Made by a program: the position numbers and the translations under genes
Source: a virus
Taxonomy: Duplodnaviria; Caudoviricetes
Strand: one strand, 5' to 3'
IMG/VR virus record: IMGVR_UViG_3300020472_000035
Span: 1 to 53,895 of that record
Length of the DNA stretch: 53,895 nucleotides
Notes under the pieces: model-generated
Database searches by the model: none
Told to the model about the DNA's origin: nothing
Seen by the model: only the letters and a program-made list of their open reading frames with translations
In this document: positions 1-53,895 of the stretch, piece after piece
Layout of the letters: every line of letters starts with the position of its first letter
How positions within the stretch are numbered: the stretch's first letter is position 1

Positions 1-1576
1 CTTGTACTTTACCAGCAGCATCTGATGCAGTGATTGTAACAGCATTCTCTGCACCAATAATTACTTTACTATCACCACCACCTAAGTTAGTTGCAAAAAT
101 GCTTAACGTTCTAAGAGAACCTGAGTTCTGTGTAGTCTGGAATGTTAGATTACCATCTCCAGTCTTGTCTAGAGTTTGTGCAACCCCTCCGTCGAGGGTA
201 ATGTCAGGATCACTGATATAGGTGCGGACGTTGATGTCAACCTCTCCAGCACTACTATCACCCGTATTATTTGCACTAAACAGAAGATTGCCGCTTGTAT
301 CATTAACCTTGACATAATTTAGATAGTTGAATCCACGATAACCTGTGGTGGCGGTAAGTTCTTGATCTAATGCGAAGTCTTCTTTGGTGTTACCATCTGC
401 AAAGGAAACTCTACTGTTTTGTAATTGACCATTGTCAACACCAGCAGCAGCAATACTAACATGACCTGTTGCTGCTACATCAAAATCTTCTTGAGCAAAT
501 GATGCTAAACCTTTTTGTTTAGTTGTAACTGCACCAAGATATCTCCAACTTCCAGTATCACTAGTATCTGAATGAGTTGGAGCAGCTTCACCAGCAGCAA
601 TTCCTAATAGTGCTTGATAGAGTTTTGATGCATTAGTAATTTTATCTTCACGAACATAGGTAGTACCTGCATTATAAGCAAGTGCTTCGGTTCCTTCTAC
701 TGCTGTTGCAATAGGAAGATTTGTAGCAGAAGTTAATCTACCATCTTCGTTAACTGTAAATTTCGTAGCGTTTACAGTTTCTGTTCCAAATGGTTCGCTG
801 TTAGATCCAACAGCATTTACTGATGTTAAAGATTCAGTATTATAATCACCTGAAGTTACAGAAGTTGTTATAAGATTGATGGTTGGGTTACCATTAACAC
901 CCGCACCATTATTAATTTGTATTTTTCCAGCAGTACCAGTAATGGTTCTGGTTGCCATAGAACCACCACTGGTTCTAGCAAGCATACCCGTCGTTGTAAG
1001 ACCTGCAATTGCAACTAAGTCTAAATCATACGGCTGAGCAGAAGAACCCTCTACAGTCCCGTCTAGACCGTATGCAGCAAGGGTTCCGTTATTAGTTGCA
1101 GTATAGTCTATAGCATTGGTAATTCTACCTTTAGCATCTACAGTAACTATATTGTATACACCTGTAGAACTTGATGTTCCATCATAATGAGGAAGAGTTG
1201 AAACTAGACCAAGTTCCGTTGAAAGATTTAAGTTTGCAGAACCGTCAAATGTTCCTGAAGCAGTAATATCATCAGATAGAGTTATTTGTCGAGTAGATGA
1301 TAATCTAGCAGCAGTTGAAGCGTTACCAATTAGAGTTGCAGTAATAACACCAGCAGCAAAATTACCGTCGGCATCCCTTTGTACTAATGTATTTGCTGTA
1401 TTAGATATTGATTCTACTGGTCTTTCATACCGTAATGTGTTCCATGCCGATACACCATCACCTATCTTAAAGCGACCAGTATCTAATTCGATACCTAATT
1501 CACCTTGAGCAAGTGTCGGGTTAGCGTTTGCCCACTCCTGAGCACCACCTCGCCTTAATTGAATTCTATTTGCCAT
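1..1576 (-). CDS. Tail fibre protein, 3' end runs off the window (not in the ORF track)
   Basis: ATG at 1576, open to the window edge. It begins MANRIQLRRGGAQEWANANPTLAQGELGIELDTGRFKIGDGVSAWNTLRY (Mtd-N/hyaluronidase-type fibre N-terminus), followed by VTVDAKGRIT-type fibre motifs. A late promoter lies upstream. Confidence 0.85.
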   Translation of the reverse strand, partial: MANRIQLRRGGAQEWANANPTLAQGELGIELDTGRFKIGDGVSAWNTLRYERPVESISNTANTLVQRDADGNFAAGVITATLIGNASTAARLSSTRQITLSDDITASGTFDGSANLNLSTELGLVSTLPHYDGTSSSTGVYNIVTVDAKGRITNAIDYTATNNGTLAAYGLDGTVEGSSAQPYDLDLVAIAGLTTTGMLARTSGGSMATRTITGTAGKIQINNGAGVNGNPTINLITTSVTSGDYNTESLTSVNAVGSNSEPFGTETVNATKFTVNEDGRLTSATNLPIATAVEGTEALAYNAGTTYVREDKITNASKLYQALLGIAAGEAAPTHSDTSDTGSWRYLGAVTTKQKGLASFAQEDFDVAATGHVSIAAAGVDNGQLQNSRVSFADGNTKEDFALDQELTATTGYRGFNYLNYVKVNDTSGNLLFSANNTGDSSAGEVDINVRTYISDPDITLDGGVAQTLDKTGDGNLTFQTTQNSGSLRTLSIFATNLGGGDSKVIIGAENAVTITASDAAGKVQ

Positions 1577-1615
1577 TTTATTCTAGGACAACTCTATGAG
1601 AACATGCTTCCAAGT

Positions 1616-1623
1616 TATTTATG
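1616..1623 (-). promoter_or_regulatory. T4-type late promoter CATAAATA
   Basis: Matches NATAAATA, ~40 nt upstream of the fibre ATG and just downstream of a terminator. Confidence 0.75.
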
Positions 1624-1628
1624 CCACT

Positions 1629-1653
1629 AAAAAAGGGGAACTGCGTTCCCCTT
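1629..1653 (-). terminator. Rho-independent terminator
   Basis: Minus strand GGGGAAC-GCA-GTTCCCC followed by TTTTTT, directly after the stop of the 79-aa ORF. Confidence 0.85.
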
Positions 1654-1658
1654 GATTA

Positions 1659-1898
1659 TTATTCAGTTTCAGTCAATTCAGGGGATCCATCGGTAACATC
1701 GTCTCCTTCGATTTCGGGAGGTGTTTCCTCTGGTGGAGCATAATATTCTAGTGCTTCTATAGCACCCTGAAGCTTGAGTGCTTGCACTTCATTCTTTTTA
1801 ATTGATTCAGCAAGTTGCTGATTTTCAGTAATCAGGTTTGAGTATCGGTCTTTAAATTGAACGAGCATCTCATCCTGAGAGATCTTATCCATAGTCAT
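1659..1898 (-). CDS. Small coiled-coil protein with acidic tail (possible fibre assembly helper)
   Basis: 79 aa, heptad-like core, overlaps the upstream stop by 4 nt, followed by a terminator. Confidence 0.7.
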   Translation of the reverse strand: MTMDKISQDEMLVQFKDRYSNLITENQQLAESIKKNEVQALKLQGAIEALEYYAPPEETPPEIEGDDVTDGSPELTETE

Positions 1899-2116
1899 GA
1901 TTTGTCAGCTAACGTTAGTAACAGTGATTTTATCTCACCTATTTCTGATTTTAACCCAGAAACATCATTTTGTAAAGTCTGGAATTCTTCCTTCTCCTTT
2001 TGCTCTGCTTTATATGCTGCCATGTATTGCTTATACTTGGCATCATCAGAGCATTGCACTGATCCATTTGCATCATCTTTGAACCAACCGTCAAGATCTT
2101 TAATAGGAACTTTCAT
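1895..2116 (-). CDS. Small coiled-coil hypothetical protein
   Basis: 73 aa, TAATG coupling to the 2408-aa gene, C-terminal heptads (LQNDVSGLKSEIGEIKSLL). Confidence 0.75.
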   Translation of the reverse strand: MKVPIKDLDGWFKDDANGSVQCSDDAKYKQYMAAYKAEQKEKEEFQTLQNDVSGLKSEIGEIKSLLLTLADKS

Positions 2117-5100
2117 TATACTGCTAAGGCGATTACTCTCAAGTCTTTAATAATAGGTGAGTATGCTTGGTTTGGAGATACGAACACAATTTTTATTTGA
2201 TATTGTGCGAAGTCTAAACCAGCAACTTCATATTCATAGTCACTGAATATTGTTATATCAGATGTTTGTGGTATCTTAGCATTACTAGTGTCAAAGAATT
2301 CCCATCCTAAAGTATCAATAGAATCAGTAGAACCAGAAGGAAGTACTCTATATAGAGGTTTAATCTCAGTATTAGGTGGACGGTAACCTGCAAAGATCAA
2401 CTTAATAGAAGATGATGGATTACTTAGATCTGCGATCTTAGTAATATAACATCCATTATGATCATCACCAACTGGTAATGTTGCTGTATTTGAATCTGCT
2501 GGTGAATTAATTCTTTGACTGATTGTCGTAATAGACATTCTGTCAGTATCAATAACAGGACTTACATTATCCTTTTCACTGAATAATGTTAGATCCATTC
2601 TAAATGACTTAGCACCACTTAATTCAGCAGACTCATTAATTTGTGAACAAACTAATTGTGGAGCAACAAAGTAATTGTCCTCCCCTAGGTTAACATCATA
2701 GAACTCTCCAGTATTACTAAAGGAGTTCTGTGGTAATGATTGACCATTATTAATAGATGTACCAGTAATTGTATTAACCCTTGCTGTGACTAGGGTCTTA
2801 GGCAGAACCATCTTCTGAATCTGCGGTGATAGAATCTCATACTGAATATTTTGTGTTGCCACTACGCTGCTATCACCTGATCTAATACCTAATCTGGCAA
2901 TAGATGATGTAGCAAGATCGTAACTATCTAAAGTAGGATTCATAATAGCAGGATGAGTCTTATTGATCTCAATTAGAGGAATACCATCTAAGTTATAGCA
3001 TTCAACTATTGATTCATCAGTATGACTTGCTGCTGTAGTTCCATCAAGTCCTCTTTCAGCAACAGTTATAGTCTTAGCAGTTCCACTAATAGCAGTGTAG
3101 GACATGATCTCATCATCAATCTTAATATATCCAAGGTTTAATGTTCCAACATTAGCACCATTAATAACAGTATGGAATGCTGTTGCATCATTAACTTGAA
3201 TAGCAGTATCGGAATCTGATATTGATGATGTCAAATATGTATCAGATACTTCAGATTTAATACCTTCAAGAATAACATTGTTATCTGTATCATGCATACC
3301 ATGATGGGAATGTTGAACAGTAATTCTTCTTTGTGATGTAGTATATGTTGGTGTGCTTGCAGGATATGCATTTTGAACAACACTAGATGATACGTTATCT
3401 CCAGAGTAAGTTACAGAAGCAACAGTTGCAGTCTTACCAGAGTCAGCACCAGTAATCTGTTCTGAAGTTGCTGTAAAGACTGTAGAAACATATTTAAGTG
3501 TTAATGATCCATTACCACCACCATTATCTGTCCAAGTAATAACCTCTGCAGTAGGTGCAGCAGCACTGTTACCAGTGATTATTTCACCTACAGTAAAGTC
3601 ACCTGATGCACTACTTACTGTCATTGTGCAAAGAGTCTTAGAAGAAACCAATCTGTTAATAACTGTTCCACCAGTAGCAGAACCAGATTGCCATGTTCCA
3701 GAGATATCATTAATAGTCAACAATACTCCAGCATTACTATCTGTAACTTCTTTAACTGTTCCTTGGGCAAGAGTCGTTTTCTGATAAACACGAGCACCAA
3801 CTGTATAAGGAAGAGTTGCAGAAACAGCATTCATAACCAATTGCAATTCAGGTTGATATGTCTGAATTGGATCAGTTCTTAATACGAGTTTACCACCATT
3901 ACCTGTATCCAGAGGAGCATTATTAAGTGTAAGTTGAGAGGCAACTCCAGTATTGAATACTGCCTTATACACAACAAACTTAAGGTCTTCGTACTGGTCT
4001 GCTGTCCATGTAGTTGCGTTCTGTGATTTAAATAGAACACCAGCGTAAGGCTGTTCAGATATAGTTCTGTCTCCAGTAATATCTAATTCACCCATCCTAG
4101 AGATCCAAACTTGATATTCATTAGAGTCTGAGAAGAGAACAAAGCAATGTTCAATAGACTGTGGAATATAAACAGGTGCTTGGAATGTAAATTTAGTTGC
4201 AATAGCACCAGTTTCAGATGTCTGAATAGTATCAGGTGTTACCGTAACATCGGAGAATGGGAGAATAGCAGTTGTTGGATAACCATTTTCCATCGTTCTG
4301 ATCTGCATAGAGATCGGAATGTTACTATCTTTAGCATTGAAGTAAACATCAACAGAAGTAATGAATACACCACCCTCTTCATCAACCAAGAATGATTGTG
4401 CTAGAGGATCCCACCAACCAACCTGACGTGACTCAGTTCTAGTTGTTCTAACAGTTCTGTCTTGTGTTACTGTGTCTACAACAAGTTCAGCATTTCTAAC
4501 TGCTAATACGTTTTCTTGTAAGGTATTGAGTGTACCTGTTGCTGCATATTCTGTCTGTGCAGCAGATGCGACTGTTCCTGCAGTCCTTGCATCATCTTTA
4601 TTTGTTGTTAATCTTAATAATCTTGTACCAGTAGCCCAACGAGGGTTAGTGCTAACTTGAGGTGGTGGAATAAAGAGTGATCCTTTCCACTGTCCTAATC
4701 TATCTGTAATTAATCTACGATCTCTTACAACTGCTCTAGCACCAGAAGAAGCAAGTAATACTTCACCAACTTGGATATTACCATAGTATTGTCCAACTGC
4801 TTGTGCTGCAAGTGACTCAGTATCAACATTTATAAAGTTAGTTGTTGATGAGTAAGATGAAGGCATATCAGTATCATCATATGGATTCCACTTATAGAAA
4901 TCATTAGGTGAACCAACTCTAAATCTGGCACCACTTGTTAAACCTCTAACTGTTTCACCAATAACAAATGGTGTTGAGTTAGTTCTACTATCAGTGCTAG
5001 GATCTTTAATTACTTCAAGAACCTTCGGCATCAAATAATCACCAACCTTAGTTCCATCGAAGAATCCATAGAACGTAGTTCTAGGCTTCATACGAGCAAC

Positions 5101-8100
5101 AGTTACTTGAATATTTCTAGAACGAATCCAAGGAATAGAAGTTGAAGATACAGTTCTATCTCCCATAGATTGACGATCAATCCTAGGAACTACTCTAGTT
5201 CTAATACCACGTCTGGTTTGTTGATTCGTCGTAGTAACCGTTCTCGATCCCATAACACGACGACCTCTACCACGGACATAGTTCGCAAAGGTGTGTTCTC
5301 TCCATGTACTCCATCCACCACTTGAAGTTCCACTCCATGTAGTATTCCATGATCCCCATTGAATAGGAGCAAATCCATTTTGATCTGCACCTTGCTCTCT
5401 AAATGTGGCTTCAAAATCTCCTTCAATATCAATTACATTGACAGGTAAACGATTAGTATCTACCCAGTCATCTGAAGCAGGAAGTAAATCAATACGACCA
5501 ATATAAGCAAACACGTTAAATGGGTTTACATTCTCTACACGTGATGCATAAGACTGTGTAATTAATGCTAATTCAGTATAAGGTAGAGTAATTAAAGGAC
5601 CAGTCTTTTGATAATTTGCAGATAGGGACTCATTAATTAATAGTGCTACGTTAGTAGTATAGTGTGAAGACTGACAGGTTCCGTTCTCATAACTGAGAGC
5701 AGCACTGTAGTCTGCGTTAACTGTACTGGATTTAGAATGATCTGTAAAGTCATCAACTATAAATCCATTCTTCAAACGATTCTTACCAGAAGAATCCATT
5801 ATCTCAGTATTAAATGTATCACTCTCTAACATGTTGAGTGATGTATAATACTCAACTTGGTCAATACGTTTCTCTAACTTACCAATGTCACGCATGGTAT
5901 AACGTCTGTTATCAGACTTTTCAACAATAACATCAGATGCAGGATCAAATCCATATGGAGCATGGATCAAAGTAGCTAGAAGCATACCATCCTGTAAGTT
6001 GTCTGGTGGAGAAGGAAGCTGCGCTGACTTACCTTTAACAACCTGGAATTCTCCATTAGGTAATAAGAATAGTTTATCAACCCTAGGAAGATACCAATCA
6101 AAGTCACATCTGAAATCACTATTGACTTTAGGAACGTCAAATAGAGTTGCAGCTGGACTACCTGCTGTTGGGAATGTTCTGTGCTTAAAGTCTAATGTAG
6201 CAGCATTTACATATGCTGGAGATGCAACAGATCCTGTTCCAGTAAATAGATTTTTAACACCTGGACGGAAGTCTAAGTAATCAGGTAAGAAGAATTCTTG
6301 GTAATATGGAATGTCTGCATATGCAGTATCCAAGTATGATTGTCCACCGAAGTAGTCTCCAGTAGCAGCATGTGCATAGTAATCTAGAACAATCTTAACT
6401 TTTCTAATTGGTTGTGCAACACCTTTCTTTCTTACAAGTCTTGAAACTCCATATATGAAATTGGTTTGACCAGTTTCTAGTGTATAACGATCTGTAATAA
6501 CTTTAGATCCATCAATAATAGATCCAGTAGAGTCATTAATAATACCTTGAATAGCAATGTTGCTGGTATTATATCCATCAACAGTTTCACCAGAGATGAA
6601 CTTACCACTAAGATAAACAAGTGATAGTTTTAAAGTGCTTGAGTTAAAGTCAACTACTCGTGCTCTAGCACCAGAAGTCTTACCAACAACAACACTCTTA
6701 GTTGCAAAGAACGTTGGTTCAACTAAAGTAATTGAAGGTATTACAGGATCACTATCATCCAATGATTCATAAACAGCATGAACATTGAATACGTCTGTTA
6801 TACCTAATGATATATCTCTATCTTCAATTCTAATTCCGTATACTCCAGAATATGCTAAACCATAGTTTTGCTTATCAAGATTCTGAATTGTTTGATTCAC
6901 CTTCAATACAAACATGTTTGTAGGTGATTTTGTCTTCTTGGTAGTAACGTTTTTAGATATAGATGCAGTAACCTTAACAGAAGTAATTGCACCACCATCA
7001 CCAGTAACATCCAAGTTAACTACCTGAATAGTAGTTCTATCAGCAGAGGTAAATGTTGTATAACCTATAGCACCAGAGTTTACAGTATCAATAGGAATCT
7101 GCTTACCTACAGGATATGCTGCAGAGGTACTACCCATAACAGTGAATGAATATGCGGAGTTTGATATTGCTTCAAACTGTTCATTCTCAGGTAGCGTAAT
7201 TGATATAGCGTTTGCAGCAACTGTCTGTGCATCAAACGTTCTCCTAACAATACATGATTCATCCGAAATGGATTTAACATATGGGCTAGGCATTTCTTTG
7301 AGAAGATTTGCATTCTCAGTCTCCCAAAGTTTTCCTCTATATCTAAGAAGTGTATTATATGTTCCAGCAGCAGGATAGTTAGAACCTGGAGGAGTTACAT
7401 TAACTACTTGAGTAGTAAAGGTAAAGATGTTATTGATATTTGATGAACCTAGGTTAGAAGGATTAACAAAATCAACATCAACATACTTTGTTTCTGAGAA
7501 GTAAATTCTATCGCCAGGTCTTAAGTCTGCAGCGAAATTAGAATTTAAACCAGTAATCTTTTCTGAACCACCAGTAGCATCATATGTAAATGTAGCACCT
7601 TGAAGGAATTTTAAATCTTCTAATATAAGGTCAGAAGTAAATTCTACTGCTAAAGTAGATTCATCCCTACCAACTATCTGACGTGTATCAGAATACTTAT
7701 AGGTATGAACATTAGTAATAGTATCTAAATTTAATCCATCTAGAGTAACCATTTCTCCTTTCTGGAACGCTCCTTCCACCTGATAAACAGGAAGGTGTGT
7801 TGCAGCAGATACGTTATCAATAAGATATGCTCTAGCACCAGAAGATGCTCCCACAACAACTGATCCTCTATTATCTGCAGCACCAGTACTAATTGTTTGA
7901 GCACTACCTAACTGTAGGACAGTGAACATTTGCACATCAAATAAGTGCAAATTATACTTGTCATCTGTATTACCAAAGGTTGTATCTGGATCTTGAAGGA
8001 ATTCTAAGGATGCTGCACGTGCATATCCAATAAGATTACCTTGTGCATCACCAGGAGTTGCTGTGAAGTTATCACGTAATTCTACTGTTTGATATGCATT

Positions 8101-9342
8101 AGCAATCGTAGATCCAGCAGTGTTTAAGAATCCCCAAAGATTCTTAACTTTAGAGTAGTTACCTAAAGTAAATGGGATGATAGTGTTCTGAGCAGCATCA
8201 GTATCCCTTGGTTTTGCTAAGTCAACATAGGTTGGTGATAGAGTCTTAAGTCTATATCCTCTAACATATGCAACACCTGGACCCATCTCAAGAGCATAAT
8301 TGCTTTCTGCTGCATAATTTCCTTGAGCAGTAGTATCACCACTACTGTACACACCATTATTGAACCCATCATTTAGGTTCTCTCTCATAGTAATCTGGAA
8401 ATCTTGCACAACATAGTCACCAGACTCTTCATAAGTTCTGGTAGCAAGAGACCTTTCTAATTCATCATATGCACTACGATCAACTAATTTCTCAATCTTA
8501 TTACCATTGATACGTAGTAATTCGATGAAGTCTTTATCTGCTTCATCTGTAAGTAATTTCTTAACTAGGTTAGTAGTTATTCGGAACCTGTGAGAACCAG
8601 GAGCAGCATAATTAGATGTTCCTGCAGCGTTATCATTGAGGGATAAGTCATCTTCTGGGGTGATGATTGACTCAAGGATTTCAAGTCCGATTCTGTATTT
8701 TGGTGAGCTTCCATACTGATCAAGGAGAATATACTGATATGGTACGTCTACGAAGAAACCACGAATGAAATAAACACCTTCCTGAACATATGCAACAGAA
8801 CCAATTTGAGTTGCTTCAGTAGGAAGTAATTGTGCAAATGGTGATCCAACTTCAATTAGAGTTGTACCAAAAGTGATTTCAGTATCAGTGATTAACTGTT
8901 CATTATTTGTAAATGTATCTTGATTATTTTCTGCTCCACCAGATTCAATGTATTTAAGATAGAGTGTAATATACCCTTTATCTGAATCTGTCGATGAAAT
9001 ACTATAAAGAACCTTGGCTTTAACACCAGAGGTCAAACCTGTAATAATTTTTCCTGTAATCTGACTTCTATAACTTTCAACGTCGGCACCCAAGAATGAC
9101 TCCTGGACCATAATGGCATTAACATTTAAGTCATATCCTACCTGACCTGGAATAACCATCGAACCATCTTTGAATAGATGAGTTCCCATATTCTCAACCT
9201 GATTCTGTAGAATAGATTGAGACTGTGTTAATTCTCTTGCCTGTATTGGAAATCCAGGACGAAATAAAACCCGATAAAAGTTCTTTGCTTTATCAAAGTC
9301 GTCGTAATACGGGGTTACATTTAAATTAGTATTTTGTGCCAT
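2116..9342 (-). CDS. Large virion structural protein, DUF4815/VrlC-like
   Basis: 2408 aa. The N-terminus NLNVTPYYDDFD..KNFYRVLFRPGFPIQARELTQ.QSILQNQ, the MRDIGKLEKRI..EYYTSL motif and the DPLAQSF motif are characteristic of this family. It sits directly after gp8, as in cyanomyoviruses. Confidence 0.85.
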   Translation of the reverse strand: MAQNTNLNVTPYYDDFDKAKNFYRVLFRPGFPIQARELTQSQSILQNQVENMGTHLFKDGSMVIPGQVGYDLNVNAIMVQESFLGADVESYRSQITGKIITGLTSGVKAKVLYSISSTDSDKGYITLYLKYIESGGAENNQDTFTNNEQLITDTEITFGTTLIEVGSPFAQLLPTEATQIGSVAYVQEGVYFIRGFFVDVPYQYILLDQYGSSPKYRIGLEILESIITPEDDLSLNDNAAGTSNYAAPGSHRFRITTNLVKKLLTDEADKDFIELLRINGNKIEKLVDRSAYDELERSLATRTYEESGDYVVQDFQITMRENLNDGFNNGVYSSGDTTAQGNYAAESNYALEMGPGVAYVRGYRLKTLSPTYVDLAKPRDTDAAQNTIIPFTLGNYSKVKNLWGFLNTAGSTIANAYQTVELRDNFTATPGDAQGNLIGYARAASLEFLQDPDTTFGNTDDKYNLHLFDVQMFTVLQLGSAQTISTGAADNRGSVVVGASSGARAYLIDNVSAATHLPVYQVEGAFQKGEMVTLDGLNLDTITNVHTYKYSDTRQIVGRDESTLAVEFTSDLILEDLKFLQGATFTYDATGGSEKITGLNSNFAADLRPGDRIYFSETKYVDVDFVNPSNLGSSNINNIFTFTTQVVNVTPPGSNYPAAGTYNTLLRYRGKLWETENANLLKEMPSPYVKSISDESCIVRRTFDAQTVAANAISITLPENEQFEAISNSAYSFTVMGSTSAAYPVGKQIPIDTVNSGAIGYTTFTSADRTTIQVVNLDVTGDGGAITSVKVTASISKNVTTKKTKSPTNMFVLKVNQTIQNLDKQNYGLAYSGVYGIRIEDRDISLGITDVFNVHAVYESLDDSDPVIPSITLVEPTFFATKSVVVGKTSGARARVVDFNSSTLKLSLVYLSGKFISGETVDGYNTSNIAIQGIINDSTGSIIDGSKVITDRYTLETGQTNFIYGVSRLVRKKGVAQPIRKVKIVLDYYAHAATGDYFGGQSYLDTAYADIPYYQEFFLPDYLDFRPGVKNLFTGTGSVASPAYVNAATLDFKHRTFPTAGSPAATLFDVPKVNSDFRCDFDWYLPRVDKLFLLPNGEFQVVKGKSAQLPSPPDNLQDGMLLATLIHAPYGFDPASDVIVEKSDNRRYTMRDIGKLEKRIDQVEYYTSLNMLESDTFNTEIMDSSGKNRLKNGFIVDDFTDHSKSSTVNADYSAALSYENGTCQSSHYTTNVALLINESLSANYQKTGPLITLPYTELALITQSYASRVENVNPFNVFAYIGRIDLLPASDDWVDTNRLPVNVIDIEGDFEATFREQGADQNGFAPIQWGSWNTTWSGTSSGGWSTWREHTFANYVRGRGRRVMGSRTVTTTNQQTRRGIRTRVVPRIDRQSMGDRTVSSTSIPWIRSRNIQVTVARMKPRTTFYGFFDGTKVGDYLMPKVLEVIKDPSTDSRTNSTPFVIGETVRGLTSGARFRVGSPNDFYKWNPYDDTDMPSSYSSTTNFINVDTESLAAQAVGQYYGNIQVGEVLLASSGARAVVRDRRLITDRLGQWKGSLFIPPPQVSTNPRWATGTRLLRLTTNKDDARTAGTVASAAQTEYAATGTLNTLQENVLAVRNAELVVDTVTQDRTVRTTRTESRQVGWWDPLAQSFLVDEEGGVFITSVDVYFNAKDSNIPISMQIRTMENGYPTTAILPFSDVTVTPDTIQTSETGAIATKFTFQAPVYIPQSIEHCFVLFSDSNEYQVWISRMGELDITGDRTISEQPYAGVLFKSQNATTWTADQYEDLKFVVYKAVFNTGVASQLTLNNAPLDTGNGGKLVLRTDPIQTYQPELQLVMNAVSATLPYTVGARVYQKTTLAQGTVKEVTDSNAGVLLTINDISGTWQSGSATGGTVINRLVSSKTLCTMTVSSASGDFTVGEIITGNSAAAPTAEVITWTDNGGGNGSLTLKYVSTVFTATSEQITGADSGKTATVASVTYSGDNVSSSVVQNAYPASTPTYTTSQRRITVQHSHHGMHDTDNNVILEGIKSEVSDTYLTSSISDSDTAIQVNDATAFHTVINGANVGTLNLGYIKIDDEIMSYTAISGTAKTITVAERGLDGTTAASHTDESIVECYNLDGIPLIEINKTHPAIMNPTLDSYDLATSSIARLGIRSGDSSVVATQNIQYEILSPQIQKMVLPKTLVTARVNTITGTSINNGQSLPQNSFSNTGEFYDVNLGEDNYFVAPQLVCSQINESAELSGAKSFRMDLTLFSEKDNVSPVIDTDRMSITTISQRINSPADSNTATLPVGDDHNGCYITKIADLSNPSSSIKLIFAGYRPPNTEIKPLYRVLPSGSTDSIDTLGWEFFDTSNAKIPQTSDITIFSDYEYEVAGLDFAQYQIKIVFVSPNQAYSPIIKDLRVIALAV

Positions 9343-9348
9343 TCGATT

Positions 9349-10881
9349 TTAGAACTCGATTACGATTTTAATATCTTCTACCTGGTCATTTGCACGACTA
9401 ATAGATCTTCTATTATCTATGTAAACAACGTCACCGCTACTTGAAGCAACTTCAGGTTTTGCATAACCATTATTGAATTTCATACCCAAGTCATATTCAG
9501 TGTTGTTAATAGTCCTAGAAGAGGAGTTTGGTATGGCGGGGAAGTTAACATCAGGTTGACCAGCAGCACCAGATGTAGCACCATTAATAACGTTAGATCC
9601 ATCAAATTCATTCTGTGTTCCAGTAACTTCAGGGAAGATACCGTCAACAGCATTTTGATAGTATTTTAGTAGTTTTGTTGTAGCGTTCCAAGAAACAACA
9701 CGAGCACGTGCAGTAACGTTTGTTCCACCAACAACTCTTGTTTGGGTAATAATCTCATCAGGAACATAATTTCCTTGGAATGTAGGTGAGAATATAACTG
9801 CCTTAGTAGCAGATACAGTCAGGTCTGAAATTAATTCCTCAGTTCCATACTTAAGTGGGTTTGTAATCAAACCAATACGACGATAATCGTTATCAACTGG
9901 GAAGTCTCCAGCACCTTCATCATATGAGAGTTTAGCGTTGATCATAACTCGGAAAGCACCAAGTTCTACAACAGCATCAGCACCATGACCACCAGGAGGT
10001 GGAACTATGACATCGACTTGAGCACCCGTGCCAGTACCAATACCAGTAATATTATCAACAGAAATTTTACCAAAGGTATACCCAGTACCTCCAGAGGTAA
10101 CAGTAGCAGAAATAATTTTACCGCCATCAACCACGATACTAACCCGACCACCAGTGCCATCACCGTTGATAGCAACGTTGTCGTAGGTACCGTTATTGTA
10201 ACCAGAACCAGCAGCGTTAATAACAACAGTATCAATTTCACCAGCAACAGCATTTGTTTTCACCGCATCATTTGTAAATACGGGCATATAGTCGTTCGAG
10301 AAGAACTTCAAAACACTTGCAACTGGAATAGTGTAAACATACTTCCAACGATAAGAATCACCAGTAGTGATAATCGAGGTAGATGTTCCTGTTGGTTCAA
10401 CAGTTGAGGGTTTTCCGTTAGGATCACTAGGAGAAGTTCCGTTATAGATGCACTTATAACATTGATACTGACTGTTTACAACGTAAAAATCAGAATCATA
10501 TAGTTTAGTAGCACCAGAAGCAGCAGTTTTACTTGGAGAATAATCATGACGATACATGTCATAAGTAAATCCCAAACCACCAGTAGTTTGTTCTGGGGAA
10601 ACCCAGTCAATTCTACGAACAACTTGCACAGTGTCAGAAGCCAGCACACGCTTCATTGAAACCATATCATCATAAGAACCAGAAAATTCTGAGAATGAAT
10701 CAACTGCCTGTGGAGGCGAGTTTTCATTATCCCAGCTTTGTGGTCTACCTATGAAAAGGTATAACCTGTCTCTTGTGGCACCTGCGACTTCATCACTTTG
10801 AGTTGCAACTGGACCTTCAAGAGCCTTAATGAATTTTTGTGCTGAAAAAATTCTAAATTGATCAGTTAATAGAGCTGCCAT
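9349..10881 (-). CDS. gp8: Baseplate wedge subunit gp8
   Basis: 510 aa. Motifs LYLFIGRPQSW, FYVVNSQYQCYKCIYN, YRWKYVYTI, YRRIGLITNP and the C-terminal YIDNRRSISRANDQVEDIKIVIEF match T4-like gp8. Confidence 0.93.
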   Translation of the reverse strand: MAALLTDQFRIFSAQKFIKALEGPVATQSDEVAGATRDRLYLFIGRPQSWDNENSPPQAVDSFSEFSGSYDDMVSMKRVLASDTVQVVRRIDWVSPEQTTGGLGFTYDMYRHDYSPSKTAASGATKLYDSDFYVVNSQYQCYKCIYNGTSPSDPNGKPSTVEPTGTSTSIITTGDSYRWKYVYTIPVASVLKFFSNDYMPVFTNDAVKTNAVAGEIDTVVINAAGSGYNNGTYDNVAINGDGTGGRVSIVVDGGKIISATVTSGGTGYTFGKISVDNITGIGTGTGAQVDVIVPPPGGHGADAVVELGAFRVMINAKLSYDEGAGDFPVDNDYRRIGLITNPLKYGTEELISDLTVSATKAVIFSPTFQGNYVPDEIITQTRVVGGTNVTARARVVSWNATTKLLKYYQNAVDGIFPEVTGTQNEFDGSNVINGATSGAAGQPDVNFPAIPNSSSRTINNTEYDLGMKFNNGYAKPEVASSSGDVVYIDNRRSISRANDQVEDIKIVIEF

Positions 10882-10906
10882 TTCCTAAGACTATTGTCCT
10901 CCTGTT

Positions 10907-10914
10907 TATTTATG
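10907..10914 (-). promoter_or_regulatory. T4-type late promoter CATAAATA upstream of gp8
   Basis: Intergenic NATAAATA followed by AGGAGG and the gp8 ATG. Confidence 0.8.
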
Positions 10915-10924
10915 TGTATTCTGC

Positions 10925-13900
10925 CTACTCCTTAGACTGGAGTTGTGCTTGATACTCAATTCTTTTAATTCTATAACTTGCACCAGTGTTACCAGCAATA
11001 CGTTCACCACCAAGAATCGCTTGTGCAACTGCACCAGATCCAGTGGTATCACTTGGATTATTGTTGAATGTCACTGTTGGGTGTATGTTATAACTCTCGT
11101 CAACTGACTGAACTATGCCATATCCACCATTTGTGATAGTTAAAGAAGCGACCTGGTCACCAGCAGCAGTCATATTTACTGTAGCTGTTGACTGTATATC
11201 GCCAATATTTTCTACTGCAATCGTTGGTATAGCAGTATAGTTTGTTCCTGGATTTTGAACAATGTAATCAATAACTGTTCCCTTGTCTGAGAATTCATAG
11301 AAATAACCAGCAATACCAATATTGATATTACCAGTATTATATGGAACGATATTACCAACTTCTAAAAGTCCAGTATTAGCGTCCCATCCAAGAACCGTTC
11401 CTCTTACACCTGATACATCACCAGTAACCAAATCATTAACAACAAAGTTTTGACCGTTACCAACGTTCAAATCAACATAAATGCTCAACTTTGCTGAGTG
11501 ATCTATACCATCTGTTAATGTTCCTGCAACTTCAACTGTCGCATACTTATATGGAATAGAACCATCTTTTACTTGATCACCAATAGCAAATAGAGTTGTG
11601 TTCTGACCACCTTGAGTTTCCTCAATACCATATAAAGAAGTATGTATTCCACCATCTAGTGAGATTTGATTTTCAAAATCAGTACCAGTATTAGTTAAAT
11701 CTGGAATGCCATCACCAGCACCAGCATTTTCTGCAATGTCAACAAACTTAGTATCAAGAAGTGATCCTATAGGAACAGTTAAAGTTACAATGTTTTCATT
11801 TGCAGCAAATGTAGTTGAGTGAGGTTCAAATCCATTAGGTGCACTAGCAGAAACACCTGCATCAAATTGAACAATCGCATCTATTGTTGAAGGAATACCA
11901 CCATCAATAAATGCTAATTCATCAACTTCAAATGTTACTAGTAGTTCTCTAGTTGAAGGATTCCAGTCATATACTTTAGCGACCTTATTATTTGCGTTAT
12001 CTAATCTACGAATTACTCTGTCACCAACACTAAAGTTATATGTTGATATATCTTGCTGGTTATTCTGAGATGCATCTAATATAACTCTCTGGTCATAGTT
12101 GAAATTAACACCTCTAGTTAAACCAGAGAACTTACCTTCTGCCTTAGCAGTATATGTAATAGTCTCTGTGTTAACAATAAGAGATCCAGATCCAGGGAAA
12201 CCTGTAGTAGTATCAGTAAAGATTTCTGTATCAGCAGCCGCTAAGTCTTTAACAAGACCAGTTAAGTAAATTGCTTGAGAGTTGTAAGACTGTCTTGCTC
12301 TAGTCTTACGTTTTAAGTTAATTAACTTTGTAAAGATTATGTTTGGTGGATTAATATAACCAGAACCAGGATCAGTAACATCAATCCCAACTATTACACC
12401 TTGATCAATTCTAGCAACCGCTTTAGCACCTAATCCACCACCACCTGTAATTAAAACATATGGAGGTTCTTGATAGAATTCACCTTCATCTACAATATTA
12501 ATTGAAGTAACCTTACCAAAGGTATCAATCTCAGCAGCACCTTCAGCACCTACACCACCGCCGCCACCTTCAAAGATAAGTGTTGGAGGTGTAGCATATT
12601 CTTTACCAGAACTTAATAATGATAAACCAGTAATAGTTTGTACAATAGGACTTGCTAATGCACCACTTCCTTGTCCACCTAATATTTTTGCTTGAGCAGG
12701 ACCAAAATAGTTATCACCAAATTTGGTCATCTTAACATAAGAAAGAGTTCCATCTGATTTAAGAACAACATCTCCTGCTGCACCTGATGGGAATGATTCT
12801 ACTTGTGTAGGAACCAAATCTCCTTCCTCTAAAGCTACTCCATAGAACTGTTTACCTATAGCATAAGGATAAACTGGATCACCATTAGAATCCTCAATCA
12901 TATAATAAGCATATGTTCCGTTCGGATATTCTGGAGTAGGACCAAACTTACCATTTGATGCATCAAGACTTCCTTGACCAGATTCCCAAATATAATCTTC
13001 AACTAAATCTCCGAGCACATAACCATCTTGAACTGTTCTAATACCTATATCTGGTACTGAATATCCAAAAACATACAAAGCATTAGGTGCATCAACTGGA
13101 ACATGGAAACGAACTTCTCTAGTTGTAGCAGTATTAAATGCACTAATCCAAGTAGTATAGGTAGTTTCAGCACCATCAATCCAGTAAGTTATATGAGTGC
13201 CTGGTAAAAGATATGATGTATCTCCAATAATAGGTGGTGCACCTACATGCCAACCATTTTCATTAGTACTGATGAAAATATGATTACTATCATTACTTGC
13301 ATCATCTTGATTAAAGATATATGTCTTACCTCTTTCAAGAGATAAGAAAGGAGGTCTAGAACCATCAAAAAGGAATTGATTATTAGATAATGTTACTGTA
13401 TATGTAACTGTAGAAATAGTATTAACTTGAGGACGGTTACCTGCTAGTTCACCAGTAGTTCTTAATCTATATCCACTAGTTTCTCTTACAGTTGCACCAG
13501 AGGCATTGTATCCCCAAGGTCCATAAATTGGATATCCATCATAGGACATACCCAAAACCTTAGAGTGACCATCTACATGTCTAGAATAATCAATAGTATT
13601 TGGATCATTTGCATTTGCCTGATAGTAATCAGTAAAATAATATGTGTTAACTGTTGGGTCTGGATCTATAGTAGAGTCAAGGATTAAATATCCCTCATCG
13701 CCCAGAAAACCAGACATATAACGATGATTCTTGCAGTGATAATATATCTTATTAGTCTCATCTGCATTCATCAAGAATAATGCTTGATACTCATTCTCAT
13801 AATCTGTAGCAGGTGCTTGTGTCACACCAGTACTATTATAATAAAGAGTTCCAGGTGTTGAGTTTAAAGTCCCATCAGGAGTGGTGCTAAACTGCATGGG

Positions 13901-15118
13901 ATGCTGCATTGGTGTCTTATTAGACTCATCACTTTGATCCCAAATAATTAAATAATTTCTTTGAACCTTAATATCTTCTGGAGCAAAGTAATATGTTCCT
14001 GGAGAAAATGGTCCAAATTCTTGAGCATCGGTTCCAAAATCAATATAGAAAATACCATTTGGGAATAGAGTTGGAATACCTTGAACTCTAAACTGGAATC
14101 CATTAGCACCTAAACATACATCATTCTCTCCGAAACCAACACCAGTAAGACTTCTCAAATAAATCTTAGTTACATTTCCTTGATTATCCTTAACAATCTT
14201 TGCTACTTCACCTTTAGCAGTACTACTGATACAGTCAACAACCCTACCTACTTGAACTTCACCTATAGTCTCATCTAAGTTAGAAACTTCTAATAATACG
14301 TTATCAATTTCAGTTTTAATCTTCCAAGTAAATTGTCTTATTCTACCCCAATCAAAAACTCCATTAGCTAAAGCAAATTCATTTTTTAATTTATTTGTTT
14401 GATAATAATATGTGTTACCATCAATTACTGCATCATATACATTATTAGTTTTAATATAAGGGTATTTTATTGCATCAATAGCAAACCCTGGAGGAGGATT
14501 ACCATCTTGTCCCCATTCTGGTGTATGTAATAATACACCATTTGCCATGATACCGATGCTTTTATCGTTCTCAAATTCCCTTATACCTGGGTTAGGAACG
14601 TCTTTACCACCTCTGTATATAAATGTTTGATCAAATGATCTATCTACAAGATCTCCAGACCCTCCTGGCTGTCTCTCATTTGAAAATATTTGAGATGGTT
14701 TAGGATGATTATCCGATACTATTTGTAGTCTATCAGTCTTTTGTGGTGGAGTCTCACTATCCATAGTGTGAGTTCCACTCAGAGGAGAATTTGGATGACT
14801 TTGCCAAATCCTATTAATATCAAATGACGTTACAACATTGGGAGTTTCTTGTTCAGGAACAATAGTTAAACGTAAAGGATCGTATCCTCTTCCTCTAGTA
14901 AGAACACGAACGTGTATGATCTTTCCTGAATCAGGATCAATAATTGGATATAATAACGCTTCTACGTCTGGAGTTCCACACCCAGTTATAGTAAGACGTG
15001 GTGGATCTGATTGAGAGTATCCAGTACCACCCTCTACAACTTCTACTGCACGAACTCCAAAAATCTCATCGAAAATTGGTTCAATGACAGCACCAGAACC
15101 AGGAACTTGTCTTGCCAT
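10925..15118 (-). CDS. Structural protein with a split YHYH-like domain, cupredoxin-like inserts and GSGY repeats
   Basis: 1397 aa. Contains HSKVLGMSYDGYPIYGPWGY and LDASNGKFGPTPEYPNGTYAYY (YHYH family), HPMQFS...YYHCKNHRYM, and GxGY..P.V.I.GGGG repeats. Confidence 0.8.
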   Translation of the reverse strand: MARQVPGSGAVIEPIFDEIFGVRAVEVVEGGTGYSQSDPPRLTITGCGTPDVEALLYPIIDPDSGKIIHVRVLTRGRGYDPLRLTIVPEQETPNVVTSFDINRIWQSHPNSPLSGTHTMDSETPPQKTDRLQIVSDNHPKPSQIFSNERQPGGSGDLVDRSFDQTFIYRGGKDVPNPGIREFENDKSIGIMANGVLLHTPEWGQDGNPPPGFAIDAIKYPYIKTNNVYDAVIDGNTYYYQTNKLKNEFALANGVFDWGRIRQFTWKIKTEIDNVLLEVSNLDETIGEVQVGRVVDCISSTAKGEVAKIVKDNQGNVTKIYLRSLTGVGFGENDVCLGANGFQFRVQGIPTLFPNGIFYIDFGTDAQEFGPFSPGTYYFAPEDIKVQRNYLIIWDQSDESNKTPMQHPMQFSTTPDGTLNSTPGTLYYNSTGVTQAPATDYENEYQALFLMNADETNKIYYHCKNHRYMSGFLGDEGYLILDSTIDPDPTVNTYYFTDYYQANANDPNTIDYSRHVDGHSKVLGMSYDGYPIYGPWGYNASGATVRETSGYRLRTTGELAGNRPQVNTISTVTYTVTLSNNQFLFDGSRPPFLSLERGKTYIFNQDDASNDSNHIFISTNENGWHVGAPPIIGDTSYLLPGTHITYWIDGAETTYTTWISAFNTATTREVRFHVPVDAPNALYVFGYSVPDIGIRTVQDGYVLGDLVEDYIWESGQGSLDASNGKFGPTPEYPNGTYAYYMIEDSNGDPVYPYAIGKQFYGVALEEGDLVPTQVESFPSGAAGDVVLKSDGTLSYVKMTKFGDNYFGPAQAKILGGQGSGALASPIVQTITGLSLLSSGKEYATPPTLIFEGGGGGVGAEGAAEIDTFGKVTSINIVDEGEFYQEPPYVLITGGGGLGAKAVARIDQGVIVGIDVTDPGSGYINPPNIIFTKLINLKRKTRARQSYNSQAIYLTGLVKDLAAADTEIFTDTTTGFPGSGSLIVNTETITYTAKAEGKFSGLTRGVNFNYDQRVILDASQNNQQDISTYNFSVGDRVIRRLDNANNKVAKVYDWNPSTRELLVTFEVDELAFIDGGIPSTIDAIVQFDAGVSASAPNGFEPHSTTFAANENIVTLTVPIGSLLDTKFVDIAENAGAGDGIPDLTNTGTDFENQISLDGGIHTSLYGIEETQGGQNTTLFAIGDQVKDGSIPYKYATVEVAGTLTDGIDHSAKLSIYVDLNVGNGQNFVVNDLVTGDVSGVRGTVLGWDANTGLLEVGNIVPYNTGNINIGIAGYFYEFSDKGTVIDYIVQNPGTNYTAIPTIAVENIGDIQSTATVNMTAAGDQVASLTITNGGYGIVQSVDESYNIHPTVTFNNNPSDTTGSGAVAQAILGGERIAGNTGASYRIKRIEYQAQLQSKE

Positions 15119-15123
15119 CTATA

Positions 15124-16350
15124 TTATGTTGCTACGTTAATAGTGCCGTTCATAGCGGCATGAAGTGTGCATTGATAATAAAGTGTCGCAGGTGAATCTA
15201 AAGGAACAGTCCAATATAAAATATTAGATCCACTACCACTTTGACCAGCAGTATATGGTGTTCCAGTTAATCCTTGAGTGCTCTGAAGCCTAAATGGATG
15301 AGCACCACCCTGAACTGAATTGTCAAAGATATAAGTAAATCCTCTATAAACATAAAGGTTAGGATCATTTACCGCACCAGTAAATCCAGGACCAGAGAAT
15401 GTATAATCAGATGAACCACTAGCGTTTAAGTTCCACCAAATAACAGGACTTCTAGAAACAACCCAATCAGTATTATTCCAATAGATTGAGTCACCTTTAA
15501 CAATTCCACTAAGATCACTATCAGTTAATCCAGCGAATGTTGTTATAGGAGTTCCAGTATAGTTAATTGTTACAGTATCACCAGAGATACTAGTTGAAAT
15601 ATCACTTCCACCAGCAAGTGTTAGTGTATCATTTTCAGCATCAGCAGTAGTAGTTCCAGTATCAGCAACAACGGATTCAAATAAATTTTGTGATCCAGCA
15701 CCAGCAAGATCATCAGCAGGTGCCCATTTACTTCCACTAGTACTCCACTTTAAAAGTTGTCCATCAGTAGGAGCAGCAGTCGTAGTATCAACATCTCCTA
15801 CAAGACCAAGACTAGAATATTCTGTTAAAACTTTTGCTTGTACATCACCTACACCACCAGCAGTGATGTTCATATTTACATACGGATTATCATCACCATC
15901 AACTGTAAAGAAATATCCTGCATATGATGCAGCAGCAGGAGCCGAACCTATATTAGCATACTCATTCTTATATTTTACCTTTGTTGGCATATCAATAATG
16001 CCATCAGTACCATTAAATGTGCTGGTAACACTACCATTTGATATGGTTACATTTCCAGTTCCATTAGGAGCAACAACAATATTACCGTTTGAAGCAGAAA
16101 TTATAGAATTACCATTTACATCAAGCGCAGAAGTTAACTGTGTATAGTCTGAAGGTAGAAAAGTTGTGCCATTATAACGCAAGACATGTCCAACAGCAGG
16201 GTTTGCAAGAGTAACCGTTAAATTACTTCCATTACCTAAAGCAGTATATACTTCGCTGAAATTGTCGTTAATCTTATCACCACCTGCACGAAGGGTATCA
16301 CCCGTATTATCGTTTGCAGCAGATCCAAGACCTAATGTTTGTTTAGCCAT
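15124..16350 (-). CDS. gp9/gp10-like baseplate connector/fibre protein with a C-terminal cupredoxin-like domain
   Basis: 408 aa. The N-terminus MAKQTLGLGSAANDNTGDTLRAGGDKINDNFSEVY matches the T4 gp9/gp10 N-terminal motif; the C-terminus has HPFRLQ...LYYQCTLHAAMNGTINV. Confidence 0.75.
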   Translation of the reverse strand: MAKQTLGLGSAANDNTGDTLRAGGDKINDNFSEVYTALGNGSNLTVTLANPAVGHVLRYNGTTFLPSDYTQLTSALDVNGNSIISASNGNIVVAPNGTGNVTISNGSVTSTFNGTDGIIDMPTKVKYKNEYANIGSAPAAASYAGYFFTVDGDDNPYVNMNITAGGVGDVQAKVLTEYSSLGLVGDVDTTTAAPTDGQLLKWSTSGSKWAPADDLAGAGSQNLFESVVADTGTTTADAENDTLTLAGGSDISTSISGDTVTINYTGTPITTFAGLTDSDLSGIVKGDSIYWNNTDWVVSRSPVIWWNLNASGSSDYTFSGPGFTGAVNDPNLYVYRGFTYIFDNSVQGGAHPFRLQSTQGLTGTPYTAGQSGSGSNILYWTVPLDSPATLYYQCTLHAAMNGTINVAT

Positions 16351-16369
16351 TACTCGCTACTTTTTTAGT

Positions 16370-16377
16370 TATTTATG
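16370..16377 (-). promoter_or_regulatory. T4-type late promoter CATAAATA overlapping the gp7 stop codon
   Basis: Minus strand CCATAAATAAC, whose TAA is the gp7 stop; 20 nt upstream of the next ATG. Confidence 0.75.
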
Positions 16378-19300
16378 GTGTTTCGGGGTCAACTGGTTCC
16401 TCTCCGTATAGACTTAAGTCAGGAGCAGTCCAGTCATCTGGTACGCTAGTCTCAACTGAGACTATAGGATTCTCATATCCACTACCTGCATTACTAATTT
16501 CAACACCAGCAACACCAACCAGTGCGCGAATGTTACCATCAAATCCAGATATAGAGTCAACTCTTACTGTTGGTCTAGTTGTATAACCAGATCCACCAGA
16601 GGTCACCTGAACCTTCTCAATGGTTCCAGATGTTAGTTGAGCAGAACCTTTAGCATCTTGTCCGAATACAGATCCAAGATAGTCAAAGGTAATCAAAGAG
16701 TTAGAAGATTCAATAACAGCAACTTCACGATCTTCAGTCTCTCCTTGGATGTCAATAAAGTCACCAACTTCAATTGGTGGTACAACTTCTGCAGCGTCAA
16801 CGTCTGCCTCAGAACCAACGTAGGAGAATGCAACGAATGTTGATCCAACACGAGGAATCTCAGAGAAGATTATTCTAGAACCAACCAATTCAAAACCAAC
16901 GCCTGGTTCCTGAATAACACCATTCAGTGAGCATATGATATTATTTTCTGGAAGGATTGTAGAAGATTGAACACCATCAGTCAGTGTCAATGAATAGAAC
17001 ACGTCATCACGTCTCAAGTTGAATGACTGACGTAAGGAGTCGAACTCGAAGGATATATCATCCAACTGTCTCAACTTACCTACGTAGAATCCTGTGAACG
17101 ATGCACCTAGATCTGGTGCTTCAGTGAACTGAATATTATCTGAGAACGCTGTATATGCGTTTGCAGATCCAGGAGGTTGTAGAACACCATTAATAAAGAG
17201 AAGCATGTGTCCTGCTGGATCTGGGAAGTACTTCGTGCCATTCTCAATGGTTAACTTGAAGGTAGTTTGAGAACCATCAAATCCTCTGAATGCACGTTCA
17301 ACACGTCCTTTAAGATCAACCTTAGAAAGAATTGAACCCTTGTAATTATCCTTACTCATAATGCCATCTCTACCACTGAATGTTCCACGAACATCACTTA
17401 GATAGAAACGCTTATGTAAACCTGCAGTCTGTATAGCTTGAACCAAACCAGTTGCAGCACCAGTGACAACGACTCTAGTAACTACGTTTGCGTGACCTTG
17501 TGGATTTACAGGGTCAACTCCAGTTGCAAAGTCACCAACTTGATCACCATTCTGAATATCTCCTTTAACTATATCAATGTAAACCAAGTTATTATCAATA
17601 TCAACTTCAGTAATATTACCGTAGTTATTGATATCCATGATACCGTTAGTAATCTTATTAAGTTTATTACCAACTACAAATACATTCTTGTTGTCAATGA
17701 TTGAAATACCAAGTCGATAATGACCAGTAGAGGAAATTCTATGACCAATATTAAGATCTAATCCATCATACTTAAGAACATCAATATACAATTTCGATGT
17801 TGCTGGATAAATTGTTGCTGTAGTTTCAAATGTGCCCGTTAAGGTTTCAGTATCAACAGTTAGTTTACCACCACTATTATCTGTAACAGCAGCTTCTGCT
17901 TTTAAGAATCCTGTTGGAACTGCAGTTGCTCCAGAATCATATCCCTTGAATGGAATATTATCAGCAAATTCACCAACAAGATCAGTAATCTGAATTCTAT
18001 CCTCAATAGCATTGATCTGTGCTGTTGTAGTATTTGTTGCACCAACAACGTAATCCAATACAGCAAAGGTTCCACCAGTAACTGCAACATCAAGATACTT
18101 GAAGTTTTCATCTTCAAAGAATCCATAAATGCGACCAGTAACAGTTGCGTCACCTTGTTTCTGACAAGTCTCATTCATGATAAATGGACCATCAATGATA
18201 TCAGCATCAATACGGAAGCGTTGATGCACTTCAACAATTTCACCTTCATTCATACCAATGGATTCTAGTTCACCATAAGCACCGCTTGACATACCGTATA
18301 GGTAATCAGATGCGTTAAGTCCACCTGCTATTCCAACTGGAACATCTCTAGTACCATAAGTCTTAGTTGCTAACTTAATACCATGTTGAACAATAATATC
18401 AGTATAGTAAGTGCTATTTAATAATTGGTTTCTTATAATATCAAGACTATACCTTGTTAATCTAGCAATAGAGAATGGATCATAATTATTACTTGCAGAT
18501 TCACTAAAGTATGGAACGAACCCAGATTGAGCAGATGGATTTAATAATCCACCATGTAAAGCCTGATCTATCCATATTTCTAATTGATTGATAGTATAAG
18601 TCTTAATGTTATATGCTGTATCAGCATAGAATATCTCACCAGAACCAGAAGCATAAGGATCAATTACATTCTTAGTAAGTTTTTGACCCCATCCATAAAT
18701 TCCTGATGTGCCATCACCAGTGTAATTAGTCTGTCCAGTAGCATTCTTAACTATTACCTGTTGACGAAGTTGTGAGAAACCAAAGGAACAAGTAATTGTA
18801 ATATATGCTCTATACCAACCAGAACCGTAAGGAATGATACCATGATCATTAACAGTAACACCACCTTGAGGTGTAAACAGACTACCTGTAGTTCCAGTGG
18901 TTAAATCGCAATCAAAGAATGCTTGCTGTTTAGTAGCAGTATCCTCATCAAGAGAAACCATTACACGAACATTAGAAAATTCAGCAGCTTTTAAGAATAT
19001 AGAATAAGTAAATTGCTGTGAAGGTACAGTTCCTACTTCACCTGTGTCAAACGTTTCATTCGTAGTATCAAACTTAACACTGCCAGAATCCCAAGTTTCA
19101 TAAGCATTCAGACTGTAATTTCTGAACATGTTATGCTCACCTGCGATTGCAGTAGTAACAATCTTATCAGCAGTTAAACTATTATCAGGACCAACAAGAG
19201 CATTACTTGTAATAGTTGCATTTGTAAGAGTGTTTCCACTAGTAAGATCTTCTGGATACTGATAACCAATATTATTACTAACGATTTGATCTTGAACAGT

Positions 19301-22300
19301 AGAGGTAATTAACCTTGCATTTCTGAGTATTTCAACGTTTGCTGGATGTGTATACCAATCAAATGGAGCACTTACTCCATTACTTGCAATAACTCCCGCA
19401 CCTGTAGTCTGACCTTGAACAGTATTTCCTATCGCAACAGGAAGATTATTCATATAAGGTCCAATATAAAGTCTGCTATCCTTAGCATCCCATTCAAGGA
19501 TCATAGCATAACCACCAGTAGTTGAGTCAGTAAGAATTTCACCAACAATGAAATTACCAGCTACACTAGCAAGTTGTAGAACACGTGCTTCATGCTTATG
19601 TTCTATGTCAGTTGTAATAGAGTCTTGAACCATGTTTCCAAGTAACTCATCAACAAAATCATTATAAATCCACTGACCATTACCAAATTGAGTATTAACA
19701 AGATTTGTTAACTCTTCCTTATAGTAATTTGCATTGAATAGGATATTCTTCATTCCAGATCTTGCATCATCTTTGCCTGGAGCAAAGAAGTCAATTACGA
19801 TATCTACAAGTTCATTCCAACGACCAACTACTTCATCAATATCTGTAGTAGATTCTGTATCTCTATATGCAGGAGATGAAGCACCTTGAGATTGATATCC
19901 ACCGAAAGGAATAGATTCACTACTATTATAAGCATTATTTCTAACTACTTCTGCACCAACTGTCTTCAATACGGTCATACCATAAACAGTTGCTATGACC
20001 TCATCCTCAACCTGAGTAAGAGTTCCATCAGCAGCAACGTAGTATTCAAGTGCCTTAATAGTGCTGTTATTACCACCAGTCTGTAAGTCAGAGATTATTG
20101 ATTTAACAATCAATTCTACATCTCTCTCACAAGTTAGTTGTCCACTAACACCACCTGGACTTGGGAATGTAAAGGCTTGATAGTTTGCAGAACCTGCTTG
20201 ATATGTAAATTCATTTACTATGCTAGAAGTAACATCTTGTGCAATATACTCTCTATTGAAATAGAGTCTATTACCAGCAATATGATAATCTAAACCAGTA
20301 GGTGCAATAATGTCATTAACACTGGTTATCAATGCTTCAATGTTAGTCTTAACATCTGCACAATCACCAATAACACTTATTGCGTTAGAAGCAGTACCAC
20401 CTGCCCATGCGTGAACATAGTCACCACCAGCAATGATACCCTCGATATCTGCAGAAGCAAACTGATGTAGATAATCTCCACCAGATATTACAGCACCAGC
20501 AAGAGAACTTACATAATTGTGTGTAGTAGTATCGCTAATGGCACCCTGTCCACCGTTTACATTAATTGTAATTGTTCCAGCAGCCTGATCAGCACTATCA
20601 ATATTGATTGCAGTGTCATATGCATAGTCTTCTCCAGTTCCAGTTGAAGCACCTGCTGAACGTGGATATGACTTCTGAGTTACGTTTCCATCACTGTTAA
20701 AGTCACAAGTAAAGGTTAATGAATTAGGAGCAAGTTTAATGCTAGTATTAGCAACTAATCCGTGGTTAACAGCAAGAGTTAATACCATTACACCCGTAGT
20801 TGGATTGTAAGTAGCATTAGAAACATTGTGTAAAACTTTTGGAGTAGTTCCTACAAGAACACTAATAGTCTCTGCAGTTGCTTCAGTAATCTCCATAGGA
20901 AGATTATAGAAAGGATCAGTTGTTCTTGGATAAGACTTCAGAGTCATATAGTCATCCATGAAGCATCTAAACTTCAATGAATTAGGATTAATCCTAATAG
21001 GATGACCAACCTTTAAGTTGTGGTTACCAATCCAAAGTTTTAAGTTACCTCCAGTTGGGTTATACTCAGCATTTGTCGCTGTATATTTAACTTCTGGAGT
21101 AGCACCAACGTTAACTGTAATAGTTGTTGTAGTAACAGCATCGATAGTAACTGGTTTCTGATAGAAAGGATCGGTTGCACGTGGGTATGTCTTATTAGTA
21201 GCACCAGCATTCATTTGACAATTAAATGTCAATGCATCATCTGCAATTTGAATACTATCACCAACACTAAATCCGTGACCAACAGTAATACAATTGGTTG
21301 CAGAAGCAGTCAATACAAAGTTATGAGTTGTAGTGTCTGTAACAGCACCCTGACCACCGTTAACATTAACGGTAATTGTTCCACCACCTTGGTTTACAGC
21401 AGTAATAGGTAGGAAGTTATCGTATGCATAATCAGCACCATTTGTGGTATTAGCACCAAATGATCTAGGATATGCCTTCTGAGTCTGGTTGCCATTACCG
21501 TTATAATCACAAGTAAAGACTAAAGATTCTGTTTTAATTCCAATTTGATCACCGATGACTAAAGTATGAGTTCCAATTGTAAGTGATAAATCACCTGAAG
21601 TTGGGTTATAGACTGCACCTGTGACACTAAATGTTCCTGTATTAACAGCAACAGTCAACGTCATATCTCCTGTAGAAGGAATATAAGATGCGTTATAAAC
21701 ATCGTACTGTGTAGTGCTATCATTATTTGTTACACCCCAGTCACCAACGATAAGATTTTCTGTATTATCTTGTGTTAGAGTTCCATCAACTGCTTGCTTT
21801 AAGTAGTAAATTAGACGCTCATGAACATAAACTGACTGTGGAAGTTGTAATCTAATATGTTGTATTTCATCATTCAATCCAAGATAGAATCCAGCAGCAG
21901 TAATGACATTCTTATTACCACCCTGTTCAATGTCAGTGGCAATACCATCAACAACTTGTCCTAGGTCAGTCTTACAACGTTCTGTTCCATCTGTAGAACC
22001 ACCATTTTGGTTTCTTGGCATATCCTGAGCCAAAGCAGGATACTTCTGTAGCATATCATATGCAGCTTTATCAACAATTGCTCCACGGTTCTGACGAATT
22101 AGTTCGGCAGCATCACGGAATCTGTAACGACTGAATATGTCTATTCTATCTGTATAAACTAGATCAGCACCAGGATTATCATAGGTGACCTTGAATGGAA
22201 CTTCCATATAGGAGTGGATTGTTCCACCAACATATTCATGAACAGGACCAAGATCAGTAACAGTTGCTAGATGGTCAACAGGAGTTGTTAAAGCAGCATT

Positions 22301-25300
22301 TGAAATGGTATCTGTTAAGATTGAAATTAGGTTATTTGAAGTTGTATAAACATCAGAACAACTAGTAACTTTATAATCAGACTTGGTTATGCAATTAGAA
22401 TCTGCACTAACAAACTTATGATCATGTACGTTATCTGATGGAGACTTACCAACATTAACTACAAATGTATTAGCTGATGCATTTTTAACTTCTAATACTT
22501 GCTTACTTGCAGGATCAGAAGCACGTGGATAATCATGCTGAGTAGCATGGGCATCCTTAGAACAAGTGAATCTTAGAGAGTCATCAGCGATGTAAATGGA
22601 ATCACCAGCAACATGTATTCCTCTATGAGCAGCAGATACAAATGTATGAGTATATTCACCACCAGTTCTGATACCATTAGTAAGTCCAGACTTGAATGTA
22701 TGGTGATAATTACCACCTGTGGTTACTATTGCTCTTGTAATAGAATTTACAGATGAAGATTCAAATGTATGTGTATATTGATCAGCAAATGCAGCAACAC
22801 CAACATCAACAGTAAATGTATTATTAGTTGGATTGACAACTGTTAACCATCTACCACTAGCAGGGTCGGTTGTTCTTGGATATTCGTGAATACTTGAGTA
22901 TTGGTCTTTAGCACATCTAAAGGATAGACTTTCGTTAGTAATGCGAATCTTCTCACCACTCCGAATTCCGTGGAAAATACTAATACCTTGAGCACTAGCA
23001 GAAACAAAGTTATGTGCTGAAGTATCAGTAACAGCTCCACCACCGCCATTTACATTGACTGTAATTGTGGTTGCAGTTGTTGCTCTAATCGGTAAATGAT
23101 TGTTATATGCGTAGTCAGCTCCAGAAGGAGTAGCAGCACCAGTTGCTCTAGGATAAGATTTGTTTGTAGTGTTTCCATCATTATTATAATCACAAGTAAA
23201 GATTAATGAATTAGGAGCAATTAATATCTCCTGTCCAACTGCTAAAGAGTGAGATCCAACAGTTATTTCCATATCACCTGTGACAGGATTATATGTAACT
23301 GCACTAGCTGTATGCTGAGTTGTTGGAACTGTTATAGTCATATGTCCTGTAGCTGGATCATATGCAACAGTGCTTGGAGTAAATCTGTAAGGTGCTACGC
23401 TACTTAATGTATGTGCAGGAGTAAATGAAGGTGAATAACCATCCAAAGCATTAACTGTAACAGTTGTTGCACCTACTGCATCAATAGGAATTGCTTGAGC
23501 AACAAGTGGATCTCCTTGGATAATACCATCAGTATCTGAACCTGCATAAGTATGTGTTGTTGTATTTGTTGGAGTAGTTCCTTGTAGAATATCAACTTCA
23601 AACTGAGAATCGGTTACTTTACTAATGAATAACCACTTATCGCTTGCAGGATCAGTAGCACGAGGATATGTGTGTATAGTTGCGTTCTGATCTTCTAAAC
23701 ATCTGAACTTGAGTGAATTATCTTTAATCTTAATCGGTGTACCAGAAACCATACCGTGACCAAGAGTGACAGCATTAGCAGACGCAGAAACGAAATTATG
23801 CGTTGTAGTATCTGTAATAGCACCTTGACCACCATTAACATTGACCGTAATAGTATTTGAATCAGCAGCACGAACTTGAAGCCATGTGTCATATGCATAA
23901 TCTGCTCCACTAGTTGTTGTCGCACCACTTGCTCTAGGATAAGTCTTCTGAGTTGTGTTACCGTCACTGTTATAGTCACAAGTCATTGTCAAGGAATTAG
24001 GAGCAAGTTTGATCTTATTGCCTGGAATTATTCCATGACCAACCTGAATTGCACCATCAAGTGCAGAAGTAAAGGTGTGGTTACTAATATCTGTAATAGC
24101 ACCTGCTCCACCGTTAACATTAACTTCTATAGTTGTAGCACCTACAGCAGCAATATCTAACCATGTATCATATGCATAGTCAGCACCAGTTGCAGTAGAA
24201 GCACCAGCAGAACGAGGATAAGACTTAACTGTCTGGTTATTATCGTTATTAAAGTCACAAGTGAACTTAATAGACTCAGGAGTGAATTTAATCCTATCAT
24301 TAGTTGTTAAACTATGAGACCCAATAGTTAGAACCAGAGTTCCAGCAGAAGGTGAATAAGTTGCACCACTAATGTTATATGACCCTGCATTTGCAGAAAT
24401 AGTCATTGTCATATCACCCGATGTTGGGTTATATGTTACAGCAGTAGGAGTAAATGACTCAGTAGGAATATTAACTGTCAAAGCACCTGTAACTGGATTG
24501 TAAATTGTTCCAGTTCCAGCAGTATGAGTAGCAACATTACTTCTTGGATATGTGTGCTTCTCAACAGAACCATCCATTGCACAAGTCATTATCAATGAAT
24601 CAGGAGCAATCTTGATTGTTGAATTTGCCTTGCTAACACAACCTGAAACAGCACTTACGAATGTATGTGTATCAACGTTAGTAGAAGGAATTGCATCTAG
24701 AACCTGAACATCAAAAGTATCTGTAGTAACATTAAAGATTTCAATCCACTTATTGCTAACTGGATCACTTGCACGTGGATAATCTTTTTGTGCAGCACCA
24801 CCAGAGGCACCACCAAAGTTACAACTTAGTTTTAATCCACCATCAGCAATCTTAACTTTCTCACCATTAGAGAAGTTATGACCTGCAATAGTCAATGTCA
24901 TAACACCACTTACAGGATTATATGCAACATCTGTTGGTGTATGAGTTGTAGGAGCAGGGTGACTATGTGCGTCAATAGTTAATGCTAGAGCACCAGTTGA
25001 AGGATTATAAGTTGCTGCACTTGGTGTATAAGCAACAGTTGGAGTTGCACCGACATTAATAGTTACGCTATTGTCACGTTTAACAATACCATGTGGATTA
25101 GACTTAACAAATAAATGTCCAAATTGACCTTCTACACCAGCCTTACCTACAAATACTGTAAATGTGTGATCACTAGCAGCGTTAATTTTTAACCATCTGG
25201 CAGCAAATGGATCATTAGGTCTAGGATAAGCATGTTCTGTTGAATGATTATCTTTACCACATGTAAAGGTTAATGAATAATTCTCTATTCTAATTTCATT

Positions 25301-28300
25301 AGATGTTGTTAATCCATGATTCAAAATTGTCATGGTTAACATACCAGTCACTGTATTATAAGTTGCACCTTCAACAGTCATTCTAGAAGTACTACCATTA
25401 CCCCAAATTGGTAATGCTGTATTATAGAATGGATCATCAACTCTAGGATAAGAGTGATCTGTAGAATCATTATCTTGTGAACAAGTAAATGTCAAGGCAT
25501 CCTTGAGAAGTTTCAAAGTTTCACCAGATCTGGTCATTCCACCAGGAGATGCACTTATGAATTGGTGTGTATAACTACCACCAGATGTTACTGCGTTAGA
25601 AGCAGTACCACCTGCCCAAGTATGGGTATAAGGAGCACCTGCAACAACAGCACCTTTGGCAAGTCCACCTGCCCAAGTATGAGGTGCACTGGTTCCAGAA
25701 GCAATACCAACATTAAGAGTAATTTCGTAATCAGTTACTGAATCAATATTGATTGGCTTATCATAGAATGGATCAGCACCACCTACACAGTTACCGCCTG
25801 TGCAACCAGATGCACGAGGATAAGTCTTAACTTGACCACCAGCTACCTTACCAACATTAACAGTAAGTGTTCCACCAGAAACACCTTCAACTGCTATATT
25901 AGTGTTATAGAATGGATCAGTTGATCTAGGATAAGTATGACTTGAATTATTACTATCAGCATCACAAGTGAATGATAAGGAATTCGCATCAATAGTTATC
26001 ATACTTGAAGCATGTTGAATACCATTAGTGGTTGCAGAAACAAATGTATGAGCAGTTGAGTTGCTAGATGGAACAACATCTAGAACCTGAATATTATACT
26101 GATCAGCATCAACTATTCCTACAATCGCTATCCACTTATCGCTAATTGGATCAGAAGCACGAGGATAAGAATGAAGACTGATATAATTGTCTTGAGCACA
26201 CTTGAATGTTACTGCATTATCTGCAAGTTTAACTAAATCACCAGCAGCGAATCCATGACCAGTTTTCTTAATGGTCATGATACCTGTAGAAGGTTCGTAT
26301 GTAGTTCCTGCTTCTGGAGTATGAGTTGTAGGTGCAGTTATAGTAGTAGAATTAGTTGTTAATACTAATTCTCCTGTAGAATGAGTATACGTGGCATTTG
26401 TTACATTATATTGATTAGAAGTTCCAACTTCATTTACAGCATTAGATGCGGTTCCACCATTATATGTGTGATTACCACTACCGTAAGTACAACTGAATGA
26501 CAATGCATTAGCAGGGATTTTAATCTTAGTATTTGGTGTTAAATGATTCTTAGTAACTATTCCGTTAGCTGCTGCAGAAACAAAGGTGTGTGCTTCATTA
26601 CCAATTGAAATCTGACCTTGACCACCATTAACATTAACAGTAAATGATGTGCTATCATATGCTGTAATTGGAAGCCACTTATCATATGCATAGTCAGCAC
26701 CACTTGTTGTAGCAGCACCTGATGAACGAGGATATGTATTACCTGGTGAACTTACACCAACAGCACAAGTGATCGTTCCATTAAGTTGATCAACTGCTAA
26801 TATTGGAAGAGCTGTATTAAATGCAGGGTCTGTTGCTCTTGGATATGTATGATTAGATCCATGATTATCTAAAGAACAAGTAAATGTTAATGCATCCTGT
26901 GCAATTGTTATAGTATCACTAGTTGTATAACTATGAGAACCAATATTAACTATTAAGTAACCAGTTTGTGCAACATAAGATGCAAAGTTGACATCTTCAT
27001 TAGTTCCACTAACGCTAACTGCATTAGTAACGTTTCCACCAACATAATTATGAATACCTGCACCGTATGTGCAACTGAATGTTAGAGAGTTAGCTACAAT
27101 CTTAATTGAATCTGTAGTTGTTAGACTATGTGCTCCAGTCGTAATTTTTAAATTACCAGTTGAAGGATCATAAGTAGCACCTGTTGCGGTTCTTCTACCT
27201 ACCTGCAATGTCATTACACCAGATGCAGTATCAAAGGATGCATCAGAAACGTCATAATCTACTTGAGGTGCAGCACCAACATTAACAGTGATTGTTCCTG
27301 CTGTTTGATCTACAAAACTAATTGGTATAGAACTCTCATATGCTCTATCAATTCTACGAGTTATTGAATTAGCAGTAGAAGCAGTGCAAGTATGATCTGT
27401 TGTATTTGTGGGTGTTGTTCCCATTAATACATTAACGTCAAATGTAGATGCTTGACAGTTGAATACTTCGATATACTTACCACTAATAGGGTCTGTAGAT
27501 CTTGGATATGTATGAGTTGTTATATGATTATCTTCACCACAAGTAAATGACAGTGAATTATCAGCAATCGTAATCTTATCGCCATCTTGGAATCCATGAT
27601 CACCATCAGTTTGGATGGACATTACACCTGTTGTAGAGTTATAAGAAACTCCAGTGTAGTCTACAGAATGTGTTGAAGTTATATTTCTTGGATATGTCTT
27701 ATTAGCAGTATTACCATCCATTGAACATGTAAATGTCAATGCATTATTTCCGATAATAACATCATCTCCAACTTGAAGACCGTGATTAGCACCAATGGTT
27801 AACACCATATCACCACTAGCGTTATCATATGTGGCACCAGTTACATTATGCTGAACATTAGCAGTAGTACCAACATTAACATCAAATTCTGTATGAGTTA
27901 CATTACTAATAGGAAGCCATTTATTGTAATATGGGTCTGTAATTCTTGGATAGGTATGCTCACTACCATAGTTGTCCATTGAACACTTAAAGATCAATGA
28001 ATCTCTATCAAACATAACTCTATCACCAGTATAGAATCCATGCTCAACAGTAATTGGATTTGGATCTGCAGACTTAAACTTATGCTTATAATCACCACCA
28101 CATATAATTGCATCTGCAACAGCAGAATCAAATGTATGAGTTGTTGTATTACTTGATTTACCAACGTTAATAGTAATTACACCTGACTGATGTGTAAGAC
28201 CATTAGCAACAGCACTTGAGAATGTATGAGTGTCAGTATTAGTAGAAGGAACAACATCTAGAACTTGAACATCAAAATCATTTCCACTTACATTTGATAC

Positions 28301-31300
28301 TTCTAACCATCTACTACTTGCATAATCAGTAGCTCTTGGATATGTTTTAGTTCCACCACTACCGAATGAACAAGTTAAGGATAAAGTATCATCTTGAATC
28401 ATTACTTTATCGCCATTGTTGAATGAATGACCAGCACCAATTGTGATTGTCATTACACCAGTAGCACCGCTATAAGAAGCAGCAGTAATTGTATGTCTAC
28501 TTCCTACCGAATCAATATTGACAGGCATCTCATAGAACATATCACGATGTTGCTCAAGATTACCCATATATCCAACGAATGTATGAGCACTTGTATTAGT
28601 AGAAGGAACAACATCTAAAACTTGAACATCTACACTAGTAGATTGTACATTTTGAACTGGGATCCACTTACCACTGATATAATCACCAGGTCTAGGATAA
28701 GAGTGCTGTGTAGTATGATCATCCTTAGCACAAGTCATTACAATATTATAATCAGGAATTCTAACCCGATCACCATTTTTCATTCCATGACCTGCTACGA
28801 GATCTAATGTCATGATACCTGTAGTAGGATTATATGCTCCAGTAGTTACAGTATGAAGATCAACAATAGAACGAGGATAAGAATGAACACCAGTTCCATA
28901 ACCGCAAGTAAAGAGAAGACTATTAGACTTAATTCTAATTGATGTATTTTGTCTCTCTAATCCACCTGCAGCAAATGAAACGAATGAATGAGCATCAGTA
29001 TTTGTTGAAGGAATAATTGCTAGACATTGAATATCAAATGTATTTGCAGTTACATTAGTAATTGGAATAAACTTACCGCTAATTGGGTCAGTAGAACGAG
29101 GATAAGTCTTCTGTGCAGCACCACCAGTAGCACCACCAAAGTTACAACTCATGGTTAATGCATTATCAGCAAGTCTTACCTTGTCACCCTCAGCAAATCC
29201 ATGATTAGCAAGAGTAAGAGTTACAACACCTGTATTTGGATCATAAGCAGCACTAGTAGGTGAATGAACACTTGGTGCTTGTAAATCATGATCACCAACA
29301 GTTAAAGCCATTACACCTGTGGTAGGTGTGAAGGTAGCAGCAGTTGGAGTAAGAGTAACTTTTGGAGAAATTCCTACATTAACCGTAATTGATGTATCAG
29401 TTACATGTGAAACTTCAAGTTGATTATTATGTGCTGGATCACTCTGTCTTGGATATGAGTGGGTTGTTGTATGACCATCCATATCACAACTAAAGTGAAG
29501 TGAATTATCAGAAATCTTAACTTTTTGTCCTGTCTCTATATTATGAGCATCTATTGTTAGTTCTAAATCTCCACTAATTGCACTATAATCAGCATCTCTA
29601 ACATGATATTGATCATTACCAACATTCATGGTCATTACACCTGTTGACGCAGTATAGTCAGCATTATGAACACTATGCTTACTACCTGGTTTTAGATCAT
29701 TATCACCGATATCCATCGTCAAGAAACCAGTATCAGCATCATAAGTTGCACTAGCAGCAGTATAACTTATTGCAGGTGATTTACCGACATTGACATCAAA
29801 TGTTCCTGTAGCAACGTTAGAAACTTCTAACCATCCTTGTCCTGCAGGATCCTCTGGTCTAGGATAACTCTGTGAAACTGTATTATTATCACAAGTACAT
29901 GTCATTGTGATGGAATTAGGTTCAAACTTAATCCTATCTCCATTCTTCAGACCATGACCGACTGTTAAACAGTTAGATAAAGATGATGAGTAAGTATGAG
30001 CATAAGCATGACTAATAGCACCAGCACCACCATTAACATTAACTGAAATAGTTGTAGCAGTTACATCTTGAATTCTTAGATACTTGTCATATGCATAATC
30101 TTCTCCATTTGGTGTATTAGCACCTGCTGCTCTAGGATATGCACCAGTACCAACTCCACTATTATCACAACTAAATGTAATTCCACCAGTAGCGATCTTA
30201 ACGCTATCATCAGTTGTTAAAGTATGAGCACCAATAGTTAGAACCATTACACCAGTTGCATGGTCATAAGTGGCACCAGTAACGCTGACCTGACTTGTAG
30301 GAACAGTTATAGTTAATACACCTGTTGTAGCAGTATATGCAGCATTAGTTGCTGTAATATGGTGAGGACCATTTAAATTATGATTTGCAGCAGTGATTAA
30401 CATATCACCCATTGTTGGATGGTATGAAATATCAGTTGGACTATATTTCTCTAAAACTTGAGTTGTATAACCATCATTAGTAATAGAAGTATCATAATGC
30501 TGAATTAATCCATGATCACCTTGTATATCCCAAGGAGTATTAGTAACAATATACTTGATGATTCTATCTAAAACTTCAAATGTGTAGACTGTCATAGAGA
30601 CATCATCTTCAACATTCAAGATAGTAACAGGATTAGTAGTTCTATCAACATAGTATGAAGAAGCCTTCCACATATGATGATTACTACCATTACGTAAATC
30701 TTCTACAAGAGAATCAATAACATCTCTTACATCATCCTCACAATCAGACTCAGATCCAATGATAGTATGAGCAGGGTAAACCTGCTTCATGATATAAACA
30801 GATTCCTGAGCAAGTAATTCTTTGTTTAATATTAATAAATCTGCAGCATTCTTATATCTGTGAATCTTACCATTAAATCCTGTAGGAGCACCAGCGATAT
30901 TAGATTTATAAGTTACACTTAAAGCATCGTTGTTAACGAATTCACCCTTACCAAAACTCTCTCCACCAGACCAATCTTCAGTAACTGTTGCAGCATCTGC
31001 ACCATCAAAGTGGACTAGTAATTTTGTATCAGTATCTCCTTGCCAAATACCATTAGGAGAAGTAAATGGAACTGTAGCATAACGTGCAAGTCTAGAATAT
31101 CTAAATTCATCAATCCATCCAGCAAGACTATTAAGTCCCTGCCAATCAGAACCTATTCTAATTGGTTTGTTTGCTGTATAGTTACCACTATCTGTTCCAG
31201 TTCCAATCTCTGTTCCATTAGAAACGATCTTAACATCAGTACCAGTTCTTTGGATTACTAAATGATACCAAACATTATTGTTTAAAACATTTGCTCCAGT

Positions 31301-34300
31301 ATTTGCTATATCAGAACCATTAACATTTAAACGAACTTGTGCTGCCTCTAAGTAAATTCTAGGAGCAACTTCTGTCGCAGATTCCCTCATATCAACTAGA
31401 GTTATAGTTCCAGTTAATGAAGCAGCATCTAAACGAACCCAGAATTCAATAGTGTAATCACCTGTACCAGGAGCAAATTCAGAAGACTTAGGAATCTGAA
31501 CATAATCATTTGTTGCAGCATCAAGAAGCAATGAAGCAGTTCCAAACTTCTTCTGTGCAGTATCTAATTGTGCACTATTAGAGAAGTTAATTACATGATA
31601 ATCTGCACCATGTCTTAATGATCTACCAATCTTACCAAGATATATTGTATTACCTGAATAGTTAAATCCAATAACTTCAGCCTTAGTATCTCTAGTTCTA
31701 ATAATTTGACCAGTTCCGAATAATCCAGAACCTTGCTTATCTTTAAAGGTTAATTTTCTTGCTTTTCCATCTTCACCAGTAACAAAATCACCAATATTAT
31801 TTCCGTAAGAGATCTTATAATTCCTAATCATCTCTCCGACAACCAATGTTCCATTGGCATTATCGTAAGGAATTACTATATTGCTAACATATTCATTAGC
31901 AGGGAATTGTGAATCAATATCTGTTGTAAAGGTTTCATAATCAACAACACTAATTGTAGACTTAGAAATGTCATCTAAAACTATGTTTGGATATGTAATT
32001 GATGTAACTCTGTTGAATAATAGACCAAAGAATGATGAACCTTCAGATATATTGACCTGACCAATAAACTCATTGGTTGTAGGATCTTGATATGTTGCTG
32101 TAGCAGTAAGTCTTGCAACAACACCAGACTGAGCACCCATAATAACATCATCAAGAGCAAGATCAAATAGTCCAGGAGTGGACTGATATGTTCCAGTAGT
32201 CTTACTTAAAGTTAATTTGTTATTAACAGCAATACTAGTTGAATAAACAGGACCATCTTCTGCCTGTGTAAATGCAGTAGTACCAAGTTGTCCTCTAGTT
32301 ACTTCTAATGTCCAAGAATCATTATTGACAGTTATTTGAGTAACAGTTACAATTTCAGAACCAATCTGATAATTAGATGATACAACAAACGTTCCTGCAG
32401 CAGGAGGAGTATCAGGATCAGTTGAAATTTGCTTAGGTGCTACAACTTCAATAGCAGCAGTAGAAGGACCAACTCCGTAACGAAGTTGAGCAAGTGGATC
32501 TTCTGCACCACCTGCTAAGTTAATTGCTTCAACCTTAGCAGTCTGACCATCATGGTTACTAACTGTCTCACCGAATACAAATAAACCAAGATTTGAAATA
32601 TCTGAAATAGAAACGTAATTAGCAACAAATCCAGTAGCACTATTGTTTACCAATTCATTTGCTTGGAATGCAGTTCCTTCTGTAAAATAACCTTGAACAT
32701 CATCTCCAACAATTGCTGTGACAGTAAATCTGGTTAGAGATTCTTGTCCAACCATCGTATTTCCTCTAATTGGGAAAATACCACTAATATTAGTAAATAC
32801 TACTTGCTTTATATCAATTTGCTGTATATCAACATTGACGTATTTGACACTTGCAGGTGGTTGAGGTGGTTGACTGAATACAATAGAATCACCTAAAATT
32901 GTAAATGATGTCCCTGGAGTTTGAGCAACACCATTCAAAATGATCATTAACTGATTAGCATTAGCAACTACATTATCACCATTAACTTGTAGTGGGAATT
33001 GAGTCTTAACACCATCAAATTGATTAGAAATATCATCTAATCTCTGTACAACAGAAGTCAAAATGTTCTCAGAAGACGTTAGTCTCTTCTGACGGAACAG
33101 AACTTCTGAATTATTAAATTCTGAATAAACTGGTTCAACTAGGGAGAAACTTTGTATATTAGGAACAATTGCTTCTCTTGCAAGTTCAACAGCTTTTGTT
33201 ATCTGGAAATCAGTTTCCTTATTAGGAATTTGACCATAATCCGATAGATTTAACTCACCAAATACCTTAAATGATGCAGGGTGAACATTCTTAAGTAAAA
33301 TCTCTTTCCATTCACCAATAGAAACAGCAGACTTAACAGCATAGGAGAAGTCCTGATAATAGTAAGAGTCTTGAATCTTCTGAATAATTTCAGAAGGTTT
33401 ACCAATGTCATCAATGAATTGACCAGTAGTTTTGGTAATAGAACCAATTTCTAGAACACCACGAGCAACCTTTAAATCACTAATGATACCTGAAGACTTA
33501 GAAATAACACCTGTAATTCTTTGATTCTCTGAAAAATCTCCAGTGTAATCAACAATCTTAATAACTCTAGGTCCAACCTGCCAACCAGAGTTAGTTGAAA
33601 CATATCCACTAGCAGTAGCAGCATCTAATGAATCACCTTGATATACAAGTTCACCTTCAAGGAAAGTAGATGTTACAACGTTCGCAGTAGCAGCACCACC
33701 AAATGATTCGGTTAAAACAGTCTGACGACCTTCACCAGCGTTAACGAAAGTAATAGCATCACCTAAAGCAGCGTTAGAAGCAGTAATAGCAAGTTTTAAC
33801 TGGTTAGTTTCTAGTGAATTTGCAGCACCAGCAATAGCATAATAAGTGTTAGATGCATTTAATCTACCAATAGCACCAGCAGCAAGTGGGAAATCTGCCC
33901 CATCTCCAGTATCAGTAACTGTTAATGTAACTTCAGCACCATTCTGAATACCATGTGGGAAAGCAAACTGTAGTAATCCTAAGTCAAGGTTAACAACATA
34001 GTTAAAGGATGATCTTAAAGATACAACAGGAGCAGAAGAGTAACCTGAACCTGGATCTTTAACGATAATATCATCTAGACGACCGTTCTTAATAGTTGCT
34101 TCAGCAGTTGCATTAAATCCACCACCACCTGTAATAACAACAGTAGGTGATTGTGAATATCCAGAACCTGGGTCAGTAATTGTAATACTGTCTAGGATAC
34201 TTGTAGAAGTTAACTGAGCATTAATTGGGAACGAAATCTCAGGACGTAAAGTATAGTCATGAGGATAATCATAACCAAAGTTATTATTCTTAAGTTTCTT

Positions 34301-37300
34301 AATCTTACCAACCTTAGTTCCTCTGGTAAAGATTGAAGCACCTGTTCCAACAGGAGGAATAACAACTGTTAAATCTACACCAGAACCAGTTAATCCAGCA
34401 CCAAGAATACCTGAAATTGATTCAACATCAATTGTAGCAGTAGTATATCCTTTACCTGGAGAGGTAACTACAACTTCTTGAATCTGACCTGGAATTGTTA
34501 CACCATCATCATCAGTTCCATCAGCAACAGTGATTGAAACAAATCCACCTTCACCATCACCACCAATAGGAACACTATTATAAACACCTACTGCATATTC
34601 AGTACCTGGTTCATTGATTTGAACTCTTTCTATCTGTCTTGATGACTGAATTGTAGTAACAACAGGTAATCTAGTGTAGAAACCACCTGGATTAACAATA
34701 CGAATATCATTAATAGATCCAACGGCTTTTAGAGAACTAGTGCTATATGTTGTGTTAATTATATCAGCATTACCTTCTGGTTCATTAGCAAGTCTAAACT
34801 TGATAGTATCAGCACCACGAGTAATTGTTGCACCAGATATAGAATGAATCGTAAATTGACCTTTATAAGGTGAATCCGTTACATCTAAGTAACTAGAAGG
34901 AATAACTGGAGATGTTGCTGCATCAGGTCTAGATGGGTCAAAGTAATAAGAAATATTTGTAACAATATCATCATCAACTTTTAATTTAACTGTAGGAGTA
35001 GGAACACCTTGACCAGTTATACCTGGAGTTCCAACTCTTTCGATTGAGTTGAATGAATATTCTAGTTTGTATAGATTATCTTTAGAGAATGATAGGTTAC
35101 CACCAGCCATAGAAGAATGACTGACATCAAAGAGATATTGATGTCCATAATACATCTTCAAGACAGGAGATTTAACGTATATACTGACACTACTACCACT
35201 AGGTGCAGGAGAAGTAAGAGCAACCTGATTTAATTTGTAAGTAAATTCAACAGGACTTACAACACTATGAATTGGGAACGCACCATCATATTCATCATAA
35301 ACTACAGGACCAGAACCTGGGTCATAAGTTTGTGATGGGTTACCATCAACATTAATTACCTCACCTTCAGTAAGATAATGACTACTTCCAGTAATTACAT
35401 AAACTTCATCACTATTACCAACAGCAGTTACTTGTAGAGTCTTTGTGAGTGTTGCAACTAAAGTAATCTTAAGAACACCTGTTAAATTAGTAATTTGAGC
35501 AGTAGTATACTCAGAATTATAGGATATGTCACCAGAGTTAATATTGATAACAGAACCAACAATAAATGGTGAACCACCAGAAACTTCATCAATTCTTATA
35601 GAATAGTCATCATCACTATAAGGTTTCAACTTACATAGATCATCAAGGTTATTTGTTCCACCTTCAGGATGATCATAGGTGTTTAGATCAATATCAAATG
35701 TACCTGGTGTAGTATTATTAACTTGTGAGAATGTAAAGACTAATTCGTTAATATCTGCAGGAATCGGTCCAACAATACCGTAACTACTTTGCTCATTAAA
35801 TTGCTCAGTAAGTAGTTTACCAGTATTCAGATCATTAGACCAAGGATTATTATTAACAGCAAGGTAAATCTTCTTATTAACAGTATCTTGTCTAATAATG
35901 TATCCACTATTAATAAAGACATCTGAATCATTATTAAGGACTAATTTCGCACCTGTAGTAAAGACGAATTGCTGATTAAGAGTTAACTCCTGTATATTGT
36001 CTATCTTAACAGTAGGTGTAACTTTAAAGAAATACCTATCCTTAACAACAGCAGTAACTTTTAACTTTTGAGAACCTGGAGAAGGAACAGTAGCAGTTCT
36101 AGAACTCCAAACATCTTGAAGGTAATTTAATGACTCAGAATCTTGAGTCATTGAAGTATCAGCATCATCAAAGTCTAAATTCTGGAATCCAGCTTCTGCT
36201 AGAGCAAATCCAGTATTATTAATAGTTAATTCATTACCTGTTTGAATTGCAATCGCAGTTCTAGTAAATCCTAATTGAGTATTAGTTTGAGTAGTCTGAG
36301 TACCAATTCTTGTAGCATCAGCATTCTTATCAACCTTTAGACCCCAACCAGTGTAATCAATGTAATCATACTTGTTAGTATATGTGCTAAACCAAGCAGT
36401 ATCAACCCAAATATTACTCTCACCAAATCCACCAGCAACAGGATAATTAGTAACATCACCAGGAACTGTTGGAGTAACAGCTCTATTTCTTAAACGTAAG
36501 TTATCAACCCAATATTGACCCTGCTCATTAGAACGCCAATTATCTAATGTTCCACTTCTACCAGGAATATTACCAATGTATAGATCCTTATTACCAAAGG
36601 CAGTATTATCGATAGTTCCTTGAAGAACTTGTATACCATTAACATATGCTGTAAATTGTCCTCCTTCTTTCTTAAGTCCAATGAATTGCCAAGTATTATC
36701 AGCAAACATTGTAGTAACTGTAGACTGAAGAGCACCTGATGCAGAGTTAAGTGCAGTTCCACTTGCAGTAACAACTAATTGTAATTCTCCACTAGCAATA
36801 TCATAATACAACCATAGACCACCTGTGCTAACAGTTGCATCACCAATTGCTATTAATGTTTGTTGTGTCTGGTTATGAGTTTGTGTATTACTATTAGCAG
36901 TATCCTTATACAACATGAACTCAACAGTCCAGTCACTAGCCATCTTAGTTCCTAGATCTGCTCCAGCAAGTTTAATAACTGCATTTTCCCATGTAGTAGG
37001 AGTAACAGTATCCTTACCTAATAGTTTTGCAAATCCGTTTGTAGAATCAAATTTAAGTGCATCACCTTCACCTATAAAGGTTGGAGTGTAATGACCTGTG
37101 GTATCTGTAGTCTCACCATTAGTGAATTCAAGAAGAAGTTCATTTCTGTTCCAAGATGTTTGTCCATATACATGGAGATCACCAGAACTATCAGGATATA
37201 GACCATAAGCAGTAATACCTTCAACATTATTAACGTTAAAGTTATTATTAGTCTGATTCTTAATTACACCGTTATATCCGATTTTAACTGTATCTACAGT

Positions 37301-40300
37301 TTTCTCACCAGTTGCGTTTAATGACTTATTAACTGCAATGTTAAGATCACCAAAGATATCAATATGAGATCTAGCAGCAACATAAGAAGTGTATCCACCA
37401 GCAACAGCATAACGATAATTCCAAAGAATTTCACCAGAAGTGTTTAATTTACCAACCCAGAATCCATCTTTTGTGGTATTATCTGCTTTAAGTCTTGTTG
37501 AAGCAGTAATATAAAGTTCGTTAAATTCATCAACACTAAGACTTGTATCCATGAATGAATATAACGCATTATATAATTGCTTATTCCACTCAAGGGTAAT
37601 TGCACTAGTACCAAGTTGTGCTTTACCAATACCTGTATCAATCGATGCTCCATTTGGAGTACTAGCAATTTCAAATGTGTAGTAAATATCGGTTCCGTTA
37701 ACAAGTAAATCTGTAATTTTTTCAGATACATTAGTAGAAGTAATCTTTCTCTTTACAGCAAAGTTACCAACTGTGTCTACAACAGCAATATAAGCATCAT
37801 ATGGATTACCAGAGTTAGTATTTGTATAACCACCTATAGCGAATCTAGTATCAGAATACTTAGCAATAGCACTAACATTATCAGAACGAGTAGAACCAGA
37901 AATACCAGCATATCCTTTCTGATATTGTAGAGTTGCACTTAATCCGTTATCTGCCTGTGTATACTTACAAAGGATAACATCAGGGTTATATGCTTCTAGA
38001 ATGTTTGAATTTGGTCTATTATGACCAACAGCATAGATGTCATTACCATCAACAAGTATTTTCTCAAGTTCTACTTCTTGTTGACCAGTGGTGCTCTTGA
38101 TAGTCTTTTCCCAATCTTTAACACCAGTAGCAGATAATTTAGAAACAAATCCAATAGTATATCCAAAGGAATCCTTGGTTTTACCACAAATAAAGACTTC
38201 TTTAGCAGCGTTTACATAAACATCATTAATTTTCACATAATTCTCATTTTCAATCTTAGAAACATAATAATCTGCTTTCTTATAGATTTGAGGGTGTGAT
38301 AAGATAACACGTGGATTTGTAGTATAATCTTGTCCAGAGTTAAGGATTTTAACTTCTGAAATAGATCCAACAGTAGATACAACCGCTTGTAATGTAGAAC
38401 CGCTTCCATCTCCATCAATAATCATTGTTGGAGGAATTTCACTATTATATCCAGATCCTGATTGATTAACAATAATTTCTTCAACACCTTTGATTTGTTT
38501 AACAACAAATGTCTTATTGGTGTTGTTCATAATAGGTGTATAAGACACCACAACCTGATCATCAGTAACTAGATTATGAGGTAAAGCAGTCGTTAATACA
38601 CCATAATTAACACCACCTACGTTTTCAAAGCTGTAATTATTAACTGTTTCACCTTTAATATGTGAAACACGAGCAGAAACACCAGTACCATCAGTACCAG
38701 TATTATCAAAATCTAGACGGTCATTAACCTGATAAGATGTACCTGGGTTTTCAACTGTAAATCCAGTTACAGAAGCATCCTCAAATTTAGTAATAGTTTC
38801 AACTTCAATATCAACTTTAGAGTCAAACTTAACTTTAGGGAAGTAATCAAAGAGTTGTAGAGGTGATTCCTCAAAGATTTGATCTGGATCATCAGTCTCA
38901 TCTTGAGAGATAACAGCGTCCCTATTTTCGTCTTCTACCTCGAATAGGAGTAATTCACCATCTTCAGTAGTTAGAGCGTTTGTAGAGGCATTTGGTGCCC
39001 TCTCAACGTCAATATCAACGTTCTCATATGGATCACGATATCTAACAACACCAGTAGGAATATTCTGCTGAACAGCACTAGTGCTTAAGTTCCATGTATC
39101 AACAACTGAGTTGAAACTTGGTCCTAAAACATATGGGAATTCTGGGTTTCCTTGCTCAGTAGTATCAATAGTAACGAAATAACAATATCTACCAGTTGGA
39201 AACTCAGGTGTCTTACAAAAACGACCATTGTACTGGTCAAGATCACCTAAACCAAACACATAGTCATAGTCTTCAACAAACTTACCAGCAGGTTCTTCAG
39301 TCAATAAAGGACCAGCAGTTCTAACTGGATATGGATTAGTAATTACATCATATACAAGTTCTGCCTTTAACCTGTATGAAGTGTTTAATCTGTTTATTGC
39401 AGAAACTTGATCGGTAGGATCACTATAACCATAAGGACCATAAATTGGGTTACCATCAAATGCCCATCCAACTATAGGTGAGTGATCTAACTGTTCTGCC
39501 TGTTCAATTACATTTCCTATAGTAGGTTCTTGTAAATTATCACCAAGAACATACCTTAATCTTTGTGGGTTTGATAAATGAGCATATTCACCACCATATT
39601 GGTTATTATATCCTTCAAATACTCCACCTTTCGCATCATCTAACGTAGTAGTCTCTTGAAGGTTGTATGTCCACTGGAATACATTTGCTGCAAATAATGC
39701 ATCTTGACCAACTGAAGTCAAGTTAATAAGTGTAGTTCCTTGAATATATCCAATACCTCTGTTAAGAATCTCAACACTAGTAACTCTTCCTGCGTTTTCA
39801 CCATCAACATCAATACTTGCTCTAGCAACAGCACCGAAACCATCACCTTGAATACTAATTTCAGGAGCAGTAGTATATCCAGATCCAGCAGAAATGATAG
39901 CAATTGATATAATACGACCATTCTGTACAATTGCTTGAGCAACAGCACCTGATCCAGAACTTAACTTAACATCTGGTTTAGATGTATATGATGCACCACC
40001 ACTAGTTACTGAAATAGATTGAATAGGACCACGAACGTTTGCAGTAGCAGTTGCACCAGTTCCACCACCTCCAACAATGGTTATTTGAGGTTGTGAGGTG
40101 TATCCAGTTCCCCCAGAATTGATTAGAATACGTGAAACAATACCTTTGGTTATAATGGCAGTAGCAGCAGCTCCAGACCCGCCACCGCCGACTATAGAGA
40201 CCAATGGAGACGATGTATAACCAGATCCACCAGTAAGAACTTCAACTTCACTTAGAGATCCGTTAACAATTACAGATGCAGCAGCACCACTACCAGATCC

Positions 40301-43300
40301 ACCAGATATAGTGATATTTGGTGGAGATGCAGCATCATACTCCTTACCAACATTAGTAATTGAAATCCCAGTTACAGCACCAAATGTCTTGTATAAAGAC
40401 GACTTATATGACCATACAGATACACCATTAACCCAAGTTCCAATAGGACCAGGATTAATTAGATTTTTTGTAGAAATAGTTTGTGCAGTTCTTGGGAACC
40501 TATTTAATTTTCTCTGGTTACCAGGAAGAAGTGCAGATCCTGGGAAAGGACCAATGTTATAGTTTGGAATACCTGTAGAGGCAACATAAACATAGCTGTC
40601 ATTAAAGAATGTATTCTGAACGTTAGTGGTATAAGAACCAATAGCAGTTAAAATCTGATTACTTGTAGATTTACCCTTATTAAGGTCAATAGATACAAGA
40701 ATATTACCTTGAGGTATAACACCACCTGGTTGAGGTAAGTTATACTGGAAAACAGTCGAACTATCCCTAGATGTTACAAGGAATGTTCCATTATAGATGA
40801 TTGGGTTAGCACCATAAATCGTAACCTGGTCACCAACCAATAGACCATGAGCATTAGCACAAGTTACAGTAGCAGATTGATCATTAACACCACCAAATGT
40901 AATACCTGTGATCGAAATTAACTTTTTAACGTTATACAACCAAGTAATGAGTTCAGACTTGGTATCTGTTCCACCTAACTTAGAAATTGCAAGTTTATCA
41001 CCTGGTAAGTAATAAGATCCAGTGTCAGTAAGGGTTGTTTGTTGAGCATCAACAATACCAACAACATTCATTACTACTTCTTGAGCAGTTCCCTTATTAA
41101 CATAAACTTTAAAGTTTGATTTTACTTCAGTAGCAGAATCCCAGTCCTCAACTACACCATTTACTGATCTAGTACACTCAATAAACTGGTTTAAAGATTT
41201 TTCTTTATATTGAATAACTTCTGTAATATCTGATGATCCACCAATAACAAATTCACCGTTTCTTTCTGGCCAACCAATAGTAGAGTCAACAGTTATAATG
41301 CCATCTGTAGCACTAAGAGGTTCTGCTAATTTTGTTTTATATGGAACAATAAACTTCCCATCAATTGTCTCTTCTGAGAGAATTAATTCATAAATCTCAA
41401 CTTCAGATGTCTTAATAGAAATAAAGTTCTCTACAAGAGCAGTTGCTGCCTTAATATTATCATCAGCAATATCAGCATCTTGAGTTAGAAGACCATCTTT
41501 AATATCTGCAGGGTCACCAGTAACTATAGTTGCACGAAGAATTGTATCAATAGACCATGTTGCAGCAGATGGTTTAATGATTTGATCTTTAGGATATGAT
41601 ATATTAACTTGCTCACCATAAAGAAGTTTAAAGAGATAAGAAATACTATAAGAAGTTCCCTTAGCACTATAAAAGTCTTTAATTGTCTTAATTGCTGTTC
41701 TAACGTCGATTTTAGTATAATCTAACGTAGGAACATCAGGTAAGAACTGTTCTGTGTACTTGTCAAGTAATCTCTTAACAAATAATGAGTCAAGACACTT
41801 AACTGGTGCATCTAAAGCATGTGCAGCTGCAATTGTGTCATTTGTAAAATTAGCATTACCACTTTCTGTATAAGAACTGATAGCACTTGCTGCTCTAGCA
41901 CATCCTAAGAATTGTGCTTTAGTATAACCAGATCCACTTTGATTAATATTAAATCCAGTAACTTCATCTACACCAATAGTTGCAGATGCTTCTGCCTCTG
42001 GAGGTGCTTGAATAACAATTGTTGGAGGAGTAGCAGAACTATATCCAGATCCAAATTCAGTAACGTTAATATCCGTAATTTGACCATTAAAGATAGATGC
42101 TACTGCTTTTGCACCACTTCCACCAATAAAGTTTCCTCTATCATCTAATCTATTATCAACAATATAAACTGAAGGAACATCCTCATATCCACTACCACCA
42201 TTTAAAAGTTCAATTGCTGTTACTCGACCATCAGTATCGATGATAGTTTCTAAAACTTGAGCACCAACTGGGTCAATAATAGCAATTCTAGGTGTTGAAG
42301 TATATCCTTGTCCAGCATTTAAGATTGTAAGAGCACTAATAGAACCTTCTACTATAGTTGCTTGAATATTTGCTCTAACTGGGTTATCTCCAGTAGGTTC
42401 ATCAACATATACTTCAGGAGCAGTAGTATATCCAAATCCACCGTAAGTAATAGGAGGAACAGTACTAATAGAACCAGATAGAATCTGCCCAGTCCCTAAT
42501 GTAGCACCTCCAGGCTGTCTGAAAGTGATTCTAGGTGTAAATGTATATCCACTACCTGAATTCTCAATGTCAATCCTAGTAACAGCACCGTTAGTAACAG
42601 TTGCCTTTAAAGTTGCTTGTGTAGAACCATCTAATGTTGGAGACTGAACTTGAACTACTGGTGGGTTACTTTCACTATAACCATATCCACCATTTAATAG
42701 TGCTAAGGATTTAACACCATTTACTAATGCAGTAGCAGAAGCACCACTTCCACCAGTGTCAGCAGTAATTGAAACTTTAGGAGGATATGGGAATCTATAC
42801 TTAGATCCAGTTGTATTAACAGCAATACCTGTAATGGTTCCAGTATCACTAATTTGAGCATATCCAACAGCACCTGATCCAAATGAAGGAATAGGTGCCT
42901 CAATAGCATACAATGATAAAATTCTACCGTTTAATGGAGCAGTTTTGAAGATAAACTGATCACCATCAAGGAAATAATCGATCTTAGGTTGTAAAAGAAC
43001 ATTATCATAGACTGCAATAACATATTCATCTACAATTGGTTCATATCTTACACCACCCTTAGTAATGGTAAATTGTCTTTTACTTTCCCCAAATGAACCA
43101 GAAATATTATCAATAGCGACCAATTCATTCTCAATAAAACCATTCAAATAGGTAATATAGGTATATGCTGCATCATCAGCAGGAATTCTTGCTCTAGGTG
43201 GAGTTGCGAATACAATATGACTACCATCAACAGTATAATCAACATTTGGAATTAACCAATCACCGTAAATACGTACAATCAAATGTTGGGCAGATGGTGG

Positions 43301-43768
43301 TCCAACAGGATTAGACTGAGATGTTAATGGAAATCTTGAAGTAGTTCCATCAAAACTAGTTAAAGGACTTGCTAATTCAGACCATTTTAATTTTACCTGG
43401 TCATAATTAACACCAGGAGTCAGAGCAACGTTAGGAGCATGAGTAGTATTCTCATAGAAAATTACCTCATCACCAATTAAAACACTACCATTCTTATCTA
43501 AAAACCTATCAACACTCTCTACAACAATCGTATCGTCAGTTGCTGTTATCGCTTCTGTAACCTTAGTGGCACCATCTAGGATACCGATATCTAATTTATC
43601 AATATCGAGATAACCTAGAAAGTTATTTAAAATATTTTGTCCGAGACCTGTCTTTTCCTGAGAAGCATAATAGTACTCAAGAAATCTATTAAAGAGAGGA
43701 TATTCTGACTCTACGAAGTCTGGTGTCTGTGCGACTACCGCTTGTGATACCTTATTGATATTTGTCAT
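16373..43768 (-). CDS. gp7: Giant baseplate wedge initiator gp7 (9131 aa), multidomain
   Basis: Follows gp6. It has the gp7-type N-terminal motifs (PDFVESEYPLFNRFLEYYY; IKDFYSAKGTSYSISYLFKLLYGE) and the gp7 signature IQDSYYYQDFSYAVKS..W...VHPASFKVFGE at ~33250-33380. Accessory regions include YHYH, beta-propeller-like, two LamG-like, CBM-like, helical and His/Cys repeat domains. Confidence 0.9.
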   Translation of the reverse strand: MTNINKVSQAVVAQTPDFVESEYPLFNRFLEYYYASQEKTGLGQNILNNFLGYLDIDKLDIGILDGATKVTEAITATDDTIVVESVDRFLDKNGSVLIGDEVIFYENTTHAPNVALTPGVNYDQVKLKWSELASPLTSFDGTTSRFPLTSQSNPVGPPSAQHLIVRIYGDWLIPNVDYTVDGSHIVFATPPRARIPADDAAYTYITYLNGFIENELVAIDNISGSFGESKRQFTITKGGVRYEPIVDEYVIAVYDNVLLQPKIDYFLDGDQFIFKTAPLNGRILSLYAIEAPIPSFGSGAVGYAQISDTGTITGIAVNTTGSKYRFPYPPKVSITADTGGSGASATALVNGVKSLALLNGGYGYSESNPPVVQVQSPTLDGSTQATLKATVTNGAVTRIDIENSGSGYTFTPRITFRQPGGATLGTGQILSGSISTVPPITYGGFGYTTAPEVYVDEPTGDNPVRANIQATIVEGSISALTILNAGQGYTSTPRIAIIDPVGAQVLETIIDTDGRVTAIELLNGGSGYEDVPSVYIVDNRLDDRGNFIGGSGAKAVASIFNGQITDINVTEFGSGYSSATPPTIVIQAPPEAEASATIGVDEVTGFNINQSGSGYTKAQFLGCARAASAISSYTESGNANFTNDTIAAAHALDAPVKCLDSLFVKRLLDKYTEQFLPDVPTLDYTKIDVRTAIKTIKDFYSAKGTSYSISYLFKLLYGEQVNISYPKDQIIKPSAATWSIDTILRATIVTGDPADIKDGLLTQDADIADDNIKAATALVENFISIKTSEVEIYELILSEETIDGKFIVPYKTKLAEPLSATDGIITVDSTIGWPERNGEFVIGGSSDITEVIQYKEKSLNQFIECTRSVNGVVEDWDSATEVKSNFKVYVNKGTAQEVVMNVVGIVDAQQTTLTDTGSYYLPGDKLAISKLGGTDTKSELITWLYNVKKLISITGITFGGVNDQSATVTCANAHGLLVGDQVTIYGANPIIYNGTFLVTSRDSSTVFQYNLPQPGGVIPQGNILVSIDLNKGKSTSNQILTAIGSYTTNVQNTFFNDSYVYVASTGIPNYNIGPFPGSALLPGNQRKLNRFPRTAQTISTKNLINPGPIGTWVNGVSVWSYKSSLYKTFGAVTGISITNVGKEYDAASPPNITISGGSGSGAAASVIVNGSLSEVEVLTGGSGYTSSPLVSIVGGGGSGAAATAIITKGIVSRILINSGGTGYTSQPQITIVGGGGTGATATANVRGPIQSISVTSGGASYTSKPDVKLSSGSGAVAQAIVQNGRIISIAIISAGSGYTTAPEISIQGDGFGAVARASIDVDGENAGRVTSVEILNRGIGYIQGTTLINLTSVGQDALFAANVFQWTYNLQETTTLDDAKGGVFEGYNNQYGGEYAHLSNPQRLRYVLGDNLQEPTIGNVIEQAEQLDHSPIVGWAFDGNPIYGPYGYSDPTDQVSAINRLNTSYRLKAELVYDVITNPYPVRTAGPLLTEEPAGKFVEDYDYVFGLGDLDQYNGRFCKTPEFPTGRYCYFVTIDTTEQGNPEFPYVLGPSFNSVVDTWNLSTSAVQQNIPTGVVRYRDPYENVDIDVERAPNASTNALTTEDGELLLFEVEDENRDAVISQDETDDPDQIFEESPLQLFDYFPKVKFDSKVDIEVETITKFEDASVTGFTVENPGTSYQVNDRLDFDNTGTDGTGVSARVSHIKGETVNNYSFENVGGVNYGVLTTALPHNLVTDDQVVVSYTPIMNNTNKTFVVKQIKGVEEIIVNQSGSGYNSEIPPTMIIDGDGSGSTLQAVVSTVGSISEVKILNSGQDYTTNPRVILSHPQIYKKADYYVSKIENENYVKINDVYVNAAKEVFICGKTKDSFGYTIGFVSKLSATGVKDWEKTIKSTTGQQEVELEKILVDGNDIYAVGHNRPNSNILEAYNPDVILCKYTQADNGLSATLQYQKGYAGISGSTRSDNVSAIAKYSDTRFAIGGYTNTNSGNPYDAYIAVVDTVGNFAVKRKITSTNVSEKITDLLVNGTDIYYTFEIASTPNGASIDTGIGKAQLGTSAITLEWNKQLYNALYSFMDTSLSVDEFNELYITASTRLKADNTTKDGFWVGKLNTSGEILWNYRYAVAGGYTSYVAARSHIDIFGDLNIAVNKSLNATGEKTVDTVKIGYNGVIKNQTNNNFNVNNVEGITAYGLYPDSSGDLHVYGQTSWNRNELLLEFTNGETTDTTGHYTPTFIGEGDALKFDSTNGFAKLLGKDTVTPTTWENAVIKLAGADLGTKMASDWTVEFMLYKDTANSNTQTHNQTQQTLIAIGDATVSTGGLWLYYDIASGELQLVVTASGTALNSASGALQSTVTTMFADNTWQFIGLKKEGGQFTAYVNGIQVLQGTIDNTAFGNKDLYIGNIPGRSGTLDNWRSNEQGQYWVDNLRLRNRAVTPTVPGDVTNYPVAGGFGESNIWVDTAWFSTYTNKYDYIDYTGWGLKVDKNADATRIGTQTTQTNTQLGFTRTAIAIQTGNELTINNTGFALAEAGFQNLDFDDADTSMTQDSESLNYLQDVWSSRTATVPSPGSQKLKVTAVVKDRYFFKVTPTVKIDNIQELTLNQQFVFTTGAKLVLNNDSDVFINSGYIIRQDTVNKKIYLAVNNNPWSNDLNTGKLLTEQFNEQSSYGIVGPIPADINELVFTFSQVNNTTPGTFDIDLNTYDHPEGGTNNLDDLCKLKPYSDDDYSIRIDEVSGGSPFIVGSVININSGDISYNSEYTTAQITNLTGVLKITLVATLTKTLQVTAVGNSDEVYVITGSSHYLTEGEVINVDGNPSQTYDPGSGPVVYDEYDGAFPIHSVVSPVEFTYKLNQVALTSPAPSGSSVSIYVKSPVLKMYYGHQYLFDVSHSSMAGGNLSFSKDNLYKLEYSFNSIERVGTPGITGQGVPTPTVKLKVDDDIVTNISYYFDPSRPDAATSPVIPSSYLDVTDSPYKGQFTIHSISGATITRGADTIKFRLANEPEGNADIINTTYSTSSLKAVGSINDIRIVNPGGFYTRLPVVTTIQSSRQIERVQINEPGTEYAVGVYNSVPIGGDGEGGFVSITVADGTDDDGVTIPGQIQEVVVTSPGKGYTTATIDVESISGILGAGLTGSGVDLTVVIPPVGTGASIFTRGTKVGKIKKLKNNNFGYDYPHDYTLRPEISFPINAQLTSTSILDSITITDPGSGYSQSPTVVITGGGGFNATAEATIKNGRLDDIIVKDPGSGYSSAPVVSLRSSFNYVVNLDLGLLQFAFPHGIQNGAEVTLTVTDTGDGADFPLAAGAIGRLNASNTYYAIAGAANSLETNQLKLAITASNAALGDAITFVNAGEGRQTVLTESFGGAATANVVTSTFLEGELVYQGDSLDAATASGYVSTNSGWQVGPRVIKIVDYTGDFSENQRITGVISKSSGIISDLKVARGVLEIGSITKTTGQFIDDIGKPSEIIQKIQDSYYYQDFSYAVKSAVSIGEWKEILLKNVHPASFKVFGELNLSDYGQIPNKETDFQITKAVELAREAIVPNIQSFSLVEPVYSEFNNSEVLFRQKRLTSSENILTSVVQRLDDISNQFDGVKTQFPLQVNGDNVVANANQLMIILNGVAQTPGTSFTILGDSIVFSQPPQPPASVKYVNVDIQQIDIKQVVFTNISGIFPIRGNTMVGQESLTRFTVTAIVGDDVQGYFTEGTAFQANELVNNSATGFVANYVSISDISNLGLFVFGETVSNHDGQTAKVEAINLAGGAEDPLAQLRYGVGPSTAAIEVVAPKQISTDPDTPPAAGTFVVSSNYQIGSEIVTVTQITVNNDSWTLEVTRGQLGTTAFTQAEDGPVYSTSIAVNNKLTLSKTTGTYQSTPGLFDLALDDVIMGAQSGVVARLTATATYQDPTTNEFIGQVNISEGSSFFGLLFNRVTSITYPNIVLDDISKSTISVVDYETFTTDIDSQFPANEYVSNIVIPYDNANGTLVVGEMIRNYKISYGNNIGDFVTGEDGKARKLTFKDKQGSGLFGTGQIIRTRDTKAEVIGFNYSGNTIYLGKIGRSLRHGADYHVINFSNSAQLDTAQKKFGTASLLLDAATNDYVQIPKSSEFAPGTGDYTIEFWVRLDAASLTGTITLVDMRESATEVAPRIYLEAAQVRLNVNGSDIANTGANVLNNNVWYHLVIQRTGTDVKIVSNGTEIGTGTDSGNYTANKPIRIGSDWQGLNSLAGWIDEFRYSRLARYATVPFTSPNGIWQGDTDTKLLVHFDGADAATVTEDWSGGESFGKGEFVNNDALSVTYKSNIAGAPTGFNGKIHRYKNAADLLILNKELLAQESVYIMKQVYPAHTIIGSESDCEDDVRDVIDSLVEDLRNGSNHHMWKASSYYVDRTTNPVTILNVEDDVSMTVYTFEVLDRIIKYIVTNTPWDIQGDHGLIQHYDTSITNDGYTTQVLEKYSPTDISYHPTMGDMLITAANHNLNGPHHITATNAAYTATTGVLTITVPTSQVSVTGATYDHATGVMVLTIGAHTLTTDDSVKIATGGITFSCDNSGVGTGAYPRAAGANTPNGEDYAYDKYLRIQDVTATTISVNVNGGAGAISHAYAHTYSSSLSNCLTVGHGLKNGDRIKFEPNSITMTCTCDNNTVSQSYPRPEDPAGQGWLEVSNVATGTFDVNVGKSPAISYTAASATYDADTGFLTMDIGDNDLKPGSKHSVHNADYTASTGVMTMNVGNDQYHVRDADYSAISGDLELTIDAHNIETGQKVKISDNSLHFSCDMDGHTTTHSYPRQSDPAHNNQLEVSHVTDTSITVNVGISPKVTLTPTAATFTPTTGVMALTVGDHDLQAPSVHSPTSAAYDPNTGVVTLTLANHGFAEGDKVRLADNALTMSCNFGGATGGAAQKTYPRSTDPISGKFIPITNVTANTFDIQCLAIIPSTNTDAHSFVSFAAGGLERQNTSIRIKSNSLLFTCGYGTGVHSYPRSIVDLHTVTTGAYNPTTGIMTLDLVAGHGMKNGDRVRIPDYNIVMTCAKDDHTTQHSYPRPGDYISGKWIPVQNVQSTSVDVQVLDVVPSTNTSAHTFVGYMGNLEQHRDMFYEMPVNIDSVGSRHTITAASYSGATGVMTITIGAGHSFNNGDKVMIQDDTLSLTCSFGSGGTKTYPRATDYASSRWLEVSNVSGNDFDVQVLDVVPSTNTDTHTFSSAVANGLTHQSGVITINVGKSSNTTTHTFDSAVADAIICGGDYKHKFKSADPNPITVEHGFYTGDRVMFDRDSLIFKCSMDNYGSEHTYPRITDPYYNKWLPISNVTHTEFDVNVGTTANVQHNVTGATYDNASGDMVLTIGANHGLQVGDDVIIGNNALTFTCSMDGNTANKTYPRNITSTHSVDYTGVSYNSTTGVMSIQTDGDHGFQDGDKITIADNSLSFTCGEDNHITTHTYPRSTDPISGKYIEVFNCQASTFDVNVLMGTTPTNTTDHTCTASTANSITRRIDRAYESSIPISFVDQTAGTITVNVGAAPQVDYDVSDASFDTASGVMTLQVGRRTATGATYDPSTGNLKITTGAHSLTTTDSIKIVANSLTFSCTYGAGIHNYVGGNVTNAVSVSGTNEDVNFASYVAQTGYLIVNIGSHSYTTSDTITIAQDALTFTCSLDNHGSNHTYPRATDPAFNTALPILAVDQLNGTITCAVGVSSPGNTYPRSSGAATTSGADYAYDKWLPITAYDSTSFTVNVNGGQGQISIGNEAHTFVSAAANGIVTKNHLTPNTKIKIPANALSFSCTYGSGNHTYNGGTASNAVNEVGTSNQYNVTNATYTHSTGELVLTTNSTTITAPTTHTPEAGTTYEPSTGIMTIKKTGHGFAAGDLVKLADNAVTFKCAQDNYISLHSYPRASDPISDKWIAIVGIVDADQYNIQVLDVVPSSNSTAHTFVSATTNGIQHASSMITIDANSLSFTCDADSNNSSHTYPRSTDPFYNTNIAVEGVSGGTLTVNVGKVAGGQVKTYPRASGCTGGNCVGGADPFYDKPINIDSVTDYEITLNVGIASGTSAPHTWAGGLAKGAVVAGAPYTHTWAGGTASNAVTSGGSYTHQFISASPGGMTRSGETLKLLKDALTFTCSQDNDSTDHSYPRVDDPFYNTALPIWGNGSTSRMTVEGATYNTVTGMLTMTILNHGLTTSNEIRIENYSLTFTCGKDNHSTEHAYPRPNDPFAARWLKINAASDHTFTVFVGKAGVEGQFGHLFVKSNPHGIVKRDNSVTINVGATPTVAYTPSAATYNPSTGALALTIDAHSHPAPTTHTPTDVAYNPVSGVMTLTIAGHNFSNGEKVKIADGGLKLSCNFGGASGGAAQKDYPRASDPVSNKWIEIFNVTTDTFDVQVLDAIPSTNVDTHTFVSAVSGCVSKANSTIKIAPDSLIMTCAMDGSVEKHTYPRSNVATHTAGTGTIYNPVTGALTVNIPTESFTPTAVTYNPTSGDMTMTISANAGSYNISGATYSPSAGTLVLTIGSHSLTTNDRIKFTPESIKFTCDFNNDNNQTVKSYPRSAGASTATGADYAYDTWLDIAAVGATTIEVNVNGGAGAITDISNHTFTSALDGAIQVGHGIIPGNKIKLAPNSLTMTCDYNSDGNTTQKTYPRASGATTTSGADYAYDTWLQVRAADSNTITVNVNGGQGAITDTTTHNFVSASANAVTLGHGMVSGTPIKIKDNSLKFRCLEDQNATIHTYPRATDPASDKWLFISKVTDSQFEVDILQGTTPTNTTTHTYAGSDTDGIIQGDPLVAQAIPIDAVGATTVTVNALDGYSPSFTPAHTLSSVAPYRFTPSTVAYDPATGHMTITVPTTQHTASAVTYNPVTGDMEITVGSHSLAVGQEILIAPNSLIFTCDYNNDGNTTNKSYPRATGAATPSGADYAYNNHLPIRATTATTITVNVNGGGGAVTDTSAHNFVSASAQGISIFHGIRSGEKIRITNESLSFRCAKDQYSSIHEYPRTTDPASGRWLTVVNPTNNTFTVDVGVAAFADQYTHTFESSSVNSITRAIVTTGGNYHHTFKSGLTNGIRTGGEYTHTFVSAAHRGIHVAGDSIYIADDSLRFTCSKDAHATQHDYPRASDPASKQVLEVKNASANTFVVNVGKSPSDNVHDHKFVSADSNCITKSDYKVTSCSDVYTTSNNLISILTDTISNAALTTPVDHLATVTDLGPVHEYVGGTIHSYMEVPFKVTYDNPGADLVYTDRIDIFSRYRFRDAAELIRQNRGAIVDKAAYDMLQKYPALAQDMPRNQNGGSTDGTERCKTDLGQVVDGIATDIEQGGNKNVITAAGFYLGLNDEIQHIRLQLPQSVYVHERLIYYLKQAVDGTLTQDNTENLIVGDWGVTNNDSTTQYDVYNASYIPSTGDMTLTVAVNTGTFSVTGAVYNPTSGDLSLTIGTHTLVIGDQIGIKTESLVFTCDYNGNGNQTQKAYPRSFGANTTNGADYAYDNFLPITAVNQGGGTITVNVNGGQGAVTDTTTHNFVLTASATNCITVGHGFSVGDSIQIADDALTFNCQMNAGATNKTYPRATDPFYQKPVTIDAVTTTTITVNVGATPEVKYTATNAEYNPTGGNLKLWIGNHNLKVGHPIRINPNSLKFRCFMDDYMTLKSYPRTTDPFYNLPMEITEATAETISVLVGTTPKVLHNVSNATYNPTTGVMVLTLAVNHGLVANTSIKLAPNSLTFTCDFNSDGNVTQKSYPRSAGASTGTGEDYAYDTAINIDSADQAAGTITINVNGGQGAISDTTTHNYVSSLAGAVISGGDYLHQFASADIEGIIAGGDYVHAWAGGTASNAISVIGDCADVKTNIEALITSVNDIIAPTGLDYHIAGNRLYFNREYIAQDVTSSIVNEFTYQAGSANYQAFTFPSPGGVSGQLTCERDVELIVKSIISDLQTGGNNSTIKALEYYVAADGTLTQVEDEVIATVYGMTVLKTVGAEVVRNNAYNSSESIPFGGYQSQGASSPAYRDTESTTDIDEVVGRWNELVDIVIDFFAPGKDDARSGMKNILFNANYYKEELTNLVNTQFGNGQWIYNDFVDELLGNMVQDSITTDIEHKHEARVLQLASVAGNFIVGEILTDSTTGGYAMILEWDAKDSRLYIGPYMNNLPVAIGNTVQGQTTGAGVIASNGVSAPFDWYTHPANVEILRNARLITSTVQDQIVSNNIGYQYPEDLTSGNTLTNATITSNALVGPDNSLTADKIVTTAIAGEHNMFRNYSLNAYETWDSGSVKFDTTNETFDTGEVGTVPSQQFTYSIFLKAAEFSNVRVMVSLDEDTATKQQAFFDCDLTTGTTGSLFTPQGGVTVNDHGIIPYGSGWYRAYITITCSFGFSQLRQQVIVKNATGQTNYTGDGTSGIYGWGQKLTKNVIDPYASGSGEIFYADTAYNIKTYTINQLEIWIDQALHGGLLNPSAQSGFVPYFSESASNNYDPFSIARLTRYSLDIIRNQLLNSTYYTDIIVQHGIKLATKTYGTRDVPVGIAGGLNASDYLYGMSSGAYGELESIGMNEGEIVEVHQRFRIDADIIDGPFIMNETCQKQGDATVTGRIYGFFEDENFKYLDVAVTGGTFAVLDYVVGATNTTTAQINAIEDRIQITDLVGEFADNIPFKGYDSGATAVPTGFLKAEAAVTDNSGGKLTVDTETLTGTFETTATIYPATSKLYIDVLKYDGLDLNIGHRISSTGHYRLGISIIDNKNVFVVGNKLNKITNGIMDINNYGNITEVDIDNNLVYIDIVKGDIQNGDQVGDFATGVDPVNPQGHANVVTRVVVTGAATGLVQAIQTAGLHKRFYLSDVRGTFSGRDGIMSKDNYKGSILSKVDLKGRVERAFRGFDGSQTTFKLTIENGTKYFPDPAGHMLLFINGVLQPPGSANAYTAFSDNIQFTEAPDLGASFTGFYVGKLRQLDDISFEFDSLRQSFNLRRDDVFYSLTLTDGVQSSTILPENNIICSLNGVIQEPGVGFELVGSRIIFSEIPRVGSTFVAFSYVGSEADVDAAEVVPPIEVGDFIDIQGETEDREVAVIESSNSLITFDYLGSVFGQDAKGSAQLTSGTIEKVQVTSGGSGYTTRPTVRVDSISGFDGNIRALVGVAGVEISNAGSGYENPIVSVETSVPDDWTAPDLSLYGEEPVDPETP
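20373..21710 (-). repeat. Second nested repeat cluster in gp7 (4 YPR domains)
   Basis: Four A.YNP.TG openings, four F.C motifs, four YPR motifs and four closing H.(F/Y/W) strands, in nested order. Confidence 0.85.
22380..30450 (-). repeat. Main nested repeat cluster in gp7 (25 YPR domains, ~2690 aa)
   Basis: 25 YPR motifs counted. Unit: A.YNP.TG.(M/L).LT / H.L..GD.I.I...SL.F.C / YPR..DP...I..V...TF.VNVG / HTF.SA..G(I/V). Confidence 0.9.
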
Positions 43769-43773
43769 CTACT

Positions 43774-45798
43774 CTACAAACAAGATGATGTGTTTAAGTT
43801 GGTTGCTGTCTGGGTTGCGACCGTAACCGTTGAAGGTGTTTGGTCGAAAATTGTTGGTGTCAAACTATTTAGTGGGATAGTGGGAGGTGGTGCAGTTCCT
43901 ACAGCAGCTACTGTAATTTCTGGCAATACGATATTAATAATTGTCCCTGGAGTAGAAGCAGGAATACTATTAGAGTTTGAAGGGATGAACTGGACTGGTA
44001 TTTGAAGATCTACAGGAAGTAACGTAGAATCTGTAACAGATCCAGCTCCTGTTTGAGAATCAGTGATATTAACTGCAGTCAGTGATATGTTTAATCCCGC
44101 ACCAATAATAGCAATTGGTCCAAAGGCAATTTCACCAGTATCATAGTTAACAGTACCAGCATTGGCATTAGTATAGATTTTTCTGGTTCCTGTGTTATAG
44201 AACGTTCTTAAATTTCCATAACCATCATCTTCAAATTGCTGATCAACACCTGGTCTGTCAGAAGTTCTAAATGTTCCAGAAAGAAGAATTGGTTCCTTTT
44301 TACAAACGCCATCACCACCATCCTTACTTGGAGCACTATTATAGAGTGCAGAACCAGTAGAAATGGAATATGTGTTAGTTTGGTTCGTAGTAGGTTTAAT
44401 ATAACGTAAAACTGTAGTTTGAAGAGAAACGTCAGTTACACACCTATCTGCTAAAGTAATTGCTTTTTCAAACTGTGATGATCTAAACGTTGAATTAAAG
44501 TTATTGATTTGAGTCTGTGTTGCCCAAGCCTCAACAGCTGCAGATACATTTGTTTTAATTGTAGAAGTATCAGATCCACAACCAGTATCATACTGAACAA
44601 ATACTTTTGGATAAATGTATACATTCTCTGGGTCAATTACAACAGGATCAATAGATGCCATTGCATAACCCCTTAAATCAGCAGCAATACTTTTTTTAGT
44701 CTGATCATTAAGGAGTGATCCAGTTTTTGTCTTAATAGCAATGTAAACTTTACCGTAAATTGGTGGATTTAGTGAGTCACCACCATATGCAACAACAGAT
44801 TCTGCATTATCATAGACCTTTTTAGTGATAATTGAGTAATCTTGTGCTGTTACTGCTCTGTACTGAGAAGAATAGTATCTTGGAGCGTTATATTTGATAG
44901 ATTCAATAGTTTCAGCAACTTCTCCGTTACCAGACTTCATTTTCAAAGTCATAGTAATATCAGATGCTGTATAGGTTCTTGCAAGACTATCTTCGCATCT
45001 ACCAATGAAATTAAAGACATTTACGTCATTTGCTTCCGCACCATCAGTTACCAAGTATTCTAAGGTTACAACCTCACCATCAGATAGAGCACGACCTATG
45101 CTATCATCACCGAATTTTATCTCATAACGCATATCTTCACCCTCAGAGAGGAAATATACACGTGATGTAGGAGTAAGACTTGTTATAGTATCAACTTTAT
45201 TGTATAAATCTGATGTTGTAGAAGTTTCGTTTGCCTTTACATTAACAGTGAGTGTAGAAATATCACAATTTTCAGAAGGTATCTTGTAGACTTGTGAAGC
45301 AAATGTATTAACTGTGTATGAGAACTGAAGAATTGCCCCTTGCTTTACTGTAACATCATCATATGTTGCAATTCCAGTGGTAGGATCAACAGATATTGTA
45401 GTATCTGCTAAAATATTCCACATAAATGCACCACCTTGCAAGATTGCACCTTTCTTAAGGGTAACTGTGCTAGGATATGCCTCACTAGTCTTCTTAGTCT
45501 GTAAAACAAGCTTCACACACGCCCTAGCAGCGACTACAGAGCGTGGAACATAGTTTAGGAGTTTTGCTATATTAACGACGTTATCTCTTACTGTAGCAGA
45601 CGGTAGGAATGCCTCATTCATGCTCATGTTAGCATTGAATGCGGTATAGTAAGTATTGTATGCTAGAGTATCAATCAGATACGATAGCGCAGCACCTTCA
45701 AAGTCATAATCTGTAAACTCTGATCTGGTTCTTAGATATGATTTTATTGAAGACTTAATATCTCCAAAATCTAATGCTGTTAAATTGTTTGGCTGCAT
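43774..45798 (-). CDS. gp6: Baseplate wedge subunit gp6
   Basis: 674 aa. Motifs LDFGDIKSSIKSYLR..EFTDYDFEG, LAYNTYYTAFNANM..NEAFL.SAT.RDNVV and RAVTAQDY. Confidence 0.96.
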   Translation of the reverse strand: MQPNNLTALDFGDIKSSIKSYLRTRSEFTDYDFEGAALSYLIDTLAYNTYYTAFNANMSMNEAFLPSATVRDNVVNIAKLLNYVPRSVVAARACVKLVLQTKKTSEAYPSTVTLKKGAILQGGAFMWNILADTTISVDPTTGIATYDDVTVKQGAILQFSYTVNTFASQVYKIPSENCDISTLTVNVKANETSTTSDLYNKVDTITSLTPTSRVYFLSEGEDMRYEIKFGDDSIGRALSDGEVVTLEYLVTDGAEANDVNVFNFIGRCEDSLARTYTASDITMTLKMKSGNGEVAETIESIKYNAPRYYSSQYRAVTAQDYSIITKKVYDNAESVVAYGGDSLNPPIYGKVYIAIKTKTGSLLNDQTKKSIAADLRGYAMASIDPVVIDPENVYIYPKVFVQYDTGCGSDTSTIKTNVSAAVEAWATQTQINNFNSTFRSSQFEKAITLADRCVTDVSLQTTVLRYIKPTTNQTNTYSISTGSALYNSAPSKDGGDGVCKKEPILLSGTFRTSDRPGVDQQFEDDGYGNLRTFYNTGTRKIYTNANAGTVNYDTGEIAFGPIAIIGAGLNISLTAVNITDSQTGAGSVTDSTLLPVDLQIPVQFIPSNSNSIPASTPGTIINIVLPEITVAAVGTAPPPTIPLNSLTPTIFDQTPSTVTVATQTATNLNTSSCL

Positions 45799-46217
45799 TA
45801 TTCAGGTCTCTGTAACACGAAATTGACGGTTTCCACAATGGGTTGGCCAACTATTCTATATTCAACAGTTACATCAAACGAATTGGTATCATCATTAGCC
45901 CTAACAGTAATTGGTCCTAAAGTTATTCTAGGCTCATACTGACCAAGAGTATTTATGATCTCATCCCGAATCGCATCTGCTGTAAACAGATCCATCGGTT
46001 CAAAAAGCAAATCGAAGACACCTGATCCAATTTCAGGTTGGAACAATTTCTCTCCCCTTTGTGTAAGTACTAAATTTTTAATTGATTGTTTGATAGCATT
46101 CTCATTCTTTACCACACCAGCGTCTTTTGTAAAGGTATTCATAAGCAACCCAATGCCTACATCCTTATATGCACGTGATAAATTGACTTTAGATCCTCTA
46201 ATCTCTTTTAACGCCAT
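45798..46217 (-). CDS. gp25: Baseplate wedge subunit gp25
   Basis: 139 aa. Motifs NENAIKQSIKNLVLTQRGEKLFQPEIGS..FDLLFEP and YEPRI; TAATG coupling to gp6. Confidence 0.95.
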   Translation of the reverse strand: MALKEIRGSKVNLSRAYKDVGIGLLMNTFTKDAGVVKNENAIKQSIKNLVLTQRGEKLFQPEIGSGVFDLLFEPMDLFTADAIRDEIINTLGQYEPRITLGPITVRANDDTNSFDVTVEYRIVGQPIVETVNFVLQRPE

Positions 46218-46546
46218 CAGATTTTATAGAAAGTATAGCTCAAAAATAGTTCTTCACCTGCTTCAATAGGTCTAATGACCTTAACATAATATCTTTTTAT
46301 TGACTTATAGTGGGTTTTTGTCAAATTATACATTTTTTCGACCCTTGAACACGTTTTTTCGCAATTTGGAATGTCATTATGGTTAATAAACCCACCTAAC
46401 GGTGTTCTAACGATCTCTTCTTGCAAAATAATGTGGGAAAGACCCAGTTCAGTCCCTACTTTTAATGGAACTTTGGTAAATATACCCTGTCCTGCGACAG
46501 GACTAGCACCAATGTATAATCCTTCGGGTAATGCCTGATAAGTCAC
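46217..46546 (-). CDS. Stand-alone SET-domain protein (putative lysine methyltransferase)
   Basis: 109 aa, GTG start. Has S..AGQGIF (motif I), GFINHNDIPNC (NHS-like) and IEAGEELFLSY (ELxxxY). Confidence 0.85.
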   Translation of the reverse strand: MTYQALPEGLYIGASPVAGQGIFTKVPLKVGTELGLSHIILQEEIVRTPLGGFINHNDIPNCEKTCSRVEKMYNLTKTHYKSIKRYYVKVIRPIEAGEELFLSYTFYKI

Positions 46547-46560
46547 TAATCATAATGTAA

Positions 46561-46764
46561 CTAATTATTATTTATCGAGGCAACACAGTCTTGCACAGCT
46601 TTAAGCCTTTGATATAATTTATCGCAAGCAGGTTCCGTCTTTCTAGACTTCCAAACCTGCATTACCATTAAATCGAATTCGTCATCCGTTAACCATAAAG
46701 GCATCGGATATTTTTTTGGTTTGTTTAGTCGGGACTCCGACCAAGCTTCATTTATCTCGTCCAT
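46561..46764 (-). CDS. Hypothetical protein
   Basis: 67-aa ORF in a tightly packed minus-strand run. Confidence 0.6.
   Translation of the reverse strand: MDEINEAWSESRLNKPKKYPMPLWLTDDEFDLMVMQVWKSRKTEPACDKLYQRLKAVQDCVASINNN
46569..46576 (-). promoter_or_regulatory. T4-type late promoter GATAAATA for the SET-gp25-gp6-gp7 operon
   Basis: NATAAATA ~23 nt upstream of the SET start codon. Confidence 0.7.
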
Positions 46765-46912
46765 TTTCAGGTGTTTTGGTTAGATACTCACACTCTTCGG
46801 TCCATTCATCCATTGCTTCACGGACAATAGACTTCATTTCATCACGCCACTTCTTACGATACTCCTCATATTTCTCCATTCTCTTTTCTTTGATCTTTTT
46901 GAAGTTGAACAT
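46748..46912 (-). CDS. Small charged helical protein (54 aa, not in track)
   Basis: MFNFKKIKEKRMEKYEEYRKKWRDEMKSIVREAMDEW...; fills the gap between its neighbours. Confidence 0.6.
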   Translation of the reverse strand: MFNFKKIKEKRMEKYEEYRKKWRDEMKSIVREAMDEWTEECEYLTKTPENGRDK

Positions 46913-46914
46913 GA

Positions 46915-47082
46915 TTATTTTTCTTTAGAACGATTTATAAGACTAATGAACTTATCAGCAGCAAATGTACCGCCAATACACACATCAATATCATCTCCGT
47001 CATCCCATACGGGTTCACCATTCTTTTTACGCATATCCAGAGCTTTCTCTAGATCATCAATTATCTTTTGCGTTATTTTCAC
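46915..47082 (-). CDS. Small conserved-looking cyanophage protein (55 aa, not in track)
   Basis: GTG start after GAGG; KITQKIIDDLEKALDMRKKNGEPVWDDGDDIDVCIGGTFAADKFISLINRSKEK. Confidence 0.7.
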   Translation of the reverse strand: MKITQKIIDDLEKALDMRKKNGEPVWDDGDDIDVCIGGTFAADKFISLINRSKEK

Positions 47083-47245
47083 GGATATCCTCATGTAATT
47101 TGGCTAGTGCTGCACGCACTTCAGGAGTTTCATCCCACTCCCACACATTACTATGCTTAGGATTCTTTTTTTCCTGTGTCCATGTTCGTTTTGTCATAAG
47201 GTGGCTCCTCTTCTCCAACATAATGTTTGAATTTTTCCGTATCAA
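47057..47245 (-). CDS. Hypothetical protein (true start probably a later Met)
   Basis: VWEWDETPEVRAALAKLHE core; overlaps both neighbours. Confidence 0.5.
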   Translation of the reverse strand: MIRKNSNIMLEKRSHLMTKRTWTQEKKNPKHSNVWEWDETPEVRAALAKLHEDIRENNAKDN

Positions 47246-47468
47246 AGTAAGAAGTGTAGTTAAATTTACCTTCTCTCTCGTCTAATACCTCATTAAGAAG
47301 TATTTTCAACTCCTTAACATATGTATCAGTGAACAACCGACGAGGTTTCATGATAGCAGGTTTATGAACTTGCGCTTTTCCCTTATACTTTGCTGCTTCT
47401 TCAGGAGACATAGGACCACCCATTCCCTGAGTGTCTATGTAACTTCCTGGTATTGGTTTATCAGACAT
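47157..47468 (-). CDS. Hypothetical protein (start re-called to MSDKPIPG)
   Basis: ATG at 47468 overlaps the stop of the upstream 52-aa ORF. Confidence 0.65.
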   Translation of the reverse strand: MSDKPIPGSYIDTQGMGGPMSPEEAAKYKGKAQVHKPAIMKPRRLFTDTYVKELKILLNEVLDEREGKFNYTSYFDTEKFKHYVGEEEPPYDKTNMDTGKKES

Positions 47469-47619
47469 AATCAAATCTCTCTGCGATGCCTCTTGCGTGG
47501 CGATTGTGCTCAATTAGTTTATTTACCCATATGCGTTCAGCAAGAGTAGTATGCCGATTCAGTTTTACCTTACAACAGATTTCAACTAAACGGCATCTGT
47601 ACTCTTTACTTAGAGACAT
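47461..47619 (-). CDS. Small hypothetical protein (52 aa, not in track)
   Basis: MSLSKEYRCRLVEICCKVKLNRHTTLAERIWVNKLIEHNRHARGIAERFDYV; abuts both neighbours. Confidence 0.65.
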   Translation of the reverse strand: MSLSKEYRCRLVEICCKVKLNRHTTLAERIWVNKLIEHNRHARGIAERFDYV

Positions 47620-47620
47620 A

Positions 47621-47767
47621 TCAGCGTCCTTGTCCACGATACTTCTTCTTCGCGGAATTACGAGACGATGGTGCGTATTTTGTTAAAGCACTGCGTCCTT
47701 GACGTGTTTTCTTCGGTTTTGACTCAATATAGTCCTTATTTGAGTTCCAAGCTACTGCTTTTGCCAT
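47621..47767 (-). CDS. Small Lys/Arg-rich basic protein (48 aa, not in track)
   Basis: MAKAVAWNSNKDYIESKPKKTRQGRSALTKYAPSSRNSAKKKYRGQGR with GGAG upstream; resembles a peptide I recall near gp25 in cyanomyoviruses. Confidence 0.75.
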   Translation of the reverse strand: MAKAVAWNSNKDYIESKPKKTRQGRSALTKYAPSSRNSAKKKYRGQGR

Positions 47768-47785
47768 AAAATACTCCGTTTTTGG

Positions 47786-48040
47786 TTAAATTTTGCCGAA
47801 AGTGCGTGATTTTCCCTCTAAATCGTCTAATCTTTTGAAAATAGTGTCAAAAGTATCGAATAATGACAGATAATCGTCATATCCGTAGGGTTTATAGAAG
47901 GTTTTATCACTTGTTGGCTGTTCAGCTACACGTTTCTCTAGTTCATTAAGTCTATCAATGATTTGCTTTAAACCATCACCAAGAGCTTTGTTGAACTTCC
48001 ACTGTTCTAGCCAATGTTCATCATACTCGTGTTCTGACAT
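47786..48040 (-). CDS. Hypothetical coiled-coil protein
   Basis: 84-aa ORF with two heptad segments. Confidence 0.7.
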   Translation of the reverse strand: MSEHEYDEHWLEQWKFNKALGDGLKQIIDRLNELEKRVAEQPTSDKTFYKPYGYDDYLSLFDTFDTIFKRLDDLEGKSRTFGKI

Positions 48041-48194
48041 TATATTCTATCACAATTTTCTTAGAAGATCTACCCGTGCTGTTTAGGGTTTCAGTTCTTT
48101 GCATTGTTCCACCTAATTCACCTGTAATGCAAAGAAGTTCAGCAATTAGTTCTCCTTCATCAAGAGAATGGAATTTATCCTCTTCAGTGGTCAT
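48021..48194 (-). CDS. Small hypothetical protein (57 aa, not in track)
   Basis: MTTEEDKFHSLDEGELIAELLCITGELGG...GRSSKKIVIEYNVRTRV; ATGA overlap with the upstream stop. Confidence 0.65.
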   Translation of the reverse strand: MTTEEDKFHSLDEGELIAELLCITGELGGTMQRTETLNSTGRSSKKIVIEYNVRTRV

Positions 48195-48409
48195 TTTTTA
48201 GTACTAAAATACTTCTCGATGACTACTAACTGATCTTCATAACGTGCAATCTTATCCAATTCGCATTGAATTGCTTCTGAAATGTCAGAATGCTCTCCAA
48301 TACCTACTGGATGTTCCAGATAGACGTTAACATTCACTTTATGTTTGGCTATCTCACCTTTAGCGTGAGCAATCACTGCCGCTAACAATTGTTCTCTCAT
48401 ATGTAACAT
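48191..48409 (-). CDS. Conserved hypothetical marine-phage protein (helical hairpin)
   Basis: HAKGEIAKHKVNVNVYLEHPVGIGEHSDI.EAI..ELDKIA motif. Confidence 0.8.
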   Translation of the reverse strand: MLHMREQLLAAVIAHAKGEIAKHKVNVNVYLEHPVGIGEHSDISEAIQCELDKIARYEDQLVVIEKYFSTKK

Positions 48410-48430
48410 GTAATTGTTTTGATTATATCC

Positions 48431-48673
48431 TTATATATCGAAAAAGTCAAGCATTATCTCTCTATGTTTCCAAGTGAGACCGCTTGTAGACCCTTTACAA
48501 GCATTTATACACGTCTCATCACTCAATTCGTTACAAACTAGACCAGCAAGGTCATGAGGGCACGCTTCTCGTCCTGTAGCCCAGTACAATTGCCCATCTA
48601 ACCATCTCGCTTCACAACAAGGGCATTCCTTTATACTAAGACTCGTGGATCGCCGCCGACGGGGGTTACTCAT
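48431..48673 (-). CDS. Cys-rich hypothetical protein, possibly metal-binding
   Basis: CPCC..RWLDGQLYWATG...DLAGLVCN...CINACKG. Confidence 0.75.
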   Translation of the reverse strand: MSNPRRRRSTSLSIKECPCCEARWLDGQLYWATGREACPHDLAGLVCNELSDETCINACKGSTSGLTWKHREIMLDFFDI

Positions 48674-49262
48674 ACAATAGCTCCTTTACTGTAATAGGAT
48701 CGAATCCAGATATTCCACAATCATAAGACCCAGGTATTTCTTTTCCCATTATACCTTTATATTTAAAAATTAGCACATATCTGTTATGTAAGTAATAAGG
48801 TGTGGGTGTTCGCGCCGAATGAGGTATTCTACCATCAAATATAACAACTCGACCAGGCTTAGGTAGTATACTCTTATAGATCTCTAACTCATCATCATAG
48901 AAAATAGTCTCTCCACCGTAGTTAGGATGCCAATGTGAGTTCAAATATACCATCATAGTATATCCCTGATGTATATGAGGTGCACAGTCACAGTGGATAA
49001 CAGGCGCATCACCGAACTTAAGAACATTAACATATACAGAATAACACTCAGTCGTTGGTACAGGTATACCACATAACTCAATACGTGATAGTATATTCTC
49101 TACAAAAGGATCAGTTAACTTAAAATCCTTCGTATAATACAAAGCACGTAGATCTACATCACCTTCCTGATTATTATCATACCTTCCACAAACATAAGAA
49201 AACTGCACGAGGTCGTCATGCAGTTTCTTAGATGCTATATCAGTATCATAATATTGTATCAA
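48666..49262 (-). CDS. 2OG-Fe(II) oxygenase (prolyl-hydroxylase-like)
   Basis: HxD (HCD), YLNSHW...GGETIFY, PKPGRVVIFDGRIPH (distal His) and a downstream Arg. Confidence 0.92.
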   Translation of the reverse strand: MIQYYDTDIASKKLHDDLVQFSYVCGRYDNNQEGDVDLRALYYTKDFKLTDPFVENILSRIELCGIPVPTTECYSVYVNVLKFGDAPVIHCDCAPHIHQGYTMMVYLNSHWHPNYGGETIFYDDELEIYKSILPKPGRVVIFDGRIPHSARTPTPYYLHNRYVLIFKYKGIMGKEIPGSYDCGISGFDPITVKELLYE

Positions 49263-49507
49263 GCTTCTTCTTCCTTCTTAGTATTTGCATTGATACCTTT
49301 CTCAGCAGCATAAAGAGCAAAAGTTTTGGTTGCCAGACCTTGCATTAACTCTTTGATATTATCTGAGTCATTCTCATCACATGCATTAGTCTCAAAACAT
49401 CCTACTACACTCCCTGCTACAATAGCAAGTTCTACTACCACTACAGCAAATACTAATCGAAATGCCCATTGTCCAGTGTTAAAACCTTTCTTTAAGAATC
49501 CTGTCAT
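49259..49507 (-). CDS. Small membrane protein
   Basis: 82 aa with the hydrophobic segment LVFAVVVVELAIVAGSVVGC. Confidence 0.7.
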   Translation of the reverse strand: MTGFLKKGFNTGQWAFRLVFAVVVVELAIVAGSVVGCFETNACDENDSDNIKELMQGLATKTFALYAAEKGINANTKKEEEA

Positions 49508-49668
49508 TATTCTTCTACCTTTTTAAGTGTGAACTTATTATCTAGCACATCGTATTGAAGATCGCTGTCGGTATCCCATCCAAGTTCTTCGCAAATATCG
49601 TAGGGAATTGTTAATATCAAATCTCCGAAGTCATCTTCCTCCAGACGTGTAGTGAATCTCTTGCTCAT
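49507..49668 (-). CDS. AbrB/MazE/SpoVT-like small DNA-binding protein (53 aa, not in track)
   Basis: MSKRFTTRLEEDDFGDLILTIPYDICEELGWDTDSDLQYDVLDNKFTLKKVEE fits the G.L.LTIP..I...LGW..(G)D.L pattern; coupled to both neighbours. Confidence 0.7.
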   Translation of the reverse strand: MSKRFTTRLEEDDFGDLILTIPYDICEELGWDTDSDLQYDVLDNKFTLKKVEE

Positions 49669-49880
49669 AGTCTATTTGTTTGTGTGTACTCTCTGGGATG
49701 ACTTGATTTCCATTTCTCCCACGATGTATATAGTGCCTCCTTGTCTTCGGGTCTACCAGAGATGGCACATTGTTGTGCACACTCATACATCCGAGGGTCT
49801 AGGAACCCCTCTTTTCTGAGTAATTGCTCTAAACACCATACACGATCGTCCTGTGCTTCTTGGGCGTTCTTGTCAATCAT
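49665..49880 (-). CDS. Hypothetical protein
   Basis: 71-aa first ORF of the accessory run. Confidence 0.7.
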   Translation of the reverse strand: MIDKNAQEAQDDRVWCLEQLLRKEGFLDPRMYECAQQCAISGRPEDKEALYTSWEKWKSSHPREYTQTNRL

Positions 49881-49993
49881 TTTTTTACCTGTGGAAAATT
49901 TTTAATGGTGGTAATTTTTTTATTTTTTTATTATATAACACTAGCGTTTGGGAACCTTTGTAGGTTAGGGTAGTAAGCTTTTTAATATAAACG

Positions 49994-50007
49994 GCCCCCG
50001 AAGGGGC
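49994..50007 (-). terminator. UUCG-tetraloop hairpin, probable terminator of the early cluster
   Basis: Minus strand GCCCC-TTCG-GGGGC followed by CGTTTATATT (weak U tract). Confidence 0.6.
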
Positions 50008-50054
50008 AAGATCATAGACCACCACTGCGATTTGGGTGTCTATTCTTTATACTC

Positions 50055-50285
50055 TCATGCTAGATTGTCAAGGTCTGATTGTAACATAAGAGCACAATCC
50101 TTGGCAGTTTGTGAACCCATCCACTTGTTAATATGTCTGCTAGTTGTTACTGACCAGAATTTGTCGGTCTTTACGTAACCCTTGCCGAAGACATATGCCG
50201 CTACTGGAGTTTTATATGAAAACAGAATCCTTGCGTCCTCTGTCTCAACTTCAGTCATGTTTGAGGCAATTGGGGTAAGTTGCAT
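50055..50285 (-). CDS. Conserved hypothetical early phage protein
   Basis: LFSYKTPVAA...KFWSVTTSRHINKW motif; AGGAG RBS. Confidence 0.85.
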   Translation of the reverse strand: MQLTPIASNMTEVETEDARILFSYKTPVAAYVFGKGYVKTDKFWSVTTSRHINKWMGSQTAKDCALMLQSDLDNLA

Positions 50286-50311
50286 GAGTGCTCCTTTTGA
50301 TTTATACTAAT

Positions 50312-50356
50312 ATTATACATGCCTCAGAGGGGCATTGGCAAGTACTTGTAACACTT
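50312..50356 (-). promoter_or_regulatory. Early promoter: AAGTGTTAC box, TTGCCA -35, TATAAT -10
   Basis: Seen directly; 18-nt spacer; box 30 nt upstream of the -10. Confidence 0.75.
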
Positions 50357-50543
50357 AGTCTATTGGCACATGGTAGCAGAGACCTTCGGCGAGTAATCGT
50401 GTGCATGATTTGTTTATACTTTCATCCTCCGAATATTGTTCCGTATCTAACATAAATTGGCAGTAATCTACAAGGTCATTGTTGTTAAGTTGTGGAAAAC
50501 TCTCGGAGAGTTGTTTATACTTTCCTGGGAGATACATTGACAT
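50355..50543 (-). CDS. Hypothetical protein
   Basis: 62-aa ORF whose stop overlaps the promoter box. Confidence 0.6.
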   Translation of the reverse strand: MSMYLPGKYKQLSESFPQLNNNDLVDYCQFMLDTEQYSEDESINKSCTRLLAEGLCYHVPID

Positions 50544-50709
50544 TGTTGATAGTTTGTATTGATAACATTATAGACGATTTCTGATAGATTGTCAAGTAAT
50601 TGCAGTGTGTTAAGTAACATTGACGTGTCGGTAATCTGTGCGCTAAGACTACAATTAACGGAGACATTTATCAACGTTAAAGTAAACACTAATACATTTA
50701 TATTACCAT

Positions 50710-50880
50710 TTAATTGTTTTCAACATTTTCATCATACTTTTCCACAGAGGTGTTAGAAACCTTCCACAATTTGTGTTTTCTAATGTATTCCCAAGTAATA
50801 CAAGTTGTCTCCTTAAGTGTCATAAACACATACCTAATTTGATCTGCGGAACTAACACTTTTGTTAGGTAATTTGCTCAT
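50710..50880 (-). CDS. Small hypothetical protein (56 aa, not in track)
   Basis: MSKLPNKSVSSADQIRYVFMTLKETTCITWEYIRKHKLWKV...; starts just after the upstream stop. Confidence 0.5.
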   Translation of the reverse strand: MSKLPNKSVSSADQIRYVFMTLKETTCITWEYIRKHKLWKVSNTSVEKYDENVENN

Positions 50881-50886
50881 AATATA

Positions 50887-51186
50887 TTATTGTATGTCAC
50901 TGTATCTATACTCCTGTGACTTATAACTTGTTTGTGTAATCTGTTGTTCTTTCTTATCATTTTCTTCTTTAATCTTGTTACGTGTAATGAATATAAGTTT
51001 TCCCCAATCCTGTGGATAAACTAATATATTACTCTCTCTATATCCTGTCATATAATTATCATCTTTCCACCTATTTGTTGTCACTGTAATGTATAATTCA
51101 TCAATGTAATTAACCCTGCCTATATCATCATTTAATTGGACTAATTCGCCTTTAATGAAGTTATACTTAGAGAGCATAATTACCAT
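50887..51186 (-). CDS. Hypothetical protein (SH3-like beta pattern)
   Basis: 99 aa; KGELVQLNDDIGRVNYIDELYITV. Confidence 0.65.
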   Translation of the reverse strand: MVIMLSKYNFIKGELVQLNDDIGRVNYIDELYITVTTNRWKDDNYMTGYRESNILVYPQDWGKLIFITRNKIKEENDKKEQQITQTSYKSQEYRYSDIQ

Positions 51187-51264
51187 CCATTCTTTTGTGC
51201 TTCTCGTCTATCTAGGTAGTCTAAGTATTCATCACCTGTCATAGATTCTTCCCAACAAGATGTA

Positions 51265-51504
51265 CTATATGCCGATGAATTTCTTTGAGTTTCTAATAAC
51301 GAGTTTGTCATCTGCTCGGATTTCTTCTTCAGTATCCTTGTCATATATGACGACTGTTTGTGATAGTTCTTCTGGGGAAAGTTCATTGAGTTGTTGTAAC
51401 AATTGTTGGTAAGTCATAGTTTCTTTGTTATCTTCCTCATACTGCAATAAGTCGATTGCATGTGTTAACAATGTCCAAGGGATTAGTTGGAAGTGGACTG
51501 ACAT
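51265..51504 (-). CDS. Hypothetical early protein (start possibly at the internal MTYQQLL)
   Basis: MTYQQLLQQLNELSPEELSQTVVIYD pattern. Confidence 0.6.
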   Translation of the reverse strand: MSVHFQLIPWTLLTHAIDLLQYEEDNKETMTYQQLLQQLNELSPEELSQTVVIYDKDTEEEIRADDKLVIRNSKKFIGI

Positions 51505-51629
51505 AATTCAGGGTCAATTTTACACCATTGTTGAAACTTTTCATATTGTAATTGGTGTTGCTTATCTATTATCGAGTGACCTATATTCACTCCTACGATA
51601 ACAACAACTCCTAATAAGAATAATCTCAT
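51483..51629 (-). CDS. Small single-TM protein (48 aa, not in track)
   Basis: MRLFLLGVVVIVGVNIGHSIIDKQ...WCKIDPELC. Confidence 0.65.
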   Translation of the reverse strand: MRLFLLGVVVIVGVNIGHSIIDKQHQLQYEKFQQWCKIDPELCQSTSN

Positions 51630-51637
51630 AATTATAT

Positions 51638-51859
51638 CTATGCTCCCTCAAATTGTGCGCCGTCGTTATCCACAATTATGTCCCATATTTGGATATAATT
51701 AGATAACCAACTAGATTGATCTTCTGTAAGACTATTATCAGTATAGAGCAAATCATCAGCACTAATAAACTCTTTGCCTTCCTGATTGCACCAGTCTGAT
51801 AATACTTCAGTGAGAAATTCAATTTGATTCATGATAAGAATTGGGGATAAGATTAGCAA
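51638..51859 (-). CDS. Hypothetical acidic early protein (start probably MNQIEF)
   Basis: ISADDLLY...LTEDQSSWLSNYIQIWD. Confidence 0.65.
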   Translation of the reverse strand: MLILSPILIMNQIEFLTEVLSDWCNQEGKEFISADDLLYTDNSLTEDQSSWLSNYIQIWDIIVDNDGAQFEGA

Positions 51860-51873
51860 TAAAAAATGAAGAC

Positions 51874-52029
51874 TTATTGTGCTAGGTCTTCAAAGCGTTC
51901 TCTAGTGATCTTTTCAGCGAGTGCCTCAATCTCCTGGTGATCGAAACAAGCAGCGAATTTATCGACTAGTTCAGAATAGACCTCTTCGTAGATGTTTTCT
52001 AGGATGGTCTCGTTTTGTAAGCATGACAT
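51874..52029 (-). CDS. Small acidic early protein (51 aa, not in track)
   Basis: MSCLQNETILENIYEEV...ERFEDLAQ; GGAGG RBS; TAATG coupling. Confidence 0.7.
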   Translation of the reverse strand: MSCLQNETILENIYEEVYSELVDKFAACFDHQEIEALAEKITRERFEDLAQ

Positions 52030-52181
52030 TAGTAGGATTGCCTCCATAGTGATTGAATTGAATTAATGATCTCAGGATCGTTGATTTGGGATAGAATAGC
52101 GTCCCACTGATCTTCTGAGAAGAAATCCCACATTAGGTTTAGTTCCTTGTGAGAATAGGTCTTACCGTTGATTTCAAACAT
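52029..52181 (-). CDS. Small early protein (50 aa, not in track)
   Basis: MFEINGKTYSHKELNLMWDFFSEDQWDAI...; AGGAG RBS. Confidence 0.65.
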   Translation of the reverse strand: MFEINGKTYSHKELNLMWDFFSEDQWDAILSQINDPEIINSIQSLWRQSY

Positions 52182-52184
52182 CGA

Positions 52185-52493
52185 TCAAACTCCTAGGTCT
52201 AGAAGTAGATCTTTGAGATAAGTCTCGGCGCAGTCCTCTGCATCTGAGATATTATCGAAACGACCGAGATCGATTTGATCACCAACAATGCAACCATTAT
52301 CGGTATAGACCATAGTACGAACTTCAAAACGGTCGTTACCGTAGTGATAGATCGCAAGATTAGGATCTAGATCGTTCTCACGTCTGTAGACATCGAACAT
52401 ATTGGTTGTTACACCACGTGACCACTCGAAACCGAGATAGTCGTCACAGAGATTGATTGACTGTGAAAAAAGAGATTTAATTGAATTTGACAT
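52185..52493 (-). CDS. Hypothetical early protein
   Basis: 102-aa ORF downstream of an early promoter. Confidence 0.75.
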   Translation of the reverse strand: MSNSIKSLFSQSINLCDDYLGFEWSRGVTTNMFDVYRRENDLDPNLAIYHYGNDRFEVRTMVYTDNGCIVGDQIDLGRFDNISDAEDCAETYLKDLLLDLGV

Positions 52494-52559
52494 AATTTTG
52501 AAATTGAATGTTTGTTACCTTGTTTGGATTTGGTTTTATCCCTCATCCTTTATGCTTTA

Positions 52560-52605
52560 AGCATAGCATAGATTTAGGGAAAAATCAAGCGGTCTTGTGC
52601 CACTT
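52560..52605 (-). promoter_or_regulatory. Early promoter: AAGTGGCAC box, TTGATT -35, TATGCT -10
   Basis: 17-nt spacer; box 31 nt upstream of the -10. Confidence 0.7.
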
Positions 52606-52850
52606 TAAGCACCTGCATAGAGTAGGTTGAAATCGTCACCAGTTCTTTCGTATCCATTCTCAGTGACCATGAAACGATCTAGTGTAGGGATGTCTAGATC
52701 AGGATCATCGAAATCAATACCTGCTGCGTGATCGACTCCCCACTCTGCTAACTCCTGAACAAACTCTGACCAGTCAGCACATACACAGGCAACATTTTGG
52801 AAATTCTCAACCTGTAGTATTCTTTGCATGATCTTGGAAGTTTTGTTCAT
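52605..52850 (-). CDS. Hypothetical acidic early protein
   Basis: 81-aa ORF downstream of an early promoter. Confidence 0.75.
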   Translation of the reverse strand: MNKTSKIMQRILQVENFQNVACVCADWSEFVQELAEWGVDHAAGIDFDDPDLDIPTLDRFMVTENGYERTGDDFNLLYAGA

Positions 52851-52876
52851 AATGTTCTTTTCTTTGGTATATACCT

Positions 52877-52935
52877 ATTATACACATAAAAAACCCCCAT
52901 TTGGGGGTTTAGTGTGCCTCTTTGTCAACTGTCAA
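52877..52935 (-). promoter_or_regulatory. Early promoter: TTGACAGTTGACAAAGAGGCAC box and TG-extended TATAAT
   Basis: GAGGCAC box 31 nt upstream of TATAAT; no -35 at the standard position. Confidence 0.7.
52888..52910 (-). terminator. Rho-independent terminator embedded in the promoter spacer
   Basis: Minus strand AAACCCCC-AAAT-GGGGGTTTTTT. Confidence 0.75.
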
Positions 52936-53089
52936 CCTCTATCGGTTCTAGGTCAAACTCGAACATATAATAATCGAGTGAGACACCTGCTGCCTTTGGA
53001 CCATCGTTCAGAAATGACTTGTATGACTTCTTAGAGTCGAAGTCAAGGACGTGATACTCGGTTTCTACTCGGTGTGCTTGCTTTGCCAT
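52925..53089 (-). CDS. Small early protein (54 aa, not in track)
   Basis: MAKQAHRVETEYHVLDFD...AGVSLDYYMFEF. Confidence 0.65.
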   Translation of the reverse strand: MAKQAHRVETEYHVLDFDSKKSYKSFLNDGPKAAGVSLDYYMFEFDLEPIEVDS

Positions 53090-53218
53090 TTGGATTTAAG
53101 ATCAGGTTATGTAATTTGGACAATAATGGTTTGTTGAGTTCTGGGGAATAAAACTCGTTTTGGTCTGACCCCAGAGAATAGCAGAGGTGTTTGACCTCTG
53201 CCCTTGTTAGGTTGATGT

Positions 53219-53587
53219 TCATCTGATGTAGAGATATCCACCTGCCCAGTCAGCACGTGCTAGGCACTCCTCACGCTGATTGATAATGCGGAGATCATAG
53301 CGGACGTGCTTTGCTGGTGCCTTCCAAGATGCTGGTTTGTATACCTCACCAGTTTTCTTGTCTACGAATGCATGGACACCACCAGACCACTCTTTGCCAT
53401 CTGCTCCAATATCCTTAGTGATGATCTTCCAGTACTTGCGTCCACCGACTGCCTCGAATCTCTTATCATTATGTGAGTCAGGATACTGACGCTCGTAATT
53501 TGCCTCTAGAGCGTCACATAGATCAAGAACCCACAACTCCACTCGTGCATCAAGTGGAAGGTTTGGAATGTAAGTTGAAGCGGTCAT
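53219..53587 (-). CDS. Conserved hypothetical early phage protein
   Basis: GRKYWKI...VHAFVDKKTGEVYKPASWKAPAKHVRYDL motif; GAGG RBS. Confidence 0.88.
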   Translation of the reverse strand: MTASTYIPNLPLDARVELWVLDLCDALEANYERQYPDSHNDKRFEAVGGRKYWKIITKDIGADGKEWSGGVHAFVDKKTGEVYKPASWKAPAKHVRYDLRIINQREECLARADWAGGYLYIR

Positions 53588-53613
53588 AAAGTCCTCTTTG
53601 ATTTGATACTGTT

Positions 53614-53658
53614 AGTATAATGGATTTTGGTCACTCATAGGAAAAATGTATGACACTT
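53614..53658 (-). promoter_or_regulatory. Early promoter: AAGTGTCAT box and TATACT -10
   Basis: Box 30 nt upstream of the -10; no clear -35. Confidence 0.65.
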
Positions 53659-53854
53659 AGTAAGGTGTACCATCACCATGTATTTTCCACTCATTTTTGC
53701 TTACCATCTTCTTACATGACTGGCAACCAAGAGCAGACCATGCAAAATGATGGACTCTCTGAGTAGAGTAGCATGAGGGGCACGTGATGAACTTGCCCCA
53801 GTGACCTGCTCTAGTATATCTGTCAACTGATTTCAATTCTGAAAAAATTGGCAT
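53657..53854 (-). CDS. Zn-ribbon-like small early protein
   Basis: CPSC...HHFAWSALGCQSC (two CxxC); AGGAGG RBS. Confidence 0.8.
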   Translation of the reverse strand: MPIFSELKSVDRYTRAGHWGKFITCPSCYSTQRVHHFAWSALGCQSCKKMVSKNEWKIHGDGTPY

Positions 53855-53895
53855 TGGTTGATCCTCCTCCTGTTGCTGATCGTGTAATAGATGTT

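Follow-up and report, generated by a model that had tools for sequence, protein, structure and literature searches.

Predicted phycobiliprotein-like modules bearing grafted beta-domain arrays of variable size in a giant baseplate protein of a T4-type cyanomyovirus

The beta subunits of phycobiliproteins (PBPs), such as C-phycocyanin beta and phycoerythrin beta (PF00502), have two bilin sites that lie on different faces, with the chromophore centres about 35 Å apart. A PBP-type domain can also be embedded in a large multidomain protein, as in the core-membrane linker ApcE of the host antenna, which binds a single bilin and whose PBP domain is interrupted in the B-E loop by a short, unstructured insertion. 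In phage endosialidases a small beta-barrel interrupts a loop of a different domain. In 2005, Sullivan and colleagues described cyanophage genes in which gp7 is fused to fibre-like parts (PMC1079782); the sections of that paper used here describe no modules, fold or graft sites.

The window, the whole stretch of 53,895 nucleotides that was analysed, holds a gene of this last kind. Its giant ORF (Table 1) encodes a structural protein of the virion that takes the gp7 position in the T4-type baseplate cluster of a marine cyanomyovirus. It is matched end to end by phrog_701, the family of the giant fusion genes P-SSM4 gp7 (orf080) and P-SSM2 gp7, whose gene position it shares, and the gene order around it is common to P-SSM4, P-SSM7 and S-MbCM6. 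The protein is the longest in the sample compared here, as none of the 120 listed homologues exceeds 7974 aa. Its C-terminal third contains three paralogous helical modules of ~160-180 aa each, and the same three are found in P-SSM4 gp7. A sequence-only reading had already placed the modules here; its coordinates translate correctly within the minus-strand ORF, and the flanks that it quoted (YDTSITND / CSDVYTTSNN, DWGVTNND / CADVKTNIEA and TDIDEVVGRW) are found as given.

Table 1. Features of the giant ORF and its flanks in the window (residue p of the ORF starts at nt 43768-3(p-1))
Feature	Position (nt)	Strand	Residues	Remarks
gp9-like connector	15124-16350			one flank of the giant ORF
Giant ORF	16373..43768	minus	9131 aa	spans all three modules and both trees
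gp6-like gene	43774-45798			other flank of the giant ORF
Module 1, N part	30473..30859	minus	4304-4432	counterparts of PBP helices A, B, E, F', G
Module 1 Cys C1	30740-30742	minus	4343	in 'SDCEDD'
Tree 1	22373..30472	minus	4433-7132	25 'YPR' beta domains, partly nested
Module 1, C part	22271..22372	minus	7133-7166	closing helix
Module 1 Cys C2	22358-22360	minus	7137	start of closing helix; in 'TSCSDV'
Module 2, N part	21719..22123	minus	7216-7350	ends in 'GDWGVTNND'
Module 2 Cys C1	21974-21976	minus	7265	in 'ERCKTD'
Tree 2	20369..21718	minus	7351-7800	4 'YPR' beta domains
Module 2, C part	20291..20368	minus	7801-7826	closing helix from 'GDC'
Module 2 Cys C2	20360-20362	minus	7803	in 'GDC'
Module 3	19742..20290	minus	7827-8009	uninterrupted copy, the 'empty site'
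Module 3 Cys C1	20129-20131	minus	7880	in 'TCERD'; C2 position is Ile

When residues 7800-8010 were compared with the whole protein by blastp, matches were found at 4294-4414 (E 1.7e-11) and at 7257-7314 (E 1.3e-5). In profile-profile comparisons (hhalign) built on the orthologue sets of each site, empty site 2 and site 3 were colinear across the loop and the last helix (98.0%, E 1.8e-13). The N part of site 1 matched site 3 (98.5%) as well as empty site 2 (98.0%), and its C part matched empty site 2 (70%, E 4e-5) and weakly site 3 (36%, E 3.8e-4), in the expected register. Since the N-part match to empty site 2 ends at template column 132 and the C-part match begins at column 135, both inserts lie in the same loop to within 2-3 residues, as had been proposed. 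The relatedness of the three modules is thus borne out by blastp and hhalign; the E-values of the module HMMs are circular, because these were seeded with the very same copies. The motif that the sequence-only reading gave for all three modules holds if the dots between its 'N' and 'C' stand for a variable gap, but not at fixed spacing.

The claim of a helical trunk carrying trees of 25, 4 and 0 domains was upheld by two counts. The 'YPR' motif occurs 29 times, 25 times at residues 4544-7080 and four times at 7433-7701, and a core HMM found 25 + 4 domains, every one of which lies within an insert, with no further match in the rest of the window. A bracket test of N-halves against C-halves demonstrated the nesting in tree 1, the repeat copies of which have 60-89% DNA identity to the reference copy of their own repeat family, and in tree 2 the sequence shows hairpins and closing strands in an order that agrees with the previously suggested 26[27,28[29]]. 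Both trees are located in the last loop of their module, which corresponds to the G-H loop of PBPs, 2-3 residues ahead of the Cys that aligns with the bilin-binding Cys-beta155. A beta domain of the model (residues 141-253) resembles both the FCCH barrel of UBA1 (Z 7.9) and the barrel that is inserted in the phi92 endosialidase (4hiz_A residues 255-340, Z 7.8, 83 aligned), which may reflect a common arrangement only; Pfam E1_FCCH scores 25.4 bits, under its own cut-off. In contrast to the recursive tree of up to 25 domains described here, endosialidases have a single insertion, and the domain that receives it is a propeller and not a globin-type bundle.

The size of the arrays varies freely between related viruses. 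Site 2 was compared in 29 non-redundant sequences, the window and 28 orthologues; between 'GDWGITNDx' and 'GxCANV' the insert measures 0 aa in 19 of the 28, 2 aa in one and 94-616 aa in eight (including 94, ~200 and ~615), and the window's own measures 420 aa. These 19 naturally empty orthologues, which amount to a deletion of the tree, align colinearly with module 3. In a census of giant proteins, 81 of 121 parsed as the three-module type, the window's included, and the comparison of tree sizes suggested earlier gave 1-25 domains at site 1, 0-6 at site 2 and 0 at site 3. The site-1 G-H loop carries 1 (11 proteins), 2 (3), 3 (2), 4 (49), 8 (1), 11 (4), 15 (2), 16 (3), 17 (3), 18 (1), 21 (1) or 25 domains (1, the window), and site 2 carries 0 (66), 1 (4), 2 (6), 4 (2) or 6 (3). 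Module 3, uninterrupted and colinear with empty site 2, is indeed the empty site; in all 81 parsed proteins its N part runs on to its C part with no core in between. An IMG/VR locus cut at its 5' end (L005) has seven domains at site 2. The closest relative (P0002, 69% identity) has the layout N[15]C N[4]C N C, P-SSM4 gp7 has N[11]CNCNC (11, 0 and 0 domains) and Syn30 has N[8]CNCNC. P-SSM7 bears 5+2 and 2 domains, and in relatives such as this one a second graft site lies in the B-E loop of module 1, the place of the ApcE insertion; P-SSM2 gp7 has nine YPR cores and zero modules.

The PBP fold of the modules was absent from the earlier reading and is new in this analysis. AF2 models of moderate overall confidence (pLDDT 67.3 and 74.2, pTM 0.48 and 0.50) have one helix pattern in every module, with a block pLDDT of 80-95; parts of tree 2 fall below pLDDT 50. 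In the model of the window, the N part of module 2 (pLDDT 80-92) and the closing helix (614-632 of the model) come together as a single predicted PBP fold across the ~450-aa tree; the underlying alignment is composed mostly of insert-free orthologues, which may help the program to close the fold. Module 2 (model 14..633) was superposed on chain 1..172-184 of PBP beta chains with Z 15-16.9 and rmsd 2.4-2.8 Å, and module 3 (model 635..807) on residues 33..177 of the PBP beta chain 7lj0_B with Z 15.7 and rmsd 2.4. No failure of tree-free modules to align or fold like module 3 was thus encountered, and module 1 is assigned the same fold, as a prediction, from its helix pattern and homology.

In a Foldseek search of the PDB the best 50 matches listed were PBPs save four of low probability (BIRC6 and three syNOS entries), the PBP matches having an E of only ~1e-2 and TMt of 0.52-0.68. 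The insert-free module aligned with phycoerythrin beta 7ap5_BBB (VIA-align) with Z 18.4 and rmsd 2.6 over 159 of 184 residues. In a Foldseek-independent search of 48,161 chains, PBP-family chains took ranks 1-8 (Z 17.7-12.8), ApcE scoring Z 14.2 (4xxi_A) and 12.8-13.4 (ApcE chains), and below them came photocobilin (12.3), RsbR (11.9), sensor globins (9-11.7) and haemoglobins (7-8). All three modules are therefore modelled as having a PBP-like, globin-type fold, which is shared with PBP beta over ~145-160 residues (Z 17.7-18.4, rmsd 2.5-2.6 Å), although the phage module has no clear counterpart of the X-Y hairpin at the N terminus. Unlike PBP beta, the phage modules stand in tandem inside a 9131-aa virion protein and bear up to 25 foreign domains in the G-H loop; unlike the phage protein, ApcE has no arrays of folded domains.

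At the sequence level, single modules stay below the thresholds for similarity to PBPs, which reaches significance only when the whole module family is taken together. A profile of 17 empty site-2 modules had phycocyanin alpha as its top PDB match (E 0.013), with C1 on Cys-84 within 'KCARD', and a profile of 33 site-3 modules found no PBP in the PDB. PF00502 matched 15 of the 17 empty site-2 modules at E<=10 (best 0.0029) and, at E<=1, two of 12 single modules tried and none of five S-PM2 modules. Within the window it matched the N part of module 2 (21959-22114, E 2.8e-4, 16.1 bits; 17.6 bits in a second comparison) but not modules 1 and 3, and no module reached its gathering score of 22.2; among the 120 listed giant homologues, 12 have a precomputed PF00502 match. 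An HMM of phycocyanin alpha, made from 43 cyanobacterial sequences, was tested on 271 module-bearing proteins and their reversed versions. E fell below 1e-3 for 115 of the proteins and below 1e-10 for 25 (best 1e-20), whereas no reversed sequence came below 1e-3; the aggregated scores include big bias terms (e.g. 89.2 for P0124). A forced global alignment placed the phage 'PWGITVDAGDC' on the phycocyanin-beta 'PNGIT--PGDC'. With hhalign, cyanobacterial phycocyanin profiles gave 39.6% and 24.5% for site 2 and <=5.6% for sites 1 and 3, where phycocyanin alpha against beta, the yardstick, gave 98.1%. Given these low probabilities, the argument for PBPs rests on consistent register, fold and family-wide scores.

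It could be argued that the modules are globin-type helical bundles which merely resemble PBPs by convergence, as all single-module sequence scores are under the family thresholds and high Z scores come easily to helical folds. We consider this unlikely, since PBP chains occupy ranks 1-8 and the best of them leads the highest-ranked globin that binds no bilin by over 5 Z units, one alignment register recurs in every comparison, and the motifs 'KC.RD' and 'GIT..GDC' are common to modules and PBPs. Moreover, the family-wide HMM signal is missing from reversed sequences, PF00502 is precomputed in 12/120 homologues, and PBPs are not known to be made outside the hosts of these phages and some few lineages of algae; it is quite probable that modules and PBPs share descent. 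That no domain is split at all, the helix after the tree being a mere linker from the beta array to the next module, is conceivable from the window given the short C part (~30 aa). Such a reading is extremely improbable, as orthologues with 0 aa at site 2 (19/28) form one continuous module that is colinear with module 3 (98%) and with whole PBP chains, and the window's model closes module 2 across the tree.

The two Cys of modules 1 and 2 align with the bilin-attachment positions of PBP beta subunits, C1 with Cys-84 and C2 with Cys-155. The Asp three residues past C1 falls on that of the 'CxRD' motif, and C2 falls on the beta-153/155 Cys within 'GIT..GDC', in the G-H loop. Both were kept in 27/28 distinct site-1 copies and in 33/35 distinct site-2 copies, with insert or none, and empty module 2 has exactly these two. 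At site 3, 26/39 distinct copies have neither and 12/39, like module 3 of the window, have C1 alone; C1 is kept and C2 lost in one further locus (L079), and P-SSM4 keeps 1/4 Cys, its module 2 having lost both together. It was previously suggested that the pair staples the helices on either side of the insert, through a C1-C2 disulfide within one module. That each module of sites 1 and 2 co-conserves just two Cys, that both are lost jointly in P-SSM4 module 2 and that an extracellular protein is surrounded by oxidising sea water would suit a staple. Nevertheless it is improbable, because C1 maps to mid helix E and C2 to the G-H loop in models that superpose on PBP beta chains (rmsd 2.4-2.8 Å), whose bilin sites lie on different faces with chromophore centres ~35 Å apart, and C1 occurs without C2 in L079 and 12/39 site-3 copies; as the pair is conserved equally in insert-free site 2, it is not tied to the insert.

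Alternatively, both Cys may be working attachment sites for putative covalent bilins on baseplate or fibre proteins, in which case the virion itself could be light-sensitive. The positions of C1, its Asp and C2, their retention with or without insert, and their being the only two Cys of empty module 2 are consistent with this, as are an S-PM2 tail-fibre module reading 'KCRRDIGYF' and a P-HM2 gp7 module reading 'AKCARD'. To our knowledge, no chromophore has been described for phage PBP-like modules. Cyanomyoviruses encode bilin reductases and a homologue of the T-type lyases, which serve Cys-beta155 (PMC2327270, PMC10452541). Liu and colleagues reported in 2019 that adsorption in the dark fails for P-HM1 and P-HM2 but takes place for P-SSM2 and P-SSP7, and cited Jia et al. 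2010 for light-dependent, photosynthesis-independent adsorption of S-PM2 (PMC6628666). Our module profile matched P-HM1 (4 places), P-HM2 (4) and S-PM2 (9) and had no match in P-SSM2 and P-SSP7, that is, 3/3 light-adsorbing and 0/2 dark-adsorbing phages; relatedness confounds this five-phage correlation, as P-HM1 belongs to the same species as P-HM2 and P-SSP7 is a podovirus. The bilin reading is quite unlikely, as 26/39 site-3 copies have neither Cys and P-SSM4 only 1/4, the 'CxRD' Arg is missing from window modules 1 and 2 (CEDD, CKTD), and the big tree two residues ahead of C2 might block a lyase. CpeT, present in Syn30 and S-MbCM6, is out of step with the Cys, P-SSM4 having CpeT with 1/4 Cys and P-SSM7 4/4 Cys without it, and literature searches turned up no report of pigmented cyanophage particles.

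Beyond the architecture, common graft point, modelled fold and size variation demonstrated above, the modules most probably derive from a host beta-type phycobiliprotein that was captured by a phage and later triplicated into three tandem copies. These would serve as a compact trunk in which the G-H loop, the Cys-155 bilin site in PBP beta, was reused in modules 1 and 2 as the graft point, flanked by '..WG(I/V)T..' and 'G.C..V', for small beta-barrel 'YPR' domains inserted one into another. As the root domain meets the two loop ends with its first hairpin and its last strand, the trunk may close whatever the size of the tree, and lineages could therefore gain or lose domains with the trunk undisturbed. 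Taken as a whole, an account of three PBP-like modules, two of which hold grafts of variable size in the G-H loop, seems likely. As to function, there is about an even chance that the protein is a modular scaffold which displays many putative surface-binding beta-barrels at the baseplate periphery for host adsorption.

The window, which is the whole of one IMG/VR record with an estimated completeness of 30%, has flanks matching Synechococcus phages and derives from a T4-like cyanomyovirus. On its minus strand the genes follow the order gp25-like, gp6-like, giant ORF, gp9-like connector, wedge subunit, gp8-like and VrlC-like protein, an order also seen in the baseplate clusters of P-SSM4, P-SSM7 and S-MbCM6. 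The giant ORF is therefore found where a T4 gp7-type gene would be, between gp6 and gp8, and its P-SSM4 homologue (7312 aa) is annotated as gp7. Of the P-SSM2 and P-SSM4 homologues, a passage in Sullivan et al. (2005; PMC1079782) says that gp7 is joined there to fibre-like parts. The giant protein matched phrog_701 ("virion structural protein") from end to end, in each of its 23 tiles and in many of them at E = 0; this profile holds about 130 columns at tree 1, the array of "YPR" beta domains inserted in module 1, and zero columns for tree 2, the array in module 2. The N-terminal 600-aa tile scored 20.6 bits against PF23786 (Baseplate_wedge), under the cut-off of 27. Since PF23786 is precomputed for most of the gp7-type homologues listed and phrog_2885 ("baseplate wedge subunit") matched the giant protein at E 1e-96, an N-terminal relationship to the gp7-type wedge protein is likely. 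The short repeats listed in the table gave matches to portions of several PHROGs for phage wedge, head-closure and fibre proteins.

Positions of the giant ORF, its parts and related features (L-numbers are related loci)
Feature	Record	Position	Strand	Remarks
Giant ORF	window	16373-43768	minus	9131 residues; contains all three modules and both trees
YPR motifs, tree 1	window	residues 4544-7080		
YPR motifs, tree 2	window	residues 7433-7701		
YPR domains	window	20369-30472		
Short repeats, signature "G(S/G)GY(T/S)..P.V.I"	window	~40000-43000 (residues ~300-1250); residues 3050-3200		many
YHYH domain (PF14240)	window	~39160-39675 (residues ~1365-1536)		E 8e-32; N-terminal part
Laminin_G_3 / concanavalin-like domain	window	~31090-31510 (residues ~4087-4226)		E 5e-19; directly precedes module 1
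denV-like (DNA endonuclease V) gene	window	48666-49262	minus	upstream of baseplate cluster, as in P-SSM2
Second graft of module 1, gp7-like protein	P-SSM7 (L207)	residues 4491-5149		five domains
p091 fibre	S-PM2 (L210)	13485-23504		
Module-bearing proteins	P-HM2 (L208)	1306-14679; 33380-44425		
gp7	P-SSM2 (L209)	15005-30589		5195 aa
CpeT-family ORF	P-SSM4 (L204)	16642-17064		148 aa; 37.4 bits

The sequence-only reading had described three paralogous helical modules bearing trees of 25, 4 and 0 domains, and the coordinates and flanking peptides it assigned to them agree with the translated ORF. The YPR motif occurs 29 times in the giant protein, 25 times in tree 1 and 4 times in tree 2, and a 34-column HMM of the domain core found 25 and 4 cores as well, all of them within the two inserts and none elsewhere in a six-frame translation of the window, which bears out the tree sizes. 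Self-comparison of the giant protein by blastp matched module 3 with module 1 (E 1.7e-11) and with module 2 (E 1.3e-5). When the three copies were aligned by MAFFT with the three copies of a relative (L001), the N parts, or module halves before the insert, lined up, as did the short C parts behind it over "(T/G)DC.DV..(I)..L...". In profile-profile comparisons of orthologue sets, site 2 without its insert matched site 3 at 98.0%, colinearly across the loop and the last helix, and the site-1 N part matched site 3 at 98.5% and site 2 at 98.0%; the match of the site-1 C part with site 3 was weak (36%). Counted in columns of the uninterrupted module, the site-1 N part runs to 132 and its C part begins at 135 (70%, E 4e-5), and the alignments are colinear; both trees are therefore placed in the same loop of the helical repeat, as the earlier reading had claimed.

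The deletion of the trees before alignment, which had been suggested as a check, has been carried out by nature. Related sequences were found at 79 IMG/VR loci, and an alignment of modules 2-3 was made from 29 non-redundant sequences, the window included. In 19 of these, 0 aa separate the near-invariant "GDWGITNDx" from "GxCANVKxAIDTL", and in one, 2 aa; in such orthologues module 2 is colinear with site 3. Longer inserts measure 94 aa in two sequences, about 200-210 aa in three and about 615 aa in another three, that of the window being 420 aa. Tree sizes, the comparison of which had also been proposed, were counted in 121 giant proteins (the query and the 120 homologues listed, each of at least 5022 residues), 81 of which parse strictly as the three-module type, the other 40 including a different protein family built from these parts and parses missed by the short C-part HMM. 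In all of the 81 parsed proteins the G-H loop of site 1 is occupied, by anything from 1 domain to the 25 of the window, site 2 bears 0 (66 proteins), 1 (4), 2 (6), 4 (2) or 6 (3), and site 3 bears none in any of them. The closest relative among the homologues listed (69% identity) has 15 domains at site 1 and 4 at site 2. A second graft site, absent from the window, was seen in 16 of the 81 proteins, where 4-6 YPR domains stand in module 1 between the first two helices and the helix of the first conserved cysteine (C1); in P-SSM7 the domains are flanked by "..YPELVILG" and "..GVNCEDD", and the same site is used in L040, L041, L066, L072, L079, L006 and L074.

The two kinds of part also occur in other arrangements. 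Among other giant proteins (P0122, P0123 and P0124; L008, L050, L053 and similar loci) the helical module is present in many more copies, and in a second family, "NNNNNN[30]CCN", several modules in a row are followed by some 30 YPR domains. P-SSM2 gp7 has 9 YPR cores and no helical module, and the module profile gave no match in the whole 252-kb P-SSM2 genome.

The nesting of the YPR domains was followed with one HMM for the first half of the domain, which ends in YPR, and another for the second half ("DP...VNVG"). In the window the half-domain order was N()()()()(()()()(())(())(()())()()()(()()())()()()CN()()()()CNC, with one closing half missed, and this order indicates that several domains of tree 1 are split immediately behind YPR, where between one and three complete domains are inserted. 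For tree 2 the arrangement 26[27,28[29]] had been put forward, and it fits the order of four "Y.P.TG..LT" hairpins and four "H.F.S" closing strands, three of the latter being read consecutively just before "GDC". The copies of the tree repeats are old: compared with the reference copy of their repeat family they are 60-89% identical in DNA, and an origin of tree 1 by recent tandem duplication is rejected. The YPR domain scored 25.4 bits against the E1 FCCH-like barrel PF16190, under the Pfam cut-off of 29.5, and as part of a larger model it superposed on the FCCH region of UBA1 with Z 7.9 and rmsd 2.5 over 76 aligned residues. Each YPR domain of the window has one Cys ("L.F.C"), a "GHG" and a closing strand with a His ("H.F.S"), most copies have a His two residues before YPR ("H.YPR"), and many closing strands also contain "NC(I/V)T"; the pattern of Cys, His and "GHG" could possibly form a metal site.

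The trunk itself was modelled twice with AF2, once for window residues 7190-8010 (29 aligned sequences, pLDDT 67.3) and once for the three modules of L001 with its single inserted domain (18 sequences, pLDDT 74.2). In both models every module runs from a pair of long helices through a long helix that begins near C1, a short helix, a small hairpin and a further long helix to a loop and, starting at the second conserved cysteine (C2), the closing helix; the module blocks have pLDDT 80-95. Foldseek against the PDB gave E values of about 1e-2, and the best 50 matches listed were all phycobiliproteins (PBPs) except four of low probability (BIRC6 and three syNOS). Module 2 of L001 was superposed by VIA-align on phycoerythrin beta with Z 18.4 and rmsd 2.6 over 159 of 184 residues. 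In a pass over 48,161 representative chains, independent of Foldseek, members of the PBP family took ranks 1-8 (Z 17.7, on L001 module 2, to 12.8), followed by photocobilin (12.3), the stressosome RsbR globin (11.9), sensor globins (9-11.7) and haemoglobins (7-8). The globin-type PBP fold, with helices A, B, E, F', F/G and H, was recognized in L001 module 2 and in window modules 2 and 3; PBP chains superposed on module 3 alone (model 635..807) with Z 15.7. Across the 450-aa tree, PBP beta chains superposed on window model 14..633, which spans the N part of module 2 and the helix after the tree, with Z 15-16.9. This is the modelling check that had been proposed, and it supports the reading of one helical fold interrupted by a tree, with the caveat that the alignment behind the model is made up mostly of insert-free rows. 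At the N-terminal X-Y hairpin some superpositions begin at chain residue 1 and others at 30-33. In many superpositions of both models the position of this hairpin is taken by a helix from the module before (for example model 113..807 on chain 5..177), so that adjacent modules may be packed together as the two subunits are in a PBP monomer. ESM Atlas look-ups with empty module 2 and window module 3 matched nothing usable, and the structural relatives of the module in BFVD are unnamed or are cyanophage "structural", "tail" or "fibre" proteins.

For single modules the sequence link to PBPs is weak, with PF00502 scores of 16-17.6 bits. No window module reached the PF00502 gathering cut-off of 22.2 bits; the N part of module 2 scored 17.6 bits (E 0.004), and modules 1 and 3 taken singly did not match. 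PF00502 matched 15 of 17 orthologous modules at E<=10, the best among the matches listed scoring 17.3 bits (E 0.0049), and is precomputed in 12 of the 120 giant homologues listed; it was found at E<=1 in only one of nine single modules of S-PM2 and P-HM2. Against PDB sequences the site-2 profile matched phycocyanin alpha at E 0.013, and a profile of 33 site-3 modules matched no PBP, its sole match being lipoate-protein ligase (E 0.22). A single-sequence phmmer search of the PDB with residues 7190-8010 gave weak matches to two phycocyanin alpha chains (E 0.1 and 0.41); a heat-labile enterotoxin IIB chain (E 0.016) was taken as chance. Profiles of phycocyanin alpha (43 cyanobacterial sequences) and beta (45) gave at best 39.6% with the modules in hhalign.

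The modules form a large family: 847 cluster representatives matched at E<=1e-3, and a single protein can hold as many as 33 copies (33 matched stretches in one protein of 6382 aa). Of 271 stored module-bearing members, a phycocyanin-alpha HMM matched 115 at E<1e-3, among them 25 at E<1e-10; at E<1e-3 it matched none of their reversed versions. Every PBP alignment has one register, with C1 on Cys-84 and the Asp on Asp-87, C1 falling on the Cys of "KCARD" or "ACLRD" in HMMER and hhalign; window modules 1, 2 and 3 read CEDD, CKTD and CERD at this "CxRD", the Arg being retained in module 3 only. The C-part "tgdC" was aligned with the "GDC" of phycocyanin beta in a low-probability hhalign alignment (E 0.0072), and a forced global alignment placed "PWGITVDAGDC" on "PNGIT--PGDC"; the beta-155-type second Cys is present in window modules 1 and 2 and absent from module 3. 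Given the constant register, the "GDC" alignment, the family-wide HMM scores with none for reversed sequences, and the precomputed PF00502 matches, we accept the link and consider that modules and PBPs probably share a common ancestor. As the PBP fold is joined by sequence motifs that are weak but consistent, the trunk domain looks like a host antenna protein that has been recruited as a component of the virion. Near-canonical Cys-84 motifs (KCRRDIGYF, KCKRDLGYF and AKCARD) were noted in the S-PM2 p091 fibre and the two P-HM2 proteins, the modules of which, as single segments, are still below PF00502. No published description of PBP-like modules in cyanophage virions was found in the full-text literature, a search that took in little of the subscription journals, and the passages found that join cyanophage, baseplate and phycobiliprotein concern host antennae or pigment genes.

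At site 1, 27 of 28 distinct copies keep both cysteines, as do 33 of the 35 distinct copies at site 2; of the three copies that do not, two are truncated. The site-2 pair is retained with or without an insert. Among 39 distinct site-3 copies one has both, 12 have C1 alone and 26 have neither. It had been suggested that the pair could staple the helices across the insert. Such a disulfide is unlikely, because C1 and C2 should lie apart in the module, judging from the PBP superposition and from the geometry of phycocyanin.

The positions of C1 and, in low-probability or forced alignments, of C2 match the bilin-attachment cysteines, which raises the possibility, in our view a distinctly doubtful one, that cyanomyovirus baseplate and fibre proteins carry PBP-derived modules that still bind bilins at the equivalents of Cys-84 and Cys-155. 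Modules of the S-PM2 tail fiber (p091) and of P-HM2 gp7 read "KCRRDIGYF" and "AKCARD", and passages in two papers (PMC2327270, PMC10452541) state that T-type lyases act on Cys-beta155 and that cyanomyoviruses encode a CpeT homologue; however, among four isolates the presence of CpeT (PF06206) did not correlate with retention of the cysteines, P-SSM4 has lost three of its four, and most site-3 copies lack both. A CpeT-family ORF is present in the P-SSM4 record; in the relevant passage of a 2010 review cpeT is given as absent from P-SSM2 and P-SSM4. Loss of the cysteines as a trait of Prochlorococcus phages was dropped as an idea, since P-SSM7 keeps four of four. In the passages seen of Liu et al. 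(2019; PMC6628666), P-HM1 and P-HM2 fail to adsorb in the dark while P-SSM2 and P-SSP7 adsorb, and Jia et al. (2010) are cited there for S-PM2 adsorption being light-dependent and photosynthesis-independent. The module profile parallels this report, matching P-HM1, P-HM2 and S-PM2 and not P-SSM2 or the podovirus P-SSP7, but five phages, partly interrelated, amount to an anecdote.

As a grafted helical trunk, the giant protein of more than 9000 residues is an example of a virus building by recursion, using the permissive loop of a helical domain and then the inserted domains' own loops, and among relatives the array changes from 1 to 25 domains with the trunk untouched. With the scheme of modules and sites as an alignable coordinate system, the baseplate proteins of the most abundant marine cyanophages, hypervariable as they are, can be compared, and the recursion principle of loop-grafted display could be useful in design. 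If bilin binding were true, the virion would own its photoreceptor, which would explain the light-dependent, host-photosynthesis-independent adsorption of phages such as S-PM2, P-HM1 and P-HM2; phage-encoded bilin synthesis and lyase genes would gain a target in the phage's own particle, and the trees, whose graft point precedes the second Cys by two residues, would be moving or binding parts under the control of a chromophore domain. Since the modules keep both cysteines and, in a small sample, parallel light-dependent adsorption, the old question of what senses light at cyanophage attachment becomes testable and is now tied to named residues in culturable phages.

What the first reader, a model, noticed from the sequence alone, without database searches (positions are those of the whole stretch)
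22380..30450. Recursively nested ('Russian-doll') domain tree in gp7: 25 copies of one domain inserted inside each other, 8 levels deep
Seen: the ~110-aa unit has four ordered parts: A (A.YNP.TG.M.LT), B (H.L..GD.I.I..SL.F.C), C (YPR..DP..I..V..TF.VNVG) and D (HTF.SA..GI). The parts do not run ABCD-ABCD. There are runs of openings with no B (three A's at ~29540-29775; three at ~24330-24530) and runs of closings (three D's at ~25530-25690; three at ~22607-22780). Parsed last-opened-first-closed, every part pairs up and 25 YPR motifs give 25 complete domains. Numbered by opening order: 1[2[3,4[5[6[7[8,9,10]],11[12,13[14[15],16[17]]]],18,19[20,21[22[23]],24[25]]]]]. The outermost domain opens at SPTDISYHPTMGDMLITAANHNL (~30370-30450) and only resumes at GDSIYIADDSLRFTC (~22606), about 2580 aa later. 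Established: the H.L..GD.V.I pattern resembles E1-FCCH-like beta-barrels, and domains with adjacent N- and C-termini tolerate loop insertion. Inference: the chain folds as a branched, dendrimer-like tree rather than beads on a string, giving a bushy multivalent appendage on the baseplate (receptor capture, particle adhesion, shielding or drag). I know of no described protein with this depth of self-nesting.
Basis: partly seen in the sequence, partly recalled or inferred. Interest (0 to 1): 0.95.

Follow-up and report, generated by a model that had tools for sequence, protein, structure and literature searches.

The report
Self-nested barrel domains in cyanophage gp7
A giant baseplate protein of a marine cyanophage carries 25 copies of one small beta-barrel domain inserted inside each other up to eight levels deep, an extreme new example of an architecture so far described mainly in cyanobacterial RNA polymerase.

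Summary
Window 16373-43768 (-) is one 9131-aa ORF, the gp7-like baseplate protein of a T4-like marine cyanophage. In aa 4442-7130, 57 segments tile the chain without a gap and reassemble, last-opened-first-closed, into 25 units of 99-118 aa, 8 levels deep. A second nest of 4 units lies at aa 7355-7799.

All 29 rejoined units match the unit HMM end to end. None of 20,000 shuffled segment orders parses as well.

Relatives give the strongest evidence. One has the outermost unit uninterrupted at the same site. Others hold 4, 11, 15 or 17 units, and the differences are whole units or sub-trees sitting in loops.

Two AlphaFold2 sub-tree models (pLDDT 75 and 83, pTM 0.63 and 0.58) build split units as single barrels. 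In one model, 37 of 50 structural matches align a contiguous FCCH-type barrel across a 119-residue inserted unit. The fold resembles the E1 FCCH and endosialidase barrels (Z 7.4-8.5). No Pfam family reaches its threshold.

Recursive same-fold nesting is already described for the Si3 insertion of cyanobacterial RNA polymerase (eight domains, six levels). This is therefore a new, deeper variant of a known kind. The shape and function of the appendage remain inferred.

The parts
16373..43768 (-). gp7-like baseplate / virion structural protein ORF, 9131 aa (P0001)
   Evidence: Orthologues: P-SSM4 gp7 7312 aa, P-RSM1 5356 aa, Syn19 6483 aa. Flanked by gp6, gp25, gp9-like and gp8 homologues.
22379..30445 (-). 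Main nest: 25 units in 57 segments, aa 4442-7130. Tree: 1[2[3,4[5[6[7[8,9,10]],11[12,13[14[15'],16'[17]]]],18,19[20,21[22[23]]],24[25]]]]
22379..30445 (-). Unit 1 (depth 1), two pieces: 30359-30445 (A) and 22379-22609 (B, C, D)
   Evidence: Rejoined unit scores 110.9 bits against the HMM. The same unit is contiguous in locus L020. Complex prediction gave weak support.
22610..30358 (-). Unit 2 (depth 2), pieces 30290-30358; 29774-29959; 22610-22663
   Evidence: 113.6 bits. Its A|B junction is contiguous in P-RSM1, Syn19 and L014.
29960..30289 (-). Unit 3 (depth 3), contiguous, sits in the A|B loop of unit 2
22664..29773 (-). Unit 4 (depth 3), pieces 29678-29773; 25385-25528; 25040-25075; 22664-22729
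   Evidence: 83.0 bits. Its A|B junction is contiguous in P-RSM1 and Syn19.
25529..29677 (-). Unit 5 (depth 4), pieces 29606-29677; 27860-28045; 25529-25579
   Evidence: 105.4 bits
28046..29605 (-). Unit 6 (depth 5), pieces 29363-29605; 28046-28099
   Evidence: 102.4 bits
28100..29362 (-). Unit 7 (depth 6), four pieces 29273-29362; 28871-28954; 28502-28549; 28100-28189. Hosts units 8, 9 and 10 in three different loops.
   Evidence: 86.5 bits. In L005 the orthologous unit is contiguous where ours holds units 8 and 10.
28955..29272 (-). Unit 8 (depth 7), contiguous
28550..28870 (-). Unit 9 (depth 7), contiguous, inserted right after the YPR of unit 7
28190..28501 (-). Unit 10 (depth 7), contiguous, inserted in the C hairpin of unit 7
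25580..27859 (-). Unit 11 (depth 5), pieces 27683-27859; 27266-27352; 25580-25636
   Evidence: 99.2 bits
27353..27682 (-). Unit 12 (depth 6), contiguous
25637..27265 (-). Unit 13 (depth 6), pieces 27191-27265; 26474-26548; 25637-25834
   Evidence: 66.5 bits, the weakest unit
26549..27190 (-). Unit 14 (depth 7), pieces 27056-27190; 26549-26740
   Evidence: 107.3 bits
26741..27055 (-). Unit 15 (depth 8), one uninterrupted stretch but circularly permuted: D piece 26987-27055 precedes A-B-C 26741-26986
   Evidence: 80.2 bits after re-ordering. The parser flags it as D-first.
25835..26473 (-). Unit 16 (depth 7), permuted: D 26405-26473, A 26330-26404, B-C 25835-26011
   Evidence: 79.2 bits; flagged D-first
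26012..26329 (-). Unit 17 (depth 8), contiguous
25076..25384 (-). Unit 18 (depth 4), contiguous, in the C hairpin of unit 4. Conserved in P-RSM1 and Syn19.
23381..25039 (-). Unit 19 (depth 4), pieces 24950-25039; 24539-24628; 23381-23515. The sub-tree 19[20,21[22[23]]] was modelled.
   Evidence: 89.5 bits. AF2 model mf2f834bc1d32: pLDDT 75.2, pTM 0.63.
24629..24949 (-). Unit 20 (depth 5), contiguous
   Evidence: Matches the UBA1 FCCH domain at Z 8.5 and the phi92 endosialidase barrel at Z 8.0.
23516..24538 (-). Unit 21 (depth 5), pieces 24455-24538; 23516-23761
   Evidence: 113.8 bits. Contiguous in L021 and L022. Structural matches span model residues 166..510 and 169..513.
23762..24454 (-). 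Unit 22 (depth 6), pieces 24380-24454; 23762-24040
   Evidence: 124.4 bits. One structural match spans model residues 194..427.
24041..24379 (-). Unit 23 (depth 7), contiguous
22730..23380 (-). Unit 24 (depth 4), pieces 23315-23380; 22730-22975
   Evidence: 109.7 bits
22976..23314 (-). Unit 25 (depth 5), contiguous
20372..21706 (-). Second nest a[b,c[d]], aa 7355-7799. a = 21635-21706; 21095-21280; 20372-20428. b = 21281-21634. c = 20840-21094; 20429-20482. d = 20483-20839.
   Evidence: AF2 model m7256a4b62b6b: pLDDT 83.4, pTM 0.58. 37 of 50 structural matches span unit c across unit d.

Best explanation
The region encodes a self-nested array of one ~105-aa beta-barrel unit. The unit resembles the E1 FCCH domain and the phage endosialidase barrel and belongs to no curated family.

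Shown: new complete units, or whole sub-trees, sit in one of five inter-strand loops of an existing unit. This gives 25 units in 57 chain segments, up to 8 levels deep, at one internal site of the gp7-like baseplate protein. A second nest of 4 units lies further down the chain. Related phages carry 1, 4, 11, 15 or 17 units at the same site, and the differences are whole units or sub-trees in loops.

Shown only in models: each unit, contiguous or split into 2-4 pieces as far as 2584 aa apart, folds as its own barrel.

Inferred: the unit's first and last strands lie side by side, so an insert leaves and re-enters its host at one point. The A pieces then form the outward path of the chain and the B, C and D pieces the return path. 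The whole 2689-aa nest is thus a side-branch that begins and ends at the same spot of the baseplate protein. Inner, contiguous units probably fold first and bring the halves of their hosts together. The product is most likely an exposed, branched, doubly tethered projection at the baseplate periphery. Its many barrels probably act in adhesion or receptor binding, possibly to glycans, by analogy with the endosialidase barrel.
For: 1. Segments complement each other. HMM fragments tile the region and their HMM coordinates match last-in-first-out.
- 29 of 29 rejoined units give one end-to-end HMM hit. The 17 split or permuted units score 66.5-124.4 bits. The 12 contiguous ones score 111.2-139.1 bits, but these helped build the model.
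- First-in-first-out pairing fails: 10 inconsistent fragments against 1.
- 0 of 20,000 shuffled orders parse as well.
- Swapping A pieces among the 12 A|B-split units lowers the fit. The observed interaction sum is 18.75 against 0.04 +/- 7.7 for permutations, and 701 of 100,000 permutations reach it.

2. Orthologues.
- L020 has unit 1 uninterrupted (HMM 2-104, 117 bits) between the same conserved flanks.
- P-RSM1, Syn19 and L014-19 carry 1[2[4[18]]], with units 2 and 4 contiguous at the points where ours hold 3 and 5[...].
- L021 and L022 have unit 21 contiguous where ours and 10 relatives hold the 231-aa 22[23].
- L005 has unit 7 contiguous where ours holds 8 and 10.
- The stack parser closes 10 of 10 orthologue regions and the second nest with 0 inconsistencies.

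3. Selection on split units. G16, C44, Y55, P56, R57, D60 and H93 are kept in 29 of 29 units, H25 in 26 of 29 and Y11 in 27 of 29. The same residues are kept in 35 of 35 orthologue copies.

4. Models.
- Sub-tree 19[20,21[22[23]]]: pLDDT 75.2, pTM 0.63. The orphan A19 piece has pLDDT 84/79/89.
- a[b,c[d]]: pLDDT 83.4, pTM 0.58. Its first 30 residues have pLDDT 89-91.
- 37 of 50 VIA rows align a contiguous barrel to model 204-209..426-431. An example is UBA1 FCCH 4p22_B 216-294 with 75 residues aligned, rmsd 2.4, Z 7.8. That range is unit c skipping the 119-residue unit d.
- Other rows span unit 21 (166..510, 84 aligned, Z 5.6; 169..513) and unit 22 (194..427).

5. Complex prediction of A1 (35 aa) against B1C1D1 (84 aa) gave weak support: score 0.51, best of 3 controls 0.01.
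- The mark was reached by 58 of 80 solved complexes and 2 of 110 mismatched pairs.
- At 0.60 or under it was reached by only 7 of those 80 and by both mismatches that passed.
- The runs agree in at least 76% of contacts and the partner's pLDDT is at least 61.
- My own alignments were used, so these counts hold only roughly.

6. Circular permutants exist: units 15 and 16 here and a D-first copy inside the LamG domain of Syn19. This fits adjacent termini.

7. Precedent. The crystal structure of Si3 shows that same-fold nests do fold, and AlphaFold matched it at RMSD 1.08 A (PMC10895346, passages).

8. Setting. An orthologue cluster (T4-GC969) was found in purified S-SM1 virions (PMC3037559, passages; annotation). 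The neighbours are baseplate genes.
Against: - No experimental structure exists.
- The AF2 alignments were shallow (13 and 14 rows). No coordinates, contacts or PAE were available, so closure of split units is read only from the first and last aligned residue of structural matches.
- Closure of the two root units (19 and a) is not clearly shown by any row.
- The complex test is only 'weak support'.
- Several D pieces (units 6, 11, 13, 19 and the two D-first pieces) are seen only by a loose motif, not by the HMM.
- The parser needed an ad hoc rule for D-first copies and has 1 unresolved fragment.
- In the family-wide parse, 12 of 221 continuations were inconsistent and many proteins stayed unclosed. 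These may be fragments or divergent forms.
- Fold matches of Z 7.4-8.5 are at the level the tool calls common for models without a true relative.
- Shape, exposure and function are pure inference.
- The DNA mechanism of insertion is unknown. Parent-child identity is 36%, the same as for all pairs, so the source of each insert cannot be traced.
Confidence: 0.85

Rival explanations
1. Linear reading. The chain is a fibre or solenoid in which 'orphan' A and D pieces pack against whatever lies next to them in sequence. The balanced counts would then be a by-product of repeat shuffling.
For: Runs of three A pieces or three D pieces could in principle form small sheets. No contact map could be inspected.
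Against: - Orthologues show the split halves as one uninterrupted unit.
- Structural matches span split units and skip the insert.
- 0 of 20,000 shuffled segment orders parse as well as the real one.
- Each split unit keeps the invariant residues of all four parts.
Confidence: 0.03
2. Evolutionary scar. The insertions happened, but only the uninterrupted leaf units still fold. The interrupted hosts have decayed into linkers between leaves.
For: Split units score lower on the HMM than contiguous ones (66.5-124.4 against 111.2-139.1 bits). Some D pieces are very divergent.
Against: - The seven invariant residues are kept in 29 of 29 units, split or not.
- Split units are conserved in position and sequence across relatives at 45-77% identity.
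- A pieces have pLDDT 74-91 in the models.
- The lower HMM scores are partly by construction, because the leaves trained the model.
Confidence: 0.06
3. Swap between chains. The halves of the outer units are completed by another gp7 copy in the assembled baseplate (3D domain swapping), not within one chain.
For: Baseplate proteins occur in several copies per baseplate (recalled from phage T4, not tested here). The A1 and B1C1D1 pieces dock when given as separate chains, with weak support (score 0.51, best control 0.01). That result cannot tell an association within one chain from one between chains.
Against: - Inner nests bring the two halves of each host together within one chain, so closure within the chain is entropically favoured (inference).
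- The monomer AF2 models close split units within the chain.
- Si3 closes its units within one chain (PMC10895346).
Confidence: 0.05
4. Assembly artefact. Repeats caused a chimeric order of segments in the assembled contig.
For: No independent contig spans the whole region. Many short 'joints' appear in the metagenome contigs, with sides of 20-29 letters, which the tool says often come from other organisms or repeats.
Against: - The ORF stays open for 27.4 kb.
- DNA copies are only 60-92% alike over stretches of at most 152 nt.
- Ten IMG/VR contigs at about 70-77% identity share the same sub-tree topologies.
- Contigs of three other runs from two studies match pieces of 302-1373 nt. Of the 24 listed pieces, 22 have 0-2 differences; two X4 pieces have 13 and 18. 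One piece (21305-22677, 0 differences) crosses the D4|D2|B1 junctions.
Confidence: 0.01

Closest known systems
Si3 insertion of cyanobacterial RNA polymerase beta' (RpoC2)
   Same: Copies of one small beta domain are inserted into each other recursively. Si3 has eight SBHM / hybrid-motif domains, four of them built from distant parts of the chain, and an ECOD survey describes it as a six-level recursive insertion with branch points. The whole nest sits in a loop of a host protein (PMC10895346, passages; PMC13114784, passages).
   Different: The fold differs (SBHM against an FCCH-like barrel). Si3 has 8 units against 25 (+4) here, and 6 levels against 8. Si3 belongs to a cellular enzyme, this nest to a virion baseplate protein. 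Here the number of units varies from 1 to 25 between related phages. No sequence relation was tested or is claimed.
E1 FCCH domain (Pfam PF16190; UBA1 residues ~216-295)
   Same: It gives the best structural matches to single units: 9mc4_A Z 8.5, rmsd 2.2, 72 aligned; 4p22_B Z 8.3 and 7.8; 2v31 Z 7.2 and 6.3. The nearest named ESM-Atlas cluster is also E1_FCCH (score 0.92, 168 shared features).
   Different: The Pfam model is not reached: 2 of 12 units match, best E 0.027, below the cut-off. The unit is longer (~105 aa) and carries its own invariant H/C/YPR/D/H set. FCCH is not known to nest (recalled).
Beta-barrel domain of phage endosialidases (Pfam PF12195; phi92 endosialidase 4hiz_A 256-340)
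   Same: Structural match at Z 8.0 (rmsd 2.0, 78 aligned) and Z 7.4 (rmsd 2.2, 82 aligned). It is a phage tail protein. From memory, not from a call: that barrel is itself an insert in a beta-propeller and binds sialic acid.
   Different: The Pfam model is not reached: 1 of 12 units, E 0.012. It is a single copy, not nested, and no sialidase domain is present here.
Tandem repeat domains of phage fibres and bacterial adhesins (Ig-like, BIG and similar)
   Same: Many copies of one small beta domain in a giant surface protein.
   Different: Those run head to tail (ABCD-ABCD). Here only 11 of 25 units occupy one uninterrupted stretch, and none directly follows another as a plain tandem pair outside a host loop.
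T4-type gp7 baseplate wedge protein
   Same: The gene order gp25-gp6-[this ORF]-gp9-like-...-gp8 is shared, and the P-SSM4 orthologue is annotated gp7.
   Different: The ORF is far larger than orthologues without a large nest (5356 aa in P-RSM1). Only a weak, sub-threshold match to Pfam Baseplate_wedge PF23786 was found in the part I scanned (E 0.07).

Membership tests
Recursive same-family domain insertion (Si3-type architecture) | All units belong to one sequence family | tested here: met
   29 of 29 rejoined units match one HMM end to end, at 66.5-139.1 bits.
Recursive same-family domain insertion (Si3-type architecture) | A host unit is interrupted by a complete unit in a loop, and the host is contiguous in relatives | tested here: met
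   Units 1, 2, 4, 7 and 21 are contiguous in L020, P-RSM1/Syn19, L005 and L021. The five insertion sites fall between predicted strands.
Recursive same-family domain insertion (Si3-type architecture) | Inserted units are themselves hosts, over several levels | tested here: met
   Depth 8 in both the manual and the automated parse.
Recursive same-family domain insertion (Si3-type architecture) | Discontinuous pieces form one folded domain | tested here: inconclusive
   Seen in models only. 37 of 50 structural matches span unit c across unit d, and other rows span units 21 and 22. The complex test gave weak support (0.51 against 0.01). There is no experimental structure and no contact map.
Pfam PF16190 E1_FCCH | Score at or above the Pfam gathering threshold | tested here: not met
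   0 families at E<=1 for 24[25]. 2 of 12 leaf units match at best E 0.027, below the cut-off.
Pfam PF16190 E1_FCCH | Same barrel fold | tested here: inconclusive
   Z 7.2-8.5, rmsd 2.2-2.5, 71-76 residues aligned. The tool notes that a best Z of 7-8 is typical even without a true relative.
Pfam PF12195 End_beta_barrel | Score at or above the Pfam gathering threshold | tested here: not met
   1 of 12 units matches, E 0.012.
Pfam PF12195 End_beta_barrel | Same barrel fold | tested here: inconclusive
   4hiz_A gives Z 8.0 and 7.4, rmsd 2.0 and 2.2, with 78 and 82 residues aligned.
Tandem repeat array | Units follow one another head to tail in register | tested here: not met
   Segment order shows runs of openings and runs of closings. 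14 of 25 units are split into 2-4 pieces. Tandem Repeats Finder was not run.
T4-like cyanophage gp7 / virion structural protein (PHROG 701) | Synteny with gp25, gp6, gp9-like and gp8, and orthology to annotated gp7 | tested here: met
   Neighbours match phrog_261, 219, 677 and 438. The region upstream of the nest is 45-73% identical to relatives. The P-SSM4 orthologue is annotated gp7. The units themselves match phrog_701 in 12 of 12 cases.
T4-like cyanophage gp7 / virion structural protein (PHROG 701) | Presence in virions | not testable with these tools
   Only by proxy: cluster T4-GC969 was detected in S-SM1 virions (PMC3037559, passages). Table S8 of that paper could not be seen because supplements are closed.

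The most novel reading that the evidence does not exclude
This may be the deepest and largest same-fold domain nest yet seen: 8 levels and 25 units in one site. It would also be a second, independent invention of Si3-like recursion, used by marine cyanophages as an evolvable way to grow appendages out of an internal loop of a baseplate protein.

On this reading, whole sub-trees are gained and lost between close relatives as modules that tune adsorption or host range. Each barrel would carry a conserved His-Cys-(YPR)-Asp-His site, a metal or ligand site assembled from pieces that can lie 2584 aa apart. That site would both staple the split units and make the tree a multivalent binder.
Probability: 0.35. 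Interest if true: 0.9.

Novelty: new variant of a known kind. Interest (0 to 1): 0.78.

Why it matters
Domain insertion is usually one level deep. The ECOD survey I read presents a six-level case as remarkable (PMC13114784, passages). Here is a natural series running from 1 to 25 units at one site, in a family of about 700 representative proteins. That makes the evolution and folding of recursive insertion testable: which loops accept inserts, in what order units fold, and how discontinuous barrels avoid mispairing with 24 homologous neighbours.

For phage biology, it points to a large, variable and so far unimaged structure on the baseplates of the most abundant ocean myoviruses. This structure may bear on adsorption and host range.

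For annotation and structure prediction, it shows that repeat finders and linear domain callers misread such proteins. No Pfam family covers the unit, and MAFFT aligned an orthologue's A piece to the wrong unit.

Tried and rejected
- The Pfam scan of 24[25] and of the second nest found no family for the unit. A first attempt failed on a frame error and was corrected.
- The PDB sequence search with a 12-unit profile gave a best E of 0.22, which is noise.
- Foldseek of the whole 445-residue model against the PDB gave TM <= 0.14 and prob <= 0.47, with rows such as lambda tail tip and Vip3. This is meaningless for a multi-domain model.
- The unit HMM against the eight neighbouring ORFs found nothing (best E 0.025, 1.1 bits).
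- The first versions of the stack parser failed on this protein. Short C pieces, one weak A piece (0.8 bits) and D-first pieces were missed. One search fixed all but one merged fragment.
- The D-only HMM found only 19 D pieces in the main nest at a score above 0.
- I asked whether children are copies of their parents. They are not: parent-child identity is 36.0%, the same as the 36.0% for all pairs.
- The family-wide parse of 150 representatives left many proteins unclosed, so it gives depth only roughly.
- No model coordinates are laid in /data, so contacts could not be computed.
- I gave up an AF2 alignment for 7[8,9,10] because MAFFT put the orthologues' A7 on our A8.
- Literature searches found no description of this nest in cyanophage proteins. 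Searches found the Si3 precedent.
- Read laying: no contig of an independent run spans the whole region, and the many short joints (sides of 20-29 letters) are uninformative.

Full report
WHAT IS THERE

Window 16373-43768 on the minus strand is a single open reading frame of 9131 aa. Its neighbours match the baseplate families gp6 (phrog_219), gp25 (phrog_261), a gp9-like connector (phrog_677), a 1397-aa wedge subunit (phrog_708) and gp8 (phrog_438). The same gene order is found around the orthologues in three phages: P-SSM4 (annotated gp7, 7312 aa), P-RSM1 (5356 aa) and Syn19 (6483 aa). So this is the gp7-like giant baseplate or virion structural protein of a T4-like marine cyanophage (Kyanoviridae relatives). 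An orthologue cluster, T4-GC969, was detected in purified S-SM1 virions (PMC3037559, passages read). Its Table S8 could not be seen because supplements are closed.

CHECK OF THE OBSERVATION

The tripeptide YPR occurs 29 times in the protein and nowhere outside two stretches: 25 times at aa 4544-7080 and 4 times at aa 7433-7701. Twelve uninterrupted copies of the unit align well over about 107 columns. An HMM built from them, and later from 47 uninterrupted copies that include orthologues, finds full copies and also partial fragments. The HMM coordinates of those fragments complement each other.

My manual parse uses 57 segments that tile aa 4442-7130 with no residue left over. They assemble into 25 units of 99-118 aa. 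Written as a tree:

1[2[3,4[5[6[7[8,9,10]],11[12,13[14[15'],16'[17]]]],18,19[20,21[22[23]]],24[25]]]]

The maximum depth is 8. I also find that units 15 and 16 are circular permutants, with the D strand written before A.

A second, smaller nest a[b,c[d]] lies at aa 7355-7799 (window 20372-21706).

The 27 child units sit in five different places of their hosts:
- A|B loop: 12
- C|D loop: 8
- directly after YPR: 3
- the hairpin inside part C: 2
- between F.C and YPR: 2 (these are the two permuted copies)

All five places fall between predicted strands of the barrel.

IS IT MORE THAN CHANCE?

- After rejoining, 29 of 29 units give one end-to-end HMM hit. The 17 split or permuted units score 66.5-124.4 bits. 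The 12 contiguous ones score 111.2-139.1 bits, but they helped train the model.
- An automated stack parser reproduces the tree, with 19 of 20 continuation fragments consistent. The single miss is two adjacent D pieces merged by HMMER. First-in-first-out pairing gives 10 inconsistencies.
- None of 20,000 shuffles of the 47 detected fragments parses as well.
- Among the 12 units split at A|B, the true A/rest pairing fits the HMM better than permuted pairings; 701 of 100,000 permutations reach the observed value. This mostly reflects whether the H-G-L motif lies before or after the break.

ORTHOLOGUES: THE STRONGEST EVIDENCE

A scan of IMG/VR with the conserved region upstream of the nest gave 19 loci.

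- In L020 the site holds one uninterrupted unit (HMM 2-104, 117 bits) between flanks that align with ours on both sides. So A1 and B1C1D1, 2584 aa apart in our phage, are the two halves of one ancestral domain.
- P-RSM1, Syn19 and L014-L019 hold four units, 1[2[4[18]]]. Units 2 and 4 are contiguous exactly where ours carry unit 3 and the sub-tree 5[...].
- P-SSM4 holds 11 units, L004-L013 hold 15 (plus the second nest of 4), and L021/L022 hold 17.
- In a plain MAFFT alignment, L021 and L022 have unit 21 uninterrupted where ours and ten relatives have the 231-aa 22[23].
- L005 has unit 7 uninterrupted where ours holds units 8 and 10.
- The parser closes all ten orthologue regions examined, and the second nest, with no inconsistency.

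NOT AN ASSEMBLY ARTEFACT

- DNA copies are only 60-92% alike over at most 152 nt.
- Ten independent contigs share the topologies.
- Contigs of three further runs from two studies match pieces of 302-1373 nt. Of the 24 listed pieces, 22 have 0-2 differences; two X4 pieces have 13 and 18. One piece crosses the D4|D2|B1 junctions.
- None of these contigs spans the whole region, and run X1, which tiles it perfectly, may be the source.

DOES IT FOLD AS A NEST?

Two AlphaFold2 models were made from orthologue alignments.

Sub-tree 19[20,21[22[23]]] (553 aa, 13 rows) has mean pLDDT 75.2 and pTM 0.63. The isolated A19 piece scores 84/79/89. Nest a[b,c[d]] (445 aa, 14 rows) has pLDDT 83.4 and pTM 0.58. 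Its first 30 residues score 89-91. No coordinates or PAE are given out, so I used the aligned ranges of structural matches instead.

In the second model, 37 of 50 rows align a contiguous barrel of about 80-100 residues to model residues 204-209..426-431. That range is unit c (205-289 plus 409-426), so the alignment must skip the 119-residue unit d. An example is UBA1 FCCH 4p22_B 216-294 with 75 residues aligned, rmsd 2.4, Z 7.8. Closure of the two root units is not clearly shown by any row.

A complex prediction of A1 (35 aa) with B1C1D1 (84 aa) gave weak support:
- The score was 0.51 and the best of three controls 0.01.
- The mark was reached by 58 of 80 solved complexes and 2 of 110 mismatches.
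- At 0.60 or under it was reached by only 7 of those 80 and by both passing mismatches.
- The runs agree in at least 76% of contacts and the partner's pLDDT is at least 61.
- My own alignments were used.

Split units also keep the family's invariant residues. G16, C44, Y55, P56, R57, D60 and H93 are present in 29 of 29 units, H25 in 26 of 29 and Y11 in 27 of 29. The same residues are kept in 35 of 35 orthologue copies. That argues against decay of the interrupted hosts.

WHAT THE UNIT IS

No Pfam family reaches its threshold and no PDB sequence matches. Single units resemble the FCCH domain of ubiquitin-activating enzyme E1 (Z 8.5, 8.3, 7.8) and the barrel of phi92 endosialidase (Z 8.0, 7.4). 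Flavin-reductase-type barrels follow at Z 5-7. The tool warns that a best Z of 7-8 is common even without kinship.

Two weaker lines point the same way. Sub-threshold Pfam hits go to E1_FCCH (2 of 12 units, E 0.027) and End_beta_barrel (1 of 12, E 0.012). The nearest named ESM-Atlas cluster is E1_FCCH (0.92). I therefore call the unit FCCH-like in fold but not a member of either family.

The family is small: 727 of 1.84 billion representatives at E<=1e-3. In the phage collection, 278 of 50,697 records hold it, all named Synechococcus, Prochlorococcus, Cyanophage or Marine. A rough parse of the 150 best representatives finds depth 2 or more in 117. One protein closes fully at depth 8 (P0007), and another looks like a tandem array of four-deep nests (P0002).

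HOW IT MOST LIKELY WORKS

Shown: the nest grew by insertion of complete units or sub-trees into five loops of existing units.

Shown in models only: each unit is its own barrel.

Inferred:
- The first and last strands of the barrel are neighbours. The three circular permutants (units 15 and 16, and a D-first copy inside the LamG domain of Syn19) fit this. An insert therefore leaves and re-enters its host at one point.
- The A pieces make the outward path of the chain and the B, C and D pieces the return path.
- The 2689-aa nest is a side-branch that starts and ends at one spot of the baseplate protein.
- Uninterrupted inner units can fold first and draw the halves of their hosts together.

The shape may be a branched set of arms rather than a compact bush. 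The one solved precedent, Si3, is a 150-A elongated arm (PMC10895346).

Function is not shown. The position in the baseplate module, the variability between relatives and the likeness to a lectin-like endosialidase barrel (its sugar binding is recalled, not tested) make multivalent adhesion or receptor binding my best guess, at about 30-40%.

The DNA mechanism of insertion is unknown. Parent and child are no more alike (36.0%) than any two units (36.0%; maximum 60%).

COMPARISON WITH WHAT IS KNOWN, AND NOVELTY

Recursive nesting of one fold is described. The Si3 insertion of cyanobacterial RNA polymerase has eight SBHM domains, four of them assembled from distant parts of the chain, in a crystal structure that AlphaFold matched at 1.08 A (PMC10895346, passages). 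An ECOD-wide survey of 48,551 insertion events singles it out as a six-level recursive architecture (PMC13114784, passages).

My eight literature searches found no description of such a nest in a phage protein or in this domain family. The finding is therefore a new variant of a known kind. It differs from Si3 in five ways: another fold, a virion protein, about three times as many units, two more levels, and a graded natural series from 1 to 25 units.

The claim of no precedent is not, and shape and function remain open.

Noticed in passing
window 20372-21706 (aa 7355-7799): A second, separate nest of four units, a[b,c[d]], lies about 225 aa downstream of the main one and outside the finding's coordinates. 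It is conserved with the same topology in relatives at about 70% identity.
   Followed up: yes
L003:19497-19805 (Syn19_088 aa 4074-4176); ours LamG at window 31091-31513: In Syn19 one unit in permuted order (D-A-B-C) sits inside the concanavalin-like LamG domain (PF13385), which is uninterrupted in our protein. The unit can therefore also insert into an unrelated fold.
   Followed up: partly
all 29 units, e.g. unit 20 at window 24629-24949: An invariant constellation is present in every unit: H25 (26 of 29), C44, Y55-P56-R57, D60 and H93 (29 of 29 each). It has one residue from each of the four parts A, B, C and D. It could be a metal or ligand site that ties the pieces together. This was not tested.
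   Followed up: partly
window 26987-27055 and 26405-26473: The two D-first pieces and the D pieces of units 11, 13 and a share a variant motif (H.W/Y.GG.ASNAV) that differs from the common HTF.SA form. This suggests a sub-class of units.
   Followed up: no
window 30695-30742, 20084-20131 and, by eye, near aa 7137, 7253 and 7803: A helical-looking motif (C..D[LIV]...I..L...D...GGN) recurs in the conserved sequence on both sides of each nest. The nests may therefore sit in loops of a repeated helical scaffold.
   Followed up: no
P0002 (4764 aa) and P0007 (4419 aa): P0002 parses as about six four-deep nests in a row, that is, tandem duplication of whole nests. P0007 parses as a fully closed nest of depth 8.
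   Followed up: partly
P0038, P0144, P0112: These proteins show many openings that never close in the parser (up to 16 left open), with best HMM stretches covering only the first ~60-98 positions. They may be a truncated or different repeat form of the unit.
   Followed up: no
window 29977-30233 (unit 3): One contig of run X4 differs at 18 positions and has a 3-nt insertion behind 30118, while other runs match exactly. This looks like strain-level variation concentrated in one leaf unit.
   Followed up: no
alignment A5, window 28100-29362: MAFFT aligned the orthologues' A7 piece to our A8 instead of A7, although by my hand count A7 is the closer match (13 against 10 of 27 positions). Nested repeats make ordinary alignments ambiguous at insertion borders.
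   Followed up: partly
aa ~330-620, 1080-1300, 3200-3240 and 9059-9095 of the ORF: A different short repeat (G[SAT]GY...P.V.I, 12 motif hits) recurs in the N-terminal third and at the C-terminus of the same protein. It was not analysed.
   Followed up: no
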